Below the pieces are notes generated by a model. That model did no database searches. It saw nothing but the letters and a program-made list of their open reading frames with translations, and was not told the DNA's origin. Positions 1-64,000 of a DNA stretch of 64,000 nt are shown piece after piece. Position numbers and translations under genes: made by a program. Numbering within the stretch: position 1 is the first letter of the stretch; each line of letters starts with the position of its first letter. This DNA is from Candidatus Omnitrophota bacterium. GTDB lineage: Bacteria > Omnitrophota > Gorgyraeia > Zapsychrales > Fredricksoniimonadaceae. The stretch spans positions 3,834-67,833 of the forward strand of contig JABDGZ010000005.1 in the NCBI GenBank assembly GCA_013285735.1. The letters are read 5' to 3'.

Positions 1-1
1 T

Positions 2-604
2 GAAGAAATACGTTGCCGATTATTGTTTAATTCTGCCTTTATCCATCCGTCCATGCTGTTTAAAAAATCAATTTTTACAGATCAAGAGTTGTTGTATCAT
101 GAAATTAAAGCTCTTGAAGATTATGACTTATGGGTAAGGCTCGTTGAGAAAATTAAAATGGCTAATATCCCACGAGTCCTCCTTAAATACCGCACCCATG
201 ATCAGTCGGAGAGTAGCCGGTGGCATTCAATCCAAAATCAGAATTTGAACAATTTAAGAAGAAAAAAGTTGGCTGATTTGGGTCTTGCTGTTTCTGATGA
301 AAATCTTGCCCTGCATGCACAAATCGCTGTTTGTCCCAAAGGGTCTTCGGAAGAATTCTTAATAAGGGCTGAAGAGTGGTTAGCTAAGATTTATGAAGTC
401 AATGCCAAATCTGAAATATATGATAAGAATGTCCTGGGTGAAGAATTGGCATCATTTTTATTTGTTTTATGTTTTCAGGCCCGTTTTACAGTAGGCTTAA
501 GAAAGGCGTTTAAAATTTCTAGAAATTCAACATTGTCTCATTTTTTTTGTAGTGTCATCTTAAAGAAAGCTTTTTATAGTTCCAGAAATCTGGCAGGTAT
601 TTGA
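2..604 (+). CDS. glycosyltransferase family 2-like, C-terminal part (5' end upstream of window)
   Basis: The frame is open from nt 2 (EEIRCRLLFNSAFIHPSML...), so the Met at 23 is internal. 'FIHPSMLFKK...EDYDLWVRL...RVLLKYRTH' resembles the C-terminal half of GT2 enzymes. Lies in a glycan locus. Confidence 0.5.
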   Translation, partial: EEIRCRLLFNSAFIHPSMLFKKSIFTDQELLYHEIKALEDYDLWVRLVEKIKMANIPRVLLKYRTHDQSESSRWHSIQNQNLNNLRRKKLADLGLAVSDENLALHAQIAVCPKGSSEEFLIRAEEWLAKIYEVNAKSEIYDKNVLGEELASFLFVLCFQARFTVGLRKAFKISRNSTLSHFFCSVILKKAFYSSRNLAGI

Positions 605-627
605 TTTTTGGTTGTTAAAAGGATCTT

Positions 628-1329
628 ATGATTAAATATTTATCTAGTTGGATTTCTTTTGTTACAGATTTTTTTTGTTTTAGATCAATGGACCAGGATC
701 GTCGCTTTCCGATGGATTTGAGAAGGGTCTGTTTTTTTGGTCGGGATAAGTCCCAACAATCTTCTTTCGATGCTCATTATATTTTTCACACCTCTTGGGC
801 AGCGCGTATTTTAAAACGAACCTTGCCAAAGGAGCACATTGATATCTCTTCATCCTTGTATTTTGTTGGTATCGTTTCTGCTTTTATCCCTGTAAGATTT
901 TATGACTATCGTCCGGTCAGTCTTCCTTTAAGCGGCCTCGTTGTTGGTTCAGCTGATTTGACATCTTTAGAATTTCCTGACAATTCTATTTTCTCTCTTT
1001 CGTGCATGCATGTGGTTGAGCATATTGGATTAGGGCGTTATGGTGATCCTATCGATCCCAGTGGAGATTTGAAAGCTATTAATGAATTGAAGCGTGTTTT
1101 ATCATTGGGAGGGGATTTACTGTTTGTCACTCCTGTAGGATCACCAAGAATCATATTTCATGCGCATCGCATTTATGCCTATTCACAGATTATGAAATAT
1201 TTTGACGGACTTAAGCTTATGGAATTTATGTTAGTATTGGATGATGGATCTATAGTCCATGATGCTCCAGAAAGCCTTGCCAATGCCCAAGAATATGGTT
1301 GCGGCTGTTTTTGGTTTCGAAAGGAATGA
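628..1329 (+). CDS. SAM-dependent methyltransferase, DUF268-like
   Basis: 'LSCMHVVEHIGLGRYGDPIDPSGDLKAINELKRVLSLGGDLLFVTPVG' matches the VxEHxGLGRYGD signature I associate with DUF268 methyltransferases. Confidence 0.55.
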   Translation: MIKYLSSWISFVTDFFCFRSMDQDRRFPMDLRRVCFFGRDKSQQSSFDAHYIFHTSWAARILKRTLPKEHIDISSSLYFVGIVSAFIPVRFYDYRPVSLPLSGLVVGSADLTSLEFPDNSIFSLSCMHVVEHIGLGRYGDPIDPSGDLKAINELKRVLSLGGDLLFVTPVGSPRIIFHAHRIYAYSQIMKYFDGLKLMEFMLVLDDGSIVHDAPESLANAQEYGCGCFWFRKE

Positions 1330-2030
1330 GAATGTTATCAGTCGGTTTGGGCAATGAACAAAATAGAATAGATTGGGTGGCAAAAAAATTGAAAGAATTG
1401 CCTGCAGGCAGCCGCCTATTGGATGCAGGGGCCGGTGAGCAGCAATATAAAATTTATTGTTCTCATTTAAAATACGTTTCCCAAGATTTTGCAAAATATG
1501 AAGGAGTTGGTGATGGGGTGGGGTTACAAACAGGCAAATGGGACAATAATAAATTAGATATTATATCTGACATTACAAATATTCCAGAACCAGATGGGTC
1601 TTTTGATGCCATCATGTGCACCGAAGTCTTTGAGCATATACCTGACCCAATTACTGTTATTAAGGAGTTTTCCCGTCTTTTAAAAAAGGGAGGGGTTTTG
1701 ATAGTTACCGCTCCTTTTTGCAGTTTGACCCATTTTTCGCCTTATCATTTTTATACAGGTTTTAACCGGTATTTTTATCAAACGCTTTTAACCAAATATG
1801 GATTTCATCTATTAGAGATCCAATCTAATGGTAATTATTTTGAGTATTTGGCTCAGGAAATCAGACGAGTTATCCCTGTGGCAAAGAAATATTCCAATAC
1901 AAACATTAGTATAATTGAAAAAATAGTATTAGGCCTGGCTTTAATTGTTCTGCAACGGCTTAGTAAAAAAGATGCTGGTTCAAATGAGCTGCTGTGTTAC
2001 GGGTATCATGTTTTTGCGACCAAAGAATAA
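1326..2030 (+). CDS. class I SAM-dependent methyltransferase
   Basis: Motif I 'LLDAGAGEQQY', 'DAIMCTEVFEHIPDP', 'LKKGGVLIVTAP'. The ATG at 1326 overlaps the upstream stop as ATGA; the track start at 1299 is also possible. Confidence 0.7.
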   Translation: MRMLSVGLGNEQNRIDWVAKKLKELPAGSRLLDAGAGEQQYKIYCSHLKYVSQDFAKYEGVGDGVGLQTGKWDNNKLDIISDITNIPEPDGSFDAIMCTEVFEHIPDPITVIKEFSRLLKKGGVLIVTAPFCSLTHFSPYHFYTGFNRYFYQTLLTKYGFHLLEIQSNGNYFEYLAQEIRRVIPVAKKYSNTNISIIEKIVLGLALIVLQRLSKKDAGSNELLCYGYHVFATKE

Positions 2031-2032
2031 GT

Positions 2033-2929
2033 ATGATTATTGTTAAATTAATTGGCGGGTTAGGGAATCAGATGTTCCAGTATGCGACGGGAAGAAGATT
2101 GGCGCATGAGTTGGGAGTTGATTTAAAATTGGATATCTCGGGATTTAATGCGTCTCAGTCCCGAAGGTATGATTTGTCTGTTTTTAATATTCAGGAGGAT
2201 TTTATTTCCGGGCAAGAACTCGTTACCTTGGTTCCTGCAAAATCCGGAAAGTTTAGAAGGCTTATGAATTGTTTTATTAGAGACTCTATTCTTGTGGAGA
2301 AGGGACGTGTTGAAGAATTGGCTTTATGCTTTAATCCCAAGGTTTTGACATTAAGCGACGGGTCTTATTTAGATGGGTATTGGCAATGTGAAAAGTATTT
2401 TATTGATATAAAAGAAATCTTGAAGGTTGAATTTCAGATGAAGACTGCCCAGGACGGGAAAAATAAAGAATTGGCTGAAATGATTGCGTCAACAGATTCC
2501 GTCAGTATTCACGTCAGGCGGGGTGATTATCTTTCAGCGGCTCATCAAACCCATGGCCTTTGTGATTTGAATTATTATAAAAGTGCCGTACAGCTTTTAT
2601 TAAAAACTATTGCACGGCCCAGTTTTTTCATTTTTAGCGATGATATAGCCTGGTGCAGGGAACATCTTAATTTACAGCACCCTACGGTATTTGTTGACCA
2701 TAATGCACCCGATAATGCTTTCGAAGACTTGCGTTTAATGAGCCAGTGCAAACATAATATTATAGCCAATAGCAGTTTTTCCTGGTGGGCGGCATGGCTG
2801 AATCAACATAAGGATAAAATCGTTATTGCTCCTTCAACATGGTTTATTTCCAAACAGTTTGATGGCCGCGATATTGTTCCTTCAGCCTGGATAAAAATAC
2901 CTGATCCGGCAGGGAAGGGTCTGGTGTGA
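2033..2929 (+). CDS. alpha-1,2-fucosyltransferase (GT11)
   Basis: 'MIIVKLIGGLGNQMFQYATGRRLA', 'HVRRGDY' and 'NSSFSWWAAWL' are the GT11 signature motifs. Start placed at the internal ATG 2033. Confidence 0.8.
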   Translation: MIIVKLIGGLGNQMFQYATGRRLAHELGVDLKLDISGFNASQSRRYDLSVFNIQEDFISGQELVTLVPAKSGKFRRLMNCFIRDSILVEKGRVEELALCFNPKVLTLSDGSYLDGYWQCEKYFIDIKEILKVEFQMKTAQDGKNKELAEMIASTDSVSIHVRRGDYLSAAHQTHGLCDLNYYKSAVQLLLKTIARPSFFIFSDDIAWCREHLNLQHPTVFVDHNAPDNAFEDLRLMSQCKHNIIANSSFSWWAAWLNQHKDKIVIAPSTWFISKQFDGRDIVPSAWIKIPDPAGKGLV

Positions 2930-2933
2930 GCTT

Positions 2934-3908
2934 ATGAGTTCTCCTTCGGGAAAAATAGATATTTTACTTTCCACTTATAATGGTGAACGTTATTTAAGGG
3001 AACTTTTGGAATCAATCATCAATCAAAGTTTTACGGATTGGCGTTTGCTTATCCGTGATGATGGCTCTCGAGATAAAACACCTGAAATTCTTGATGAGTA
3101 CCATAGAAGAAATCCCGACAAGATCATATTAATGCCTCAGGCGGATGGTAATCTGGGGGCAATGTTATCTTTTGGAAAACTCATGGAATATTCGACAGCA
3201 TCTTACGTTATGTTTTGTGACCAGGATGATGTTTGGTTAAAAGATAAAATACAGTTATCCTTCAATAAGCTTTTGGAATTAGAACAGAAATTTGGCCATG
3301 AGAGGCCTTTGCTCGTTTATACAGACTCTATGTTGGCGGATCAAGATCTTAATGTTATTTCAAATTCCATGTTGCATCATATGGGCTTTGATAGGCCTAA
3401 GGTGGCTCAGTTCAGGAATTTGATCTTATGCAATGTCGCCATTGGAAATACGGTTATTTTTAATAGAGCTTTAGTAAAATTATCCTGCCCCATACCTAAA
3501 GACGCTACCATGCATGATTGGTGGGTTGCTATTGTAGCGTCTGCATTCGGCCATGTTGATTATGTACCAAGCCCTACTGTTTTTTATAGACAGCACGATG
3601 ATAATGTTTGCGGTTTGAGAAAAAAATGGTTAATAGGAATTTTGTCAAAATTTCCCAGCGAATACAAGAAATATTATCGATATCAAGAGCATGTCATGAA
3701 ACAAATAAAAGCTTTTTATGGGCATCTTGGTTCATTGTCAGATAATAAGCACGTTTCAAAAGAGGTCTTGATGCTTTCGCCCCTTGCTGATTTGAATAAA
3801 TTAGGATATTGGAAACGTAAGTCTTTCCTTTTTTCTTTTTATAAAGAATGCACGTATCGATTTAAAGCTATTGTAGACTTGATACTTTATTTCAAGATTT
3901 ATAGATAA
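2934..3908 (+). CDS. glycosyltransferase family 2
   Basis: 'IDILLSTYNGERYLRELLESIINQSFTDWRLLIRDDGSRDKT' (GT-A N-terminus) and 'FCDQDDVW' (DxD). Confidence 0.75.
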   Translation: MSSPSGKIDILLSTYNGERYLRELLESIINQSFTDWRLLIRDDGSRDKTPEILDEYHRRNPDKIILMPQADGNLGAMLSFGKLMEYSTASYVMFCDQDDVWLKDKIQLSFNKLLELEQKFGHERPLLVYTDSMLADQDLNVISNSMLHHMGFDRPKVAQFRNLILCNVAIGNTVIFNRALVKLSCPIPKDATMHDWWVAIVASAFGHVDYVPSPTVFYRQHDDNVCGLRKKWLIGILSKFPSEYKKYYRYQEHVMKQIKAFYGHLGSLSDNKHVSKEVLMLSPLADLNKLGYWKRKSFLFSFYKECTYRFKAIVDLILYFKIYR

Positions 3909-3911
3909 ATT

Positions 3912-4640
3912 ATGCTTGCCCCTAGTGACGATATAAAAGTTTTTTCGTTTGATATTTTTGATACAACAGTGACTCGCTTTGTCGCTGATCCGAGGGATGT
4001 TTTCAGGCTTTTGCAAGAAACGCTTAGCGGTGAGGCTTTTAAAGAGTTTCCTGCTGTTATTCGATGTAATTTTGCTGCGTTACGTTTTAAAGCAGCGTTG
4101 CATGCCCGTATCGAAGGTCTATCTCAAGGCAGGCAAGACATAGGGATCGCAGATATATATATGAAACTTCAAGCTTTTTGTCCTATTGATGACAATCAAT
4201 TGCATCAACTGATGGAAATGGAGTTCGCACAGGAATTGGCTTGTATTTATCCCGTGGCATGGACAGTGAGCGAAATAAATAATTTAAGAAAGCTTAATAA
4301 ACGGATTGTTTTTACGTCAGATATGTACCTGCCTTTGGATCTGATTGAAAAGATTTTGATGAAGGCGAATGTCTATGTTCCCTCACAGGATCATATTTAT
4401 CTTTCCAATAAACTGGGGATGACTAAGTTAAGTGGAAAATTGTTTAAATATATTTTAGAAAATGAAGAATGCCTTCCCCAGGAACTCTGTCATTATGGAG
4501 ATGATCTGCACAGCGATGTTTATATACCCTTCAAGATGGGGATTAGTGATTATGTTTTGGATGATAGGCAAAGAAAAAGAGTATTAAGATTCCATCATTT
4601 AAAAAGGATAAGAGATTATTTTAACAAATTGTGCTTTTAG
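3912..4640 (+). CDS. HAD-superfamily hydrolase
   Basis: Motif I 'FDIFDTTVTR' (DxDxT), motif II 'VFTSDM', motif IV 'GDDLHSD'. Confidence 0.6.
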   Translation: MLAPSDDIKVFSFDIFDTTVTRFVADPRDVFRLLQETLSGEAFKEFPAVIRCNFAALRFKAALHARIEGLSQGRQDIGIADIYMKLQAFCPIDDNQLHQLMEMEFAQELACIYPVAWTVSEINNLRKLNKRIVFTSDMYLPLDLIEKILMKANVYVPSQDHIYLSNKLGMTKLSGKLFKYILENEECLPQELCHYGDDLHSDVYIPFKMGISDYVLDDRQRKRVLRFHHLKRIRDYFNKLCF

Positions 4641-4707
4641 TCCGTATGAGCGGAGTATTTTAGAGACGGGTGGGCTTTCTCGGGATTTTCGGTCTATTTT
4701 AGCCGGA

Positions 4708-6012
4708 GTGTCCAGGGTTTGCCGTGTGTCTGCTTCGTATCCTGATGAGCATCAACAAACCATTTGGAACACCAGTGTTAATGTTATTGGGCCTGTATTT
4801 TTATTTTTTGTATGGTGGACCTTGCAAGAGGCACAACGGCGGGGAATTAAACGGCTTTATTTTTTAGCGCGGGATGGACAGGTTTTACTGGATATTGCGA
4901 ATCTTATCAAAGAGAGTGGGCATTTTGATATTGATTGCCGGTATTTATATGGCTCCAGGCAGTCATGGTTGACATCGTCAGTTAAAACGGTTGGGAAAAG
5001 TGAATTAAAATGGATTATGTCTGATTGGTGGTATCCTTTATCCATTGATTCCGTGTGCCGTAGGATGGGATTTAAACCGGAAGAATTAGGTAATTTCTTT
5101 GAACATAATGGTTTTCCTTCAGATCACTACAAGGAACTTCTGAATAGTGATCAAAAACAGAGATTGATACAATGTTTACAATCAGTAGCTTTCGGAGAAT
5201 TGTACCTTAAGTATAAACAGGAAGATCAGAGTAATATGCTGGGGTATTTAAGGCAGGAGGGTATTTTTGATAATGAAGCCTATGGCCTTGTGGATATAGG
5301 TTGGAGAGGGAATCAGCAGTTAACATTGAATAAAATTCTAAAAACGGAAGATGCTCTCCCTAAAAATGGTATTACCGGATTTTATTTAGGATTGACGGAA
5401 TCTGTACATAAGATTGAAAGCGATACCCTGTTAGGATTTTTATTTGATTTATCATCGAGTTCGAAACGGATTTACCTTAGGAATAATCATATTTATGAAG
5501 CTTTTACAGCGGGATTGGATGGCAGGGTCATTAAGTTTCGATCTGCGGATGGAAAGTTTTATCCTGCCATGGCAGAGGTGAATCAAAAACTTATCGAATG
5601 GGGAGTGGGGATTCAGCGGGAAGGCATATTAAAGTTTGCTAAAGAGTTTATGGCGCATGCCCCAGCAGCATCTATGGCTCAAGAGAACTATTATCCCGTA
5701 CTTGAAAAGATCATGTATAAATTTATTAATACTCCCAGTCTATCTGAAGCCCAGGTTTATGGCCAGTTTCCAATGGATGGAGAAATGACGGAAAGTCGTG
5801 TCCAGGAAATAGCCCCTGTCATTACCCGTCGGCAATTTTGGCAGTCATGCATTAACTTAAAAGACTTTCGTTTATATTGGATACAATCTGTCTTTATTAG
5901 GTCCCATTTATGGGTAGAATATAATTTATGGAAGATCATTTTGCCGGTTATTGCTTACTCCTTTTATTTGATGATTAAGTGTTTAAAATTGATAGGGATT
6001 TCACCGCTATGA
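4708..6012 (+). CDS. hypothetical protein, HAD-associated family ('FLARDG', 'DIGWRG' motifs)
   Basis: 434-aa ORF with a GTG start and no convincing RBS. The frame is open for 32 codons upstream. 'LYFLARDGQ' and 'LVDIGWRGNQQ' recall long HAD-like (COG5610-type) proteins. Confidence 0.35.
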   Translation: MSRVCRVSASYPDEHQQTIWNTSVNVIGPVFLFFVWWTLQEAQRRGIKRLYFLARDGQVLLDIANLIKESGHFDIDCRYLYGSRQSWLTSSVKTVGKSELKWIMSDWWYPLSIDSVCRRMGFKPEELGNFFEHNGFPSDHYKELLNSDQKQRLIQCLQSVAFGELYLKYKQEDQSNMLGYLRQEGIFDNEAYGLVDIGWRGNQQLTLNKILKTEDALPKNGITGFYLGLTESVHKIESDTLLGFLFDLSSSSKRIYLRNNHIYEAFTAGLDGRVIKFRSADGKFYPAMAEVNQKLIEWGVGIQREGILKFAKEFMAHAPAASMAQENYYPVLEKIMYKFINTPSLSEAQVYGQFPMDGEMTESRVQEIAPVITRRQFWQSCINLKDFRLYWIQSVFIRSHLWVEYNLWKIILPVIAYSFYLMIKCLKLIGISPL

Positions 6013-7493
6013 TGGAAAAAGAAGAAATACGTACAGAAAAGGTATATTTAAAATTTCCCATGGATCATGCGGCTTTATTTGCTTGCCTGCTAGGATTTGT
6101 GCTATGGGCGTATCTTTTACATTTGAAGTATGTGCTTTTTGCATTTTGTGATTGGGACATGGCTTTATATGCTCAAGCGATGCAGAGTTTGTGCCATGGG
6201 ACAAGCTATGCCTCATTATTTGGGACCAGTTTTTTAGTGGACCATTCGCACTATATCGCTTTTTTACTCACACCCATTTATGCGCTTTTCCCTCATCCTT
6301 TGACGTTAATCAATTTAGAGCTTTTATCATTCTTTGGAGGAGGATTTGTGTTTTATAAAATTGCTTCAAAAACCGTCGGCGAGGTGACGGCGTTTATCTT
6401 AATGATTATTTATTTAATGCATCCTGCCAATATTTTTATGTTATTTTTTGAGTTTCATTTTGAGAGCCTGGCCCCGGGATTTATTTTCTTAATGTTTTAT
6501 TTTTATGGTGAGAAAAAATGGGTCCCTTTTATGATCACGGCATTGATTATATTGCTGATCAAAGAAAACATGGCATTGATCGTCGCTATGTTTGGGGTGT
6601 ATGGAATGCTCTTTAATAAGGAAAATCGATGGCGGTGGGGAGGGATTGTCTTTTGTATTGGTGTTTTATATTTTGTGGTCAATATGTTTGTCCTTATCCC
6701 GTATTTTCGCAGAGATTTAGTGCATTCATCCAGTATGTATTGGGTGATCTGTTATAACCACTTTGGCAATACGCCCCAAGAAATTCTGTTTAATTTATTC
6801 TTTCATCCCATCCAGGCACTCAAAGGGGTATGTACCGCTGTTAACTTAAATTATATTAAAAATTGTATCGGGCCTTTTTTATTCTTATCTATTTTTGGTT
6901 CTCAATCTTTAATAGGACTGCCCATATTAGCTCAAAATCTTTTGTCGAGTGTTCCTACCTTGCATACGATTTATTATCATTATGCCGCGACTCTCATTCC
7001 TTTTGCAGCGATGGGTGCTCTTGAGGCCCTTGGTTTTATTAAAACACGCGTCCGTCTGGGTGTGTTCATGGTTTTTGTTGTGCTGATTGCTTATACGGCG
7101 GGGGGCTTTGTATCTGATTATTGGTTGGCCTGGAAGTATAATATCAGGAGTTGGGACGATTCTTTGGCATCTGTCCGCCAATCCATGATTGAACAAATTC
7201 CCAAAGACTCTTCGGTTGTAGCCAGTTTTGATTTCTTAAGCCACCTGACTGACCACAAAAATCTTTATGCTTTTTATAGTGTTTGGAGGGACGCTAATGA
7301 TTTTACCGGCGAACGTCCCTTTAAGATGCCTGGTAATATTCAATATGCTTTAATTGACTTTGATGATCCATGGCTGTTGGCTGAATTGCATGCTCACCCG
7401 AGGGAAGCCTTGAGCCATATGGATAAATTCTTTATTCGATATAAATGGAAAATAAAATCAAGGCATGGGAGGATTATTTTATTCAAACGATGA
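6009..7493 (+). CDS. DUF2079 family multi-pass membrane protein (paralog 1)
   Basis: 'DWDMALYAQAMQSLCHGT...FLVDHSHYIAFLLTPIYALFPHPLTL', 'FEFHFESLAP', 'LIKENMAL'; many TM segments. ATG 6009 overlaps the upstream stop (ATGA). Confidence 0.7.
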   Translation: MMEKEEIRTEKVYLKFPMDHAALFACLLGFVLWAYLLHLKYVLFAFCDWDMALYAQAMQSLCHGTSYASLFGTSFLVDHSHYIAFLLTPIYALFPHPLTLINLELLSFFGGGFVFYKIASKTVGEVTAFILMIIYLMHPANIFMLFFEFHFESLAPGFIFLMFYFYGEKKWVPFMITALIILLIKENMALIVAMFGVYGMLFNKENRWRWGGIVFCIGVLYFVVNMFVLIPYFRRDLVHSSSMYWVICYNHFGNTPQEILFNLFFHPIQALKGVCTAVNLNYIKNCIGPFLFLSIFGSQSLIGLPILAQNLLSSVPTLHTIYYHYAATLIPFAAMGALEALGFIKTRVRLGVFMVFVVLIAYTAGGFVSDYWLAWKYNIRSWDDSLASVRQSMIEQIPKDSSVVASFDFLSHLTDHKNLYAFYSVWRDANDFTGERPFKMPGNIQYALIDFDDPWLLAELHAHPREALSHMDKFFIRYKWKIKSRHGRIILFKR

Positions 7494-8953
7494 AAATCAA
7501 GCTGAGTAAAGACCCCATGGATGTGGCGGCTTTAGCGCTGTGTTTGTTTGCGTTTTTTTGTTGGGTCATTCTTTTAAGTTATAAATATTTTCATTTTGGG
7601 TATCAGGATTGGGATTTAGCATTTTTTGCCCAGGGAATGTGGAATCTGATCCATGGATCCGGGTATGTTTCTGTATTTGACACTAATTTTTTTGCTAATC
7701 ATGCCAATTTAATTGCCTGCCTTGTTATTCCTCTGTATAAAGTTTTTCCCCATCCTTTAACCTTGGTCTTTTTAAAAGTCCTGTCCTATGTAGCGGCAGC
7801 TTTTATTTTATATACATTGGCTAAGGAGAAATTAGGTTCTAGGACAGCTCTTATTTTTTTATGCCTTTATTTGCTCTATGTCCCCAACGTCATGGGCATC
7901 TTTTATGAGTTTGATTTTGAAAGTTTGGCGCCGGCATTTTTGATGTTGATCTATTATTTTTACGTCAAGGACCGTTGGGTTGGTTTTTTAATTTGTGCTG
8001 TTATTTTAATTCTTATTAAAGAAAATTTGCCGTTAATTATCCTGGCCTTTAGTATTCATGGGTTATTTGTCAAGAAAGATAAAGTGCGATGGGCGGTTAT
8101 TCCGGGAATTTTGGCTTTGGTATCTTTTTATCTGTTGGTTTTTGTTTTTATACCGTATGTTTCAGGCAAGCCAATCGGAGAAGAGAATCCTTATTATATA
8201 GGGCAAAATTATAAGGATTTAGGAGGGTCTATAGGGGGAGTTTTTTATTCTTTCATTTTCCATCCTATTAAATTTTTGCGTTATGTCATGACTCCGATCA
8301 ATCTTAATTTTTTGTTAATTATTCTGGCGCCATTTATCTGCCTGCCCCTGGCCCGTCCGGGGATTTTATTTTTGATTTCTCCTATTTTGTTTCAACATTT
8401 ATTATCATCCTTTCGCACCGAGCAAAGCGTTTTTTATGCCTATGTTCTGACCATAGCTCCGTTCTTTTTTTTAGCTACTATTGAATCTTTAAGTTCTTTA
8501 TATAAAAGAGCAAGAAGGACATTTCATATTATTTTGGCCTTACTTTTATTATTTAATTTTATCTATTTCTTTCTAAATCTTCAGGAAATGGGAAAAAGAT
8601 TTATGCCAGAAGGGGTGCAGTCAGAGGAAATGACCCGCGATCGATGGGAATTGTTTCATATGATCCCTCCGGATGCGTCCGTGATTGCCTCTTTTTCTTT
8701 TTTAACACCGTTATCTCAAAGAAAAGATTTGTATGCATTTTATAAAATATACGATTTCAGATATCAAAATGGCCCAGGGGCTTTCGTATTACCTGTCACT
8801 GTCCAATACGCTTTAATTGATTTTGATGATCCATGGTTAGTCCATCGCATGAACGGTCAGCCAGGCGTCAGGAGCCGGCTTAACAAATTTTTTATTCAAT
8901 ATAAATGGAAAGTGATAAAAAGATATGGGAAGATTATGTTATATAATCGATAG
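7490..8953 (+). CDS. DUF2079 family multi-pass membrane protein (paralog 2)
   Basis: Collinear with paralog 1: 'DWDLAFFAQGMWNLIHGS...FFANHANLIACLVIPLYKVFPHPLTL', 'YEFDFESLAP', C-terminal 'YALIDFDDPWL...KFFIQYKWK'. ATGA overlap at 7490. Confidence 0.7.
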   Translation: MKIKLSKDPMDVAALALCLFAFFCWVILLSYKYFHFGYQDWDLAFFAQGMWNLIHGSGYVSVFDTNFFANHANLIACLVIPLYKVFPHPLTLVFLKVLSYVAAAFILYTLAKEKLGSRTALIFLCLYLLYVPNVMGIFYEFDFESLAPAFLMLIYYFYVKDRWVGFLICAVILILIKENLPLIILAFSIHGLFVKKDKVRWAVIPGILALVSFYLLVFVFIPYVSGKPIGEENPYYIGQNYKDLGGSIGGVFYSFIFHPIKFLRYVMTPINLNFLLIILAPFICLPLARPGILFLISPILFQHLLSSFRTEQSVFYAYVLTIAPFFFLATIESLSSLYKRARRTFHIILALLLLFNFIYFFLNLQEMGKRFMPEGVQSEEMTRDRWELFHMIPPDASVIASFSFLTPLSQRKDLYAFYKIYDFRYQNGPGAFVLPVTVQYALIDFDDPWLVHRMNGQPGVRSRLNKFFIQYKWKVIKRYGKIMLYNR

Positions 8954-8990
8954 AGACAGGTGTTTACGTTTTAATTAATCATTTTGGTTG

Positions 8991-9872
8991 ATGACTATGA
9001 AGAATATTTTAAATTTGTTACGGGTCAAGCAATGGGTCAAGAATGGTTTTATTTTATCCCCCTTAATCTTTTCAGGAAGACTGTTTTATCTTGCTGATGT
9101 GCAAAGCGTGTCGATTGCATTTGCGGGTTTTTGTTTTTTAGCCAGCGGTTTATACGTTTTTAATGATTTTTTGGATCTTAAAGCTGATGCTTTGCATCCT
9201 GGAAAATCAGCAAGGCCCTTAGCCAGCCTGCATCTTAGTCCCTTGGTGACAGGAGCGATCATTGTAGGGCTCATGGCGGTGGGGTTATTGCTGTGTTCAT
9301 GGGTGAGCCCTGCGGTGTTCTTTGTCGGTGTCATTTATATTTTGTTGCATATCGTTTACAATTTTTATACAAAGAAAATAGTCATCCTGGATGTTATTTT
9401 TATAGCTTTTGGATTTCAGGCAAGGATTTGGGCAGGGTCTTTGGCAGCTGGCGTTTTTCCTTCAGTGTGGTTACAAATGTGCGTGTTTGTGCTGGCTTTA
9501 TTTTTAGGGTTTATCAAACGCCGTCATGAATTGATTATTTTAAAGGACAGGGCTGGCGAACACCGGGCCGTGCTGGGGCATTATACATCTTATTTGTTAG
9601 ACCAGATCATCATGATCTGTGCCACTTTAACGGTGGTATTCTATGGGCTATATGCCATATCTCCCGAGATAGCCACACGATTTAAAGGCCATGGCATGGT
9701 GTATTCAATAATATTTGTGCTTTATGGTTTATTTCGCTACATTTATTTGGTTCATGTCAAGAGAAAGGGAGGCGATCCTGGAGAAGTGATGATGTCTGAT
9801 CTACCATTAATTATTTCCATTTCTTTATGGGTTATTTATATATTATTGTTGTCCGTACATGCCTTCCTTTAA
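8991..9872 (+). CDS. UbiA-family prenyl-phosphate phosphoribosyltransferase (decaprenyl-phosphate phosphoribosyltransferase-like)
   Basis: 'LLRVKQWVKNGFILSPLIF' and 'NDFLDLKADALHPGKSARPLAS' (NDxxDxxxD...HPxK..RPxAS) match the Rv3806c-type branch of UbiA. About 8 TM segments. Confidence 0.7.
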   Translation: MTMKNILNLLRVKQWVKNGFILSPLIFSGRLFYLADVQSVSIAFAGFCFLASGLYVFNDFLDLKADALHPGKSARPLASLHLSPLVTGAIIVGLMAVGLLLCSWVSPAVFFVGVIYILLHIVYNFYTKKIVILDVIFIAFGFQARIWAGSLAAGVFPSVWLQMCVFVLALFLGFIKRRHELIILKDRAGEHRAVLGHYTSYLLDQIIMICATLTVVFYGLYAISPEIATRFKGHGMVYSIIFVLYGLFRYIYLVHVKRKGGDPGEVMMSDLPLIISISLWVIYILLLSVHAFL

Positions 9873-9892
9873 ATCATTCCTGGAGGTTTTCT

Positions 9893-10429
9893 ATGAATAA
9901 AATCAGCGTCATTGTTATACCTGCGGTATTGATTTTATTTGGGTCATCAGTTTTTGCCCAGGATACCAATCCCTATAGTAATTCTGCCCAAGTCCAAAGA
10001 ATGATGATGGCCCGTTACGGTGGGGCAGGCGGTCAGGCAGGCATGCCAGGTATGATGACTAAAGAGAAGATAGAAAAGTTTGTGCAGTCTTTGTTAGAGA
10101 TGGGGTTGCTATACAAGATGATGGAGCAGCCGACAATGGTACCTGTTGATAATGGTATTGTTGTCGCTTACGGAAATACACTTAGGAAATATGATAAGGA
10201 TTTAAATGTTATTAAAGAGGTTGATTTGGATGTGAATGTGGATGGCATGCAAGAGTTAGCCGCAAGGTTTGCCAAGAAGTATTCAAACGATCTCATGGAT
10301 TTGATGGGGGGAATGACAGGTGCTCCTGGTGCTACTTCAGCTGCTGCAACAAGCGGGCCAGATGCCAGCAAGCCGTATGATCCCCAACGAGAAGCAGAAA
10401 TCCAGAAAGAAATTGAACAAATGAAGTGA
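9893..10429 (+). CDS. secreted Met/Gly-rich hypothetical protein
   Basis: GGAGG RBS 7 nt upstream of ATG 9893. Signal peptide 'MNKISVIVIPAVLILFGSSVFAQ'. No recognisable domain. Confidence 0.5.
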   Translation: MNKISVIVIPAVLILFGSSVFAQDTNPYSNSAQVQRMMMARYGGAGGQAGMPGMMTKEKIEKFVQSLLEMGLLYKMMEQPTMVPVDNGIVVAYGNTLRKYDKDLNVIKEVDLDVNVDGMQELAARFAKKYSNDLMDLMGGMTGAPGATSAAATSGPDASKPYDPQREAEIQKEIEQMK

Positions 10430-10438
10430 TTTTAGTTT

Positions 10439-11413
10439 ATGGGATATGCCGTTAGAATATTCTTGATTTTTTTGTTGGTTTTTTGTGACCCCTTTTTTTT
10501 ATTTGCAAGTGACCATTCTTTCATTCCTGCTGACGGATCAACCCTTTTGCTCATTGGCCAAGACAATAATACAATCGATAAATATATAGAAGCGACCAAG
10601 GTGGTCCCTGCGGGTTTTATGGCGTATACCTCCATACGGTATGGCGAAGGTATTATCAGCGATCCGATTGACTGGGGGGCAGGCATAAATCATCCGGATT
10701 ATCTTTTACAAAAATACCCGCATACGGTATTGCAAATTGGTTTATACATGGTGGGGTCCTTGGATGAAACCTTGCATGGGGATTTTGATGATAATCTTAA
10801 GAAATTAAGCCTTTGGTTTAAGAAGATCAAAAGTCCAGTCTATCTTCGTATTGGCTACGAATTTGATTTTCCCGATAATCAATATGACCCGCAAAAGTAC
10901 ATAGCTGCATTTAGATATGTCGTTGATTTTTTAAGAAAAGAAAGTGTTACTAATGTTGCTTTTGTTTGGCATTCTTATGGCGTGATAAATCCGGATAAAC
11001 CTATTTCCGACTGGTATCCGGGTGATGATTATGTGGATTGGGTTGGGGTTTCATTTTTTGAACCGAAAATAGATGACCTGAAAACGATAGCTCAATACGC
11101 CCATGAAAAAGGTAAGCCCCTGATGATTGCTGAGGCAACACCTTTTCGGGTAGGTACATTACAGGGAGAAAAATCCTGGGAATCCTGGTTCCCAAAGTTG
11201 TTTACTTTTATTGAAGAAGAGCATGTCAGGGTGCTTTGCTATATTAACTGTAACTGGGAAAAAACATTAATGTTTCAAGGAAAAGGATGGGGAGATGCGC
11301 GCATCGAGGCCAATGATGATGTGAAAGAACATTGGCTTAAAGAAACAGGTAGCGCCCGCTACCTGCATGCATCAGACGATTTATTTAATAAAATTAGTTA
11401 TAATAGTAATTAA
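10439..11413 (+). CDS. GH26-like glycoside hydrolase (mannanase-type fold)
   Basis: N-terminal signal-like segment. 'WYPGDDYVDWVGVSFF' resembles the GH26 'YPGDxYVDxxG' motif. 'PLMIAEATP' is a candidate nucleophile Glu. Confidence 0.5.
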   Translation: MGYAVRIFLIFLLVFCDPFFLFASDHSFIPADGSTLLLIGQDNNTIDKYIEATKVVPAGFMAYTSIRYGEGIISDPIDWGAGINHPDYLLQKYPHTVLQIGLYMVGSLDETLHGDFDDNLKKLSLWFKKIKSPVYLRIGYEFDFPDNQYDPQKYIAAFRYVVDFLRKESVTNVAFVWHSYGVINPDKPISDWYPGDDYVDWVGVSFFEPKIDDLKTIAQYAHEKGKPLMIAEATPFRVGTLQGEKSWESWFPKLFTFIEEEHVRVLCYINCNWEKTLMFQGKGWGDARIEANDDVKEHWLKETGSARYLHASDDLFNKISYNSN

Positions 11414-11495
11414 TTCTTCTTTTATCCACTCGGCATTTCTGTATAATACTTCAATCTAAATAAAAATCTCCAGCCAAAGAAAGGTACGGGGAATC

Positions 11496-13148
11496 TTGCG
11501 TCTATTTTACCTTAAACGAATTTCTATTCTTTTTTTAATCTGTGGCACCTTATTTTTATTTGGCAATAATATTTTTAGCCTCTCTGATCCGGATGAAGTG
11601 TTTTATTCCCTGACGGCTAAAGAAATGGCTGCCAAAAATGAATGGATGACACCCTTAATTTTTGGCCAGCCCCAATTCGAAAAACCACCTTTAACCTATT
11701 GGCTCATAGAAAAGGCTTTTAAAACCTGGGGAGAATCTCCGTTTACGGCACGGCTTTTTCCAGCTGTATTCGCATGCCTTGGTGTTATGGCAGTTTATTG
11801 TTTAGGTTTAATGGGTTTTAAAGATGAGCGGAAGGCTTTTCTTTCTGCGGTAGTGCTGGCGACCTCTGCTTTTTTTGCAGGTATGGGGAAAACTGTTTTT
11901 ACGGACATGATATTTTCGGTTTTTATTTTATGCGCTTTTACCATGTTTGTGTTGGCGTATACCGATCGCAAACGGCGGATGATTGGCTTCATCGGATTTT
12001 ATATTTTTTGCGCCTTGGCCACGCTGACTAAAACTCCTTTGGGGTTTGTGATTCCCCAAATAGCAGTTATCCTTTTTCTTCTCTACCAGCGTCAAATTAA
12101 TTTTTTAAGAAATGGATGGGTGCCGACGGGTATTTTGTTATATTTTATCATCGCCTTACCGTGGTATGTTTATATGTATGATCTGTATGGCCAAACCTTT
12201 ATTCATGAGTTTTTTTATAACGACCACTGGCGGCGATTCTTGGAGGCAGAACACCATGGCAATGATCATTGGTTTTTCTATCCGATGACCATGATTGCCG
12301 GACTTTTCCCCTGGAGTTTATTTTTACTGGCTGCCTGGGTAGATTTATTTAAGCGGCTTAAATCTTCGGTCACTGTTATAGATTATTTGAGCCTCAGCTG
12401 GATTGTGGCGGTTTTGCTGGTATTTCAAATGGCCCATTCCAAATTAGCCAGTTATATCTTACCTCTATTTCCAGCCTTGGCTTTGATGACGGGTAATTTT
12501 CTGGGTAATAGTTTATCACAAATCCAGCAGCGTAAGAAAATACAAAATTTATTGATTGCCAGCTTCAGCATACTGGCTGTGTTTGGTATTGTAGTGATGG
12601 CAGGGCATAAAGCGTACCATCATTATATTTCTTCCCAATTGCCGATGTATTTTCTTTCAGGTTCTTTGATTGCCTTGGCAGGAGTGGGTATTACTTTGGC
12701 GTTTAAAGAGCGTTTCCAGGTAGCTTTATACGTATTAGCGCTGAGCTTGTGCCCAATATTTTTAACGGCATTTATGATCCGTACCGATGTAGAAGGGTAT
12801 GTGTCTTCTTATGAAGCCTCTGCCTATATACCCCCGCGTTCATTGGGCGTTATGACGGTATTGACGTCTAAAGCCAATGCCCGTGGCATTCGTTATTATA
12901 CTGGGCAGGAGGTGGCTGTTGTTGATTATTCAGGCAAGCCATTTTTTAGCCCGCATCCAGTCCCTATTTTAGATACTACCAACAAGATATTGAGTATTCT
13001 AGAAAGTCAGCGTTTGACTTTCGGTGTGATCCGTAAAATAGCTTATCAGGATATCCTTAAAAATTGTTCCAATCATTATCGTGTGGCATTATTAGGCATT
13101 GTCGGTTATGACTATATCGTCAGGATTGAAGCATTAAAACATCCGTAG
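11496..13148 (+). CDS. ArnT/PMT-type GT-C glycosyltransferase
   Basis: TTG start. 'DPDEVFYSLTAKEMAAKNEWMTPLIFGQPQFEKPPLTYWL' is the first-loop motif of the ArnT/PMT_2 family. About 13 TM segments plus a soluble C-terminus. Confidence 0.7.
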   Translation: MRLFYLKRISILFLICGTLFLFGNNIFSLSDPDEVFYSLTAKEMAAKNEWMTPLIFGQPQFEKPPLTYWLIEKAFKTWGESPFTARLFPAVFACLGVMAVYCLGLMGFKDERKAFLSAVVLATSAFFAGMGKTVFTDMIFSVFILCAFTMFVLAYTDRKRRMIGFIGFYIFCALATLTKTPLGFVIPQIAVILFLLYQRQINFLRNGWVPTGILLYFIIALPWYVYMYDLYGQTFIHEFFYNDHWRRFLEAEHHGNDHWFFYPMTMIAGLFPWSLFLLAAWVDLFKRLKSSVTVIDYLSLSWIVAVLLVFQMAHSKLASYILPLFPALALMTGNFLGNSLSQIQQRKKIQNLLIASFSILAVFGIVVMAGHKAYHHYISSQLPMYFLSGSLIALAGVGITLAFKERFQVALYVLALSLCPIFLTAFMIRTDVEGYVSSYEASAYIPPRSLGVMTVLTSKANARGIRYYTGQEVAVVDYSGKPFFSPHPVPILDTTNKILSILESQRLTFGVIRKIAYQDILKNCSNHYRVALLGIVGYDYIVRIEALKHP

Positions 13149-13159
13149 GAAAATAAAAT

Positions 13160-13687
13160 ATGATATTACGTTTATTGCTAATCAGTTTTTTATTAAGTGT
13201 TTCTTGTTGGGCGGCTGACAACAGCGATGACCTGTTTAACTATTCCAAACATCAGGATGAAGCCTTGGTCGTCAAGGTGGTCGCGTCTGATTTGATTGTC
13301 TTGGAGGATGGGCGTCGGGTTAGATTGATCGGCGTTGAGTCTGCTGGGCCGCCGCCACCTAGAATTGTCAAATATGATGAGAAGGGTCATGTGATTGACG
13401 AGCCGGAAGAGCCTACGATCCCTTTAGAGGAACAGGCATTGACCTATGCCCAGGAATTGTTGGAAAATAAGAAAGTAAAATTAGAATATGACGTTGATGC
13501 GACGGACGCCAGCGGTTATCTTTACGCGTACGTTTATTTGCCTGATGGCCGAATGGCGAATGTAGAATTGTTACGTATGGGTTTTGTGAAATTACGGATC
13601 ATTCCGCCTAATGTTAAATATGAAGATAAATTTGATCTAGCCTACAAGCAAGCTAAAAAAGAAAAACGTGGTTTAGAAGGCGAATAA
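13160..13687 (+). CDS. secreted thermonuclease (SNase-like)
   Basis: Signal peptide. 'VRLIGVESAG', 'KVKLEYD...DASGYLYAYVYLPDGRMANVELLRMGF' follows the staphylococcal nuclease domain pattern. Confidence 0.65.
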   Translation: MILRLLLISFLLSVSCWAADNSDDLFNYSKHQDEALVVKVVASDLIVLEDGRRVRLIGVESAGPPPPRIVKYDEKGHVIDEPEEPTIPLEEQALTYAQELLENKKVKLEYDVDATDASGYLYAYVYLPDGRMANVELLRMGFVKLRIIPPNVKYEDKFDLAYKQAKKEKRGLEGE

Positions 13688-13695
13688 GCTACCCC

Positions 13696-14673
13696 ATGAA
13701 TTTCGAACAACGGATTTCTCAGTTTATAGGAAAGCATCAATTGATAGCCCCCAGAGGACGGGTTCTCGTGGGGGTGTCAGGTGGTGCTGATTCGATGGCG
13801 CTTTTGCTCGGCCTTAATAGCTTACGGCATGATTTAGGTATACAGTTGCATGCGGTGCACTTTAATCATCAATTTCGCCGTGAAGCTTTGCGCGATGAGC
13901 GTTTTGTCGCTCACTGGTGCAAACAGTTAAATATTTCTTTGACGGTGGGGCGTCGGGAAGGCGAAAAGATTAAGTCTCTTTCCGAGGATGATGCCCGGGA
14001 GATGAGATTTGAATTTTTTGTCAAGGTAGCTCATCGCCTTAATGCCCAGTCAGTGGCCCTGGCGCATACCCGTAATGATTTGGCTGAAACTGTTTTGATG
14101 CGCGTGATGCGCGGTAGTGGTTTATATGGCTTAAGGGCGATTTTACCGCGGCGTATTATTGATGGCATTACCTTTGTGCGGCCTCTGTTAGATGTTGATC
14201 GTCTAGATGTCGAGAATTATCTAAAAACTAAAAAAGTGCCTTTTTGTACGGATGAGACTAATCACCAAACAGTGTACGAGCGTAATCGGGTACGGCTTGA
14301 ACTTTTACCTTTATTGGCCAAGAAATATAATCCGCAAATCGTCAATGCCTTATCAGATTTAGCCGTGACAGCAGGGGAAGACTATGAGTTTATTGCCTCG
14401 CATGCGCGCAAGCAATTTGAAAAAATAGGCATTATTTCTAATAAAAGAATCAAAATGGATTTAAATGGTCTTAAGCGTCAGCATCCGGCAATACTGCGTT
14501 TGCTGTTTCGACTGATGGTGGAAAGTTTAACCAAGGATACAGCAACGCTTAGTTTCGAGCATGTGTATGTGTTGGAGAATTTAGTAATCCACGGTGGACA
14601 TGGGAGCGTTGATTTGCCGCATCATTTAAAGGCTAAAAAGACCCTAAAATTTTTAGAATTATATTATGCGTAA
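13696..14673 (+). CDS. tilS: tRNA(Ile)-lysidine synthetase
   Basis: PP-loop 'VGVSGGADSMALL'. Length and position upstream of ftsH are typical. Confidence 0.85.
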   Translation: MNFEQRISQFIGKHQLIAPRGRVLVGVSGGADSMALLLGLNSLRHDLGIQLHAVHFNHQFRREALRDERFVAHWCKQLNISLTVGRREGEKIKSLSEDDAREMRFEFFVKVAHRLNAQSVALAHTRNDLAETVLMRVMRGSGLYGLRAILPRRIIDGITFVRPLLDVDRLDVENYLKTKKVPFCTDETNHQTVYERNRVRLELLPLLAKKYNPQIVNALSDLAVTAGEDYEFIASHARKQFEKIGIISNKRIKMDLNGLKRQHPAILRLLFRLMVESLTKDTATLSFEHVYVLENLVIHGGHGSVDLPHHLKAKKTLKFLELYYA

Positions 14674-15844
14674 ATATTTTATTTTCATATTTTTATTTTT
14701 ATCTTTGACCCGGGTGGTATTAGCGCAGGATGCTAATTTAAACGGTGATATCAAAGAATACGATGAAAACAACAAGATTAAGTCTGAAAAGAATTATCGT
14801 GACGGGGTGCTTAGCGGACCTTTCCGTGAATATTATCCCAATGGCAATTTGATGAGTGTGGGTTCATATAAGAATGGGCAGTTACAAGGGGCGTACAAAT
14901 CTTATTACGAAGACGGTTCTGAGTATTATGAAAAGAATTATATCAACGGCCAACTCTATGGCACTTCCCGTGAATTTTATGAAAATGAGGTCCCCAAAAG
15001 TGTGGAGAATTATTACTACGATACGCTCAATGGATTTAATCAATATTTTTTTCCTAATGGAAATTTAAAAATGGCCATGAATTTTAAAAAAGGAAAATTA
15101 AACGGGATCAGCCGTGAATATAATGAAGACGGTTCTTTAAAAAATGAGATCAACTACGATGATGATCATGTGGACGGTGTATCTAAAGAGTATGCCCCGG
15201 ACGGCAGCCTTTACGCGATTTGGAATTATAAAATAGACCTGAAAGACGGGCCTTCAAAAACTTTTTATAATAACGGACAGGTCCAGTGGGAGATGTTTTT
15301 TAAGGATGGTAACTTAGAGGGCTTAAGTAAGAAATATGGCCCTGAAGGAAGGCTTTCGATTGAGGCCAATTATAAAAACAATCAATTTAATGGTCTGGTG
15401 CGGGAGTTTCAGTCTGATGGTAATTTAAAAAGTGAGTGTAACTATGCTGCTGGAAAGAAAGAAGGGTTATGCCGTCAGTACCGTGATAATGGCAGGTTGT
15501 GGCTGGAGTGGAATTATAAAAATGATTTAAAGGATGGCCTGGCCCGTGAATACGCGCCTCAGGGGTATCTTTGGATGGAAGTCAATTTTAAAGATAATAT
15601 CAAAAATGGTGATATGAAAGAACTTTATGATAATGGGGCGCTTAAGCAGCAATGGTCTATTGAAGAGGGGCAAGAAAACGGCCTTAGCAAATCGTATTAT
15701 AGATCTGGAGAACTCATGACCGAGGAGGTTTATCATAACGGTCAGCTTAACGGGGTGGTTCATTTGTATAACAAAAATGGTAATCTCGCCTATATTGATA
15801 CCTACCAACATGGTGTAAGGCTTTCCCGTCAGACAAAACCTTGA
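14666..15844 (+). CDS. secreted MORN-variant repeat protein
   Basis: Signal peptide, followed by ~14 repeats of 'Y.NG.L...G.YKNG...G..KEYY.DG'. Confidence 0.7.
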   Translation: MRKYFIFIFLFLSLTRVVLAQDANLNGDIKEYDENNKIKSEKNYRDGVLSGPFREYYPNGNLMSVGSYKNGQLQGAYKSYYEDGSEYYEKNYINGQLYGTSREFYENEVPKSVENYYYDTLNGFNQYFFPNGNLKMAMNFKKGKLNGISREYNEDGSLKNEINYDDDHVDGVSKEYAPDGSLYAIWNYKIDLKDGPSKTFYNNGQVQWEMFFKDGNLEGLSKKYGPEGRLSIEANYKNNQFNGLVREFQSDGNLKSECNYAAGKKEGLCRQYRDNGRLWLEWNYKNDLKDGLAREYAPQGYLWMEVNFKDNIKNGDMKELYDNGALKQQWSIEEGQENGLSKSYYRSGELMTEEVYHNGQLNGVVHLYNKNGNLAYIDTYQHGVRLSRQTKP

Positions 15845-15869
15845 TAAGGTCAGGGCTGGGCGTATTCAC

Positions 15870-15897
15870 TTGATTTAATTTTTTCCTATTATATAAT
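15870..15897 (+). promoter_or_regulatory. sigma70-like promoter upstream of ftsH
   Basis: TTGATT (15870-15875), 16-nt spacer, TATAAT (15892-15897). GGAGG RBS before ATG 15934. Confidence 0.4.
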
Positions 15898-15933
15898 AAC
15901 TTTTCACTTAAATTATTCTCCTGGAGGCATTTA

Positions 15934-17841
15934 ATGGCACAACCTAATACAAATATACCAACTAAAAAAGCGCCTCGACCTGCGCGTAACCCTAATGGCA
16001 ATGTTTGGTTTTGGGTAATCATGGGGCTTGTTTTTCTTTTGCTCATGGCGGTTCAAGACAAGTCAAGCGTAAAAACAGAGAAAGAATTGACCTACTCTGA
16101 TTTTTATAAAATTTTAAAAGATAATCCTCAAACACATCAGATCAAGCATCTCGAATTGACCGAAGGGCCGGACACTACTTTAAAAGGTACGTATTCCGAT
16201 GGTTTGGAGTTTAAGCTTGATATTCCATCCCACGATGATGATTTACTTAAAATGATCAAGGAGAATGTCAGCGACTTTAGCGTCGTTCCCCCCGAATTAT
16301 TTTGGAGCCAGTTATTTTTTCAATTGATACCATTCTTAGGAATTTTTGCATTAATCTGGTTTGTGTCTTACCGCGGCTCACAAATGGGCAATAAGATTTT
16401 TGCTTTTGGTAAGTCACGCGCCCAGGTTGCAGGTGTTGGTAAGGTGACATTTGCAGATGTGGCTGGTGTCGATGAAGCTAAGGAAGAATTACAGGAAGTC
16501 ATTGAATTTTTGAAAGACCCCAAGAAGTTTGAGCGCCTTGGCGGGAAAATTCCTAAAGGCGTTTTGCTGGTAGGACCTCCGGGAACTGGTAAAACATTAT
16601 TGGCCAAGGCCGTCGCTGGTGAGGCAGGGGTGCCGTTCTTTTCTTTAAGCGGATCAGATTTCGTTGAGATGTTTGTGGGGGTGGGAGCTTCCCGCGTACG
16701 TGATTTGTTTGAGCAAGGCCGTAAAGCTGCTAAAGCTTCGGGTAAGGGCGGTATTATTTTTATTGATGAAATTGACGCGGTGGGCCGCCAGCGTTTTGCC
16801 GGTATCGGCGGCGGTAATGATGAGCGTGAACAGACCCTTAATGCCCTGCTTGTTGAGATGGATGGTTTTAATACGGTCAGTGGTTTGATTTTGATCGCTG
16901 CTACCAATCGTCCAGATACCCTGGACCCGGCACTTTTGCGTCCTGGTCGTTTTGACCGTCAGATCGTGGTAGGTCTTCCCGATATTAACGGCCGTGAAGG
17001 TATTTTGAAAGTACACGTCAAGAATATTAAATTAGGTACGGAAGTCAATTTAAGGCGTATTGCCCAGATGACCGTGTATTTTTCCGGAGCAGACCTGGCT
17101 AATGTTTGTAATGAAGCAGCCTTGCTTGCAGCCCGGCGTAATAAGGAAACAGTTGGGATGGAAGAAATGCTCGCCGCCGTTGAACGTGTGACCATGGGAC
17201 CGGAAAAGAAAAGTCATGTGACTTCTAAAAAAGAAAAAGAAATGACAGCCTATCACGAGGCAGGGCATGCGATGCTGTCCTTGCTTATCGATGAGGTTGA
17301 TACCTTTACAAAGGTTTCTATTATTCCCCGTGGTATGGCAGGCGGTTATACTTTAACGCCCCCTAAGGAAGACAAGCACTATATGTCTAAGAAAGAATTA
17401 AAAGGCATGATGGTGGTTCTTCTTGGCGGCATGGTGGGTGAAGAAATTTATATGGATGATACCACCACCGGCGTATCCAATGATTTGCAGCGTGTCACCC
17501 AGATTGCCCGCAGCATGGTTTGCCAATACGGTATGAGTGATAAGCTTGATAAATTGGCATTTGGTAAGCAAGGCCAGCAAATGTTTTTAGGCCGTGATTT
17601 ATTTGATGAAAAAGATTACAGTGAAGAAACAGCCCGTCGGATTGATGAAGAAATACACAGCCTTGTTCATGATTCTTATGAGAAAGCCAAAAAGCTCTTG
17701 CTTGATCATCGTGAGAAAATGGATATCTTGGCCCGGCGCCTGATCGAAAAAGAGACTATAGACATTGAAGAAGCCAGACTATTGCTTATGATCCCGGAAC
17801 ATAAGCTTAATCTTCATTCTGACACGCCTCAAAATCCATGA
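15934..17841 (+). CDS. ftsH: ATP-dependent zinc metalloprotease FtsH
   Basis: Walker A 'GPPGTGKT', SRH region, zinc site 'HEAGHA', N-terminal TM pair. Confidence 0.95.
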
Positions 17842-18689
17842 GCAGAATTTACTATGATCTCTATGCCCGTGATGTTGTTTTAACCCTGGGGCATAGGACA
17901 CAGATCATGGGTATAATCAATGGCAGCCCTGATTCTTTTAGCAGCGATGGTAAAATAAATACTTCCGCCAGCCTTAAAGTCGCCCGCCGGTTTATCCGTG
18001 AAGGCGCAGACATCCTTGATATCGGCGGCGAATCCACTCGTCCTGGGGCTTCGCGCGTGACTCTTCAAGAAGAAATTAGGCGTGTCATACCTGTTATTGA
18101 AGTATTAGCCCGAACAATCAAAATACCTATTTCAGTAGATACCTCTAAATTAGAAGTGGCCCGCCGTGCTTTGGACGCGGGCGCTTCTATTGTTAATAAT
18201 GTCAGAGGGACTCAAGCGAGTACAAGTTTTCTTAAAATGGTGCGTGATTATAGGGCTTCTATTGTTATGATGCATATGCGGGGGACACCAGCAACAATGC
18301 AGTCAAAAGCGCATTATAAAAATGTGGTTAATGAAGTGATTGAGGAATTACAAATAACAATTGAAAAATGTTTGGCAATTGGTATAAAGAAAGACAGGAT
18401 CATTGTTGATCCTGGCATTGGTTTTGCCAAAACAGTTGATCAAAATTTAATGTTGATCAATCATTTAAACCGGTTTAATATCCTCAAGTGCCCTATTTTG
18501 CTGGGAAGCTCTCGCAAATCATTTATAGGGCAAGTATTGCAGAAAGAGGCGGGTAGCCGCTTGATGGGTACAGCAGCGACGGTGACCGCAGGGGTTATGC
18601 GGGGAGCGCATATTGTCCGTGTCCATGATGTGAAAGCGATCAAAGAAACATTGAAGGTGACCGATGCCATACTTAACGCACAGGCCTGA
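17838..18689 (+). CDS. folP: dihydropteroate synthase
   Basis: 'IMGIINGSPDSFSSDG', 'DIGGESTRPG', 'DPGIGFAKT'. Confidence 0.9.
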   Translation: MSRIYYDLYARDVVLTLGHRTQIMGIINGSPDSFSSDGKINTSASLKVARRFIREGADILDIGGESTRPGASRVTLQEEIRRVIPVIEVLARTIKIPISVDTSKLEVARRALDAGASIVNNVRGTQASTSFLKMVRDYRASIVMMHMRGTPATMQSKAHYKNVVNEVIEELQITIEKCLAIGIKKDRIIVDPGIGFAKTVDQNLMLINHLNRFNILKCPILLGSSRKSFIGQVLQKEAGSRLMGTAATVTAGVMRGAHIVRVHDVKAIKETLKVTDAILNAQA

Positions 18690-19464
18690 GATAGTCATTT
18701 ATATTGCGAGAGCCGTGATTGAAATGGCTATTTTGTGGGTGGCTTTCTATAAAATTTTATTATTCTTTCAGGGTACGCGTGCCTTTCAAGTGTTACGAGG
18801 TATTACGTACTTGATCATAGCGCTTTTATTTTCCCATCTTTTGGGATTTGAAGTTTTAAACTGGCTTTTGCAGAATTTCTTTTCCATATGGATCATTGTT
18901 ATTGTCGTTATCTTTCAGCATGAATTGCGCTCAGGCCTGGCCCGTTTAGGTCAGCAGCATTTATTTACGATTTCATTAGGAGAGCCGGAGATTAAAGCCC
19001 TGGTCGATGAGATTTATGATACCGTCAGCCGTTTGTCATTACGTAAACATGGCTGTTTAATTGCTATTGAACGTGAGATGAAATTAGATCTCTATGTTGA
19101 AAGCGGCATTGTTATTGACGGTAAGGTTTCCTCGGCCCTTTTACAAAGTATTTTTATGCCAGGCACGCCTTTACATGATGGCGGGGTGGTGATCAGGGGC
19201 GAACGCGTGGCAGCAAGTTCATGTTTATTTCCTTTGTCAGATAATCCCAGTGTAGGAAAAACAGTGGGTACTCGCCACCGGGCGGCCTTGGGTTTAAGCG
19301 AGCATACGGATGCCCTGATTGTTTTGGTTTCAGAAGAAACAGGAGAAATCAGCGTTGCCTTTGATGGGCATTTTATATCGGTGCATAATGAAGAGCATTT
19401 TATGAAAATCCTTAACCAGATACTGGTACCTGTAAAAAGAAAAGCTCATGACAAATTGGTTTAA
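18664..19464 (+). CDS. cdaA: diadenylate cyclase CdaA
   Basis: Three N-terminal TM segments. DAC domain 'HDGGVVIRGERVAASSCLFPLS', 'GTRHRAALGLSEHTDALIVLVSEETGEISVA'. Confidence 0.85.
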   Translation: MPYLTHRPEIVIYIARAVIEMAILWVAFYKILLFFQGTRAFQVLRGITYLIIALLFSHLLGFEVLNWLLQNFFSIWIIVIVVIFQHELRSGLARLGQQHLFTISLGEPEIKALVDEIYDTVSRLSLRKHGCLIAIEREMKLDLYVESGIVIDGKVSSALLQSIFMPGTPLHDGGVVIRGERVAASSCLFPLSDNPSVGKTVGTRHRAALGLSEHTDALIVLVSEETGEISVAFDGHFISVHNEEHFMKILNQILVPVKRKAHDKLV

Positions 19465-19543
19465 ATCGAATTTAATATTGAAATTAGGGGCTTTGGCGTT
19501 AGCTGTGGCCACATGGTTTTACGTCAAAGGGATGCATGGTTAA
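19448..19543 (+). pseudogene. 31-codon remnant resembling the N-terminal membrane anchor of CdaR/YbbR
   Basis: ATG 19448 overlaps the cdaA 3' end. It encodes 'MTNWFKSNLILKLGALALAVATWFYVKGMHG*' and stops where pdxJ begins. No YbbR repeats follow. Confidence 0.3.
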
Positions 19544-20261
19544 GCTAGGCGTTAATATTGATCATATAGCCACCCTGCGTCAAGCCCGTGGAGAATTTGA
19601 CCCTGATCCCATCATGGCAGCCCGTTTATGCGAACAGGCCGGCTGTGACAGCATTGTTGCTCATCTGCGCGAAGATCGTCGGCATATCCAGGATCGGGAT
19701 ATTGTGCTTTTACGTAAAACAGTCAAAACCCGTTTTAATTTGGAAATGTCTTTAGAGGCTGGCATCGTAAAAGTAGCGTTGGCTGTTAAGCCAGACCAGG
19801 CAACCCTTGTACCGGAACGCCGTCAGGAACTTACCACTGAAGGTGGATTAGATGTGAAGCGTCATTTAAAAAGAGTTAAGAAGGTAAGCCAGGTGCTGAT
19901 GGATGCGGGGATTGATGTTAGTCTTTTTATTGCCCCGGTTAAAAAGCAAATAGATGCAACAGCGTCCATTGGGGTTAAGGCCATTGAATTGCATACGGGA
20001 TCATATGCCCATGCTTTTGCCGATCGTTTGGCCATTGATGAATTTACCCAGATCAAGGCAATGACCCTTTATGCCCGCAAATTAGGAATCACAGTCAATG
20101 CTGGCCACGGCTTGAATTATGATAATACTTTTGCTATTGCCCGCGTCAAAGGGATGGCAGAGTTAAATATCGGGCACGCCATCATGAGCCGTGCTGTTTT
20201 TGTCGGGCTAAAACAAGCTGTCTGTGAAATGATTGCCATTATTAGACGGGAGAAAGCATGA
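19536..20261 (+). CDS. pdxJ: pyridoxine 5'-phosphate synthase
   Basis: 'LGVNIDHIATLRQARG', 'IVAHLREDRRHI', 'IELHTG'. Confidence 0.9.
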   Translation: MVKLGVNIDHIATLRQARGEFDPDPIMAARLCEQAGCDSIVAHLREDRRHIQDRDIVLLRKTVKTRFNLEMSLEAGIVKVALAVKPDQATLVPERRQELTTEGGLDVKRHLKRVKKVSQVLMDAGIDVSLFIAPVKKQIDATASIGVKAIELHTGSYAHAFADRLAIDEFTQIKAMTLYARKLGITVNAGHGLNYDNTFAIARVKGMAELNIGHAIMSRAVFVGLKQAVCEMIAIIRREKA

Positions 20262-20605
20262 TTCTGGGAACAGGAATAGATATTATCGAAATAGATAGGA
20301 TTCAGAAAGCAGTGGAGCGATGGGGGGATACGTTTTTGAATTATGTGCTTACCCCCGGTGAAATTGAATATGCCAGTAAATATAAATTTCCTTTTCGGCA
20401 TTACGCTGGTCGTTTTGCAGCCAAGGAAGCTATTTTTAAAGCGATGGGCATACCTCATTTATCTTGGCATAACTTGACCATCATCAATGATGCGCACGGT
20501 AAGCCTGTTTGCCATTTCAATAATATAGACTTTAAACATCGTTTGATTATTTCCATCTCTCACAGTCGTGACTATGCCGTTGCCAGCGCCATTGTCGAGG
20601 GCTAA
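20258..20605 (+). CDS. acpS: holo-[acyl-carrier-protein] synthase
   Basis: 'GTGIDIIEIDRI', 'FAAKEAIFKA'; 115 aa. Confidence 0.85.
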   Translation: MILGTGIDIIEIDRIQKAVERWGDTFLNYVLTPGEIEYASKYKFPFRHYAGRFAAKEAIFKAMGIPHLSWHNLTIINDAHGKPVCHFNNIDFKHRLIISISHSRDYAVASAIVEG

Positions 20606-21422
20606 TCCTCGATTATCCAAAAGAGCTTTTGGCCATCTGCTTATTATTGCCGGTTCTCCGTCGATGTTAGGGGCTGCAGCTTTGAGTTCCCTAGCTGCGA
20701 TGCGTTCAGGTGCTGGTTTGGTGACAGCAGCTGTTCCCTGTGGTTTAAATTTAACACTTCAGCAGAAAATTTCCAATGTAGTGATGACCTTACCCCTGGC
20801 ACAGGGTAAGGATGGGACTTTTTCTTTAAAAGCGTATGATCAACTTAAAAAAATATGGGACCAGTTTGATGCTGTAGCCATTGGTCCAGGTCTTGGGCGT
20901 GAGAGGGGGACGCAGCAATTGGTGCGTCAGATAATCATTCATTGTCCCAAACTCTTGGTTATTGATGCAGATGCTTTATTTGCTTTAGCCGGACATGCTG
21001 AAATTTTGCTTAAAACAAAAGGCCCTCGTGTTTTAACGCCGCATTCAGGAGAAATGTCCAGATTAAACGGCCAATCAGTGAAGGAAATTGATTCCAGCCG
21101 ATTGGAAGTCGCCCGTGAATTTGCCCGTCGATACAATTGCGTCTTATTGCTTAAGGGGCATCAAACAATTGTTGCATCTGCTCAGGGCAAGTCTTATCTT
21201 AACCGTACAGGTAATGTGGGGATGGCTACCGCTGGAAGCGGGGATGTGTTAACAGGCATGATCACAGCTTTTTTAGGGCAGGGCATGAGTCCATTTGATG
21301 CGGCAAAATACGGGGCTTATTACCATGGCTGGGCCGGGGATTTAGCTGCACGTTCACGTGGGAAGTTAGGGATGATTGCTCAGGATATTATTGATCACCT
21401 AAAAGAAGCTTATGCGAAATGA
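20568..21422 (+). CDS. nnrD: ADP-dependent NAD(P)H-hydrate dehydratase (YjeF C-terminal type)
   Basis: 'GHLLIIAGSPSMLGAAALSSLAAMRSGAGLVT', 'TPHSGEMSRL', 'GSGDVLTGMI'. Confidence 0.8.
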   Translation: MTMPLPAPLSRANPRLSKRAFGHLLIIAGSPSMLGAAALSSLAAMRSGAGLVTAAVPCGLNLTLQQKISNVVMTLPLAQGKDGTFSLKAYDQLKKIWDQFDAVAIGPGLGRERGTQQLVRQIIIHCPKLLVIDADALFALAGHAEILLKTKGPRVLTPHSGEMSRLNGQSVKEIDSSRLEVAREFARRYNCVLLLKGHQTIVASAQGKSYLNRTGNVGMATAGSGDVLTGMITAFLGQGMSPFDAAKYGAYYHGWAGDLAARSRGKLGMIAQDIIDHLKEAYAK

Positions 21423-22929
21423 GAAGATAGCACAGTTTTTGCTTTTCTTTGTGATTACCCTGGGCGTGTATTTAGTTTTTGTAGATTTTGCCCATTTGAA
21501 ATTTATTACCGCGGATGCCGGTACGTATTTAAATATTGCCGAGAATATTGCTTCGCATAAGGGTTTTGTCACCAGTTTTAATATTTATCAGTTTTTTATC
21601 ACCCATGATCATCCTCTTTGGCCGTATATTCCGCCTTTATACCCTCTTTTGTGTTCCCTTGTTTTTATGCTTCACGGGGGGATTGAGCAGGTCATCAAGC
21701 TTAATATTCTTATCCTGGGAATAAATACCGCTTTAATCTTTTATATTATTCAGACGTTGGTCCCAAGCCGTTTTAACCTACTTTTCTTAATTTTTTTGTT
21801 ATTTTCTTTCAATTTCTATCATTCAGCACTTTTTCCTTGGACGGAACAATTTCATCTTTTGCTTTTTTTAATAAGTTTTATTCTTTTTTTAAGATTTTCA
21901 AAGCAGCCTCGATGGCTTGGGTGGTTGGGCATTATTAACGGAGTGCTTTTTTTAATCCGTGTTTCTCAAACCTACAGTATTTTAGCTTATTTGCTGGTCA
22001 TTCTTGTGACCGATGACAAGATTCAAGTCAGGCTCAAGAATGCGTTTATATTTACGGCAGGTTTTATGATGGTATTTGTACCTTATCAATTATTTAATTG
22101 TTTGGCCTATCATTCGTTTTTTCCTCAGTATATCAAGCCAGCTGCAGAGTATTCTCTGGCGGGTATTTCAAATTTATCTACGTATAGACCTGGGGTTTTG
22201 GGAATTTATAATCCGTTAGGCATTAGATTCTCTATGGCCAATATTAGGTATTTTTACGAACATTTGATAAGATTTGGTTCGACATTTTTTTTATTCTTGA
22301 TTCCTGTACTGGCATCTTTAAGTCCGTCTCGCTTTAAGAAAGAAGAACGGTATTTTATTTTGAATTGCCTATGTCAAAGCGCATTCATTGTTATAGGCTA
22401 TTCTTTAGGATTTTCCTGGCAGCCCAAGATAGAAGCCTTAAGATATTCCCTTATTCCTTTTATTTTGATTGGATTAGCTGGATGGCTTTGTTTTTATAAA
22501 TTATTTTTGACATCTGCGGCTTCATGGAAGAAGTTTCTTGCTGTTGTTATTTTAGTAAACCTGGCCTTCTTTTCAGTGTATCATTATGGGGAGTTTCGCC
22601 AGCGGTGCATGACACATTTGAGGGGAGAGAAGCCGTATTTTGGGGATTTATATGGAAGTTACAGGTGGATTGATCATCATTTACCTGAGGATATTTTAAT
22701 ATCTTCGGATGAAGATCAGGAAGCTTACTTTATGCATCGTCCTTTTATTTCGATGCCTCCTGGAGAATCGTTTAATTGTATCAATTTAAGTTTGTATGAC
22801 CGTATGTATTCTCCGGATTTTTATTTGCTCTCGTCGTCTATTCCGGATAATTGTTTTACTCAAATGACACGTGTCATGATTTTTTCCAATGAGACTTTCA
22901 GGATTTTGGAGATTAAAAGGAATAAGTAA
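21412..22929 (+). CDS. multi-pass membrane protein, PMT/ArnT-like GT-C candidate
   Basis: About 12 hydrophobic segments plus a soluble C-terminus. The N-terminal loop 'ADAGTYLNIAENIASHKGF' resembles PMT_2-type proteins. Confidence 0.45.
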   Translation: MRNEKIAQFLLFFVITLGVYLVFVDFAHLKFITADAGTYLNIAENIASHKGFVTSFNIYQFFITHDHPLWPYIPPLYPLLCSLVFMLHGGIEQVIKLNILILGINTALIFYIIQTLVPSRFNLLFLIFLLFSFNFYHSALFPWTEQFHLLLFLISFILFLRFSKQPRWLGWLGIINGVLFLIRVSQTYSILAYLLVILVTDDKIQVRLKNAFIFTAGFMMVFVPYQLFNCLAYHSFFPQYIKPAAEYSLAGISNLSTYRPGVLGIYNPLGIRFSMANIRYFYEHLIRFGSTFFLFLIPVLASLSPSRFKKEERYFILNCLCQSAFIVIGYSLGFSWQPKIEALRYSLIPFILIGLAGWLCFYKLFLTSAASWKKFLAVVILVNLAFFSVYHYGEFRQRCMTHLRGEKPYFGDLYGSYRWIDHHLPEDILISSDEDQEAYFMHRPFISMPPGESFNCINLSLYDRMYSPDFYLLSSSIPDNCFTQMTRVMIFSNETFRILEIKRNK

Positions 22930-22934
22930 TAGTT

Positions 22935-24842
22935 ATGGGCAGCCGGTTGATTTCTATGTTTAATAAAATTTATCAATCATTTACAGAGAGTGTTTCTTTT
23001 AAGACTCTTTCTATCAGTGCATTGGTTTATTTTTTGGTATTTTTTGCATGCTGTTGTTTGAAATATCATTCCTTTGCTTATAATGATTTTGATTTAGCTA
23101 TTCATGATCAAATTATTTGGAACATGCTCCATGGCAGGATTTTTAATTCAATTTTGGGGATTGATTTTCTAGGGAATCATGTCCATTTCATTTCTTTCTT
23201 GGTAGCACCTTTCTATTCGATTTTCCCTCACCCATTATTTTTGCTTTTCTTACAGACATTGTTTTTGGCGGCCGGAGTATTTCCTTTGTATGCTTTAGCC
23301 AGGGTATATCTTGGCTATCGCATATCTTTGATCATAGGCCTTGTTTATCTTTTATATCCGGGGCTTGGCTATACCAATTTATATGAATTTCATCCGACCT
23401 GCTTTGCCACTTTCTTTATTTTGTGTGCGGCTTTTTATTTTTATACAGAAAGATTTTTCTTATTCAGTGTTTTTATGCTCCTGTCGTTAATATGCCAGGA
23501 AAATATTGCTTTAATTTTTATCCTGTGGGGATTCTATGCTTTTTTAATAAGGCGAAAATGGAATTGGGTTTTGTGGCCGATGGGATTGGGATTGGCTTAC
23601 TTTCTTTTATGTGTTTACGTTATTTTGCCTGATTTTAACAAGAATACTTTGAATTTCTTTAGTATTTATGGCCCAATGGGAGGTTCTTTAGCTAAGGTCT
23701 TACATACCTGTTTCGTTCATCCATTAAAGACCATAGGCTATATGTTTATGCCGAATAAAATATCCTACCTGTTTCAGGTTTTTGCAGGTGTAGGGTTGGT
23801 TCCTTTCTTAAGTCCTTTGGTCTTGCTTCCAGATTCTTTGTTATTTATACAGCATTTATTGTCCTCCAGGCCCAGCGAATTGAGCTTACATTTTCATTAC
23901 ACCGCAGAATTAATCCCGTTTATTTTTATAGCTTTTATATTTGGTGTCAAGAAACTCATCAGTTGGGGGGTTGGGCCTAAATATTTAGGGGGCATTCTTT
24001 TAGTGAATGCCTTGATTGTTAATTTTATTATAGGTCCCCGTTTTTATTTGCCGGAACAATGGGAGCCTTTGGTTTCTGATCAAACCCTTGCCCAAAGAGA
24101 GACTTTAATCAAAGAAATCCCTCCAGATGCCCCGGTGATTGTTACTTTTAGTTTTCTTTCCCATATGTCCCATCGGCAGTACCTTTATTCTTTTCATCAT
24201 GTTTATACCGGATTTTTTACTTTATCTAACAAGCCGTTTCATTTGCCTGACAATGTTAAGTTAGCCCTCATTGATTTTAATGATTACCGGACGTTTTATG
24301 TTTTTTATAATCCAGCTTATTACCGTAATATTTATAATTTTCTAAAACAGGGACTATGGGGCAGTGTCGAGGTACATGACAAGATAGTTTTGTTTAAGAA
24401 AGGCGTTAAAGATAAGTATCCTTTATTTAATATAATAGACACTAAATTAGTGCCGCCGCATCCAGTCGACGAAATTATCAATAATCATATCAATCTATAC
24501 GGCTATGATGCCCGGATGCAAGAGGATTACCTTCATCTTGTTTTATATTTTAAGCTTTTACAGCATGAAGATAAGGATATTAATCTGTATATTGATTTTA
24601 TAGATAAAAAAGGTTTTAGAATTGTTAGGCAGTACCTGCCTTTATGTTATAGAATATGGCCGACAGAAGCTTGGCAGAAGAATCAGTTGATCGAAGCGCA
24701 TCAGTATATTTCTATTTCACCGAAGATGAAGGCCCATTTAAAGAACCTGATGATTGGTTTTTATGATTTCAAAACAGGAAAATTTGTTACCACTGATTCT
24801 AAAGATGATATGGGCAGGGTGGAAGTAGATATAACTAATTAA
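22935..24842 (+). CDS. DUF2079 family membrane protein (paralog 3, with ~150-aa C-terminal extension)
   Basis: 'NDFDLAIHDQIIWNMLHGRIFNSILGIDFLGNHVHFISFLVAPFYSIFPHPLFL', 'YEFHPTCFA', 'ICQENIAL', 'LALIDFND'. Confidence 0.65.
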   Translation: MGSRLISMFNKIYQSFTESVSFKTLSISALVYFLVFFACCCLKYHSFAYNDFDLAIHDQIIWNMLHGRIFNSILGIDFLGNHVHFISFLVAPFYSIFPHPLFLLFLQTLFLAAGVFPLYALARVYLGYRISLIIGLVYLLYPGLGYTNLYEFHPTCFATFFILCAAFYFYTERFFLFSVFMLLSLICQENIALIFILWGFYAFLIRRKWNWVLWPMGLGLAYFLLCVYVILPDFNKNTLNFFSIYGPMGGSLAKVLHTCFVHPLKTIGYMFMPNKISYLFQVFAGVGLVPFLSPLVLLPDSLLFIQHLLSSRPSELSLHFHYTAELIPFIFIAFIFGVKKLISWGVGPKYLGGILLVNALIVNFIIGPRFYLPEQWEPLVSDQTLAQRETLIKEIPPDAPVIVTFSFLSHMSHRQYLYSFHHVYTGFFTLSNKPFHLPDNVKLALIDFNDYRTFYVFYNPAYYRNIYNFLKQGLWGSVEVHDKIVLFKKGVKDKYPLFNIIDTKLVPPHPVDEIINNHINLYGYDARMQEDYLHLVLYFKLLQHEDKDINLYIDFIDKKGFRIVRQYLPLCYRIWPTEAWQKNQLIEAHQYISISPKMKAHLKNLMIGFYDFKTGKFVTTDSKDDMGRVEVDITN

Positions 24843-24854
24843 GCACGGAGAATA

Positions 24855-26540
24855 ATGGCTACTAAAGTTTTGTGTAATTTATGCGGGTCAGATCACTATA
24901 CGATAGTTTATGACACTCTTGTTAAGGAACAAGAGGATAATTTCAGCGATTCTTATAAAATCACGGATCATTCTGTTAATTTGGCCGTGAGGATAGTTAA
25001 ATGCTGTAAATGTGGTTTGATTTACATGAATCCTCGATCAGACCATGGCCGGATTCAAATGAATTATGAGTCTATGGCGGATGATTTTTATACGCATGAA
25101 GAGGCAGGGAGACGCCAATCAGCTGATTCTATTTTAAAATATCTTGAAAAAATTAATAAAAAAGGCCGGATCCTCGATGTAGGCTGTGCCACAGGTTTTC
25201 TTTTGGACCAGGCACGTAAACAGGGCTGGGAGGTTTATGGGGTTGAACTTTCAGCATGGGCTGTTGATTACGCAAAGAATAAATTGCAATTAACTAATAT
25301 CACCCAGGGCGCGCTGAAAGATGCCAAGTATCCGGATAATTTTTTTGATGTGGTTGTTCTTAAAGATGTTATTGAGCACCTGACGGACCCTAAAGAAACG
25401 CTTGAACAAATACGTCTAGTTCTAAAACCTTCCGGAATCCTGTGTTGCAACACACCTGATATTGATAGCCTGGCTAGTAAAATATTGGGAGCGAAATGGT
25501 GGGGGATTAAACAGTCCCACTTATTTTATTTTAATAAGCACAGCTTAAGCGCCTTGTTTGAAGCAACAGGATTTGTTCCTCTTAAAATCCGTTCTCACGC
25601 CAGGACATTTACGATCAATTATTGGATTTATAATTTGATTGGATTTAAGCCGGAATTTGCTTTTATCCGTTCCTGGCTCGATAAGAAACCTTCCTGGGCT
25701 AATAATTTATTATGCATTGATATTGGTGATCAGGTTGAAATATTCGCGCGAAAAAGCCGTCAGTTAAAGTATCTTCATGAATTAGAACCGCCCCTAGAAG
25801 TCCAAATACCAAAAGAATCGATGAAGGTATGTGTGGTCCTTCCGGCATATAATGCGGCATCAACGTTAAAGCGTACCTTGGCCGATATACCGTCTTCCAT
25901 TAATGAAATTATTTTAGTGGATGACGCGAGTCGGGATAATACAGCTGAGTTAGCCCGGAGTTTGGGTTTAAAAGTTTTCGTCCATGAAAAGAATACGGGT
26001 TATGGGGGAAACCAGAAAACCTGTTATAATAATGCTTTAGCCGCAGGGGCAGATATCGTTGTTATGCTGCATCCTGATTATCAATATGATCCGACAGCGA
26101 TTACCCAATTAATTGAGCCGATTCGTTCTGGACGGGCAGATGCGGTGTTTGGCTCTCGCATGATGAAGGGTGGAGCTTTGGAAGGCGGTATGCCTCCATG
26201 GAAACATAATGCGAATATATTGTTAACAGCGCTCGAAAATGTTGTCTTGGGTATTTATTTAACAGAATATCATTCTGGTTTCAGGGCCTATAGTGCGAAA
26301 TATCTTAACACTGTTAATTATGCAGCCAATTCAGATGGATTTGTTTTTGATACTGAAATTATCGTGCAGGGTGTTGTGAAATACATGAAATTTGAAGAGG
26401 TTCCTATACGCACACGGTATTTTGATGAAGCGTCCTCAATCAAATTATGGCCATCGATTGTTTATGGGTTGAACATTTTAAAAACATTGTTTAAGTTTTT
26501 ATTATTTAAATACGGTTTGCGTTTTAAACAGTTTGAATAA
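24855..26540 (+). CDS. bifunctional methyltransferase / GT2 glycosyltransferase fusion
   Basis: N-terminus: Zn-ribbon-like 'CNLCGSDHY...CCKCGLIYMNP', then 'ILDVGCATGFLL' and 'VVVLKDVIEHLTDP'. C-terminus: 'VCVVLPAYNAASTLKRTL...EIILVDDASRDNT', 'HPDYQYDP' (polyprenol-phosphate GT2 type). Confidence 0.75.
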   Translation: MATKVLCNLCGSDHYTIVYDTLVKEQEDNFSDSYKITDHSVNLAVRIVKCCKCGLIYMNPRSDHGRIQMNYESMADDFYTHEEAGRRQSADSILKYLEKINKKGRILDVGCATGFLLDQARKQGWEVYGVELSAWAVDYAKNKLQLTNITQGALKDAKYPDNFFDVVVLKDVIEHLTDPKETLEQIRLVLKPSGILCCNTPDIDSLASKILGAKWWGIKQSHLFYFNKHSLSALFEATGFVPLKIRSHARTFTINYWIYNLIGFKPEFAFIRSWLDKKPSWANNLLCIDIGDQVEIFARKSRQLKYLHELEPPLEVQIPKESMKVCVVLPAYNAASTLKRTLADIPSSINEIILVDDASRDNTAELARSLGLKVFVHEKNTGYGGNQKTCYNNALAAGADIVVMLHPDYQYDPTAITQLIEPIRSGRADAVFGSRMMKGGALEGGMPPWKHNANILLTALENVVLGIYLTEYHSGFRAYSAKYLNTVNYAANSDGFVFDTEIIVQGVVKYMKFEEVPIRTRYFDEASSIKLWPSIVYGLNILKTLFKFLLFKYGLRFKQFE

Positions 26541-26555
26541 GATCAGGAGTTGTTT

Positions 26556-27425
26556 ATGAAAGGCATTATCCTTGCCGGCGGCAAAGCAACAAGGCTTTAT
26601 CCAATCACTAAAAGTGTTTGCAAGCAGCTCTTGCCTGTTTATGACAAACCATTGATTTATTATCCTTTATCGGTTTTAATGCTGGCCGGCATACGAGATA
26701 TCCTGATTATTTCAACACCCACGGATATCGGGCATTTTCAGAATATTTTTAACGATGGCAGTCATTTAGGTTTGAACATTGAGTACGCTGCCCAACCGCA
26801 GGCACAGGGCATAGCCCAGGCTTTTATTATCGGAGAAAAATTTATTGGCCGTGATCGGGTTGCCTTAATTCTGGGAGATAATATTTTCTTTGGAGATAAG
26901 CTTGGGAGTGTTTTAAGTGAAGCCCTGTCTAATAAAAAAGGGGCCACTATTTTTGCCTATAAGGTCAGTGATCCTCAACGGTATGGGGTTATCAGTTTTG
27001 ATAAAAATGGCAAGCCTAATTCTATTATAGAAAAACCCAGCAAGCCCATCTCTGATTGGGCTGTTACTGGTTTATATTTTTATGATCATCATGTGGTTGA
27101 TATCGCCAAACGCTTAAAACCATCAGCAAGGGGTGAATTAGAAATTACTGATCTCAACCGGGTTTATCTTAAAAAGCAGCAGCTGCATGTCCAGTTATTA
27201 AGCCGTGGTTTTGCCTGGCTTGATACAGGAACACCGGACTCGCTTTTGGATGCTTCGGTATTTATAAGGATTATCGAAGAGCGTCAGGGTTTGAAGATTG
27301 GCTGTATAGAAGAAGTTGCTTTTCGCATGAAATTCATTACCACGAAACAATTGCTTTCATTGGCAGCAGCCATTAATACACCGTATGGTCAATATCTACA
27401 AAGGATTGCGGCAAGTGAAAAATAA
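26556..27425 (+). CDS. rfbA: glucose-1-phosphate thymidylyltransferase
   Basis: 'MKGIILAGGKATRLYPIT', 'LGDNIFFG', 'WLDTGTPDSLLDAS'. AGGAG RBS 6 nt upstream. Confidence 0.9.
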   Translation: MKGIILAGGKATRLYPITKSVCKQLLPVYDKPLIYYPLSVLMLAGIRDILIISTPTDIGHFQNIFNDGSHLGLNIEYAAQPQAQGIAQAFIIGEKFIGRDRVALILGDNIFFGDKLGSVLSEALSNKKGATIFAYKVSDPQRYGVISFDKNGKPNSIIEKPSKPISDWAVTGLYFYDHHVVDIAKRLKPSARGELEITDLNRVYLKKQQLHVQLLSRGFAWLDTGTPDSLLDASVFIRIIEERQGLKIGCIEEVAFRMKFITTKQLLSLAAAINTPYGQYLQRIAASEK

Positions 27426-28236
27426 AATTCTCATTTTAGGCAATGGGTATATTGCCAATAAATTACAACAAGCATGGAATTGTCCTATTTATGACAAAAG
27501 AATTTCTTCTTATAAAGACGCTCTTGCTGCGTTTCAGAAGCATAAGCCGAATGTTTTAATCAATTGTATCGGGCATACGGGTGCGCGTAATGTTGATGAT
27601 TGTGAACTTGATATAGATAAATGCCTCTTGGCCAATACCATGATCCCTGTGTGGCTTGGTGAAGTGGCTTTTAGGAATCCTGTTAAGTTGGTCCACATTA
27701 GCAGCGGGTGCACCTATCATTATGATTACAGCAAGAAAAAGCCAATTACAGAAAAAGATATTCCTGATTATTATAAATTATTTTATAGCCGTACAAAAAT
27801 TTATGCGGAAGGCGTATTAGATCCCTTGTCGCAGAGGAGCAATGTTTTGATTGTCAGGATCCGTATTCCTCTGGACAATGTCCCGCATCCTCGCAATATC
27901 CTTAATAAACTCATCAAATATAAAACAGTCATTGATATCCCTAATTCCGTAACCTATATCCCGGATTTTATTAAGGCCTTAGAGCATTTACTTAAAATTA
28001 ATGCTAAAGGGATTTTTAATGTAACGAATAAGGGGGGATTGCGTTATCCTGAGTTATTAAATGTTTATAAGAAATTTGTCCCGGATTTTGATTATACAAT
28101 AATGCCGCTTAAGAATCTTAAACTTGACCGGACAAATTTAGTAATGTCTGTCCGTAAATTAGAGAATACCGGATTTAAGGTCCGCCCAATCGAGGATGTC
28201 CTGGAAGAATGCGTCGAACAATACGTAGGTTACTAG
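27415..28236 (+). CDS. NRS/ER-type 4-keto-6-deoxyglucose 3,5-epimerase/4-reductase-like protein (RmlD superfamily)
   Basis: GTG 27415, then 'KILILGNGYIANKL'. 'FYSRTKIYAEGVL' (YxxxK). 'VRIRIPLDNVPHPRNILNKLIKYKTVIDIPNSVTYIPDF...GIFNVTNKG' aligns with my recollection of plant NRS/ER ('LRVRMPISSDL.NPRNFITKI.RY.KVV.IPNSMT...GI.NFTNPG'). Confidence 0.6.
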   Translation: MKNKILILGNGYIANKLQQAWNCPIYDKRISSYKDALAAFQKHKPNVLINCIGHTGARNVDDCELDIDKCLLANTMIPVWLGEVAFRNPVKLVHISSGCTYHYDYSKKKPITEKDIPDYYKLFYSRTKIYAEGVLDPLSQRSNVLIVRIRIPLDNVPHPRNILNKLIKYKTVIDIPNSVTYIPDFIKALEHLLKINAKGIFNVTNKGGLRYPELLNVYKKFVPDFDYTIMPLKNLKLDRTNLVMSVRKLENTGFKVRPIEDVLEECVEQYVGY

Positions 28237-29153
28237 TCACCGGTGGTGCCGGTTTTATTGGCAGTGAATTTGTCCGCCAGGGCGTCAGGCGCGGGTACCA
28301 GCTTGTTGTTGTTGACTGCCTTAGCTATGCAGGGGATTTGAAGCGGCTAAGGCAAGTGTCTCGTGATATCAGTTTTAAGAAAATTGATATTTGCGACCGC
28401 AAAAAATTAGAGGCATTGTTTCAAGCTGAGAAATTTGATGCCCTTGTTCATTTCGCCGCAGAAACGCATGTTGACCGCAGTCTGAAGGATAATCTTCCTT
28501 TTATACGCACCAATGTTTTAGGGACACAAAACTTAATAGATTTATCTTTAAAATATGGAATCAAATCATTCGTTCATATTTCGACGGATGAGGTTTACGG
28601 CCAAAGTTTAAAAGGTTTTTTTAAAGAATCAGATCCTTTAAAGCCCCGTAATCCCTATTCGGTGACTAAAACAGCTGCAGATTTATTGGTGCAAGCAGCG
28701 ATTCATTCATTCGAGCTGCCGGCTATGATTATACGTCCTGCTAATAATTATGGCCCCTGGCAATTCCCAGAAAAACTTATTCCTGTGGTGATTTCAAAAG
28801 CTTTGAAAGGCCAAAAAGTCCCTGTGTACGGCAAGGGCCATCAAATCAGGGAATGGCTTCATGTGTCAGATTGTGCCGAAGGGATATTTTTAGTTTTAGA
28901 AAAAGGCAAGATAGGTGATATTTATAATATTGGTTCTTGTTTTGAGCGGCGGAATATTGATACCGTTAAAACAATTTTAAAGTGTCTGGGCAAAAAGAAT
29001 GATTTGATCCAATTTGTGCCAGACAGGCCAGGACATGATTTCAGGTATTCAGTTGATTGTGCCAAAATCTGCAAATTAGGCTGGCGTCCTCGTGTTGCCT
29101 TCGAAGATGGTATCAAAAGCACCATCGCCTGGTATCAAACTAATTACCAATGA
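28209..29153 (+). CDS. rfbB: dTDP-glucose 4,6-dehydratase
   Basis: 'LLVTGGAGFIGSEFVR', 'HISTDEVYG', 'YSVTKTAADLL'. Confidence 0.9.
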   Translation: MRRTIRRLLVTGGAGFIGSEFVRQGVRRGYQLVVVDCLSYAGDLKRLRQVSRDISFKKIDICDRKKLEALFQAEKFDALVHFAAETHVDRSLKDNLPFIRTNVLGTQNLIDLSLKYGIKSFVHISTDEVYGQSLKGFFKESDPLKPRNPYSVTKTAADLLVQAAIHSFELPAMIIRPANNYGPWQFPEKLIPVVISKALKGQKVPVYGKGHQIREWLHVSDCAEGIFLVLEKGKIGDIYNIGSCFERRNIDTVKTILKCLGKKNDLIQFVPDRPGHDFRYSVDCAKICKLGWRPRVAFEDGIKSTIAWYQTNYQ

Positions 29154-30349
29154 CGTTCCAAAGCTTGGTTTAATTTTTCAGTTTTGGCGTGTATTTTTTC
29201 AGGAGTACGGCCAAAGCAGGTTCCCAAGGCTTCGTAAATCGCTGCTTGATGAGTATCCACCAAACGCTGTTTGATGGCTTCCTTTGTATCTATGTAGCGG
29301 ATTACGCCATTACTTATACCCGAAACAGTCACGCCTGAGATGCCTTGATTCAGGAGGATAAAGGCAGCAGCGCCGACTTCTTTACCAAAATTAACGTCGT
29401 AAGCGCTGGAATGCCCACAGCGTACTAAATGCCCTGGAGTGACGGCGCGGACTTCAGGGATTTCATTGATACCTTTGACATACATGCCTGTTTTTTTCAT
29501 TAGATCGGTGATCGATTGATCTGCTTTTAAGCGTTTGATCAATTGTTGGCAAATATATTCACCGGCACCAGCCAAACGTTTGTGTCCAAAAGCATCGGCA
29601 GGGGAATTTTCATCCACAATATCAGCACCAGAAGCGTTCTTAATGCCTTCAGCCACGACGATCATATAAGTACCTGAGCGCGTATCAGAGTTCATGATCC
29701 GTGAGAAATAACGTTCCTTCATGTGTTTGTAAAGGACGTCGAAATCACAGGGAATTTCAGGGATGATGATGGCATCTGCGTCAGCTGCAACACCACCGCG
29801 AAATGCGGTATGCCCGACATAACGGCCGAAGACTTCCATGACCAGGATGCGTCGGTGGGTGGTGGCTGTTGTTTTTAATTCTTCGATAAAGGTGGTGATA
29901 CGGTTGATGCTAGAGTCAGCACCAACAGAGTAGGTTTGTAAATCCATGTCCATGGTCTTGGGGGCATGGACGCATTTGATGCCATGTTCGGTCAAATCAA
30001 CAAGCACGCTGCCTGAATCATCACCGCCGGAGATGACGAGGCCGTCGAGTTTGAATTTCTCCATGCCTTTTTTGATGCGTTGGTATTTGTCCGGATCATC
30101 AATTTTCTTGATCTTGACACGGGAGTGACCTGCCTCAGAACCTGCCAGGTTAGAATTGATCCGGTCTAAACGCTCTGGTGTTAATTCTGTAAGCGTGTCG
30201 AAATCCACTAGATTATATAATCCCGCATAGCCGCTCGGGATAACAAAACATGTGGCTCCATAAGCATGCGCCAAACCTGCAGCGCCTTTAATAACACCAT
30301 TAAGTCCGCCGCAATCACCACCTGAAGTAATAATACCAATGCGTTTCAT
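29144..30349 (-). CDS. pfp: 6-phosphofructokinase, probably PPi-dependent
   Basis: 'MKRIGIITSGGDCGGLNG'. 'ISGGDDSG' has Asp at the position that is Gly in ATP-PFKs. 'APKTMDMDL' has Lys where ATP-PFKs have Gly. Confidence 0.75.
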   Translation of the reverse strand: MKRIGIITSGGDCGGLNGVIKGAAGLAHAYGATCFVIPSGYAGLYNLVDFDTLTELTPERLDRINSNLAGSEAGHSRVKIKKIDDPDKYQRIKKGMEKFKLDGLVISGGDDSGSVLVDLTEHGIKCVHAPKTMDMDLQTYSVGADSSINRITTFIEELKTTATTHRRILVMEVFGRYVGHTAFRGGVAADADAIIIPEIPCDFDVLYKHMKERYFSRIMNSDTRSGTYMIVVAEGIKNASGADIVDENSPADAFGHKRLAGAGEYICQQLIKRLKADQSITDLMKKTGMYVKGINEIPEVRAVTPGHLVRCGHSSAYDVNFGKEVGAAAFILLNQGISGVTVSGISNGVIRYIDTKEAIKQRLVDTHQAAIYEALGTCFGRTPEKIHAKTEKLNQALERHW

Positions 30350-30428
30350 TGCACACTCCTAAAGTTATTTTTACTCTCAACAGAAGCCAATAAATTACCA
30401 TAAAAGCCTATGGAAATCAATACGCAGT

Positions 30429-32090
30429 CTATTTTGCTTGTGCCAGCATATCTTGGGCGTGGGAGAGGGCGATTTTGGTGGTGTTGGCACCACTCATCAT
30501 CTGGGCGATTTCTTCGACGCGGTTTTTTCCTTCCAGTAAAATGACATCCGTGGTCGCGCGGCCTGCTTTGACGGATTTAGTCACTTTAAAATGCCGGTCA
30601 GCGAATGAGGCGATTTGGGGCAGGTGGGTGATAAGGATAACCTGACGGCAGCTGGCAAGTTCTTTTAATTTCTTGCCGGTGATGGTGCCTAAGCGTCCGC
30701 CGATTTGGGCATCGATTTCATCAAAGATAAGCACTGGGATCGGGTCGACCTTGATTAAAGCTTTCTTAAGGGCTAGCATCAGGCGTGCAGCTTCACCGGA
30801 AGAAACGATTTGGGCCAAAGGTTTCAGGTCTTCTCCAGCGTTGGGGCTGATATAAAAAACAATGTGGTCATGGCCATTCGCGTTAAAAGGAACTTTTTCA
30901 AAACGCACTTCAAATTTGACATAAAGAATGCCGAGTTCTTTTAATTCTTTCTCGATAGTGGTTTTTAAATCTTCCGCTGCTTTTTGGCGGCTTTTTGTTA
31001 TTTTTTGGGATACTGAAGATAATTCTTTTTCTTGGGACTTGAGGGTTTCGCGCAAGGTTTGGTCATTGTGTTCAAAATTCTTAATGAGATCAAGTTTTTC
31101 TTTTGATTCAATATAAAATTTTTGGGCATCTTCCAAAGTCGGCCCATATTTACGTCGGATATCTGCATAAAGATCGCATTGGTCATGAATGCTCTGCGCT
31201 GTTTGCTCGTCAAAACTAAGACTTGAAGCGTAATTATTTAATTGACCGACCAAATCATTGGTTTGATCTTGAATAACCGACAACTGATCCAGAAGAACAG
31301 ATGATTTTTCATCGATTTGGGTCAAAGCTTTCAAAGGAGTGAAGGATTTGCGAAGTAAAGCGTTAGCCCCAGCTTCTTCATCATCAAGTAATCCTAAAAG
31401 GTTTTGGATATGCTCATGCAGTTTTTCCGCATTATTCAGTTTTGTCTCCTCTTGGAGCAATTCATTGTACTTTTCTTCAGAAAGGGGGACAGCTTCTAAT
31501 TCTTTTACTTGATGGGTCAATAAGTCTAAATCACGTTGACGGGTTTGGGACAAGGCGTTTAAATCATTGAGAGCCCGGCGAGTTTCTTCGTAGGCTTTAA
31601 AGATTTTAATATATTCTTCTTTGGTGCCTTTAAAATTGACCAATTGATCGAGCATCACCAGATGCTGTTCTTCAGAAAGAAGCATCTGATGGTCATGGGG
31701 GCCGTGGAAATCAATGAGGTGATTGCCTAAATTCTTTAATTGGCCGACGGTAACTGAAAGGCCGTTAATTTTAATCTTGCCTGAAGCAGTGGCGCTGTGG
31801 ATGCGTTGAATGATGATGCTGTGATCGTCCCCGTTCAAGAATTCCTTGACGATTTCCAGTTCACGTAATTTTTTGTCAGTAATATCAAAGACCGCTTCGA
31901 TGATACAGGGATTTTTGGGGTCACGGATAGAAGAGGTATCAAGCCGCTCGCCCAAGACTGAACGCAGAGCATCAATGAGAATGGATTTACCAGCACCAGT
32001 TTCGCCAGTGAGGATATTAAAACCATCGGTAAATTCGATGGAAATTTCGTCAATGAGGCCGAAGTTGCGGATAGTTAGTTGAGTTAACAT
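30429..32090 (-). CDS. recN: DNA repair protein RecN
   Basis: 'MLTQLTIRNFGLIDEISIEFTDGFNILTGETGAGKSILIDAL' (Walker A), coiled-coil middle, C-terminal 'LIFDEIDAQIGG'. Start moved to ATG 32090; the 16-codon extension runs into an intergenic hairpin. Confidence 0.9.
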   Translation of the reverse strand: MLTQLTIRNFGLIDEISIEFTDGFNILTGETGAGKSILIDALRSVLGERLDTSSIRDPKNPCIIEAVFDITDKKLRELEIVKEFLNGDDHSIIIQRIHSATASGKIKINGLSVTVGQLKNLGNHLIDFHGPHDHQMLLSEEQHLVMLDQLVNFKGTKEEYIKIFKAYEETRRALNDLNALSQTRQRDLDLLTHQVKELEAVPLSEEKYNELLQEETKLNNAEKLHEHIQNLLGLLDDEEAGANALLRKSFTPLKALTQIDEKSSVLLDQLSVIQDQTNDLVGQLNNYASSLSFDEQTAQSIHDQCDLYADIRRKYGPTLEDAQKFYIESKEKLDLIKNFEHNDQTLRETLKSQEKELSSVSQKITKSRQKAAEDLKTTIEKELKELGILYVKFEVRFEKVPFNANGHDHIVFYISPNAGEDLKPLAQIVSSGEAARLMLALKKALIKVDPIPVLIFDEIDAQIGGRLGTITGKKLKELASCRQVILITHLPQIASFADRHFKVTKSVKAGRATTDVILLEGKNRVEEIAQMMSGANTTKIALSHAQDMLAQAK

Positions 32091-32105
32091 GACGCCTTTC
32101 CTTTT

Positions 32106-32159
32106 TGTCATTCCCGCGAACGTCGTATTGACCGACACTCACAGATGTTCGGCGGGAAT
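32106..32159. repeat. hairpin-type extragenic repeat (TGTCATTCCCGCGAA family)
   Basis: Arms ATTCCCGCGAAC (32110-32121) and GTTCGGCGGGAAT (32147-32159) are complementary with one bulge, separated by a 25-nt loop. Lies in the recN/tex divergent spacer. Confidence 0.6.
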
Positions 32160-32225
32160 CCAATATTAACAAATAAAATGATATTTGAGAAGATAATTCA
32201 GGTTTCCTGTGCTAATATTCAAACC

Positions 32226-34487
32226 GTGAACCCTCTCCATATCAGTAAAATTACGAAGGAATTAAATCTTCAACAGGCCCAAGTCATCGCGACTGCGAAT
32301 TTGCTTGCCGAAGGTTCAACGGTTCCTTTTATTGCCCGTTACAGAAAAGAAGCTACAGGAACATTAGATGAAGTAGCTATTGGAAGTATCCGCGACCGAT
32401 TGCTGCAATTACAGCAATTAGATGAACGCCGTGCCGCTGTGCTTGAGTCGATTGAAAAACAAGGTAAGCTGACTGATGAATTAAAAGGAAAAATCAATAT
32501 AGCTGAAACCATGGCTGTGTTGGAAGATTTGTATCTGCCGTATAAACCCAAACGCCGTACCCGTGCCACCATGGCCCGTGAAAAAGGCCTGGAGCCTTTG
32601 GCTTTACTTATCCTTGAGCAAAAATCTGGCGTTGATCCCAAACTTGAAGCGGCTAAATTTATAAATGCTGAATTAAAAGTAACGTCTATAGACGAAGCCT
32701 TGGCCGGTGCCCGTGATATTATTGCAGAAATAATCAATGAAGATGCTAAAGCGCGTGCAGCGATCCGTCAGTTATTTTTAGAAAAGGGTGTTTTTGATTC
32801 CAAGGTCATTAAAGGTAAAGAGACGGAGGGGATCAAATTTAAAGATTATTACGATTGGCAAGAGCCTGTTAAAGGTGCGCCATCCCATCGGGTTTTGGCG
32901 ATGCGTCGGGGAGAAAATGAAGAATTCCTGATGTTACGCATTGTGGTCCCTGATGAAGAGGCGTTATCGATTTTGATGGAAATGTTTATCAAAAGCGAAA
33001 AATCAAATTTGTGTGCCTCCCAAGTTGAAATGGCGATTGAAGACTGTTTTAAGCGTTTGCTGTCTTTGTCCATGGAAACGGAAGTTCGCCTGTTAACAAA
33101 GGGGGGCGCAGACGAGGAAGCTATTAATGTTTTCGCCGAGAATTTACGCCAATTGTTAATGGCCTCACCCTTGGGACAGAAGAATATTTTAGCGATCGAT
33201 CCCGGGTTTAGGACCGGCTGCAAAGTTGTTTGCCTGGATGCGCAGGGAAAATTATTACATAATACGGCAATTTATATTAGTCAGTCTGAAGATCAAATGG
33301 AACAGGCCGTCAAGACCATCAAAGATTTATGCCGACTTCATAAAATTGAATGCATTGCCGTTGGTAATGGTACTGCCGGACGCGAAACCGAAAGCTTTAT
33401 TCGGTCATTGAAGTTAGAGAGCATTCAAATAGTCATGGTCAATGAAAGCGGGGCTTCGATTTATTCCGCTTCTGAGGTTGCCCGCGAAGAATTTGCTGAT
33501 TATGACGTGACGGTGCGCGGCTCGGTGTCCATTGGCCGTCGTCTGCAAGATCCGTTAGCTGAACTTGTAAAGATTGATCCTAAAAGTATTGGGGTCGGGC
33601 AATATCAACACGACGTGGACCAGCCCAAACTTAAAAAATCTTTGGATGATGTGGTCATCAGTTGCGTTAATCAGGTGGGGGTGGAAGTTAATTCTGCCAG
33701 CAAGCAATTGCTGATGTATGTTTCTGGTTTGGGGCCGGCTTTAGCCGCGGCCGTCGTGGAATATCGCAATACTCATGGGGCATTTGATTCCCGTGAAAAG
33801 TTAAAGAAGGTGCCTAAGCTTGGAAGTAAAGCTTTTGAACAAGCTGCTGGCTTCTTGCGCATCCGTGACGCTAAAAATCCTTTAGATGCGTCTGGCGTTC
33901 ATCCGGAGAGCTATGAAGTGGTCGAACGGATGGCCCATGATTTAGGGGTGGCAGTGCCGGATTTAATTAAAGATGAAGCCTTACGTAAGAAAATTGATGT
34001 GCATAAATATGTAACTGCGACCGTTGGTTTGCCGACGCTATTGGATATCAAGGATGAGTTAGCTAAACCCGGACGTGACCCGCGTGCCAAGTTTGAATCT
34101 GTCCAGTTTAAAGAAGGTGTTGTGAAGATGGAAGATTTACTGCCTGGCATGGAATTAAATGGGATTGTGACGAATATTACTAATTTTGGTGCTTTTGTGG
34201 ATGTGGGGGTTCATCAGGATGGTTTGGTGCACATCAGCGCCATGTCAGATACCTACATTAAAAATCCGGCAGATTTCCTTAAAGTAGGACAGAAGGTTAA
34301 AGTGTGGGTCGTAGAAATTGATATTGCCCGCAAACGGATAAGTTTAACCATGAAAAAACATGATGCCAGTGATTCTAAATCCAAAAGTGAATCTCGCCCC
34401 AAAACAAATGTCCCCAAGCAAACTTCTTCCTATAAACCAGTCCAAGAACCTAAAACTCCTTCCCGTAAAGAATTATACCGTTGGTAA
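32226..34487 (+). CDS. tex: transcription accessory protein Tex (S1 domain)
   Basis: 'TVPFIARYRKEATG', YqgF/HhH core, C-terminal S1 'GIVTNITNFGAFVDVGVHQDGLVHIS'. Start is uncertain: GTG 32226 gives the usual ~31 aa before TVPF; ATG 32178 is the alternative. Confidence 0.85.
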   Translation: MNPLHISKITKELNLQQAQVIATANLLAEGSTVPFIARYRKEATGTLDEVAIGSIRDRLLQLQQLDERRAAVLESIEKQGKLTDELKGKINIAETMAVLEDLYLPYKPKRRTRATMAREKGLEPLALLILEQKSGVDPKLEAAKFINAELKVTSIDEALAGARDIIAEIINEDAKARAAIRQLFLEKGVFDSKVIKGKETEGIKFKDYYDWQEPVKGAPSHRVLAMRRGENEEFLMLRIVVPDEEALSILMEMFIKSEKSNLCASQVEMAIEDCFKRLLSLSMETEVRLLTKGGADEEAINVFAENLRQLLMASPLGQKNILAIDPGFRTGCKVVCLDAQGKLLHNTAIYISQSEDQMEQAVKTIKDLCRLHKIECIAVGNGTAGRETESFIRSLKLESIQIVMVNESGASIYSASEVAREEFADYDVTVRGSVSIGRRLQDPLAELVKIDPKSIGVGQYQHDVDQPKLKKSLDDVVISCVNQVGVEVNSASKQLLMYVSGLGPALAAAVVEYRNTHGAFDSREKLKKVPKLGSKAFEQAAGFLRIRDAKNPLDASGVHPESYEVVERMAHDLGVAVPDLIKDEALRKKIDVHKYVTATVGLPTLLDIKDELAKPGRDPRAKFESVQFKEGVVKMEDLLPGMELNGIVTNITNFGAFVDVGVHQDGLVHISAMSDTYIKNPADFLKVGQKVKVWVVEIDIARKRISLTMKKHDASDSKSKSESRPKTNVPKQTSSYKPVQEPKTPSRKELYRW

Positions 34488-34524
34488 CCATTGACGATAG
34501 TTTAATTTTCGGCTATCGTATTAC

Positions 34525-35427
34525 ATGCGCATTGCGATAACCGGTGCAACCGGAATGATTGGACTTAGGTTAACAGATTTTTTGTTGGCCCAAGGCCATC
34601 AAATGACAGTAGTTACTCGACGAAGTTCTTATCATCAGCCTCAGACATCGGTGATCGTTTGGGACCCATCATTAAATTATATAGAAAACGGGCGGTTAGA
34701 AGGTTTTGATGTTATTATTCATCTGGCGGGTAGCAATGTCGGTGAATATTGGAGTCCGGAATATAAGGAAGAAATTTTAGAAAGCAGGGTGCAGTCAACC
34801 AGGCTTTTATGTAAGGCTTTGTCTGAGGTGGCTTCTAAGCCTAAGCTTTTAATTGGCGCGTCAGCCATCGGGTTTTATGGCAATCATCCATCAGATAAAA
34901 TTCTAGATGAGAACAGTCCGTCGGGTGAAGGTTTTCTAGCAGATGTCTGCCGTCAATGGGAAGAAGCAACTGGTCCTGCTGCTCAAGCTGGTATTCGGGT
35001 TGTGCGCATGAGATTAGGGGTTGTTTTGAGTCAAGCAGGTGGGGCCTTAGCCAAAATGTGGCAGCCTTTTCAATTAGGCATTGGCGGTGTTTTAGGCAAT
35101 GGCCAACAGATGATGAGTTGGGTTGCTTTAGATGAAATTCCCTATGTCATTGACTATTTAATTAATAACGATAAGATTACAGGTGCAGTAAACGTAGTTT
35201 CCCCACAGGCTGTCTCAAATGCAGAGTTTACGAAAGTTTTAGGCCAGGTTATTCACCGGCCGACGTTTTTACCTGTACCTGCTTTTGTGATCCGTTTACT
35301 GTTTGGGGAAATGGGTCAGAGTTTGTTGTTGGAAGGTGCTCATGTAATCCCTCGCCGTTTGCAGGAAAGTGGCTATCAATTTCGTTTTGTTGATTTAAAG
35401 GATGCTTTAAAAATATGTCTTACTTAG
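34525..35427 (+). CDS. TIGR01777/YfcH-type epimerase family protein (DUF1731 C-terminus)
   Basis: 'MRIAITGATGMIG' Rossmann N-terminus. C-terminal 'VIPRRLQESGYQFRFVDLKDAL'. Confidence 0.7.
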   Translation: MRIAITGATGMIGLRLTDFLLAQGHQMTVVTRRSSYHQPQTSVIVWDPSLNYIENGRLEGFDVIIHLAGSNVGEYWSPEYKEEILESRVQSTRLLCKALSEVASKPKLLIGASAIGFYGNHPSDKILDENSPSGEGFLADVCRQWEEATGPAAQAGIRVVRMRLGVVLSQAGGALAKMWQPFQLGIGGVLGNGQQMMSWVALDEIPYVIDYLINNDKITGAVNVVSPQAVSNAEFTKVLGQVIHRPTFLPVPAFVIRLLFGEMGQSLLLEGAHVIPRRLQESGYQFRFVDLKDALKICLT

Positions 35428-37001
35428 TTCTAGCTCGCAAATATCGTCCTCAAAGTTTTGATGAATTAGTCGGACAAACCCACATCACCGAGCTTTTGAG
35501 AAAGTCGATTGAATCCGGCCGCATTGCCCATGCTTTTTTATTCTGCGGGCCCCGCGGGATTGGAAAAACTTCGACCGCCAGGATTTTGGCTAAATCACTT
35601 AATTGCCAGAACGGCCCGACGTTAAAACCCTGTGGTGAATGTTCTGCCTGCCTTGAAATCGCTAATGGCAACAGTTTTGACGTGATTGAGATCGATGGCG
35701 CTTCTAATCGCGGTATTGATGAAATCCGTACCCTTCGTGAGAATGTCAAATTTGCGCCCAGCTATGGTCGATATAAAATTTATATTGTTGATGAAGTCCA
35801 TATGCTCACATCGGATGCTTTTAACGCCTTGTTAAAGACTTTAGAAGAGCCTCCTGAGCATGTGAAATTTATTTTTGCCACTACCGAAGTCCATAAGGTA
35901 CCTGCAACTATTCTTTCCCGCTGCCAGCGTTTTGATTTCAAACGCATTCAGGTTGAGATCATCATGGATAATCTCAAGAATATCTGTGCTAAGGAAAATC
36001 TGAAGGCTAATGAAGAGGCTCTTTTTGCTATTGCCAAGGCGTCTCAAGGAAGCATGCGTGATGCTTTGAGTGTTTTGGATCAATTAAGTGCCCTAAGCGA
36101 TAAGGGTATCGATGCGGCAGATGTATTTTCGATGCTGGGGATGGTGGAGATTGAATTTTTATTTGACCTGACAGATGCTCTGATTGCGCGTAATTGTGTT
36201 AAGGCTTTGGATATTTTTAATCAAATCATTGAGCGAGGCAAGGATATTAAGCAATTAGGTAAAGATTTAACCGAGCATTTTAGGCATCTGATGATCGTGA
36301 AGGTAGGGGGTGTTAGTTTAAATGGTTTGATTGATTATCCATCAGGTGTCAAACAGCGTCTAGCTGTTCAAGCGGAAAAAATTACGATTGCTGGAATTCT
36401 CAAGGCCATCGAACTTTTTATTGAGGCCCAGGAGACGGCCAAGGTTATGGAGACTCTGCGTATGCCTTTGGAATTAGCTTTTGCCAAATTAACTTATGGC
36501 GGATCAACAGGAATAATATCATCAATACCGTCAGTGACGACAACTACCACAGCCAGTACTAAGCCTGGTGTTCCTGTGGCGATACCTGCGTCTGCTGCCA
36601 AGGCTCCTGTTGCGGTACAAGCGCCTAAAGTTACTATCAAGGCTGAATCATTGGAAGAGATCAAGGCGCATTGGAATGCCTTGACGCATGAAATTTCCCG
36701 TCGCAAAATGGCTTTAGCTACCTACTTACAAGAGGGAGAGCCTTGTGAGTTTAAAACAAATCGATTGGTGATTGGATTCGCCAAAGGCAACGCTTTTGCT
36801 AAAGATAGTTTAGATACAAAAGAGAATTTGAAATTCATTGAAGAGATATTTTCAGAAAAATTAAATGCTCCTATTGTTGTAGGTTTTAGAATTATAGAAA
36901 AGACGAGCACTAATATTAAACAAGAAGAACCAGTAGTCAGGACCGCTTTGGAAATGTTCGGCGGTAAAGTAGTCAAAGAATGGCCTAACGCACAGAAGTA
37001 A
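35415..37001 (+). CDS. dnaX: DNA polymerase III subunit gamma/tau
   Basis: 'LARKYRPQSFDELVGQ', 'GPRGIGKTSTARILAKSLNC', zinc module 'CGECSACLEI', 'SRCQRFDF'. Confidence 0.9.
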   Translation: MSYLVLARKYRPQSFDELVGQTHITELLRKSIESGRIAHAFLFCGPRGIGKTSTARILAKSLNCQNGPTLKPCGECSACLEIANGNSFDVIEIDGASNRGIDEIRTLRENVKFAPSYGRYKIYIVDEVHMLTSDAFNALLKTLEEPPEHVKFIFATTEVHKVPATILSRCQRFDFKRIQVEIIMDNLKNICAKENLKANEEALFAIAKASQGSMRDALSVLDQLSALSDKGIDAADVFSMLGMVEIEFLFDLTDALIARNCVKALDIFNQIIERGKDIKQLGKDLTEHFRHLMIVKVGGVSLNGLIDYPSGVKQRLAVQAEKITIAGILKAIELFIEAQETAKVMETLRMPLELAFAKLTYGGSTGIISSIPSVTTTTTASTKPGVPVAIPASAAKAPVAVQAPKVTIKAESLEEIKAHWNALTHEISRRKMALATYLQEGEPCEFKTNRLVIGFAKGNAFAKDSLDTKENLKFIEEIFSEKLNAPIVVGFRIIEKTSTNIKQEEPVVRTALEMFGGKVVKEWPNAQK

Positions 37002-37013
37002 GAATTCTATCTA

Positions 37014-37037
37014 TGTCATTCCAGCGAAAGCCGGAAT
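37014..37037. repeat. small GAAA-loop hairpin repeat (TGTCATTCCAGCGAA family)
   Basis: ATTCCAGC-GAAA-GCCGGAAT (37018-37037, one mismatch) between the dnaX stop and the recR start. Shares TGTCATTCCNGCGAA with the element at 32106. Confidence 0.55.
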
Positions 37038-37045
37038 CTTTAATT

Positions 37046-37645
37046 ATGTACCCCAAACTAATAGAAACATTAATTGAACGCTTAACAAAACTCCCTGGCA
37101 TCGGCCGCCGCAGTGCTGAACGCATCGTGTATTGGATGCTGGCCCATGATGCTCAGGATGTCAAGGCCTTGGCAGATAGTATTCAGCAGCTAAAAGAGGG
37201 TTTACGTTTTTGCAAGCAGTGCAATCATTTAAGCGAGCAGGAGTTATGCTTGGTCTGCGCAGATACTAATCGTGACCGGAAAACTATCTGTATCGTTGAG
37301 AGTCCCAAAGATCTTTTGGCCATCGAACGCACCGGCTCTTACCGGGGTATTTATTATGTCTTATTAGGCAATATTTCTCCGTCGGAAGGTCGTGGTCCTG
37401 ATGATTTGAATTTGCCTAAGTTGATTAGTCGTATCAAGGATGAAGGGATTGGGGAGATTGTGATTGCCACTGATCCGGATGCAGAAGGTGAGATGACATC
37501 ATTATACTTGTCTAAAGAGTTAAAAAATCTGGGCGCACGCATCAGCCGTATTGGGCTTGGCATACCCGTCGGTTCTGCCGTTGAATATGTGGATATCTCC
37601 ACATTAACAATGTCCATGAACTCTCGCAGATTGGTTGACTTCTAA
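37046..37645 (+). CDS. recR: recombination protein RecR
   Basis: 'LTKLPGIGRRSAERI' (HhH), C4 'CKQCNHLSEQELCLVC', Toprim 'ICIVESPKD'. Start at ATG 37046; the upstream extension covers the hairpin repeat. Confidence 0.9.
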   Translation: MYPKLIETLIERLTKLPGIGRRSAERIVYWMLAHDAQDVKALADSIQQLKEGLRFCKQCNHLSEQELCLVCADTNRDRKTICIVESPKDLLAIERTGSYRGIYYVLLGNISPSEGRGPDDLNLPKLISRIKDEGIGEIVIATDPDAEGEMTSLYLSKELKNLGARISRIGLGIPVGSAVEYVDISTLTMSMNSRRLVDF

Positions 37646-37662
37646 AACTTTTTAAGTATAAT
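37635..37662 (+). promoter_or_regulatory. sigma70-like promoter for the tRNA-Asn gene
   Basis: TTGACT (37635-37640), 16-nt spacer, TATAAT (37657-37662). Lies about 38 nt upstream of the tRNA 5' end, inside the recR 3' end. Confidence 0.45.
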
Positions 37663-37699
37663 AGCCGTACTTTTTATTTCGTTCTTAAAAAAGCTTTAT

Positions 37700-37980
37700 T
37701 CCCCTGTAGCTCAGTCGGTAGAGCAACTGGCTGTTACGTAAAGTTAGCAGCCTTTAGCGGAAACGCTAGAGTGATAAGTGGGCTAAGTCAGGGAAACCCA
37801 TTAGTTTAATGGGCAATCCTGAGCTAGCATCTATCAGTTAAATGGTAGAGGGCAAGTGCAGAGACTTTACACCCACCGCCCACAGTCTTTTTAGACCGGG
37901 CGAAGAGAAAGTCCGACTCCTGTCGTAAGATAGGTCAGATTGTAACCAGTATGTCCGAGGTTCGAGCCCTCGCGGGGGAG
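37700..37980 (+). tRNA. tRNA-Asn(GUU) interrupted in the anticodon loop by a 208-nt intron
   Basis: Exon 1 (37700-37734): acceptor TCCCCTG, D-arm GCTC-AGTCGGTA-GAGC, anticodon stem ACTGG, then CTGT. Exon 2 (37943-37980): TAA, CCAGT, variable ATGTC, T-arm CGAGG-TTCGAGC-CCTCG, acceptor CGGGGGA, discriminator G. The spliced loop CTGTTAA gives anticodon GTT. CCA is not encoded. Confidence 0.85.
37735..37942 (+). ncRNA. group I intron (IC3-like, no ORF)
   Basis: P1: exon GGCTGT pairs with intron GCAGCC (37747-37752), with a U.G pair at the splice site. P10: GTTA (37743-37746) pairs with exon-2 TAAC. The terminal nucleotide is G (37942). Conserved core strings: TCAGGGAAACC (37788), GGCAATCCTGAGC (37812), GTGCAGAGACT (37856), GAGAAAGTCC (37905). 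Confidence 0.8.
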
Positions 37981-37988
37981 CTTCTTCT

Positions 37989-38039
37989 AGAAAGTCTGCA
38001 ACATATTGAAATTTAATAAGTTGCAGACTTTCTATTTTT
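37989..38039 (+). terminator. rho-independent terminator after the tRNA
   Basis: 14-bp perfect stem AGAAAGTCTGCAAC (37989-38002) / GTTGCAGACTTTCT (38020-38033), followed by ATTTTT. Confidence 0.65.
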
Positions 38040-38050
38040 ATTACGTCGAG

Positions 38051-38065
38051 AAAATCCGAACTTTT
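38051..38065. repeat. inverted partial copy (L1) of the cassette-end core
   Basis: AAAATCCGAACTTTT is the reverse complement of the AAAAGTTCGGATTTT core found in the four R elements. Lies 11 nt after the tRNA terminator. Confidence 0.6.
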
Positions 38066-38116
38066 GAATTCGAAATTACGATTGCGGTGTCATTTTTGTT
38101 GTGTTATAGTTCTTTT

Positions 38117-38368
38117 ATGCCGACGATACTTGAAATTTTAGGGTAGAGACTGTTTTTTTATGCGAATGAAAATAACGAGCCAATACATATTCATGCCCGT
38201 AAAGCAGGGATGGAATGTAAATATTGGATTGACGTTAAAGGGTTTGATATCACCGAAGCATATTCCTTTGGCTTGAAGGAAAAAGAAAAAAGGGAAATCC
38301 GTAGAATTATTTTTGATCATTTTGATTACATTGTAGATAAATGGAATGAATTTGAGAGGAGAAAATAA
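38117..38368 (+). pseudogene. DUF4160 family protein gene with in-frame TAG at codon 10
   Basis: Translation 'MPTILEILG*RLFFYANENNEPIHIHARKAGMECKYWIDVKGFDITEAYSFGLKEKEKREIRRIIFDHFDYIVDKWNEFERRK'. The TAG is at 38144-38146. The ORF abuts the DUF2442 start, the usual pair arrangement. A TTGCGG-17-TATAGT promoter-like site lies upstream. Confidence 0.6.
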
Positions 38369-38626
38369 ATGAAACCAATACATAGAATTCAAAGAATAGC
38401 TTTTTCAGGCTCTCAATTGAAGATAAAAGTGGATGGTAAAGAAGTTGTTATTAATTTAACCAAAGTTTCTCCAAGATTACTTAAGGCTTCGAAAAAAGAA
38501 CGTGAAGCTTATGAGATTTCTCCTTCTGGGTATGGTATACATTGGCCGCTGATTGATGAAGATCTTTCCGTTGATTCACTTTTAGGGATTAAACATTTGC
38601 CTTCCAAAGAATTTGTTAGTAAATAA
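38369..38626 (+). CDS. DUF2442 family protein
   Basis: 85 aa. 'YGIHWPLIDEDLSVDSLLG' is the DUF2442 hallmark. AGGAG RBS upstream. Confidence 0.7.
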   Translation: MKPIHRIQRIAFSGSQLKIKVDGKEVVINLTKVSPRLLKASKKEREAYEISPSGYGIHWPLIDEDLSVDSLLGIKHLPSKEFVSK

Positions 38627-39011
38627 CAATATTTTTTAGCCTGATAAACACGCCATAAACCTGGCAAACGCGCCATTTGCTAAGAAGCAAAAGCATCTGT
38701 TAATCGCGCAAAAATTGCTCGATTAGTGCGCGATTGATAGTTGAGACATTTATGGGACATTTGGGACATAGGGAACTTAATGGACTCATAAAGGACTCAA
38801 AGGGCTCAATATATCGGACACATCAGACAATGGAGACATAAAGAGGACAAAGGGGACATTTGAGCAAATGGTTCATAATTGGATCAAATAGCTCTATTAT
38901 TCTGGCGATTGCTTGGCGATTAGCTTCTTAAAGTGCACGAATTGCACGATTTTTGCACGTTTTTGTATTGCGCATTATGCGCATTTAATGCGCAAAAGAT
39001 TTATCTGAATT
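38627..39011. repeat. non-coding phased-word module, copy 1
   Basis: Runs of G/C-rich words, each followed by an A/T tract and each reiterated 2-3 times at 9-13-nt spacing (examples: GGGACATTT, GGCGATT, GCACG+T-run, TGCGCATT). A homologous copy lies at 39895-40361. Confidence 0.8.
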
Positions 39012-39104
39012 AAAAATAATCCATCTATCTCCATCTTTAGCTTTGGTCAGCAGGCCTAGTGTTACCTCATAAGAAAAGTTCGGATTTCTGGGGGACTCGC
39101 GGAG
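39012..39104. repeat. cassette-end element R-A
   Basis: AAAAATAATCCATCTATC...AAAAGTTCGGATTTCTGGGGGACTCGCGGAG. One of 4 copies. The minus strand reads LRESPRNPNFSYEVTLGLLTKAKDGDRWIIFNSDKSFAH*. Confidence 0.85.
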
Positions 39105-39115
39105 TTTTCACAAAT

Positions 39116-39147
39116 AGCTGTAAGTAAATAACTTACAGCTGTTTTTT
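39116..39147 (+). terminator. hairpin/terminator after R-A
   Basis: AGCTGTAAGT (39116-39125) / ACTTACAGCT (39131-39140), followed by GTTTTTT. Confidence 0.55.
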
Positions 39148-39216
39148 ATTTATTCCGACGAGAGAATTCACCTAAAAGTGAGTTTTTGAAAATAATACTT
39201 CCCAAAATGGGAAATT

Positions 39217-39228
39217 ATGGTATATTTA
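39217..39228 (+). promoter_or_regulatory. shared cassette promoter-like 12-mer ATGGTATATTTA (higBA copy)
   Basis: An identical 12-mer lies at 40544-40555 upstream of brnT. It contains the -10-like TATATT 7 nt before the higB GTG. The adjacent inverted repeat TTCCC-N5-GGGAA (39199-39213) is a possible operator. Confidence 0.35.
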
Positions 39229-39232
39229 AATC

Positions 39233-39532
39233 GTGAGAGTAATATCGGTTAAGAAGTTAAAAGATTTTTGGAGTAAGCCGGCTTACCGTGATTCCGAGCA
39301 GGCCCTCCGAGCTTGGTATGCGGAAGCTAAAAAGGGTAATTATTTTCACTCTCACCAGATTAAACAGATTTACCGGAAAGCTAGTATTGTCGGTAATGGA
39401 CGAATCGTATTTAATATTTGTGGGAATAAATATCGTTTAGTGGTGGCAGTTAAATATGAGTTTAAAATTTTTTATATTCGTTTCATTGGAACACACAGTC
39501 AGTATGACAATATTGATGTAAAGGAGATATGA
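39233..39532 (+). CDS. higB: type II toxin HigB (RelE/HigB mRNA interferase)
   Basis: 'FNICGNKYRLVVAVKYEFKIFYIRFIGTHSQYDNI' is the HigB signature. GTG start. Confidence 0.8.
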   Translation: MRVISVKKLKDFWSKPAYRDSEQALRAWYAEAKKGNYFHSHQIKQIYRKASIVGNGRIVFNICGNKYRLVVAVKYEFKIFYIRFIGTHSQYDNIDVKEI

Positions 39533-39894
39533 TTATGGAAATAAAAATTCATCCAATTAATTCGAAGAAGGATTACGAAAAAGCCTTAAGCACAATTGAC
39601 CGCTTATGGGATGCCAAATCGGGTACCGAGGAGGGCGATACTTTAGACGTGCTCACTACATTAGTTGAAGCTTACGAAAACAAGAATTACCCCATGCTGC
39701 CTCCCAATCCCGTTGAAGCTATTAAATTTCGTATGGAGCAGATGGGAATTGGGAAGGCTGACGTTGCCAATATTCTTGGTGGGGCCAATAGGGTTTCTGA
39801 AATTTTGCATAAAAAACGGAAATTAAGTTTGAGGATGATTCGTAATTTGCATGATAAATTAAAAATTCCCTATGAATCTTTAATACCTGCTTAG
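39529..39894 (+). CDS. higA: type II antitoxin HigA (HTH-XRE)
   Basis: ATGA overlap with the higB stop. 'DYEKALSTIDRLWDAKSGTEEGDTLDVLTTLVEAYE' plus a C-terminal HTH 'KADVANILGGANRVSEIL'. Confidence 0.8.
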   Translation: MIMEIKIHPINSKKDYEKALSTIDRLWDAKSGTEEGDTLDVLTTLVEAYENKNYPMLPPNPVEAIKFRMEQMGIGKADVANILGGANRVSEILHKKRKLSLRMIRNLHDKLKIPYESLIPA

Positions 39895-40361
39895 TTTCAA
39901 CCCGCCAACTTGACAAACACGCCATAAATACGCCAAACGCGCCTACCAAGGGGCATTAAAGGAGCAAAAGGGGCAGTGTTAATCGAGCAAAAATTGCCCG
40001 ATTAGTGCGTGATTAATATTTGAGACATTTATGGGACATTTGGGACATAGGAAGCTTAAAGGACTCAAAGGGCTCAATATATCGGACGTTTATCGGACAT
40101 ATTAGACAATGGAGACATAAAGGGGCCATTTGCGCAAATGGTTCATAATTAGCTTAAATGGCCCAGTAGAAACTTGACATAAACCCGACAAACACGACAT
40201 TTTGAAATGGGCCAGAATGGGGCCAAAATGGCCCTATTATGTTGGCGATTCTGGCGATTATTTGGCGATTAGATTCTAAAGTGCACGAATTGCAGGATTA
40301 TTGCACGTTTTTATATTGCGCATTATGCGCATTTAGTGCGCAAAGGTGCTCATGTTATTTC
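39895..40361. repeat. non-coding phased-word module, copy 2
   Basis: Collinear with 38627-39011, sharing the same word order: ACACGCCATAAA..., GAGACATTTATGGGACATTTGGGACATAGG, GGCGATT x3, GTGCACGAATTGCA..., TTGCGCATTATGCGCATTTA. Carries ~90 extra nt (GGGCCA/GGCCC words) around 40150-40240. Confidence 0.8.
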
Positions 40362-40450
40362 AAAATAATCCACCGGTCGCCAGTTTTTGAATTGGTAAGA
40401 CCTAGAATTATTTCATAAGAAAAGTTCGGATTTCTAGGGGACGTGGGGAG
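40362..40450. repeat. cassette-end element R-B
   Basis: AAAATAATCCACCGG...AAAAGTTCGGATTTCTAGGGGACGTGGGGAG. The minus strand reads LPTSPRNPNFSYEIILGLTNSKTGDRWIILK*. Confidence 0.85.
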
Positions 40451-40470
40451 TTTGATAGTCGAAGAAGGGT

Positions 40471-40483
40471 AAAATCCGAACTT
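40471..40483. repeat. inverted partial copy (L3) of the cassette-end core
   Basis: AAAATCCGAACTT lies 20 nt after R-B, forming an inverted repeat with AAGTTCGGATTT of R-B. Confidence 0.6.
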
Positions 40484-40490
40484 CTTGGTA

Positions 40491-40524
40491 AAAAAGCCGT
40501 CCTTAATACAAGGATGGCTTTTTT
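40491..40524 (+). terminator. rho-independent terminator
   Basis: AAAAAGCCGTCC-loop-GGATGGCTTTTTT. Confidence 0.55.
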
Positions 40525-40565
40525 ATTGAATAATGCTAAGAATATGGTATATTTACATTGTACAT

Positions 40566-40859
40566 ATGGATGATCTTAAATTCGATTGGGACAAAAATAA
40601 GGCAGTGCTTAATAAAAAGAAACATGGTGTTTCTTTTGAAGAAGCTGTCACGGTATTTTATGACGATGATGCTTTAGAATTTCATGATCCTGATCATTCT
40701 GAGAGTGAAGACAGATTTTTTATGGTAGGTTTGAGTTTTCGCACAAGGGTTTTGCTGGTTTCTCATTGTATAAGAGAAGCTGGATCATTAATTAGAATCA
40801 TTTCGGCCAGAAAAGCAACCAAGCAAGAAGCTGGGAAATATTGGGAGGAAAAGACATGA
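40566..40859 (+). CDS. brnT: type II toxin BrnT (DUF497)
   Basis: 'FDWDKNKAVLNKKKHGVSFEEAVTVFYDDDALEFHDPDHSESEDRFFMVG...IRIISARKATKQE'. Start at ATG 40566. Confidence 0.8.
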   Translation: MDDLKFDWDKNKAVLNKKKHGVSFEEAVTVFYDDDALEFHDPDHSESEDRFFMVGLSFRTRVLLVSHCIREAGSLIRIISARKATKQEAGKYWEEKT

Positions 40860-41077
40860 GAGCAGAATATGATCTATCAAAAATGAAGTTTCGTCGTAAT
40901 CCTTATGCTGCCCGGTTGAAAAGGCCAGTTACAATCCGTTTGGGCGCAGATATTATTAGCTATTTTAAGTCAATGGCTAAAGAAATGGGTGTGCCCTATC
41001 AGAATTTAATTAACTTATATTTAAGGGATTGTGTACAGGCCCATCGTAAGATAGGGTGGATATCTAATTTAAAATAA
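40856..41077 (+). CDS. brnA: type II antitoxin BrnA
   Basis: ATGA overlap with the brnT stop. GGGAGG RBS. 'VTIRLGADIISYFKSMAKEMGVPYQNLINLYLRDC' fits the BrnA/CopG-like pattern. Confidence 0.75.
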   Translation: MRAEYDLSKMKFRRNPYAARLKRPVTIRLGADIISYFKSMAKEMGVPYQNLINLYLRDCVQAHRKIGWISNLK

Positions 41078-41159
41078 TCCATCTATCTCTGTTTTTAGCA
41101 TTGGTTAGGCCAAGGATCACTTCATATGAAAAGTTCGGATTTCTGGGGGACTCGCGGAG
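41071..41159. repeat. cassette-end element R-C
   Basis: Starts within the brnA stop region. The minus strand reads LRESPRNPNFSYEVILGLTNAKNRDRWIILN*. Confidence 0.85.
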
Positions 41160-41163
41160 CCAT

Positions 41164-41207
41164 ATAATAAGAAAGCCCATCAGATTTATGATGGGCTTTC
41201 TTATTAT
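41164..41207. terminator. perfect 19-bp hairpin (bidirectional terminator-like)
   Basis: ATAATAAGAAAGCCCATCA (41164-41182), 6-nt loop, TGATGGGCTTTCTTATTAT (41189-41207). Confidence 0.5.
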
Positions 41208-41402
41208 ATTATTGGCGGGGGAGCGAAAGCTCGAAGTGTGTGCTCTTTTTAAGGGTTTGAAAAGATAGTTATTGATTGAGAAGAATTAATTTCGAAAATA
41301 TTTTTAATTTTCGTCGCTGTATATAGTTTGAAAAACGGCGGGATATATGTTATGGTTTACGGTTACCGAGAATTTTGAGATATTTTAATATTGGAAGGTT
41401 AC

Positions 41403-42698
41403 ATGAACTGTGGTTCAATTAAAGTATTTATTTTTGTCTTTTTTATGTTTTTGACGCTCTTAACCGGCTGCCCTAAGTCTTTTGCGCAACCTGTCTCGCC
41501 CACAGGAGGGGATGATTCTTCCATAAGTAAGGGAACTTCAGATGACCAAGCCAGTGAAGCTAGTGCCGATGAGTCATTGAAGCAGATTCATGATTTGGAA
41601 TTGAAAATGGAGGAGAATAGCAAGCGCTTGGACGCTCTGGAAAAGGCTATCAATCAAGCAAATACAGAAAATGCCCCTGCTGTTGAAACTGCACCCGATA
41701 CCAATACGATGATTCAACAAGCCTCCGCACAGGCAGCCCCGGACCAAACAGCTCCTGCTTCCCAGACAGCTCCCCGTGAGCAAGTTTCTTCAATCAAAGA
41801 TTCCTCTCGATTTGATCCGATATCAATGCGCATTATTTCAGACCCTCTATATTTACCGCTTAAGGGACAATTTTATGGTTCGACCGAATATGATTTTTCC
41901 AGGAATAGTTACAGTCAGGATAATTATTTAGGTAAAGAATATGCATATGATAAAAGCGATACCAATGAAGTTTCTCAGGATTTAGAGTATGGTTTGACCG
42001 ATGATTTGACCCTAAGATTTTATGATGAATTTCAAGATGATAGAAGGTATGTTGCAGGTGAAGGCGAATATTTATTTATTGGTTTTATTAATCCGGAATT
42101 TGGTGCCACTTATAGGATGATTGATCAGAAGCAATATCCAGTAGATGTTGATTTAATAGCTAATTATTACCCAGATGTTTTTAGTGAGAAAGCGGCAACT
42201 CCTGACAAAACAGGAACAGTGGCATCGGGCGGTCAGAAGATTACTTTGAGGGAAGCAGTAGGTCGAGAAATGAGAAATTTAACGATCCAGGGTTTTGTTG
42301 AAGTAGAATATCAGGGTAAGGAAAAAACTGAAATTTTGGCAGACGATAGGGATGCTGAAGACAAAGCGAGCTGGGCATATGTCTTTGGGTTAAATACCCA
42401 AATCCGTATAACGGATCGTTTTTCAGTCAATTTTGGGGGGGCATATACAGTTGCAAATAACATGGATTATACAAGTAGCACGGGGCTTTCAGGTATTCAT
42501 GTTCCAGCCGATTATAGTGATTTCGACACATCTTTAAACTATCAATTTATTCCTGATAGGCTGGTTGGTAGTTTAACTTATACCCGTAATGTTGACGATG
42601 ACAGAAAATATTTGTACGCGAACGTAGTTCACGATGAAATAGATAGGAAATATAGCCAGGATATTTTTGGGATAAAGTTTTCATATCTTTTTAATTAA
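41403..42698 (+). CDS. lipoprotein with coiled-coil N-region and beta-rich C-region (possible outer-membrane protein)
   Basis: Signal peptide plus lipobox 'LLTGC'. Low-complexity Q/A/P linker. Alternating aromatic pattern, ending 'FGIKFSYLFN'. No family recognised. Confidence 0.4.
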   Translation: MNCGSIKVFIFVFFMFLTLLTGCPKSFAQPVSPTGGDDSSISKGTSDDQASEASADESLKQIHDLELKMEENSKRLDALEKAINQANTENAPAVETAPDTNTMIQQASAQAAPDQTAPASQTAPREQVSSIKDSSRFDPISMRIISDPLYLPLKGQFYGSTEYDFSRNSYSQDNYLGKEYAYDKSDTNEVSQDLEYGLTDDLTLRFYDEFQDDRRYVAGEGEYLFIGFINPEFGATYRMIDQKQYPVDVDLIANYYPDVFSEKAATPDKTGTVASGGQKITLREAVGREMRNLTIQGFVEVEYQGKEKTEILADDRDAEDKASWAYVFGLNTQIRITDRFSVNFGGAYTVANNMDYTSSTGLSGIHVPADYSDFDTSLNYQFIPDRLVGSLTYTRNVDDDRKYLYANVVHDEIDRKYSQDIFGIKFSYLFN

Positions 42699-42786
42699 AA
42701 ATAATCCATCTATTTTTGCTTTTACCATTCGTAAGTCCCAAAATGACCTCATAGAAAAAGTTCGGATTTCTGGGGGACTCGGGGAG
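42697..42786. repeat. cassette-end element R-D
   Basis: Overlaps the lipoprotein stop codon. The minus strand reads LPESPRNPNFFYEVILGLTNGKSKNRWIIFN*. Confidence 0.85.
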
Positions 42787-42879
42787 CCAATTTGATTAAG
42801 CCCGTTGTGAGTGTTATACCTGCAGCGAGTTTACTTATTATATGGAAGCAAGTGTGAGTATTTTATTTGCTATGTCGTT

Positions 42880-43074
42880 ATGAGTCGTTGGAAGCGTCTA
42901 GAAAATCTTGAGAGAAATTTGTCACGAATGTCAGTTAAAGAAATTAAAATAGAACTGGCATATTGGCGGCAACATGCAAATTTATTAGCTCCTTCGATTA
43001 AGAAATTAGCGATGAAGCGCGTTTTTAAGATTGAAAGAATATTAAAGCAAAAAGAAAATGAAGATATTATTTAA
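42880..43074 (+). CDS. hypothetical 64-aa basic protein
   Basis: 'MSRWKRLENLERNLSRMSVKEIKIELAYWRQH...'. No recognisable domain. The start is chosen at an internal ATG. Confidence 0.3.
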   Translation: MSRWKRLENLERNLSRMSVKEIKIELAYWRQHANLLAPSIKKLAMKRVFKIERILKQKENEDII

Positions 43075-43158
43075 AGGTTTAGTTGTAAAGCTAGTTTCAG
43101 AATTACTTTTTTATTTTATTATCCAATTGTAAAACATGTCCACGTAGTGGAGTCATTT

Positions 43159-43190
43159 AGCCCGTCAGAATTATTCTGACGGGCTTTTTG
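43159..43190 (+). terminator. rho-independent terminator
   Basis: AGCCCGTCAGAA-loop-TTCTGACGGGCT followed by TTTTTG. Confidence 0.6.
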
Positions 43191-43259
43191 TTTACCTTGA
43201 CAGTTAACTTAATGAGACTAGTATATTTTAGAAGTTAACAATTTATTACGGGGCAAATA

Positions 43260-43742
43260 ATGCAATCTTTACAGGAACTTAACCCGAAAAGGGTCGATGT
43301 AGTTATTTTGATAATCCTTTCTATTGTTTTGCTTATTATTGGATTAACTCTTCCAATTTTGACTGTTCGTCAATTATGGAATAGTAATACCTATTCGATC
43401 CTGACGGGTATACAAAATCTTTGGCAAACAAAGTATTACGCTTTGGCCGTCATCATATTCGTTTTTTCCATTATTTTTCCTATTGCAAAGTTACTTTCCC
43501 TGTCTGCTGTTTGGTTTATAAGGTTAAAAGATGAACAAAGGAAGGGTCTTGTTTTATTGATGGAGATTTTCGGTAAATGGTCTATGTTGGATGTTTTTGT
43601 AACGGCAATCATGATTGTATGGCTTAAGTTAGGAGCGATAGCATCAGCCAAAGCAGAGAATGGGATCTATTTTTTTGCAGCATCTGTATTGTTGACAATG
43701 ATTGTTTCTTCTTTACAGAGCAGTTTAGTAAAACGTTCTTAA
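43260..43742 (+). CDS. PqiA-like (paraquat-inducible protein A family) membrane protein, single domain
   Basis: Four TM segments. 'FPIAKLLSLSAVWF' and 'GKWSMLDVFVTAIMIV' resemble PqiA-family motifs. Confidence 0.55.
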   Translation: MQSLQELNPKRVDVVILIILSIVLLIIGLTLPILTVRQLWNSNTYSILTGIQNLWQTKYYALAVIIFVFSIIFPIAKLLSLSAVWFIRLKDEQRKGLVLLMEIFGKWSMLDVFVTAIMIVWLKLGAIASAKAENGIYFFAASVLLTMIVSSLQSSLVKRS

Positions 43743-43881
43743 GGTGGTATAATTTTATTGATTTTTTAGATGCATTTGTTATTATACGGTTGTTTGAAGT
43801 CCCCGATGTCCCCCATGTCGGTTTCTGTAGTAAAAAATTTCCCCCTTGTTTATTTAACCTATCAAAACGAAAGGAAAATCT

Positions 43882-44310
43882 ATGAATTTGAACAATGTCA
43901 ATGTCATGGGCAATTTGACAAGGGACCCGGAAATGAGATGCCTTCCATCGGGGAAAGCGGTATGTAGTCTTTCTATAGCTAATAATCGTGTATTTATGAA
44001 AAACGGCGAGAAAGTCAGTGAGGTTTCCTATTTTGATGTGGATGTGTGGGGTATTACTGCAGAGAATTGTTCCAAATATTTAACCAAGGGCAATGGCATC
44101 ATTGTAGAAGGACGTCTGCGTCAGGACCGCTGGGAGAAAGATGGTAAAACTCAGAGCCGTATTAAGATTACAGCCAATGCCGTTCATTTTTTGCCCAAGA
44201 AACAAAATCATTTAATCGGGTCATCTTCAGAAGAGTCATCTAATGACAAGTCAATAGAAGTTCAATCAGTAACGGACACTTCCCCTGAGGACATTTCTTG
44301 GGAAGAATAG
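43882..44310 (+). CDS. ssb: single-stranded DNA-binding protein
   Basis: OB fold 'MNLNNVNVMGNLTRDPEMR...YFDVDVWG..AENCSKYLTKGNGIIVEGRLRQDRWE'. Acidic tail 'PEDISWEE'. Confidence 0.85.
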   Translation: MNLNNVNVMGNLTRDPEMRCLPSGKAVCSLSIANNRVFMKNGEKVSEVSYFDVDVWGITAENCSKYLTKGNGIIVEGRLRQDRWEKDGKTQSRIKITANAVHFLPKKQNHLIGSSSEESSNDKSIEVQSVTDTSPEDISWEE

Positions 44311-44459
44311 TAAGTAAGATATTGGGCGAGGTCTAAATCAAGAGACCCATCTTTTTTAGATGGGTTTTCTTGTTTATATTTAAGCATCCGATAAAAATTG
44401 CATTTTTTTGGATTTTTGATTAAAATGCAGCGCAAATTAATTTCAATGGGAGGGACTGC

Positions 44460-44828
44460 GTGGATATACGAGCAACTTGTCTTAATTGCATGGATGGGCG
44501 TGTGCAATTGCCTGTTTTACAATGGATCAAAGAGAATTACCCTGTGGATTTTGTGGACGTGATCACGGAAGCTGGTATGGATAATGTTTTATCCAATCAG
44601 GAAGATATCAGGGAAGTGCTGCGTAGTATTACTATTTCTGTTGATGTCAATAAGTCTACAAGGCTTTTTGTGGTCGGGCATTATGACTGCCGCGGTAACC
44701 CTGTTGAAGAAAGCGTGCATCGTCAGGAAATCAGTAGTGCTGTCAAGCGCCTTAAAGAGCATTGGCCTAATCATGAAATTGTTGGTCTTTGGGTCAATAA
44801 GAATTGGACTGTAGAGATTGTTTTATAG
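44460..44828 (+). CDS. small protein with beta-carbonic-anhydrase-like CxDxR...HxxC motif
   Basis: GTG start. 'CLNCMDGRVQ' and 'VVGHYDCRGNP'. Only 122 aa. Confidence 0.35.
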   Translation: MDIRATCLNCMDGRVQLPVLQWIKENYPVDFVDVITEAGMDNVLSNQEDIREVLRSITISVDVNKSTRLFVVGHYDCRGNPVEESVHRQEISSAVKRLKEHWPNHEIVGLWVNKNWTVEIVL

Positions 44829-44908
44829 CATTTTTGGATGAAATAAGTTCAACATCTGCTATAATAAAAATTATAATAATTTATCACTTTTAAAGTAAGG
44901 AGATTAAG

Positions 44909-45355
44909 ATGAAAAAATATTTCTATTCATTGACCATGATTGCTTTTATAGCTGTTTTTTCTGGTTGTAACCCAGAGAACAATGCCGGAGAAGGTGCAGC
45001 AGCCGGCGGCGCTCTTGGTATGCTCGCTGGCGGTATCATTGGTCATCAAAGTCATAGTACAGGGGCCGGGATGTTAATTGGAGGTGCTCTTGGTGCTGTT
45101 ACTGGGGCCGCCGTTGGATCAACTATTCAAAAACCTGTTGAGGAGCAGCCGACACCGGTTGTTATGGCTCAGCCAGCCCCTGTTCCATCAGCAACGTATT
45201 CCGGAGACACTGTTACTGTTAATGTCCCTAATAGCAACGGAGGGTATACAGCCGTTGTCCTTAAAAGATCAGGTAATGGATGGGTAGGGCCTCAAGGGGA
45301 GTTTTATCCTGATGTTCCTACAACCGCGCAATTACAAGCGATGTATGGTAAATAA
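44909..45355 (+). CDS. glycine-zipper lipoprotein with conserved 47-aa C-terminal module
   Basis: Lipobox 'VFSGC'. 'GAAAGGALGMLAGGIIG...GAGMLIGGALGAVTGAAVG'. C-terminal 'VNVPNSNGGYTAVVLKRSGNGWVGPQGEFYPDVPTTAQLQAMYGK'. Confidence 0.6.
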   Translation: MKKYFYSLTMIAFIAVFSGCNPENNAGEGAAAGGALGMLAGGIIGHQSHSTGAGMLIGGALGAVTGAAVGSTIQKPVEEQPTPVVMAQPAPVPSATYSGDTVTVNVPNSNGGYTAVVLKRSGNGWVGPQGEFYPDVPTTAQLQAMYGK

Positions 45356-45367
45356 GACGGTGTTTTT

Positions 45368-46054
45368 TTACCGTAGATTTTCACTGTATTGGGAATATTC
45401 TTGTTGAATTTTATTAGAAGCAATGGCGTAACTTTTATTTTCTTCATTTAATCGTTTAGCCATAATTAGTCCTAACAAATGACCTTCATTATCCAAAAGT
45501 GGGCCGCCGCTATCTCCGTGATTAAGATTAAGGTTTAATTCGAAAAGTTCTACATTATTTGAATCGATGCCAGTTATTAGACTGGTGATTTCACCGCCCA
45601 GGATATTTTGATGATTATCGTCGGTATTACCAAGGGCAATAATAGGAGTTCCGACTTGAGCGGCTGCAGAGTCAGCCCAGGTGATGGCTTGAAGAGGTGA
45701 GGGCGGATCAATTTTTATAAAACTAAAATCAGCATTGCTGGAATAAACAAGTTTGGCTTCCAGGATGGTGCCGTCAGATAAACCGACAAAAATATGCGGG
45801 GCATTAGCAATAATGTGGGTATTGGTAACAATGATGCCCTGAGAATCAATGATGACACCATATCCTTGGGTGTGATAGGTGCCGACTACAGTATGACCGT
45901 CTTCATCAAAAGTTTTAGTATCAACGGTGCGTATTTCCACCAATGATGGCTGTACGTTTTGTAAAAGCTGTGCTGCGGTTTCGTCTTGGGCGTGGAGGTT
46001 AAGGGAAAATATTAAGGAGAACAAGCAGCTGATGAGTAAACGAAAAATTAGCAT
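45368..46054 (-). CDS. secreted trypsin-like serine protease (S1 family, no PDZ)
   Basis: Signal peptide. 'GYGVIIDSQGIIVTNTHII' (His), 'GDSGGPLLDNEGHLLG' (Ser). Confidence 0.75.
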   Translation of the reverse strand: MLIFRLLISCLFSLIFSLNLHAQDETAAQLLQNVQPSLVEIRTVDTKTFDEDGHTVVGTYHTQGYGVIIDSQGIIVTNTHIIANAPHIFVGLSDGTILEAKLVYSSNADFSFIKIDPPSPLQAITWADSAAAQVGTPIIALGNTDDNHQNILGGEITSLITGIDSNNVELFELNLNLNHGDSGGPLLDNEGHLLGLIMAKRLNEENKSYAIASNKIQQEYSQYSENLR

Positions 46055-46103
46055 AAAAGTATTTTATATCCCAAAATTTATAAATCAACAAAGGAGTTAA
46101 CCA

Positions 46104-46817
46104 ATGAAAAACTTAAAATATCTTCTTTTATTGTTACTCATTTGCGCCTCGCAGGTAGCGTATGCGCAAGTGTCTTCAGGGTCAGATGCCTTGCCTGCAG
46201 AAATGACGCTTTGGCAGACATTAAAGGCTGGCGGGGGGGTCATGGTTGTTATTGGATTCCTTTCTGTCCTGGCTGTTGCTATTATCATTTATGATTTTAT
46301 GATGCTTACGGTGGATAAATTAGCGCCCCGTGATTTTTTTGTTGATGTGATGCGTAAAATTGAAAGCAGGGATTTTGCTGCTGTTCAAACGATGTGCCGT
46401 AATGATAATATTACGATCATTTCCAAAATTGTGCTGGCCGGCCTTGAGCGTAGAAATCAGTATGATGATACGGCCCGCGAAGCGATGGAAAATACCGCCC
46501 GTGTTGAATTGACCAATCTTTGGCAAAACATCAGTTATCTATCAGACATCGTCGCTGTAGCGCCTCTCTTAGGTTTGCTGGGAACAGTCCTTGGGATGAT
46601 CCAGGCCTTTCATGCGGTACCCTTGCAATCAGCCAGTGTTAAGACGACTCTTTTAGCGGCAGGTATCTCCAAGGCCATGGTAACTACAGCTTCAGGACTG
46701 GTCGTGGCTATTCCATGTCTGATCGCCTATTCCTATTTCCGAGGTCAGGTGCAACAGGTTACTAACAAGATCGAGATGTATAGCACGGACATTATCAAAG
46801 CGATCCAAAACCGGTAA
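46104..46817 (+). CDS. exbB: MotA/TolQ/ExbB proton-channel protein
   Basis: 'VAPLLGLLGTVLGMIQAF', 'GISKAMVTTASGLVVAIP'. Confidence 0.85.
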   Translation: MKNLKYLLLLLLICASQVAYAQVSSGSDALPAEMTLWQTLKAGGGVMVVIGFLSVLAVAIIIYDFMMLTVDKLAPRDFFVDVMRKIESRDFAAVQTMCRNDNITIISKIVLAGLERRNQYDDTAREAMENTARVELTNLWQNISYLSDIVAVAPLLGLLGTVLGMIQAFHAVPLQSASVKTTLLAAGISKAMVTTASGLVVAIPCLIAYSYFRGQVQQVTNKIEMYSTDIIKAIQNR

Positions 46818-46834
46818 ATTTAGAGGGACTCAAC

Positions 46835-47260
46835 ATGCCTAAATTCGATTTTTCTGAATATCATAAGCAACGGCCAATGATTCAATTAGCCCCTTTGGTT
46901 GACATAGCGTTTTGGGCATTGATGTTTTTTATGATCATTGCTGTTTTTAATCAAATGGAAGTCCAGGTTAATATGACACTTCCTAAGTCCAAGACAGCCG
47001 TCCAATCCGCTCAAAGTGCAGGCAAGATTGTGATCAATATTACCAGGGACGGGCAATTTATTGTTAATCAAAAGCGATATACCAGCACTGGCCTGGCAAT
47101 TATGCTTAGAGAAGTTTCTAAATTATTTCCCAATCAGCAGGTCATTATCCGGGCTGATGAATTAACCTATCATAAGTATGTGATCCAAGCCCTAGATGCC
47201 TGTGGCCTTTCCAATCTTTCGGACGTATCCTTTTCAACACTTAGGGACGAGAGCAAATAA
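46835..47260 (+). CDS. exbD: ExbD/TolR biopolymer transport protein
   Basis: 'LAPLVDIAFWALMFFMI'; 141 aa with a single TM segment. Confidence 0.8.
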   Translation: MPKFDFSEYHKQRPMIQLAPLVDIAFWALMFFMIIAVFNQMEVQVNMTLPKSKTAVQSAQSAGKIVINITRDGQFIVNQKRYTSTGLAIMLREVSKLFPNQQVIIRADELTYHKYVIQALDACGLSNLSDVSFSTLRDESK

Positions 47261-49588
47261 ATGAGATCCATCGTCATCGCCATTTTATTTTTAATGGCCC
47301 CCACATGTATTTACGCTCAAACACCTGTTAAGGAATCCGAACAGTTGGATTTTGCTCAAGGCTTGCTTTCACGGGGCATGTACGATATGGCTATCTTGCA
47401 ATACCAGAAGTTTATCTCCGATTATCCCCAAAGTTCATCTTTGTCAGAAGCTTATTTGTATTTGGCAGAAGGTTATTTTTTATCCCAGGATTTTAATAAG
47501 GCTGTTGATGCTTTCAATAAATTCAATCAACTTTATCCTAATTCAGGGCAATTGCCGATGAGTATATTACGTTTGGGCCAAATTGATATTCAACAGCAAA
47601 AATATGATGAGGCCTTAAAAGAGTTGACATCCATCGATGTTCAAAAGCAGGTAAAAGGGGAGATGCTCCAATCATTTGATTTTTATATGGCCCAAGCGTA
47701 TATCGGAAAAACAGATACTGTTGATGCCTTAGATTTTTTCCAGAAAGCAACCCAAGTCGAGGGAGCAAAAGCCTACACTGCTGAAGCTTTTAAAGAAATA
47801 GGCATGATTCAGGTCCAGAATGGTCATTACAGTGACGCCATGGATGCGTACGTAAAATCAATGCAATTAGCAGAGGATAGCACTCTTAAAGGAGAGTTAA
47901 TTTACAAGATCTCCGAGCTTGAATTTTTATCAGGTAAATATGATGATGCCATTAAAGGATTCGGGAAGATTTTAGAGAATTACTCCGGTTCGGGTTTGAC
48001 CCAGGATGCCCTGGCTAATTTGCTTTTATCTTATTTTAATTTAGGGCAGTATGACCAATTGTTAAAGGAATATCAGAAGAATGCCCCGCAGATCAGGGAT
48101 GATGATAATTATTTTGCAACCCACCTTGCAGCAGTGATGGCCTATATTGAGTTAGAAAAGTATGACCAGGCCAATGCACTGTTAGACCGTATGCTTGGCT
48201 TTCCAGTATTAAAACCTGAAGAGAGGGCAAAGGTTTATATCAAGAAAGCGGATATTTTGATCAGGAAAAAAAAGTTTAAGGATGCCTTGGCATTATTGGA
48301 GACTGATGTTGTCGAAGATCCCCAGGACGCTGATGAAGTTTTATTTTTGAAAGCCCAGGGGTATTACGGTCTTGAAGATTTTGACCATGCGTTTAATTTC
48401 TTTGAGAATGTCTATTTGAATTTTCCTAATTCCCGCTTTTTGAAGGCCTCACTTTTAGGCCAGGCGCATACCCGTAAGGCAACGGGCAGGTTTAAGGAGT
48501 CTGAAGCTTTATTTTTAAAATACGTGGATATACAGGACCAGCCTGATTTAAAAAGTGAAGCTTTGTACGATGCAGTGATGATGGCTGTTAAAGCGGGGGA
48601 TCTAAGCGGGGTCATTAGCTCTGCACAAGAATATTTAAAAATGTTTCCTGATGGTAATCAATATAGTGAAGTTTTAATGATCCTGGCTGATAATGAGGGC
48701 CAAAATAATCATGCTCAGGATGCAGTTGAATTATTACAGGGGTATTTAGCTAAACCAGCACAGCTTCAAAGGCCGAATGCCGCTTATTTTTTATTAGGAT
48801 ACAATCAACAGCTTTTAGGTAACAGCGATAAAGCCTTGGCGGCTTACGCGCAGGTTGACCAACGTAAAGAAGAAGGGAAATTTTATGTGGCTGCCCTTAA
48901 AAATATGGCGGTGATTTATCTTTCTCAAAAGAATTATAATCAGGCCATGAACTATTTTGATCGATTGATCAGCCAGCCGGACGCAAATGATTTACAAGTG
49001 AAGACCTATATTTGGGTTTGTAATGAATATTTAAAATTACAAAAATTCGACGATGTTTTGCGTATCGCGAGCCAGGCGGAAAGGCGTTTTCCTGTTCAGG
49101 ATCTTTTAGAGATCAAATATTTTAAAGCTGAAGCTTTGCGCGGGATGGGGCGCTGCGATGATGCAAACAAGCTTTATGATCAGGTGACTTCATCGATAGA
49201 CAAAAATGCCTATACCGGAAGCGCTCATATTGGTGAGGGTTTATGTTTGGTTAAGATTCAGAAATTTGATTTGGCAGTGGGGGAGTTCCAAAAAGCTTTA
49301 GATGAAAATGCCGATGATGCCACTGTTACGGTGCATGCAAGGTTTGAGATGGCCAATCTCGACGTTTCTCGAGGAAATCTTGATGACGCGCTTAAATTAT
49401 ATCTTTTGGTGGCGACCATTTATGATAGTGATTACTATTGTTCTGAAAGTTTATTGCGGGCCGCGAAGATTTTTGAGCAACAAAAACATCAAGAAGATGC
49501 TCAAAAAATGTATTCAGAAATTCTGGATAAATATAAAAACAGCGTTGCGGCTCAATATGCCAGGCAAAGAGTGGGTCTTTTAAAATGA
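47261..49588 (+). CDS. secreted TPR-repeat protein (775 aa)
   Basis: Signal peptide, followed by more than 12 TPR-like units ('A.YLLG..Y...N...A...F'). Confidence 0.7.
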   Translation: MRSIVIAILFLMAPTCIYAQTPVKESEQLDFAQGLLSRGMYDMAILQYQKFISDYPQSSSLSEAYLYLAEGYFLSQDFNKAVDAFNKFNQLYPNSGQLPMSILRLGQIDIQQQKYDEALKELTSIDVQKQVKGEMLQSFDFYMAQAYIGKTDTVDALDFFQKATQVEGAKAYTAEAFKEIGMIQVQNGHYSDAMDAYVKSMQLAEDSTLKGELIYKISELEFLSGKYDDAIKGFGKILENYSGSGLTQDALANLLLSYFNLGQYDQLLKEYQKNAPQIRDDDNYFATHLAAVMAYIELEKYDQANALLDRMLGFPVLKPEERAKVYIKKADILIRKKKFKDALALLETDVVEDPQDADEVLFLKAQGYYGLEDFDHAFNFFENVYLNFPNSRFLKASLLGQAHTRKATGRFKESEALFLKYVDIQDQPDLKSEALYDAVMMAVKAGDLSGVISSAQEYLKMFPDGNQYSEVLMILADNEGQNNHAQDAVELLQGYLAKPAQLQRPNAAYFLLGYNQQLLGNSDKALAAYAQVDQRKEEGKFYVAALKNMAVIYLSQKNYNQAMNYFDRLISQPDANDLQVKTYIWVCNEYLKLQKFDDVLRIASQAERRFPVQDLLEIKYFKAEALRGMGRCDDANKLYDQVTSSIDKNAYTGSAHIGEGLCLVKIQKFDLAVGEFQKALDENADDATVTVHARFEMANLDVSRGNLDDALKLYLLVATIYDSDYYCSESLLRAAKIFEQQKHQEDAQKMYSEILDKYKNSVAAQYARQRVGLLK

Positions 49589-51330
49589 ACGACAAGGTCA
49601 GAAAAAGAATACTGATTGCTTTTTTAGTTTCCATATTAATCCATATCGGATTCTTGGTGTGGAGTTACTTTGTCAAAATTTTACCGGCTGTTCCTTTTCC
49701 TGAAAAACTTGAAACTATTTTTCATGTTAAGATTGATAAAGAAGAACATTTGGGTGAGGAAAAGTTAAAATTTGATACAGATTTTTCCCGTAAATCTCCC
49801 AAACCTGATAATCCTTTTACTGAAAATATGCTAAGCAAGCCTTCGGTTGAATCTGAAGAGTTAATCAAAAACAATATTGAGTCATCCATTCAAAAGAATC
49901 ATCAAGCGCTTATCCCTTCATCAGTCCAAGAAAATCAAGTGCTTAAAAAATCAGAATTTAATGATATCGTCATGACCAGAAAGGTCCGTCGTGCGGTGCG
50001 GGAGAATTTGGTGGAATTAGGAGAAGTGCCAAACGAGAATTTCTCTTCTGGTTCCCCTGTGCTGATTTCCGGCGAGGATATTTCCAGGCATTTTCTGGAT
50101 AAAAGCGCCATGCCTGCCAGGGCCACCTTGGCAGCACCCATGCAAGCGGCTAATTCACAAACTGAATTTCAGATGATGAAACGCAATTTAACAGGAGTGG
50201 AGCATGAATCTAAATCCATGGATTTGGGTACAGCCTTGACCTATCAGCTTTTTAAATATCAAGACCCTGTTTCAGGGCAGAAATATTTTAAACTTGTGGT
50301 GAAGGTGAGGGACGCGACTATCGATTTTCCAGTTATCCCTAAAGAGATTATTTTTTTAGTGGATGCGTCAGGTAGTATAGGGATGGAGCGCTTAAGTCAG
50401 TTTGAAGAAGGATTGATTTATAGTTTAAAACATCTTAACCCTGACGATCGTTTTAATATCCTGGTTTTTAAAGATAAAAATGTCCCTTTGAGTCCGACAT
50501 CTTTAAAGGTCAGTCCTGAAAATATAAAATCTGCCATTGAATTTCTTCAAGGCCAGAAATCATGGTCTACGACGGACATCTACAATGCGCTAAGGACAAG
50601 TATTAATTTGCAGGATCCTTTTGTCCCGTCTTATAGGGTATTTATGAGTGACGGGTTTCCAACGACCGGTATCATTAATGCCAGGCGCGTGATTAATGAG
50701 ATTTCAAAGATCAATGATAACAGGGTGAGTATTTTTACATTTGGCGGAGGATCGAGTGTTGATCCGTATATGCTGGATTTCATAGCTTTTAAGAACCGCG
50801 GCTGGTCAAGGGTGGCTGACCGGGAATATTTTATGGGCAGAGAATTTGCCCAAATGTACGATGAGATTAAAGATCCGCTTCTTTTAAATGTGCGTTATTA
50901 TGTCAGCGGTCTTAATGATAAAGAGATTTTTCCTCAAACCATGCCTGATTTTTTTAAAGGTTCTCAATTTGTTGTTTATGGCAGGTATACAAATGAAGAT
51001 AAATTTGTAGTTCAAATCCGGGGGGAGATGGTGCAAGACAAGAAAGAATTCATGGTGAGCGCCTCACTGAAAGATGCTCTTCCAGGCAGTAAGCAGATTG
51101 CTCACGATTGGGCTTTTCATAAGGTTTATTATTTGATCAGCGAACTAAAATACAATGAAAATAATCAGGTCTTGCTTGATGCTATTGGTAATTTGTGTAC
51201 CAAATTTCATATTATCACCCCGTATTCAATCTCATTCCAACCTTCTCAACACCCGGTGTTGCGGAGATTGACGAGTAAAGAAAATAAGAAAGCGCTGAAT
51301 TCTCCTAATTTTGGTATAATAAAAAAATGA
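49585..51330 (+). CDS. membrane-anchored VIT/VWA-domain protein with TonB-type SxxxH anchor
   Basis: N-terminal 'ILIAFLVSILIHIGFLVW' has Ser16-x3-His20, as in the TonB anchor. VWA MIDAS 'IIFLVDASGSIG' and 'DRFNILVFKD'. No TonB C-terminal domain. Confidence 0.6.
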   Translation: MNDKVRKRILIAFLVSILIHIGFLVWSYFVKILPAVPFPEKLETIFHVKIDKEEHLGEEKLKFDTDFSRKSPKPDNPFTENMLSKPSVESEELIKNNIESSIQKNHQALIPSSVQENQVLKKSEFNDIVMTRKVRRAVRENLVELGEVPNENFSSGSPVLISGEDISRHFLDKSAMPARATLAAPMQAANSQTEFQMMKRNLTGVEHESKSMDLGTALTYQLFKYQDPVSGQKYFKLVVKVRDATIDFPVIPKEIIFLVDASGSIGMERLSQFEEGLIYSLKHLNPDDRFNILVFKDKNVPLSPTSLKVSPENIKSAIEFLQGQKSWSTTDIYNALRTSINLQDPFVPSYRVFMSDGFPTTGIINARRVINEISKINDNRVSIFTFGGGSSVDPYMLDFIAFKNRGWSRVADREYFMGREFAQMYDEIKDPLLLNVRYYVSGLNDKEIFPQTMPDFFKGSQFVVYGRYTNEDKFVVQIRGEMVQDKKEFMVSASLKDALPGSKQIAHDWAFHKVYYLISELKYNENNQVLLDAIGNLCTKFHIITPYSISFQPSQHPVLRRLTSKENKKALNSPNFGIIKK

Positions 51331-51929
51331 ACATCAAAATATTTTTAGTCGCAGGAGTACTTACAGGATTGCTTCTTGGTTTTAATGTTTGCGCGGATGA
51401 AGAATCTGATGTCATTAAGGCAGATCGTCAGGCCTTGCTAGACGCCAATGCTTCAGGTGTGTCTTCAAAGATATTAGCTGCCAAGGAGCAGTTGAGCGAT
51501 GATCTTGGGATGGAGGCAGATCAAAGGCGTAAGGACCTGGAGGGGATTACCATACCTTTAGTGCCTGATGGCCAGGGTCATTTTCTTGCAGATGTGTTAA
51601 TCAATAATAAGGTCCATGCCTCCTTGGTGGTGGATACAGGATCTCCTGTAATTATGTTGACTTCTTCATTTGTTCAGAAATTAGGCCTTGATCTGAGCCA
51701 GTCTACGGTGGGTTATGTAGAAGTGTTAAATGGTAAATATAAAGCAGCTGCGGTTTCATTAGATAGTGTAAAGGTGGGGAGTGTCCAGGCCTATGATGTC
51801 AGTGCGACACTTTTACTTCAAGATAATAGGGAAATTAGCGATGGCTTGTTAGGCTTGTCATTTTTAGGTAAATTCCACTATACCTTGGATCCAGTACGGC
51901 AAATACTGGTTTTGAAAAAACTGCAATAA
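51327..51929 (+). CDS. retropepsin-like aspartic protease (secreted)
   Basis: Signal peptide. 'ASLVVDTGSPVIMLT' (DTG), 'DGLLGLSFL'. Confidence 0.7.
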   Translation: MNIKIFLVAGVLTGLLLGFNVCADEESDVIKADRQALLDANASGVSSKILAAKEQLSDDLGMEADQRRKDLEGITIPLVPDGQGHFLADVLINNKVHASLVVDTGSPVIMLTSSFVQKLGLDLSQSTVGYVEVLNGKYKAAAVSLDSVKVGSVQAYDVSATLLLQDNREISDGLLGLSFLGKFHYTLDPVRQILVLKKLQ

Positions 51930-52050
51930 ATGGGAACTTTTTAGTGAGTATTATTGTCTAATATGGTGGAGGCAGACAAAGGGATTGACCTCTTGTTTGA
52001 AGAGGATTAGAATTAAGAAAGAATGGATAAGTTATACTGAGGAGGTTGTT

Positions 52051-52605
52051 ATGAGGATTACGCTAAAAATATTCTTCGTTTTTTTATTTTTGAGTTTATT
52101 AATAGTCCGGCCAACACCTTCCTATGCATGGCATGGGCGCACCTATGTGGGTGTTAATTTTGGCGTGTGGCCTGGGTCTTATTATTATGGCCCCTACTAT
52201 AATCCGTACTACTATCCCTATTATGCTACTCCTTATTACCCTAGTTATACGGTTGTAGCTTCTTCAAGTTATCAGCCGGTCGTAGTCAATGGTGTCACCT
52301 ATTATGTTAATAACGGTGTTTATTATATTTATACGCAGTACGGTTACCAAGCAGTGGCAAGTCCTGTGATGGCAGCGCCTCAGCCTCAGGTGGTATCTGC
52401 GCCATCTGTACAACCTGCTACAGTAACAGTCTCATCCGCAAGTACTAGTACTGATGATTCGTTTACTATTAATGTTCCTAATGACAAGGGGGGATATACT
52501 GCAGTCCTTCTTAAAAAATCAGGGACTGGATTTGTAGGGCCTCAAGGTGAATTTTATGCTGATTTCCCTAAAGTGTCTCAGCTTAGGTTGATGTATGGAA
52601 AATAG
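52051..52605 (+). CDS. secreted Tyr/Pro-rich protein with the same 47-aa C-terminal module as 44909..45355
   Basis: GAGGAGG RBS. Signal peptide. 'YYYGPYYNPYYYPYYATPYYPSY'. C-terminal 'INVPNDKGGYTAVLLKKSGTGFVGPQGEFYADFPKVSQLRLMYGK'. Confidence 0.55.
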   Translation: MRITLKIFFVFLFLSLLIVRPTPSYAWHGRTYVGVNFGVWPGSYYYGPYYNPYYYPYYATPYYPSYTVVASSSYQPVVVNGVTYYVNNGVYYIYTQYGYQAVASPVMAAPQPQVVSAPSVQPATVTVSSASTSTDDSFTINVPNDKGGYTAVLLKKSGTGFVGPQGEFYADFPKVSQLRLMYGK

Positions 52606-52615
52606 GATAATTTTT

Positions 52616-52987
52616 ATGCGTAAGAGAATATTGTTATTAGGTTTACTTATCTTAGGCCTTGCTGGGTGTGCTACCAGCAGTAATTATATTAATTATACCG
52701 ACCAAAGATTTCCGCCTAAAGATGATTATTATGTTGTTAATGTTTATTCCCAGGCACAGCCGCAACCTGCCAGTAATCCTTATTATGTGATTGGGAAGGT
52801 TTCTGTCGAAGGGTTTGCCAGCAATGGGGTAAGCCCGGAAACTTTGACCAGTCAAGCAAGGAAAATTGCCAGAAAAAGAGGGGCTGATGCCATCATTAAT
52901 GCCAGCACATTAGTATTCCGTTATTATGGCGGTGATGCTTTGTTGAGGTTTAAGGGTGAGCTTATTGTCTACGCTCCTGTGAAGTAA
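52616..52987 (+). CDS. small lipoprotein, unknown function
   Basis: 'MRKRILLLGLLILGLAGC' lipobox; 123 aa. Confidence 0.5.
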   Translation: MRKRILLLGLLILGLAGCATSSNYINYTDQRFPPKDDYYVVNVYSQAQPQPASNPYYVIGKVSVEGFASNGVSPETLTSQARKIARKRGADAIINASTLVFRYYGGDALLRFKGELIVYAPVK

Positions 52988-53029
52988 CGCTTCCTGTAAG
53001 TCCTTGCCGATAAATATCCTACACAACCC

Positions 53030-53058
53030 TTGTATGTAAAGCTTGATTGCTTTATAAT
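53030..53058 (+). promoter_or_regulatory. sigma70-like promoter
   Basis: TTGTAT (53030-53035), 17-nt spacer, TATAAT (53053-53058). The inverted repeat TTGATTGC / GCAATCAA brackets the -10. Confidence 0.4.
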
Positions 53059-53099
53059 TTAATCAAATTTCGAGCAATCAATATTTAAGGAGGAGTAAC

Positions 53100-53468
53100 G
53101 TGGAGAATAAGAAAATTAATTTGTCATTTTGTATCGTTGTCATTACCTTTCTGGTGATTTTTTATATTTTGCTCAAAGGTTTTAATAATATCAGGGTTAA
53201 TGATTTTAAAGAATATACGGTTAATATTGCTAAGGTTGTAAGTATAGAAAATAACAGGATCAGGATTCTTGCGTATCGATTAGCCGTGCAACAAAAAGAA
53301 AATGAAGATTTGAAGAATACCTTGGCAGAGACCAGGAATTCTCTTGAAGCTTTAAGTAAAAAATTAATTCTGCCTGCTCCCGTTGCCGCTCCAGCAAGCG
53401 TACCAGCACCTGTGACGGTGCCAGCGCCTGCAACAGTGCCAGCAGCGTCTGTGACCACGACAAAATAA
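53100..53468 (+). CDS. membrane-anchored coiled-coil protein with PAPV-rich tail
   Basis: AAGGAGG RBS, GTG start, one TM segment. C-terminal 'LPAPVAAPASVPAPVTVPAPATVPAAS'. Confidence 0.4.
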   Translation: MENKKINLSFCIVVITFLVIFYILLKGFNNIRVNDFKEYTVNIAKVVSIENNRIRILAYRLAVQQKENEDLKNTLAETRNSLEALSKKLILPAPVAAPASVPAPVTVPAPATVPAASVTTTK

Positions 53469-53480
53469 TTGGGAGTTCTC

Positions 53481-55955
53481 ATGCCTTCTGATTCTAAAAA
53501 ACCAGCAGATTGGTTTGTTTCTACCAAAGAAATGACCAAGGAAGCGTTAAAATTGTCGTTTCAGATGAATCGGCAATACACTCTTTCCAAAGACCAATAC
53601 ACCTCGACCATGCATGATAATTTTATGGCCCTGTCCATGGCTGTCCGTGACCGTATCGTTGAGCGGTGGATCAAGACCCAGCAGGGTTACCATAAAAAGA
53701 ATGTCCGTCGGGTTTATTATTTGTCCATGGAATTTCTGATCGGTCGCCTGATGGGCAATAATATCTATAATTTAGGCATAGAAAAACAGGCAACCGATGC
53801 GTTGGATGATTTAGGATTAGATATGGAAACTGTCCGGGAGCAGGAGGTTGATGCTGGTTTGGGCAATGGCGGTTTAGGGCGCCTGGCTGCCTGTTTTTTG
53901 GATTCTATGGCAAGTCTTGGGGTGCCAGCGCATGGTTATGGGATCCGTTATGATTACGGTATATTTAATCAAAAAATTAAGGATGGTTTTCAGGTAGAAC
54001 TTCCGGATGAATGGCTGCGGACCGGAAATCCATGGGAATTTGAGCGTCCTGAAAATACCGTTACGATCCGTTTTTATGGAAGTACGCAGGCAGATAAAGA
54101 TTCTGGTGCCAAGGTTCGTCATAAATGGATTAACACACAGGATGTGCTTGCTGTTCCGTATGATTTTCCTGTTGCCGGGTATAAAAATGATGTTGTTAAT
54201 ACTTTGCGTTTGTGGTCTGCGCGTGGGACAGAAGAATTTGATTTTGATTATTTTAAGTCCGGCGATTATGAACAGGCTGTTTATAAAAAAATCCTTTCTG
54301 AAAATATTTCCAAGGTCTTGTACCCGTCAGATGATAAAAGCCAGGGTAAGGAGTTACGTTTAAAGCAGGAGTATTTTTTTACCGCAGCTTCCATGGCTGA
54401 TATTTTAAGGCGTTATAAGTCAGAGAATCCTGATCTCAATGATCTTCCTAAAAGAGTAGTTATTCAATTAAACGATACGCATCCCACTTTAGGGATTGTC
54501 GAGCTTATGAGGCTTTTGCTTGATGAGTATGGTTTTGAGTGGGAGACTGCCTGGGATATTACGACCAAGGTATTTGCGTATACGAATCATACCCTGATGC
54601 CTGAGGCCTTGGAATGCTGGGGCATTGATTTATTTGAGAAACTTTTACCTCGTCATATGCAGATCATCTATGACATTAATGCTAATTTTCTAAGAAGCGT
54701 TGCTCTCCGGTATCCTGGTGATAATGACCGTTTAAGGCGCATGTCGATCATTGAGGAAGGATATCCTAAAAAAGTCCGCATGGCTTATCTGGCCATCGTA
54801 GGCAGTTCTTTTGTCAACGGGGTTTCGAAATTACATTCTGATTTACTTCAAGAAAAACTATTCAAAGATTTTTATGAGATTTATCCCGAGAAATTTAATA
54901 ATAAAACAAATGGGATTACTCAGCGTCGATGGCTCTTGAAAGCCAATCCACGATTGTCTACCTTGTTGATGGAAAAACTGGGAGATGGCTGGGTTATGGA
55001 TTTAAATAAATTAGAACAGCTCAATACGCTTCAAAGTAATAAAGCCTTTCGTGAGCGATGGATTGATATCAAGAAACAAAATAAAGAATCTCTCGTGAAA
55101 TATATTAAATCCAGCATGAATATCAACCTTGACCCTGAATCTATTTTTGATGTGCAGATCAAACGTATCCATGAGTACAAGCGCCAAATGCTTTTTGCTT
55201 TTTATATAATTGCACAGTATTTGCGTCTCAAGCAAAGCCCTAAAGAATTTATTTATCCGCGCACCTTCATGATTGGCGGGAAGGCGGCCCCGTCGTACAC
55301 CATGGCCAAATTAACGATTAAATTTATTAATAGCATTGCTGATGTGATTAATCATGATAAAAGTGTGAATGACAAGATACGACTGGTGTTTCTTGAAAAT
55401 TACCGCGTGTCTTTGGCGGAAAAGGTGTTTCCAGCCAGTGATTTGTCCGAGCAGATTTCGACTGCCGGGACAGAAGCTTCAGGGACGGGTAATATGAAAT
55501 TCATGATGAATGGGGCCTTGACCATCGGTACTTTGGATGGTGCAAATATTGAAATAGCCCAGGCCGTAGGGGATGAGAATATATTTATTTTTGGACTTAA
55601 AGCGCCTGAGGTCGAAGCCTTAAAGCAGAAGGGCTATGATCCGAAACAATACATTGATAAGAATCCCATGCTCAAAGAAATTTTTAAATTGATCCACAGC
55701 GGCTTTTTTAGCCCGCATGACCTTAAGCTTTTTGCTCCTATTGTCCAGTCGCTGGAACAGTATGATCCTTATTTAGTTTGTGCTGATTTTGAGAGCTATT
55801 GCCAAACTCAGGATGCGGTTTCAAAAATGTATTTGAATAAAGAGGAGTGGACTAAAAAATCCATCATCAACGTGGCCCAAAGCGGTTACTTCTCCTCGGA
55901 CCGCACCATTAGGGAATATGCCAAAGATATTTGGAACATTCCTGTTAAACAATGA
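53481..55955 (+). CDS. glgP: glycogen/maltodextrin phosphorylase
   Basis: 'LGNGGLGRLAACFLDS', 'EASGTGNMKFMMNGALTIGTLDGANIEI' (PLP lysine). Confidence 0.9.
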   Translation: MPSDSKKPADWFVSTKEMTKEALKLSFQMNRQYTLSKDQYTSTMHDNFMALSMAVRDRIVERWIKTQQGYHKKNVRRVYYLSMEFLIGRLMGNNIYNLGIEKQATDALDDLGLDMETVREQEVDAGLGNGGLGRLAACFLDSMASLGVPAHGYGIRYDYGIFNQKIKDGFQVELPDEWLRTGNPWEFERPENTVTIRFYGSTQADKDSGAKVRHKWINTQDVLAVPYDFPVAGYKNDVVNTLRLWSARGTEEFDFDYFKSGDYEQAVYKKILSENISKVLYPSDDKSQGKELRLKQEYFFTAASMADILRRYKSENPDLNDLPKRVVIQLNDTHPTLGIVELMRLLLDEYGFEWETAWDITTKVFAYTNHTLMPEALECWGIDLFEKLLPRHMQIIYDINANFLRSVALRYPGDNDRLRRMSIIEEGYPKKVRMAYLAIVGSSFVNGVSKLHSDLLQEKLFKDFYEIYPEKFNNKTNGITQRRWLLKANPRLSTLLMEKLGDGWVMDLNKLEQLNTLQSNKAFRERWIDIKKQNKESLVKYIKSSMNINLDPESIFDVQIKRIHEYKRQMLFAFYIIAQYLRLKQSPKEFIYPRTFMIGGKAAPSYTMAKLTIKFINSIADVINHDKSVNDKIRLVFLENYRVSLAEKVFPASDLSEQISTAGTEASGTGNMKFMMNGALTIGTLDGANIEIAQAVGDENIFIFGLKAPEVEALKQKGYDPKQYIDKNPMLKEIFKLIHSGFFSPHDLKLFAPIVQSLEQYDPYLVCADFESYCQTQDAVSKMYLNKEEWTKKSIINVAQSGYFSSDRTIREYAKDIWNIPVKQ

Positions 55956-56362
55956 ACATAGAACATATTAAAAAATTAAAGCAGGACCATTTTAAAATCA
56001 CCCCTAAGCGCCGGGCGATACTGGATCTTTTTGACAAAAAAGATAAATGCTTGACGCCGGAGACGGTTTGGGAACATTTAAAAAAGACTTTTAAGCAGTC
56101 AGGTTTGCCGAGCATCTATCGCAATTTAGATCTTTTTGTAAAACAGGGTATTTTGATTAGGATTGACCGTGATGAGCGCAAGCGTTACTATGCTTTATGC
56201 CACGATCATAGCGGCCATCATCATCACCATATTGTTTGTGTAGTCTGCGGCAAGGTGGATGATTTTCCCGTTTGCAATTTTCCTGATATTAAAGATGTTA
56301 AGGGTTACAAAATTCTAAGTCACTCAATGCAAATTAACGGCATTTGTAAAGCCTGTCAATAA
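55952..56362 (+). CDS. Fur-family metalloregulator (Zur-like by context)
   Basis: 'ITPKRRAILDLF' winged helix. 'HDHSGHHHHHIVCVVCGKV' and 'CKAC' metal sites. Confidence 0.8.
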   Translation: MNIEHIKKLKQDHFKITPKRRAILDLFDKKDKCLTPETVWEHLKKTFKQSGLPSIYRNLDLFVKQGILIRIDRDERKRYYALCHDHSGHHHHHIVCVVCGKVDDFPVCNFPDIKDVKGYKILSHSMQINGICKACQ

Positions 56363-56363
56363 T

Positions 56364-57062
56364 ATGGTCACCTATATCCAAAACATCCTTTTAAGAGGAT
56401 CATTAATTGAAGTTCTTGTAGCCGTGGCTTTCGCCGGGGCAGTGGCTTCTTTGAGCTCGTGCACCATTGCTCGCCTGCCGGTATTATTGGGCCTTGTTTC
56501 TTCAACCACACAAACAAAAAATCGGGGATTTTTTCTTTCGATTGCATTTTCTTGCGGTCTTATCATTTCTTATACATTTATTGGCATGCTTTTTGGGGCG
56601 ATTGCGCATATTGCTTCAAAACTCGTGGCTATCAGTCAGTATCTTTATTTTGTATTGGGTTTTTTAATGATTTTAGGCGGTCTGTTTTTTGCTGGATTGA
56701 TTTCTTTTGGTGGGGGTATCAAGACCCATTGTGAAAATGCGGTTAAAGGTGTTAAGACCTTGCCTTCGGCATTTATATTCGGGATGCTTTTCGCGTTTTT
56801 AGAGATGCCGGCCTGTCCTTGTTGTGGGGCTGTTTTGCTGCTGATTGCCAGTTTAATCGCTATAAAAGGTTCGTTGCTTTATTCTGGTATTGTGTTTTTT
56901 AGTTTTGCATTAGGCCAAAGTCTGCCCATTTTAGTGATAGGGTTTTCAACAAGCATCTTAAAGCAGATACTTCCGAAAACTCAGAATTTGGAAGGGATTA
57001 TCAGTTTCGGTGTCGGAAATATTTTAATCGTCTCGGGGATTTTCTTAGTAACACTTTCTTAA
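56364..57062 (+). CDS. DsbD/CcdA-like (DsbD_2) multi-pass membrane protein
   Basis: Six TM segments. Cys motifs 'SSCTIARLP' and 'PACPCCG'. Confidence 0.45.
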   Translation: MVTYIQNILLRGSLIEVLVAVAFAGAVASLSSCTIARLPVLLGLVSSTTQTKNRGFFLSIAFSCGLIISYTFIGMLFGAIAHIASKLVAISQYLYFVLGFLMILGGLFFAGLISFGGGIKTHCENAVKGVKTLPSAFIFGMLFAFLEMPACPCCGAVLLLIASLIAIKGSLLYSGIVFFSFALGQSLPILVIGFSTSILKQILPKTQNLEGIISFGVGNILIVSGIFLVTLS

Positions 57063-57710
57063 ATGCCACACACTCATTCACATTCCAAAGGCTGCTGTGA
57101 TCATGATCACGAGCATGCTCATGAACATCATTCCATGAGTCTTGATCGTCGATGGCTTTTGTCAATTTTGATTGTCGTGGTTTTGTTGATCCTTTTACGG
57201 CCATTTATCGTGGGCCAAATGCTTGTCCGTGTAACATCGTACTCCACCAGTTCTTCTTACAATGATGCCGTACGGATATGTAAAAAAATTATTGCCATTG
57301 ACCATGATAATAGGCAGGCATGGACGTCGTTAGGATATGCCTATATGGATTTGAATCAGGTGGATAGGGCGATTCAGGCATTTGAGCAGGTTTTATTTTT
57401 GAATCCTGAAGACAAGGGGGCGGCTTCTTTTGAATTGGGCCAAGCCTATTATTCAAAAGGTGATTATGCTCGCGCCATTGAATATTTTGAACGTGTCAGG
57501 AGTGCGGGGCCTCGTGCCGCAGCATTGCTTGACGCTGATATTTTAAAATACCGTCATGGCACATTAGGGTTTCGCAGTTTGAACAGCATGCAAACCCTGC
57601 TTTCTCTTTTGCTTGAAAGCTATAAGCATACAGGCAACACCGCTCAAGTTGCGATCATCCAAAAAGAATACGATTTTTATAAAAATAAGCATAGCGGGGT
57701 ATTGTTTTAG
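57063..57710 (+). CDS. His-rich N-terminus / TM / TPR protein
   Basis: 'MPHTHSHSKGCCDHDHEHAHEHH', then one TM segment, then TPR units. Confidence 0.5.
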   Translation: MPHTHSHSKGCCDHDHEHAHEHHSMSLDRRWLLSILIVVVLLILLRPFIVGQMLVRVTSYSTSSSYNDAVRICKKIIAIDHDNRQAWTSLGYAYMDLNQVDRAIQAFEQVLFLNPEDKGAASFELGQAYYSKGDYARAIEYFERVRSAGPRAAALLDADILKYRHGTLGFRSLNSMQTLLSLLLESYKHTGNTAQVAIIQKEYDFYKNKHSGVLF

Positions 57711-57795
57711 TTTTTCTTGACGCAACGTCTTTTTTCTTTTAAACTGTAAATAGAAAATATTTCTATTTGTGTGAATAAAAAAAGGAGATGAAGAA

Positions 57796-58689
57796 ATGAG
57801 TAATTTTAGGCGCGCTGGAATCTTGGCTTTGTCGATTATCATTTTGGGAATAACCCCTGCTCACGCCGATAAAATTAAAGCAATAGCGACCATCAGTATT
57901 ATTGGTGATGTGGTCAAAAATGTAGCGGGGGATGCTGTTAATTTAGTTGTTTTAGTTGGCCCCAACGGAGATGCTCATGAATATGAGCCGATTCCGGCAG
58001 ACTCTGTTAATATTGCTCAAGCAGATATTATTTTTGAGAATGGTTTACATCTGGAGCATTGGCTTGATAAATTATATCTTGCCAGTGGTTCAAAAGCCAA
58101 ACGGATCGTTGTGTCACAAGGAGTTACCCCAAGGATTTTTGAAGACAATCCCCAGGAAACCGATCCTCACGCCTGGCAGGATGTCACCAATGTTATTCTC
58201 TATACCCAAAATGTCCGCGATGCGCTTATTGCGATTGACCCTGCCAATAAAGATAAATACACCGCTAATGCCAGTGATTATATCCAGAAGCTCCAGTCCT
58301 TGGATGCTTGGGTAAAAGCTCAGGTGGCTTTAATTCCTGTAGATAAACGTAAATTAGTTACCAATCATGATGCGTTAGGGTATTTCGCCAGACGGTATGG
58401 TTTTAAAATTATCGGGGCTGTGATTCCATCTGCCACGACAGAGGCAGCAGATCCTTCGGCCAAGGAAACTGCAGATTTATTAAATATTATAAAATCAAAC
58501 GGTGTTCATGCTATTTTTTCAGAGAATATGGCCAACCCTAAATTAGCCCAGACGCTTTCCCAAGAAGCAGGTGTTCAAGTCGGTCCAGAACTATATACAG
58601 ATGCCTTAGGCCCTGTTGGCAGTGAAGGTGAGACCTATTTAAAAATGATAAAGTACAATGTAGGCGTTTTTCAGAAATATTTAAAATAG
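57796..58689 (+). CDS. metal (Zn/Mn) ABC transporter substrate-binding protein, ZnuA/TroA family
   Basis: Signal peptide. 'GDAHEYEP', 'DPHAWQD', 'LVTNHDALGYFARRYG'. Confidence 0.8.
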   Translation: MSNFRRAGILALSIIILGITPAHADKIKAIATISIIGDVVKNVAGDAVNLVVLVGPNGDAHEYEPIPADSVNIAQADIIFENGLHLEHWLDKLYLASGSKAKRIVVSQGVTPRIFEDNPQETDPHAWQDVTNVILYTQNVRDALIAIDPANKDKYTANASDYIQKLQSLDAWVKAQVALIPVDKRKLVTNHDALGYFARRYGFKIIGAVIPSATTEAADPSAKETADLLNIIKSNGVHAIFSENMANPKLAQTLSQEAGVQVGPELYTDALGPVGSEGETYLKMIKYNVGVFQKYLK

Positions 58690-58885
58690 TAGTGTTATTG
58701 CGAGGAGCCGAAGGCGACGTGGCAATCTTTTAGTCAAATTCCCCTTCAGAATGACGTCGATCTTGAAGCGAAAGATCATAGTTGCTAAGCACTTAAAAGA
58801 AATTTCATTATTTGCTTTCCAAGGTATTAGATGATTGTTATAATTTTTTAACAAATCACACGAAGTCTATATTTTCTAATACCTT

Positions 58886-61800
58886 ATGTCCTCATTTTTA
58901 TATATATTCCGTTTTTCGTCCCTCTTTATATTCTTTATATTCTCATTTTTGAGTGTATCCTACGCTGCGTACAACCCTCCAGGCGGTAATAATAACGATA
59001 TTCAATACAAAAATGGCCTTAGCTATGGCGGTTCAGACAGTTTTGTGACTAATGGTACAAATGTCGGCATCGGCACATTCAATCCCTTTGGGGGTAATTT
59101 GATTGTCAATGGTGGGGGCAATGTGGGCATTGGTTCCTTGGTGCCTGGCCAAGCCCTTGATGTTAAAGGTACCATCCGTACGACAAGTTTTATCATGAGC
59201 GGTCAAAGTCCAACGAGCGGGTATGTGTTGACAGCGGCTGACAGCAGTGGTGACACGACCTGGTCATCAGCGGGTGGCGTCAGCGGATGGACAGTGTCAG
59301 GCAATAATGTTTACGAAACAGCCAGCGGCAATGTCGGTATTGGAACGACCTTTCTGACAACATCTGCTTTATCAGTGATGAATGGTAATGTAGGTATCGG
59401 CACGTGGCTTCCCACCAGTTCATTAAATATTATGGGCGGAAATTTAGGCATAGGAACTACTGTTGTATCTTCTGCTTTAAGTGTAGTGGGGGGAGTAACT
59501 ATAAGTAATGGTGCTGCAGGTACACCTCCCGTTTTAACAGGACAATTAAATGCGTTATCAGATAGTGTGCATTTTATAGCGGGCTTTGGTGATTGGATAA
59601 GAAGTACCAATGGATCAAGAGTCGCCGGGATGGATGATGCGATAACTTCCAATGGTCAAAATTTAGATCTTTATACAAATTCGACTCCCAAATTCGAAAT
59701 CAATGCTAATGGTAATGTCGGCATAGGATCGCTTACACCTATCGCCCAGCTGGATGTCGAAGGTTCAATAAGTCCTACTGTTTTCAATGCTGCTTCTGGT
59801 TCAATTGCATTAAACGTAGGTATAGGTTCTTTTGCTCCAGGTCAAAAACTCGACGTCACCGGCACCATCCGTACCACTAACTTTACCATGAGCGGCCAAA
59901 GCCCATCGAGCGGATATGTGTTGACAGCTGTTGATAGCAGTGGAGATACGACCTGGTCGTCGGCGGGTGGTGTCAGCGGCTGGACAACATCAGGCAATAA
60001 TGTTTATGAAACCAGCGGCGGTAACGTTGGTATAGGCACAACCTTTTTGACAACGTCAGCATTGACGGTGATGAATGGTAATGTGGGTATCGGCACCTGG
60101 GTGCCGTCTGCGGAATTTCAAGTAAACAATGCTTCTACTCCCTTTATTGTTACTTCTACGGGTAATGTAGGTATTGGTACTTCAACAGTGGTGACCCCTC
60201 TACAAATTTATAATGGTAATGCAGGTATATATCTAGGTTATTCGGGTTCAAGTGGATTCGGATATATTCATTTGGGAAATGCTGCTCCAACTGGTACTAA
60301 TTATGCTTTAGCAGCCGATGATGGCAACACACTTATAAATTCAACTAGTTCAGGGTCTATTGTTTTTAAGTATAACAATAATCAAAATGTAGTTTTTACG
60401 TCCGCTGGCAATGTTGGCATTGGTACATTGACTCCTTTTAACCAATTGGATGTTAATGGCTCGGTAGGCATTGGGACGTCAGAATCGTCTTATGTTGCGA
60501 CCACGGCTCCAGCGGGTGGGATGATTGTGCAGGGTAACGTGGGCATCGGTTCTTTGTCTCCGGGCCAAGCGCTCGATGTGCAAGGCACCATACGTACAAC
60601 AAACTTTGCTATGAGCGGCCAAAGTCCGACAAGCGGCTATGTCCTGACCGCTGCTGATAGCAGTGGTGATGCAACATGGTCATCAGCAAGCAGTGTCAGT
60701 GGATGGACAGTGACAGGCAACAATGTTTACGAAACCAACGCTGGCAACGTTGGCATCGGCACCACCTTCCTAACCACTTCTGCTTTATCTGTCATGAATG
60801 GCAATGTGGGTATTGGTACCTGGGTGCCGGCGAATATATTTGAAATCGGCACACAGAAATTAGATTTTACAGCCGGCGGTAATCTGGGTATTGGCACGTC
60901 GGTGCCAAGTGCCACTTTACAAGTAAATGGTTCTCTGAGGGTGGGTAATGGTACTAATGCTTTCAATCCTTCAAATGGATATGGCATTATTACATCTTCT
61001 TCAGGTAATGCTGGTTTGACTATTAGTCAGAATGGTACAAGTAATTTTACTTCACTTGATCTTGTTACAAATAATTCTACAAATTACGGATGGTCCGTAC
61101 AGATTCAAGCCAATGACTCGGGGCTTCAGTTTGCAGATAGACAGTCAGGTCCAACTAGAATGTATATTCAACAGGGTACAGGTAATATTGGTATTGGCAC
61201 GATTAATCCAGCTGGTGGGTTGGTGGTCACGAGTGGTAATGTTGGCATTGGAACAATGAATCCAATATCTCCACTTGGCCTTCTGCAAGTGGTAACTGCC
61301 ACGGATTCAACAAGTGGCCAACCTAATGGTTTTTCAAGCGCTGAAACTGTTATTGCTGGAGCTGGTGGTAACAATGGAGGTGTCTTTGCGTCCTATAATC
61401 AAACAACCAATACTGGATTTATAGGTTCACTAAGTCCGGGAGTATCGTGGAGGAATTTGATATTGCAGCCAGTCACTGCTGGCCATGTAGGTATTGGTAC
61501 GTTTACGCCAACTTCATTCCTTGATATTGCAGGCGGCACGACTATCGGCAGCGGATTTGTGGCTAATACCTCGCCAAGTAATGGTTTGTTGGTGCAGAAC
61601 AATGTCGGTATCGGTACAGTTACAACGGCTAATACACAAGGATTATCCGTGCTTGGTGGAGCAAGTTTTGGTTCTTATGCAACTTCTGCGGCACCGGCTG
61701 GGGGTTTAATTATAAGCGGCAACGTGGGCATCAGCTCTTTAACTCCCGGCCAAGCGCTTGATGTCACTGGTACGGTACGCACAACGAACTTTATCATGAG

Positions 61801-64000
61801 CGGCCAAAGTCCGACGAGCGGGTATGTGCTGACCGCCGCTGACAGCAGTGGTGACACGACCTGGTCATCAGCAGGTGGTGTCAGCGGTTGGACAGTTTCT
61901 GGGAATAATGTTTACGAAACAGCCAGCGGTAACGTCGGCATCGGCACAACCTTCTTGACGACATCTGCGTTGTCGGTGATGAATGGCAATGTAGGTATCG
62001 GTACTTGGATTCCTGCGAAACTTTTTAGCGTGACAGGGGACACTTATCATAATGGTAATATCGGAATTGGCACGACCTTTGTTGGTGGGGCTGGTGAAGC
62101 AGCTTTGACGGTGATGAATGGTAATGTGGGTATTGGCACATGGGTGCCAGGTGCGGCATTGGTTGTGATGAATGGCAATGTAGGTATTGGTACAACAAAT
62201 CCAGCAGCTTCGTTGGAATTAAAAACGGGTAGTATTCTCCTTAACAATGGCGGTGGATATGCAGAACGCAGAACGACAGGTGGAGCATTGATTTCTTTGC
62301 TCGGTATTTCCTCGGGGACAGACAATGTGTTTATGAATGGTGGGGGATCTGATAATTCTCGGCAATTAGGAATTTTTAATAGTGGTGGAACTCTTTTAAT
62401 GGTCGTTGGCATGGGAGGTAATGTTGGTATTGGTACTTCTGGCTTCAATAATAAGCTATCCATTGCCGGACCTGGGGGTGTGGGGATTGGGACAGTTGCC
62501 GGAGATGGCTATATAAATACGTCAGCACCCAGTGGTGGAATGATTGTTGAAGGCAATGTCGGCATCGGCTCCTTGACCCCTGGCCAGGCGTTGGATGTCA
62601 CCGGCACGGTGCGTACGACGAGCTTTATCATGAGCGGCCAAAGTCCGACGAGCGGGTATGTGCTGACCGCCGCTGACAGTAGTGGGGATACAACATGGTC
62701 ATCAGCAGGCGGTGTCAGTGGATGGACAGTGTCAGGCAATAACGTTTATGAAACAGCCAGCGGCAACGTCGGCATTGGCACAACCTTCCTGACGACATCT
62801 GCGTTGTCGGTGATGAACGGCAATGTGGGTATTGGGACGTGGGTGCCTGGTTCAGCTTTGCAGGTAAATGGTAATATCGGTATTGGAACTTCTGGCAATA
62901 ACGCAGCTCCTTCTTTATATTTCGTAAATAGACCCAATTCTGGATTGTATTTTTCTTCTGGTGCAAACGGTATTGTCACTACGATAAATAGTACAGCTAC
63001 AGCTTTAGTCAGTGCAGCTGGTCTTGCAATCCCTGTAGGGGATAGATTAGGATGGTCGTCAGCTAGCACTGCAGATGGTGCCGGGACCGATACCGCATTT
63101 TCCAGGGTTGCTGCTAATGTGGTGGCTGTTGGTAATGGTACAGCTTCTAATTTTACAGGAACTTTTTCAGCAGGCAATATCGGTATCAGCACAATAACTC
63201 CTGTTAATCAATTGGTAGTCAATGGTGGCGTGGGTATTGGAACGGCAAATTCTTCTTTTATCACAACTACTGCTCCGACAGGTGGAATAATAATTCAGGG
63301 TAATGTGGGTATTGGTTCCCTTAACCCAGGCCAAGCGCTTGACGTCACCGGCACTGTCCGCACGACAAGCTTTATCATGAGTGGTCAAAGTCCAACCAGC
63401 GGTTATGTGTTGACAGCTGCTGACAGCAGCGGTGACACAACATGGTCGTCGGCAGGTGGAGTCAGCGGGTGGACAGTGTCAGGCAATAATGTTTATGAAA
63501 CAGCCAGCGGCAATGTTGGCATCGGTACAACCTTTTTGACTACTTCCGCCTTGTCAATAATGAACGGTAATGTGGGTATAGGCACATGGTTGCCGTCTTC
63601 TGCCTTGTCGATCAATGGGGGTATTCAAGGTGCAAATGGAACAGTTACAAATCCAACGTACTCGTTTCTTGCAGAGCCCAATTACGGCGTATATATGAAC
63701 TCGTCAACAAAAATGTCATTCGTGGTAGCTGGCCAAGACCAATTCGTACTAGCTGGAGGAGGCTTTATGAGTCTTGTCCAAGGGGCTGTTTTAGGTTTTT
63801 ATTCTTCCGGAATCACAGCCTCAGATACAGGTATTTCCAGGACTGCAGCTGCAACCTTAGCCATTGGTAATGGTGCGTCAGCAAATTCAAGTGGAACTTT
63901 ACTATTGGGCAATATTGGCATTGGCACAACATTGACAACTAGCTCTGCGCTCTCAGTCATGAATGGCAATGTAGGTATCGGCACTTGGGTACCATCGAAA
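58886..64000 (+). CDS. giant secreted repeat protein, phage-tail-fibre-like GNVGIGT repeats (3' end beyond window)
   Basis: ATG 58886 with signal-like 'MSSFLYIFRFSSLFIFFIFSFLSVSYA'. The frame (phase 2) was translated by hand and spot-checked open to nt 64000 (1,705 codons). It is absent from the ORF track, presumably because no stop is reached. There are dozens of 'GNVGIGT' units, plus 'PSxxF...G.Y......F...G...' segments typical of tail-fibre domain proteins. Confidence 0.8.
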   Translation, partial: MSSFLYIFRFSSLFIFFIFSFLSVSYAAYNPPGGNNNDIQYKNGLSYGGSDSFVTNGTNVGIGTFNPFGGNLIVNGGGNVGIGSLVPGQALDVKGTIRTTSFIMSGQSPTSGYVLTAADSSGDTTWSSAGGVSGWTVSGNNVYETASGNVGIGTTFLTTSALSVMNGNVGIGTWLPTSSLNIMGGNLGIGTTVVSSALSVVGGVTISNGAAGTPPVLTGQLNALSDSVHFIAGFGDWIRSTNGSRVAGMDDAITSNGQNLDLYTNSTPKFEINANGNVGIGSLTPIAQLDVEGSISPTVFNAASGSIALNVGIGSFAPGQKLDVTGTIRTTNFTMSGQSPSSGYVLTAVDSSGDTTWSSAGGVSGWTTSGNNVYETSGGNVGIGTTFLTTSALTVMNGNVGIGTWVPSAEFQVNNASTPFIVTSTGNVGIGTSTVVTPLQIYNGNAGIYLGYSGSSGFGYIHLGNAAPTGTNYALAADDGNTLINSTSSGSIVFKYNNNQNVVFTSAGNVGIGTLTPFNQLDVNGSVGIGTSESSYVATTAPAGGMIVQGNVGIGSLSPGQALDVQGTIRTTNFAMSGQSPTSGYVLTAADSSGDATWSSASSVSGWTVTGNNVYETNAGNVGIGTTFLTTSALSVMNGNVGIGTWVPANIFEIGTQKLDFTAGGNLGIGTSVPSATLQVNGSLRVGNGTNAFNPSNGYGIITSSSGNAGLTISQNGTSNFTSLDLVTNNSTNYGWSVQIQANDSGLQFADRQSGPTRMYIQQGTGNIGIGTINPAGGLVVTSGNVGIGTMNPISPLGLLQVVTATDSTSGQPNGFSSAETVIAGAGGNNGGVFASYNQTTNTGFIGSLSPGVSWRNLILQPVTAGHVGIGTFTPTSFLDIAGGTTIGSGFVANTSPSNGLLVQNNVGIGTVTTANTQGLSVLGGASFGSYATSAAPAGGLIISGNVGISSLTPGQALDVTGTVRTTNFIMSGQSPTSGYVLTAADSSGDTTWSSAGGVSGWTVSGNNVYETASGNVGIGTTFLTTSALSVMNGNVGIGTWIPAKLFSVTGDTYHNGNIGIGTTFVGGAGEAALTVMNGNVGIGTWVPGAALVVMNGNVGIGTTNPAASLELKTGSILLNNGGGYAERRTTGGALISLLGISSGTDNVFMNGGGSDNSRQLGIFNSGGTLLMVVGMGGNVGIGTSGFNNKLSIAGPGGVGIGTVAGDGYINTSAPSGGMIVEGNVGIGSLTPGQALDVTGTVRTTSFIMSGQSPTSGYVLTAADSSGDTTWSSAGGVSGWTVSGNNVYETASGNVGIGTTFLTTSALSVMNGNVGIGTWVPGSALQVNGNIGIGTSGNNAAPSLYFVNRPNSGLYFSSGANGIVTTINSTATALVSAAGLAIPVGDRLGWSSASTADGAGTDTAFSRVAANVVAVGNGTASNFTGTFSAGNIGISTITPVNQLVVNGGVGIGTANSSFITTTAPTGGIIIQGNVGIGSLNPGQALDVTGTVRTTSFIMSGQSPTSGYVLTAADSSGDTTWSSAGGVSGWTVSGNNVYETASGNVGIGTTFLTTSALSIMNGNVGIGTWLPSSALSINGGIQGANGTVTNPTYSFLAEPNYGVYMNSSTKMSFVVAGQDQFVLAGGGFMSLVQGAVLGFYSSGITASDTGISRTAAATLAIGNGASANSSGTLLLGNIGIGTTLTTSSALSVMNGNVGIGTWVPSK
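59144..63589 (+). repeat. six in-frame 264-nt (88-aa) near-identical modules inside the giant gene
   Basis: Modules at 59144-59407, 59837-60100, 60560-60823, 61745-62008, 62579-62842 and 63326-63589. Each encodes 'PGQALDVxGTxRTTxFxMSGQSPTSGYVLTAADSSGDTTWSSAGGVSGWTVSGNNVYETASGNVGIGTTFLTTSALSVMNGNVGIGTW'. Confidence 0.85.

Follow-up and report, generated by a model that had tools for sequence, protein, structure and literature searches.

Canonical large serine recombinases (LSRs) recombine attP with attB only. In staphylococci, SCC elements, mobilized by the CcrAB serine recombinases, are inserted at the 3′ end of rlmH/orfX; they occur in tandem, some of them carry no recombinase, and their direct repeats include the 3′ end of the gene. 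In SSV-type, or "suicidal", tyrosine integrases of archaeal viruses and plasmids (SSV1, pTN3, and pT26-2), the attachment site lies inside the integrase's own gene, and integration into a tRNA gene splits that gene (PMC8371274). According to a 2021 review, self-splitting recombinases of this kind occur in Archaea only (PMC8371274). In mycobacteriophages with integration-dependent immunity (BPs, cluster G/P), attP is located in the 3′ end of a coding gene, and integration at a tRNA gene alters the C-terminus of the encoded protein (PMC4557955). The authors of Islander stated that serine-family integrases were not known to target tRNA genes (PMC4383910).

Here, we analyzed a stretch of 64,000 nucleotides from a Candidatus Omnitrophota bacterium, referred to as the window, in which a tRNA-Asn gene is followed by a series of cassettes that each end in a repeat with a codon-like pattern of variation. 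Comparison with related loci led us to conclude that the repeats are very probably attachment-site arms of LSRs whose own gene is split at tRNA-Asn, and that the cassettes, which lack an LSR, may have been moved in trans. The locus looks like a serine recombinase system that targets a tRNA gene, splits its own gene, and forms arrays resembling those of integrons. A self-splitting LSR arrangement at a tRNA gene has not been described before for bacterial serine recombinases, and no description of this LSR/tRNA-Asn system was found in full-text literature searches.

The cassette array and its repeat element

The array begins directly after recR (37013–37645) and a tRNA-Asn(GUU) gene; its neighbors are recR, tRNA-Asn, and, as identified with Pfam, pqiA. 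A group I intron of ~208 nt (~37735–37944; Rfam RF00028, 76 bits) interrupts the anticodon loop of the tRNA, and the gene was missed by ARAGORN because of this interruption. The 3′ end of the tRNA, …CCCTCGCGGGGGAG, is the predicted chromosomal anchor of the array and resembles an attB. Intron-bearing tRNA-Asn genes beside recR/dnaX were also found in related contigs, and the intron of one of them (L164) contains an additional 116-aa ORF. A full-text literature search found no paper on a group I intron in a bacterial tRNA-Asn. Downstream of the tRNA lie four plus-strand cassettes, each closed by one copy of the repeat. The features are as follows.

37700–37980, plus strand: tRNA-Asn(GUU) gene, putative anchor of the array (read directly; intron assigned to Rfam RF00028)
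37981–39104, plus strand: cassette 0 (Pfam), ending in element A
37989–38033: hairpin/terminator of cassette 0
38052–38064: inverted partial core of cassette 0
38210–38626: DUF4160/DUF2442 gene pair of cassette 0 (Pfam)
39012–39104, minus strand: element A (repeat match 39008–39107), with the NPNF core at 39075–39086; its parts are the tail arm (the codons after NPNF), the NPNF core, a C-rich half-site, and the tRNA-like end CTCCGCGAG
39105–40450, plus strand: cassette 1 (Pfam), ending in element B
39112–39144: hairpin of cassette 1
39233–39532, plus strand: higB of cassette 1 (Pfam)
39529–39894, plus strand: higA-like gene of cassette 1 (Pfam)
40355–40450, minus strand: element B (repeat match 40356–40453), with the stop at 40355–40357 and NPNF at 40421–40432
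40451–41159, plus strand: cassette 2 (Pfam), ending in element C
40472–40484: inverted partial core of cassette 2
40490–40525: hairpin of cassette 2
40533–40859, plus strand: brnT of cassette 2 (Pfam)
40841–41077, plus strand: brnA of cassette 2 (Pfam)
41064–41159, minus strand: element C (repeat match 41065–41162), with the stop at 41064–41066 and NPNF at 41130–41141
41160–42786, plus strand: cassette 3, ending in element D
41163–41209: hairpin of cassette 3
41391–42698, plus strand: 435-aa secreted/outer-membrane-like ORF of cassette 3 (no Pfam match)
42691–42786, minus strand: element D (repeat match 42692–42789), with the stop at 42691–42693 and NPNF at 42757–42768

Each repeat copy in the window is followed by a different strong hairpin, mostly with a T-run, and element D, the last copy, is followed by the chromosomal flank. 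A tblastn search with four LSR queries detected no LSR gene in the 64-kb window. The preliminary description had noted that an intact gene with the same end was missing beside the rightmost copy; it is missing because the window has no recombinase gene.

Several further features of the cassettes were observed. The 435-aa ORF of cassette 3 has a signal-peptide-like start and a low-complexity stretch of Ala, Pro, and Gln, and the leader of this cassette, GAGCGARRGCTCGAAGTG, was also present at cassette starts in L010, L122, L141, and L047. A non-coding block of ~350 bp lies between the cargo and elements A and B (38640–39000 and 39910–40350, respectively) and consists of many sets of two to three tandem units of 9–11 nt, which read TGCGCAT, CGTGCAA, AATCGCCA, and ATGTCCC… on the minus strand. 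The two blocks are 85–94% alike, pieces of them also occur in L085 and L002, and in sequence they look iteron-like. Inverted partial cores, AAATCCGAACTT, open cassettes 0 and 2, where, combined with the hairpin and the end of whichever tRNA or element precedes them, they give rise to long imperfect palindromes.

The four direct repeats downstream of the tRNA are about 96–100 nt each, and their 22-mer core occurs four times in the window, compared with 0.00 expected. On the minus strand they share a conserved open frame, (W/K)LxxSPR-NPNF-…RWIIxN, followed by a stop. The translations given in the preliminary description were reproduced, as were its observations that the copies vary in a codon-like manner (variable sites by codon position, 8/9/18) and that the plus frame in the same register contains stops in three of the four copies. 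The sole indel among the copies is 3 nt long and in frame. The synonymous-change test that it had proposed gave a pN/pS of 0.21 for copies B, C, and D, compared with 0.9–1.3 in the other two sense frames; pS among the window copies was 0.79, and B, C, and D nonetheless retained both frame and stop. The tail of element B comprises 21 codons, and the opposite end of the element, …GGGGAG, is at 40450. The common stop does not extend to copy A, which contains one additional codon and in which the usual stop is lost and the frame continues for 8 codons, to 38985. Two other details held only in part. An in-frame stop 1–6 codons upstream, ascribed to every copy, is present in A and D but not in B and C, whose frames continue without a stop for 23 and 41 codons, respectively, on the upstream side of the Leu. 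The absence of a start codon does not apply to C, in which an in-frame ATG gives MGFLIIWLRESPRN… (38 aa); this 38-codon ORF is a chance occurrence.

The other end of the element (…CTCGCGGAG) copies the last 8–12 nt of the tRNA-Asn 3′ end. In the window, the element ends CTCCGCGAG and CTCCCCGAG agree with the tRNA-Asn of the window itself, CTCCCCCGCGAG. For about half of all copies, the end is …GGGGAGCCA, the encoded CCA, which accounts for the variation between W (TGG) and K (AAA) at the first "codon". A tRNA- or tmRNA-like nature of the whole element was considered and rejected: ARAGORN reported nothing, the spacing of T-arm and acceptor did not fit by eye, and only the last 8–12 nt are tRNA-like.

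To examine the frame in other genomes, we sampled element copies from about 160 contigs of Omnitrophota and related bacteria. Exact scans for the core pattern returned 49 loci in genome contigs and 106 loci in metagenome contigs, and a profile built from the first matches yielded 191 element hits, 133 of full length and 101 unique. For the most part, the loci came from Omnitrophota, MAGs labelled Planctomycetales, Zipacnadia, and Auribacterota. The distance from NPNF to the stop was exactly 25 codons in 69 of the 101 unique copies and 24–28 codons in 87; among the remaining 14 copies, nine had no stop inside the 29 codons read, and the frame length was lost in about 14% of the copies (n = 101). 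The other two sense frames reached their first stop at a median of 5–9 codons. Two peptide types were distinguished, NPNF[FS]YEVILGLTNAKSGERWIILN and NPNFSI[TN]IYVG[LM]N[NY]KKNGERWxI[VL]x, each followed by a stop, which align residue by residue yet differ in codons. By the Nei–Gojobori method, pN/pS was 0.26 for type 1 (dN/dS about 0.13) and 0.39 for type 2, against about 1–2 (0.95–1.8) when the other sense frames were used. For the antisense frame with the same wobble positions, pN/pS was 0.43–0.45, but stops interrupt this frame. Synonymous sites were near saturation (pS 0.64–0.79), and the entropies at the three codon positions were 10.7, 7.3, and 24.7 bits, respectively. The segment CCCCnAnAAATCCGAACTTTT was essentially invariant in 69 copies from other genomes, in agreement with the nucleotide-level conservation noted in the window, and the four to five "codons" upstream of it varied non-synonymously, as tRNA-derived nucleotides.

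When 25 copies were folded with RNAalifold, the tail region showed neither a structure (−1.98 kcal/mol) nor any compensatory pair, and Rfam returned nothing for the element beyond sub-threshold terminator look-alikes. Because the frame has a fixed length of 25 codons, dN/dS is low, and RNA structure is absent, the element is shaped by selection on a protein. The codon statistics agree with the earlier view that the element evolves like the end of a protein gene, here its last ~25–30 codons.

Recombinase genes and probable integration at tRNA-Asn

In several related loci, an LSR gene runs into the element in frame. In L019, a 362-codon ORF with the Recombinase and Zn-ribbon motifs of LSRs, annotated by NCBI as a recombinase (P0005), ends in …NWLRAHPKNPNFSIIIYVGLNYKRKSGRNSIIFK and a stop within the element. 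LSR frames of 281 and 259 codons enter the element in L103, where the frame ends in …KLPSHPQNPNFLYEIILGLTNAKDGDRWVIFN and a stop, and in L118, respectively. The frame in L165 (P0128) ends in …KLPESPRNPNFFYEVILGLTNAKNGDRWIILN and a stop, nearly the window's own version. Short LSR remnants enter the element in L002, L120, and L160. The Pfam domains of the element-linked recombinases were PF00239, PF07508, and PF13408, which are serine recombinase domains. LSR-like coding sequence entered the element in only about seven to eight loci, and the great majority of the 101 unique copies had no adjacent LSR. No complete, uninterrupted LSR with an NPNF tail was found on a single contig among the loci examined: L103 is cut by the contig end, a stop precedes the ORFs of L019 and L118, and the L165 frame is interrupted internally. 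The interrupting stop lies in frame inside the resolvase domain (L165, 775–1150), and the L165 LSR is probably a pseudogene or affected by a sequencing error. In an AlphaFold2 model of P0128, computed from an alignment including tails, the LSR body was confident and the tail residues 358–393 had a pLDDT of 40–47. Apparent LSR remnants upstream of the elements in L039 and L033 were discarded, as the similarity was limited to the in-frame terminator-like hairpin of an L103-type LSR (RKPFSFIAEGL).

The L165 tail, together with the convergent brnA, is 87.8% identical over 343 nt to positions 40818–41160 of the window (brnA and element C), and the similarity stops at the tRNA-like element end, …CGGGGAG. 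On these sequence comparisons, the conserved frame is the predicted C-terminal tail of LSRs that have their attachment site within the 3′ end of their own gene. In the preliminary description, the repeats had been read as integration sites around a fixed crossover core, with an individual version of a gene end brought in by each element, and this part of its reading is consistent with the LSR loci. It had also taken the repeated end to be that of a chromosomal gene serving as the insertion target, whereas the end appears to be the LSR gene's own.

Homologues of the L019 enzyme indicated how the gene is divided. All 467 of them pass through …(E/D/Q)WLP and then take one of a few endings: (a) the tRNA gene translated backwards, e.g., WLPGLDSNQRPSGY…; (b) a conserved "native" tail, …SPQTIDIILPNTIHGCKKKNL and a stop, with the same pattern as the NPNF tail; or (c) the end of the contig exactly at WLPG. 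The contig ends at WLPG may reflect assemblies that break at a repeat. The sequence TGGCTCCCCGG, which encodes WLPG, corresponds to the acceptor end of tRNA-Asn, CCGGGGAGCCA, in reverse complement. In L054, L052/53, L161, L164, L166, and L167, the frames of LSRs from the same families pass through WLP(G/R) and continue backwards into tRNA-Asn. At these LSR::tRNA loci, the tRNA-Asn carries the same group I intron and lies beside recR and dnaX, as in the window; L164 and the window are 75% identical over Tex/dnaX/recR and 90% identical over the tRNA.

Both ends of a putative island were found in L161 and L167. Read on the LSR strand, the far end of the L161 island consists of a terminator hairpin, then TGGCTCCCCG, and then the split tail, W L P D S S S S A T I P I I L P N T I H N C R K K N L, followed by a stop; the hairpin and WLPDSSSSATIPIILPNTIHNCRKKNL with its stop lie 5.3 kb from the LSR::tRNA junction. 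This tail is of a sister type, which is intact in dozens of full-length LSRs. In L167, an LSR of the NPNF subfamily, disrupted by an IS, reads into tRNA-Asn, and two NPNF-type elements lie on the same strand 3.3 and 5 kb upstream of the LSR::tRNA junction. Each putative island is bounded by an LSR::tRNA junction and a same-strand tail arm, a geometry that would be expected if attP lay within the 3′ end of the LSR gene and attB were the 3′ end of tRNA-Asn. L151 was also considered as a locus with both island ends and was set aside, as its geometry does not fit a single island. At the level of sequence, comparison with the related loci showed the apparent steps of the gene splitting.

One LSR subfamily (L052, L054, and L162) has islands in which the tail arm, at the far end, is inverted and accompanied by a duplicated LSR 3′ end, and these inverted arms are not accounted for by the simple split model. 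On the minus strands of L052 (6649–6430), L054 (339–1), and L162 (~54), a near-identical copy of the last 150–290 nt of the LSR is followed by the native tail. Recombination between such inverted duplicates would invert the island and swap the LSR tail.

Other observations concern the ends of LSR genes. The last 20–45 LSR codons before WLP are perfect in-frame DNA palindromes in L052 (11290–11390), L103 (~9560–9620), and L161 (11215–11265), encoding PASGRVGAAAGR, KKIIPIGTYRDN, and RKPFSFIAEGL; on the other strand, these palindromes would act as a terminator for the tRNA after integration. Unrelated LSR genes of the Clostridia type, found in gut metagenomes, have the same 20-mer core within or close to their 3′ ends (L097, 5848–5873; L006, L063, and L124), in the opposite orientation relative to the gene. 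In Zipacnadia-type contigs (L004, L021, L028, L031, and L048), the same ~40-nt core is followed by GCCCGTTAGTTAACATAATA in place of the 21-codon tail, and in L004 an LSR gene begins 165 nt from the core and points away from it.

We propose the following sequence of events. On the minus strand, an element would comprise a terminator-like hairpin, the tRNA end copy, the half-site CCCCnAnAAATCCGAACTTTT, and 21 codons with a stop. The copy of the tRNA-Asn end, CTCC(CC)GCGAG (8–12 nt), would serve as the overlap region, where the crossover most likely takes place. The half-site and the 21 codons would encode the native C-terminal tail of the LSR because the attachment site lies inside the LSR 3′ end. 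Integration at tRNA-Asn would split the LSR gene, leaving the LSR body by the tRNA, where it would now read "…WLP" and then the tRNA in reverse, and placing the tail-coding arm at the island's far end. Two junctions would result: attL, the tRNA::LSR body, and attR, composed of tail arm, core, tRNA end, and terminator. The window elements have the anatomy of this attR.

Probable cassette movement and alternative readings

The same cassettes were found in different positions in different genomes. The DUF4160/DUF2442 cassette with its hairpin (38012–38684) follows the tRNA in the window and an element in L082, and the two loci share the junction GGAG|CTTCT. The HigBA cassette, second in the window, takes the first place behind the tRNA in L047 and L061 and has another location in L148; the window tRNA shares 90–92% identity with those of L061 and L148. 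BrnTA with its element adjoins an LSR in L165. Cargo beside elements in other loci included HigB/HigA, HicA, BrnT, RelE, Gp49/HTH, and DUF2442. A hairpin next to the tRNA-like end was a general feature (mean MFE, −22.5 kcal/mol compared with −9.9 kcal/mol in the control; n = 94). Whether L165 or L082 is compared with the window, homology is lost at one shared crossover region. These comparisons showed that the cassettes behave as discrete, apparently shuffled modules, and suggest that the end of any element can serve as a docking point just as the tRNA end does. Since the same cargo modules occur in different orders and positions across genomes, units without an LSR have probably moved.

The window array would then be a string of LSR-less cassettes, each with a hairpin, cargo, tail arm, and core, placed in series behind tRNA-Asn and moved in trans by an LSR encoded elsewhere. 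The tail arms would stay under selection at the protein level because any arm brought beside an LSR gene, whether within an array or on an excised circle, would complete that gene; in L019, L103, L118, and L165, the element frame does complete an LSR gene. Because canonical LSRs act only on attP and attB, insertion after an element end and movement of LSR-less units are not established chemistry.

Alternatively, the cassettes may be immobile, decayed LSR islands, with a codon pattern that is simply inherited and with LSR-less copies under no selection. We consider this explanation unlikely, while giving it some weight. The remnants in L002, L120, and L160, which cover 27–85 codons directly upstream of the elements, the IS-disrupted LSR of L167, the LSR with an internal stop in L165, and the broken frame length in about 14% of copies are all in keeping with decay. 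On the other hand, most synonymous sites vary among the window copies (pS 0.79), but frame and stop are retained in B, C, and D; the great majority of the 101 copies are LSR-less, yet 87 of the 101 keep 24–28 codons; and cargo modules are reordered among genomes with 90–92% identical tRNA, implying movement of LSR-less units. We prefer the reading in which the arms stay under selection because they can complete an LSR gene.

A broader form of this preferred reading is tentative, and we would sooner doubt than assert it: Omnitrophota and neighboring phyla may possess a serine-recombinase counterpart of the integron, in which tRNA-Asn is the fixed docking site, small cassettes of hairpin, cargo, and tail are captured and shuffled there by LSRs in trans, and the tail swap is a built-in switch. 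With the crossover located within its gene, the LSR would carry a tRNA-encoded tail when integrated and its native tail when excised or placed beside another cassette. Such a C-terminal swap would switch the activity, stability, or directionality of the LSR, and would explain why even cassettes without a recombinase must keep a translatable tail.

It is very improbable that the peptide is the end of a chromosomal, non-recombinase host gene serving as a hotspot for tandem integration in the manner of SCC at rlmH. Such a hotspot would fit the tandem arrangement of the direct repeats, their fixed core, and the different versions of the 3′ end that they carry; however, a search for a full-length gene with this C-terminus, as suggested in the preliminary description, returned only four spurious ORFs with unrelated N-termini among 5.8 billion proteins (query, concatenated element peptides), LSRs are the only real genes that enter the element, and the arrays are anchored at tRNA-Asn.

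There is hardly any likelihood that the element functions as a folded DNA site or RNA (attC-like, tRNA-like, or a 3′-UTR sRNA) with the triplet pattern as a by-product. The arrays of toxin-antitoxin cassettes do look like those of chromosomal integrons, large imperfect palindromes are present at some junctions, and the element end copies the tRNA 3′ end. The preliminary description had named a conserved RNA as the alternative to coding, but the alignment contained no covarying structure and Rfam no matching family above threshold, as described above. GTTRRRY/RYYYAAC boxes were not seen by eye, an inverted box was present in only 8 of 98 copies, the junction palindromes were inconsistent, and structure cannot yield a fixed 25-codon frame with a dN/dS of 0.13.

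A free-standing micropeptide gene of about 33–38 aa is scarcely credible: copy C has its in-frame ATG (38-aa ORF) and frame and stop are conserved, but no start codon is, an in-frame stop lies directly before LP in many copies (6–7 codons upstream in L017, L026, L034, L010, and window copy A), and variation upstream of the core follows the tRNA-derived nucleotides and is not codon-like. The four element peptides had no Pfam match.

Comparison with known systems

The codon-like, start-less repeats of the window can be explained as the detachable end of the gene for the mobilizing enzyme, and the arrangement partly resembles several described systems. With SCC it shares serine recombinases, tandem arrays, some elements without a recombinase, and direct repeats derived from a gene end. 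The difference is that the repeated end in SCC is that of the chromosomal target gene, whereas here it would be the recombinase's own and the target is a tRNA gene. In the mycobacteriophages, the gene concerned is a repressor gene, the integrase is of the tyrosine type, and the tail that is removed is an ssrA-like degradation tag; the gene concerned here is that of a serine recombinase.

The chromosomal integron is an analogy for the array, which has none of the integron's defining features. The two have in common one-way arrays of small, mostly promoter-poor or toxin-antitoxin cassettes, a family-specific end repeat, one fixed anchor, and shuffling between relatives. However, the array here has no IntI tyrosine recombinase, and the element-adjacent recombinases in other loci are of the serine type; there is no folded attC with R and L boxes, and the 3′ end of a tRNA gene serves as the anchor. 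The repeat would instead be a double-stranded LSR site that also codes for protein. In practical terms, such repeats should not be annotated as small genes, and arrays behind tRNA-Asn are better regarded as mobile cassettes. The locus points to integron-like stockpiling of toxin-antitoxin and defence cassettes in a poorly known phylum, and the short sites (a tRNA end and an invariant half-site of ~21 nt), together with many natural LSR/site pairs, may be of interest for genome engineering.

As in islands of the Islander type, the islands lie between a tRNA gene and a displaced copy of the tRNA 3′ end, but the duplicated piece of tRNA is only ~8–12 nt and the remainder of the repeat is recombinase-coding. 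The loci document serine recombinases that target a tRNA gene, a combination that the Islander authors had described as not known (PMC4383910).

The SSV-type integrases share the attachment site inside the recombinase gene, the splitting of that gene, and the placement of the C-terminal piece at the far end of the element. They are tyrosine recombinases of Archaea, whereas the enzymes described here are bacterial LSRs of Omnitrophota and relatives. They differ also in what is split: only the last ~25–30 LSR codons are detached, so that the catalytic, recombinase, and zinc-ribbon domains stay intact in the LSR. Self-splitting of a recombinase gene, restricted to Archaea in the 2021 review (PMC8371274), is thereby documented in bacteria.

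Follow-up and report, generated by a model that had tools for sequence, protein, structure and literature searches.

The window, the whole 64-kb stretch of DNA analyzed here, ends within a large gene on its forward strand, of which the 5′ 5.1 kb is covered (positions 58886 to 64000). Translation from ATG 58886 to the window edge gives 1,705 codons without a stop; a preliminary description had reported this open frame, and retranslation found no overlooked terminator. An in-frame TAA lies at position 58877, and ATG 58886 is the first start codon after it. No clear Shine-Dalgarno sequence is visible before this ATG. About 40 nt 5′ of the start codon, a consensus scan picks out a promoter-like site, TTTCCA-17 nt-(TG)TATAAT (58816 to 58844, forward strand), which is a pattern match only, with 10 of 12 consensus positions matched and an extended −10 TG. 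The program-made ORF list misses the gene, as had been remarked, because it omits ORFs running off the window end; the entries at this locus were said to be antisense fragments only, which is nearly correct, but one short sense ORF is also listed. The length of the protein is at least 1,705 amino acids, although the epithet "giant" that it had been given is not established.

The gene is real and is under purifying selection. Its product has 855 homologues at E ≤1e-5, and the six internal copies of its core module are 81 to 95% identical pairwise in amino acid sequence, are saturated at synonymous sites (dS 0.7 to 2.3), and have dN/dS ratios of 0.03 to 0.12. The preliminary description allowed that the region might be a collapsed or misassembled repeat; this is ruled out, since the DNA copies are only 70 to 85% identical, no exact DNA repeat exceeds 57 nt, and the differences between copies are mostly synonymous. 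Tandem Repeats Finder reports no repeat in the gene, because the repeat periods of 693 to 1185 nt are beyond its range.

The gene is chromosomal, and the chromosome is that of an Omnitrophota bacterium, a phylum of ultra-small organisms with host-dependent or predatory traits (PMC10066038). The upstream neighbors are genes for a Fur-family regulator, CcdA, a TPR protein, and ZnuA, with GlgP, DnaX, RecR, RecN, and Tex encoded further upstream. All of the named Tex relatives are from Candidatus Omnitrophica/Omnitrophota (66 to 81% identity), and a Tex relative on a contig of an Omnitrophota MAG is 82% identical. Of the three related loci in reference genomes, two are likewise in Omnitrophota MAGs. 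We find only one such fiber gene within the 64 kb.

The predicted protein begins with a Sec-type signal peptide (aa 1 to 27; 58886 to 58966, forward strand), in keeping with the N-terminal signal noted previously. The N-terminus, MSSFLYIFRFSSLFIFFIFSFLSVSYA followed by AY, shows a charged n-region, then a hydrophobic core of 15 residues, and S-Y-A at −3 to −1, with cleavage predicted after SYA; the call was made by inspection and hydropathy only (Kyte-Doolittle 12-residue maximum of 2.77). The fiber protein has only this one N-terminal hydrophobic segment, and an equivalent segment, commonly ending in A-x-A, is present in 138 of 204 family proteins in addition to the window's own. The mature N-terminus (AYNPPGG...; aa 28 to 77; 58967 to 59116, forward strand) is short and runs straight into the first capping-loop repeats, and its start resembles A[SA]YxPFNT, which was found in 34 of 120 homologues among the matches listed. 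From the predicted cleavage point it is ∼30 residues to the first capping-loop unit, and core module 1 begins at aa 78; homologues show a median spacing of 35 residues from hydrophobic segment to first repeat. There are no cysteines in the 1,705 residues, and the protein is thus not a lipoprotein. Its composition is rich in G, S, T, and N.

The protein is rich in short repeats. The dozens of GNVGIGT units described earlier are borne out, with 31 strict G[NS][VIL]G[IV]G[TS] motifs in the 1,705 amino acids (35 with a relaxed pattern), compared to 0.0085 strict motifs in residue shuffles, and 20 full N[VIL]G[IV][GS][TS]xxPxxx[LFIVM] units, compared to 0.0005. The repeats are spaced at 17 to 19 residues, and each unit has two short strands. 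At a larger scale, a 104-aa junction module recurs at least six times between variable blocks of 127 to 291 aa, all on the forward strand. Core junction module 1 (aa 78 to 181; 59117 to 59428) is followed by variable block 1, a presumed β-helix block (aa 182 to 308; 59429 to 59809), and module 2 (aa 309 to 412; 59810 to 60121) is followed by block 2 (aa 413 to 549; 60122 to 60532), which is related to blocks 5 and 6 (E 1e-11 to 1e-10). Module 3 (aa 550 to 653; 60533 to 60844) precedes the longest block, block 3 (aa 654 to 944; 60845 to 61717), and module 4 (aa 945 to 1048; 61718 to 62029) precedes block 4 (aa 1049 to 1222; 62030 to 62551). Module 5 (aa 1223 to 1326; 62552 to 62863) served as the reference for alignment A2 and for the structure model; the adjoining block 5 (aa 1327 to 1471; 62864 to 63298) contains a PNSGLYFSSG... 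segment at aa 1350 to 1379 (nt 62933 to 63022). Finally, module 6 (aa 1472 to 1575; 63299 to 63610) leads into block 6 (aa 1576 to 1705; 63611 to 64000), which is homologous to block 5, is cut by the window edge, and carries the segment PTYSFLAEPNYGVYMNSS... at aa 1590 to 1622 (nt 63653 to 63751). Blocks 5 and 6 thus hold the two segments quoted in the preliminary description.

This architecture is similar to that of the mosaic adhesive trimer (MAT) fibers of Bdellovibrio bacteriovorus, which include Bd2133, Bd3182, Bd1334, and Bd2439 (Caulton et al. 2024, PMC10769870). These fibers sit on the predator surface, one of them binds prey glycans, and their mosaic tips and paralogue sets have been argued to reflect diversified recognition (PMC10769870). 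The published MAT capping loop, V-G-G/N-π-x-x-P-x-x-x-L, with examples NVGIGATSPSAKLQ and NVGVGVGAPTAKMD (Supplementary Fig. 18, PMC10769870), is present in the window protein, whose 20 full units are of the form seen in the published loops; the "P..L.V.G" caps described previously are part of this motif. Homology to the solved β-helix regions is evident at the profile level. Against chains of solved structures, the core profile A2 matches Bd2133 (8OND) at E 4e-9 and, more weakly, Bd3182 (8OJN, E 0.0027), Bd1334 (8ON4 and 8OML, E 0.005 and 0.008), and Bd2439 (8OL4, E 0.07), and the module profile A1 matches 8OND at E 8.7e-11 over ∼250 residues, with the inter-core blocks aligning to Bd2133 β-helix domains. 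In Bd2133, the counterpart of the window core junction in the alignment is the stretch GNVGIGATAPTAKLEVAGTIHSTSGGIKFPDGSVQTTAASGAATW, placed by construct numbering at about the boundary between β-helix 2 and the tip. A single-sequence phmmer search of the fiber protein against the PDB gave no match.

As in the Bdellovibrio MATs, the window protein has a predicted N-terminal signal peptide and a long β-rich fiber in which blocks are bounded by NVGIGTxxPxxxL capping loops, and its relatives similarly occur with and without S74 motifs, with interchangeable tips, and in multi-paralogue repertoires. There are also differences. The window protein comes from another phylum, it is at least 1,705 aa long with relatives of up to 7,725 aa, compared to ∼1,000 aa for the Bdellovibrio MATs, and it contains six or more nearly identical copies of a 104-aa junction module. 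All 21 Bdellovibrio MATs are reported to have a conserved ∼130-aa β-rich domain after the signal peptide (PMC10769870). Such a separate domain seems to be absent from the window protein, which appears to have no room for one, as the capping-loop repeats begin ∼30 residues after the signal peptide. Furthermore, the tips of the window protein's relatives have no Pfam match and may differ from all six solved Bdellovibrio MAT tips. In a literature search, we found no paper on the motif GNVGIGT and none among those listed that linked MAT fibers with Omnitrophota or Patescibacteria.

The relatives of the fiber protein are numerous and diverse. The core module occurs 595 times in 119 of 120 homologues among the matches listed, and the core profile matches 71,780 cluster representatives when the threshold is E ≤1e-3, of which 2,331 remain when it is E ≤1e-30. 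Full-length relatives are 1,000 to 7,725 aa long, mostly with signal peptides, and their C-termini fall into several interchangeable tip classes; a Pfam search of seven tip types gave nothing above the cut-offs. T9SS-type sorting signals were considered for these C-terminal domains and rejected, since Pfam gives no match and the taxon does not fit. An S74-type SDxRxK motif is found near the C-terminus in 17 of 204 family proteins, and Pfam PF13884 is found in two homologues. A few relatives have YadA-head or glycoside-hydrolase Pfam domains, with the YadA-head repeat PF05658 in two of them. At least five paralogues are present on one contig, and tandem fiber genes on two others.

Two other groups of large bacterial proteins invite comparison. 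Giant proteins of the Archaeovorin and Dockerin types have been described in Omnitrophota (West-Roberts et al. 2023, bioRxiv 10.1101/2023.11.21.568195; Seymour et al. 2023, PMC10066038), and like the window protein they are from this phylum, large, extracellular, and with a proposed role in attachment to other cells. However, they are 30,000 to 85,000 aa long with many transmembrane helices and have HEAT, TPR, glycosyltransferase, or dockerin/thrombospondin domains, whereas the window protein has none of these and a single N-terminal hydrophobic segment. A Pfam search of the 1,705 residues gave no match at E ≤1, and thus no enzyme, autotransporter, HEAT, TPR, glycosyltransferase, or dockerin domain, and an NCBIfam search also gave no match; we reject membership of either giant-protein type, as the domain content does not fit. 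The trimeric autotransporter adhesins YadA, BadA, and AtaA are also long, modular, repetitive surface fibers, but the window protein has no Pfam match to a YadA head, stalk, or anchor, YadA-like head and stalk repeats are not found in the 1,705 residues, and the fold-search matches to AtaA and BadA are not significant.

Because its repeat units are shared with both phage tail fibers and the Bdellovibrio prey-recognition fibers, the window protein is most likely a cell-surface attachment fiber. We consider it probable, on the basis of sequence and by analogy, that it is a MAT-like, Sec-exported surface adhesin, probably homotrimeric, with a role in host, prey, or surface recognition. This is in accord with the earlier suggestion of a chromosomal, signal-bearing fibrous adhesin, in that the neighbors are housekeeping genes and the closest characterized proteins are surface prey-recognition adhesins, although trimerization, surface display, and adhesin function are each inferred by homology only. 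"Host recognition" may be too specific a role, as the module is so widespread and many of its carriers are unlikely to be predators. A less likely interpretation is that the protein is a general structural surface polymer (a coat, matrix, biofilm fiber, or S-layer-like appendage) that provides nonspecific adhesion or protection. The presence of the module in more than 70,000 protein clusters, too many for all to belong to predators, is consistent with this, as are the suitability of a G/S/T/N-rich, cysteine-free composition for robust extracellular fibers and the occurrence of only one copy in the window. However, the swappable tips and multi-paralogue arrays of the relatives are a signature of diversified recognition, and the closest characterized relatives bind specific glycans.

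The kinship with phage tail fibers and tailspikes, as first proposed from the repeat pattern, is supported. The fiber protein matches the PHROG tail-fiber family phrog_9942 (E 1.2e-7) and, more weakly, phrog_3269 (E 0.0018), and the MAT structures that its module profile matches are structural homologues of the S74 fibers of phages K1F and T5 (PMC10769870). The capping-loop repeat is common to the window protein and S74 phage fibers (K1F endosialidase, 3GW6; T5 pb1, 4UW8; phrog_9942), and some of the window protein's relatives bear S74 motifs. The core module is encoded at 26 IMG/VR loci, with up to 53% identity, and on three of these contigs (L005, L009, and L014) the related fiber genes adjoin baseplate, head, and tail genes; some of the IMG/VR fiber genes also have signal-like N-termini. 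A tblastn search of 50,697 GenBank phage records gave no match to the fiber protein, and the phage link is thus distant and visible only at the profile level.

These relationships raise the question of whether the protein itself belongs to a prophage, a tailocin, or a contractile injection system as its tail fiber, with the remaining genes downstream, since that side of the gene lies beyond the window. We think this improbable, in spite of the phrog_9942 match, the fiber genes beside phage genes on viral contigs, and the signal-like N-termini of some of these. The window gene is chromosomal, with no phage or tailocin structural module on its upstream side, and the annotated upstream part (∼29 to 58 kb) contains housekeeping genes and no phage structural gene. 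The GenBank phage search is blank, no phage structural Pfam family occurs next to two related gene arrays (on L004 and the P0013 contig), and virion fibers do not typically carry a Sec signal peptide, their N-terminus serving instead for virion attachment.

A further possibility is that the protein forms a monomeric β-solenoid passenger, either autotransporter-like or an enzyme-bearing β-helix, rather than a trimeric fiber. The 17- to 19-residue spacing with two short strands in each unit could in principle form a single-chain solenoid, and the few relatives with YadA-head or glycoside-hydrolase domains are compatible with it. However, AlphaFold2 monomer predictions reach a pLDDT of 44 on a 353-aa module and of 67.5 on the core, a low to moderate confidence, and the chains stay extended with low confidence even with a 44-sequence alignment. 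Together with the sequence homology to intertwined trimeric β-helices, the S74 trimer chaperone motifs in relatives, and the lack of a Pfam enzyme or autotransporter domain in the window protein, these predictions make a monomeric solenoid very doubtful. Nothing significant came from Foldseek searches of PDB and BFVD, where 8OND was the best PDB entry (E 2.8), and we do not count this result as evidence. Least credible of all is that there is no gene here but a chance open frame or a misassembly, an explanation suggested by the repetitive nature of the region and its place at the window edge but refuted by the internal dN/dS ratios, the divergence of the DNA copies with their short exact repeats, and the hundreds of homologues with like architecture.

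We therefore return to the recognition adhesin and how it might work. The protein would be exported through the Sec pathway by means of its cleavable signal peptide, and would assemble into a long, probably homotrimeric, intertwined β-helical fiber of the MAT or S74-tail-fiber type, as suggested by the profile homology to the solved Bdellovibrio fibers and the S74 chaperone motifs in relatives. In such a fiber, β-helix blocks of 127 to 291 aa, each bounded by NVGIGTxxPxxxL capping loops, would be joined by the 104-aa junction modules. By analogy with the Bdellovibrio MAT fibers, the N-terminus would remain at the cell surface, and the C-terminal tip, which is beyond the window and is of a kind interchangeable in relatives, would bind to another cell through a molecule on its surface, or to a substrate. 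The fiber would thus serve an ultra-small, probably host-dependent bacterium as a host-, prey-, or surface-recognition adhesin.

How uncultivated ultra-small bacteria, Omnitrophota included, find and attach to hosts or prey is largely unexplained, and attention so far has been on type IV pili and the enormous "Archaeovorin" proteins. The fiber gene ties Omnitrophota to the one experimentally characterized bacterial system of phage-like recognition fibers, the Bdellovibrio MATs (2024). If this link is true, the interchangeable tips are concrete, clonable candidates for host-range determinants, suitable for expression, structure determination, and use as probes for hosts in environmental samples. 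More tentatively, and as a proposal that we regard as possible but not probable, Omnitrophota, and perhaps other ultra-small host-dependent bacteria, may have an expanded and undescribed branch of the MAT/tail-fiber family. Its members would be Sec-exported fibers of 1 to 8 kaa, in which one constrained junction module is iterated between swappable β-helix blocks and tips; their repertoires would determine the host range of the cells, much as receptor-binding proteins do for phages, and modules would be exchanged with phages of the same habitats. We note that the capping-loop fiber module, which no Pfam model covers here, ranks with the most common building blocks of metagenomic proteins that lack annotation, as it is present in over 70,000 clusters.

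The fibre gene (58886-64000, +) is best interpreted as encoding a Sec-exported, beta-helical surface fibre of this Omnitrophota bacterium, resembling the mosaic adhesive trimer (MAT) fibres of Bdellovibrio and probably trimeric. As the preliminary description proposed, a single stop-free frame runs from ATG 58886, the next start codon after an in-frame TAA at 58877, to the window edge (1,705 codons); with the gene open at that edge, the product is at least 1,705 aa long. Its absence from the ORF listing, also noted there, arises because ORFs running off the window are dropped, which leaves only antisense fragments (83-148 aa) and a single short sense ORF in its place. The N-terminal signal suggested earlier appears sound, in that residues 1-27 (MSSFLYIFRFSSLFIFFIFSFLSVSYA/AY) are built like a Sec signal peptide. 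Residues 28-77 form a short leader, after which six core modules of 104 aa each (first residues 78, 309, 550, 945, 1223, and 1472; consensus GNVGIGSxxPGQALDVxGTxRTTxFxMSGQxPxSGYVLTAxDSSGDxTW...GWTxSGNNVYETxxGNVGIGTTFLTTSALSVMNGNVGIGTW) alternate with variable blocks of 127, 137, 291, 174, 145, and at least 130 aa, among which blocks 2, 5, and 6 are mutually related. The GNVGIGT-type heptads, put at dozens in the preliminary description, number 31 by a strict and 35 by a relaxed pattern (0.0085 in shuffled residues), with 20 full NVGIGTxxPxxxL units (0.0005 in residue shuffles), and the two segments quoted there lie at aa 1350-1379 and 1590-1622. There is no second GNVGIGT gene elsewhere in the 64-kb window.

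Pfam, NCBIfam, and single-sequence PDB searches with the window protein gave no match. A profile of 44 core modules, searched against PDB chains, matches crystal chains of Bdellovibrio bacteriovorus fibres, namely Bd2133 (8OND, E 4e-9), Bd3182 (8OJN, E 0.0027), Bd1334 (8ON4 and 8OML, E 0.005 and 0.008), and Bd2439 (8OL4, E 0.07). A core-block-core profile aligns across ∼250 residues of Bd2133 (E 8.7e-11), over a stretch of beta-helix domains ending at about the start of the tip, as reckoned from construct numbering; this alignment suggests that the inter-core blocks are beta-helix domains and that the core is likely a capping loop plus domain junction. All four proteins belong to the MAT superfamily (Caulton et al. 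2024; PMC10769870), whose members have a signal peptide and an intertwined trimeric beta-helical fibre, were shown on the predator surface, and are structurally homologous to the S74 fibres of phages K1F and T5 (PMC10769870). The NVGIGTxxPxxxL unit has the same form as the published MAT capping loops NVGIGATSPSAKLQ and NVGVGVGAPTAKMD and that of MyRF, RVGINTDRPDEALV (PMC10769870), so the 'P..L.V.G' elements were correctly recognized as caps. Relative to the Bdellovibrio MATs, the window protein is longer, iterates a tightly constrained junction module at least six times, apparently lacks their ∼130-aa N-terminal domain, and belongs to a family having tip types without a Pfam match. The gene also stands apart from the giant proteins known from Omnitrophota, in which HEAT, TPR, or dockerin domains are combined with numerous transmembrane helices. 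Proteins of this kind are already familiar as MAT fibres and as S74 fibres of phage tails; in the literature searched, we found no paper connecting the MAT/S74-fibre family with Omnitrophota and none naming the GNVGIGT motif.

By analogy with the MATs, the conserved N-terminal end of such a fibre would remain at the cell and the C-terminal tip would bind a surface molecule on another cell. MAT tips are diversified (an S74 chaperone is present in 13 and absent from 8), and prey-glycan binding has been demonstrated for one member (PMC10769870); a MAT-like surface fibre would suit the ultra-small Omnitrophota, which have been proposed to live as predators or in dependence on a host (PMC10066038). 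Gly, Ser, Thr, and Asn abound in the chain, which has no cysteine, and a non-specific surface polymer is an explanation that we consider unlikely; the relatives' C-termini fall into recurring classes. By single linkage, 58 of 120 homologues share a beta-rich domain of ∼90 aa, 18 finish with a short Cys-loop, and several rarer types exist; none of the tip types scanned has a Pfam match. An S74-type SDxRxK motif lies near the C-terminus of 17 of 204 fetched family proteins, and two homologues carry PF13884. Most fetched relatives open with a signal peptide ending A-x-A, with a median of 35 residues to the first repeat, and three N-terminal types recur (ASYxPFNT..., AKDFNIKN..., ADIQAxLD...).

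The family is large, with 855 homologues at E≤1e-5, often several paralogues per contig. The 120 matches listed are 939-2,734 aa long, nearly all hypothetical and without a Pfam domain, and 119 of them contain the core (595 occurrences). In this search and in one with a 251-aa query, no listed match exceeds ∼1.6-1.75 times the query length (2,734 and 438 aa, respectively). The full-length product of the fibre gene is absent from the matches even though products of its neighbours are in the collection, and long relatives, possibly the true full product, may have been filtered out. An exhaustive core-profile search yields 71,780 cluster representatives at E≤1e-3, of which 19,386 remain at E≤1e-10 and 2,331 at E≤1e-30; the longest match has 7,725 aa. 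The gene is a solid and mechanistically suggestive lead, but its module is found very widely and the tip that would define function lies beyond the window. Two related loci examined have tandem fibre genes (2,287, 2,462, and 3,211 aa; 2,576, 952, and 3,299 aa). In both arrays a small Laminin_G_3/concanavalin-like gene (239-254 aa) sits between giant fibre genes (L004, 8884-9648; JGI locus of P0013, 10595-11314), and its product may help in fibre assembly or play some accessory part.

The tail-fibre kinship proposed earlier finds some support in a weak match to PHROG tail-fibre family phrog_9942 (E 1.2e-7), and 26 IMG/VR loci encode core relatives. Among these, a 1,284-aa product (L005/L006) is similar to the window protein (E 5e-30), and the fibres of L012 and L014 (∼2,430 aa) have no signal peptide; that of L014 matches phrog_9942 at E 1e-106, with core residues 2-78 shared by both. 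We note that the closest viral-contig relatives have Sec-like N-termini, unusual for virion fibres, despite their location in phage structural modules (L005, 5292-9146, right after baseplate wedge and tail-collar fibre genes; L009, 480 aa, 7500-8942, between major head and tail protein genes). That the window gene encodes the fibre of a prophage or tailocin nonetheless seems improbable. A tblastn search of 50,697 GenBank phage records found nothing, and the upstream genes are ordinary chromosomal ones. Directly upstream on the same strand are genes for a Fur-family regulator, a CcdA/DsbD-like membrane protein, a TPR protein, and ZnuA (55952-58689, +), separated from the fibre gene by 196 nt containing a promoter-like site of its own (pattern match TTTCCA-17-(TG)TATAAT, 58816-58844); no terminator-like site was found in this gap. 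The remainder encode glycogen phosphorylase, a retropepsin-like protease, a VWA protein, a large TPR protein, ExbB/ExbD, SSB, toxin-antitoxin pairs, RecR, DnaX, Tex, RecN, and phosphofructokinase. Tex is 100% identical to a database protein recorded on an 88,508-bp contig, to which ZnuA, Fur, CcdA, and the VWA protein are also assigned, so about 24.5 kb of this contig extend past the window. Named relatives of Tex (66-81% identity) are all Candidatus Omnitrophica/Omnitrophota, and two of three related loci in reference genomes are Omnitrophota MAGs.

AlphaFold2 monomer models of a 353-aa module (15-sequence alignment, pLDDT 44) and the 104-aa core (44-sequence alignment, pLDDT 67.5) are extended with short strands, and Foldseek gave no significant match in PDB or BFVD (the top PDB match, 8OND at E 2.8, is uninformative). 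A poor monomer model would be expected of a chain that folds only as an intertwined trimer, and we give little credence to a monomeric solenoid.

That the gene is an artefact can be dismissed, as dN/dS of 0.03-0.12 between core copies rules out a chance ORF and their synonymous divergence rules out assembly collapse; neither the overlooked stop nor the collapsed or misassembled repeat that the preliminary description named as refutations is present. The ∼300-nt DNA unit occurs six times (59075, 59768, 60491, 61676, 62510, and 63257) at just 70-83% pairwise identity, and the longest exact repeat within the ORF is 57 nt. The cores share 81-95% amino acid identity, with dN of 0.04-0.13 and saturated synonymous sites (dS 0.7-2.3), and thus show an ancient internal duplication maintained by strong purifying selection in this frame.

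Three other features of the window deserve mention. Some 7 kb upstream of the fibre gene, an ExbB-ExbD pair is followed by genes for a TPR protein (775 aa), a VWA protein (581 aa), and a retropepsin-like aspartyl protease (200 aa) (46104-51929, +); any functional link of this Bat-like envelope set to the fibre would be hypothetical. Just downstream of recR, a tRNA gene (37700-37981, +) contains a group I catalytic intron (37725-37935; Rfam RF00028, 76 bits, E 1.4e-17); default ARAGORN does not see the gene, whereas its intron option reports tRNA-Leu(UAA) and places an intron of 193 nt at position 34, an identity that is uncertain because the exons resemble an ordinary short-arm tRNA. Past this tRNA, an ORF-poor stretch holds a small toxin-antitoxin cluster (38369-41077, +) comprising DUF2442, a HigB toxin with a 121-aa partner, and BrnT/BrnA.
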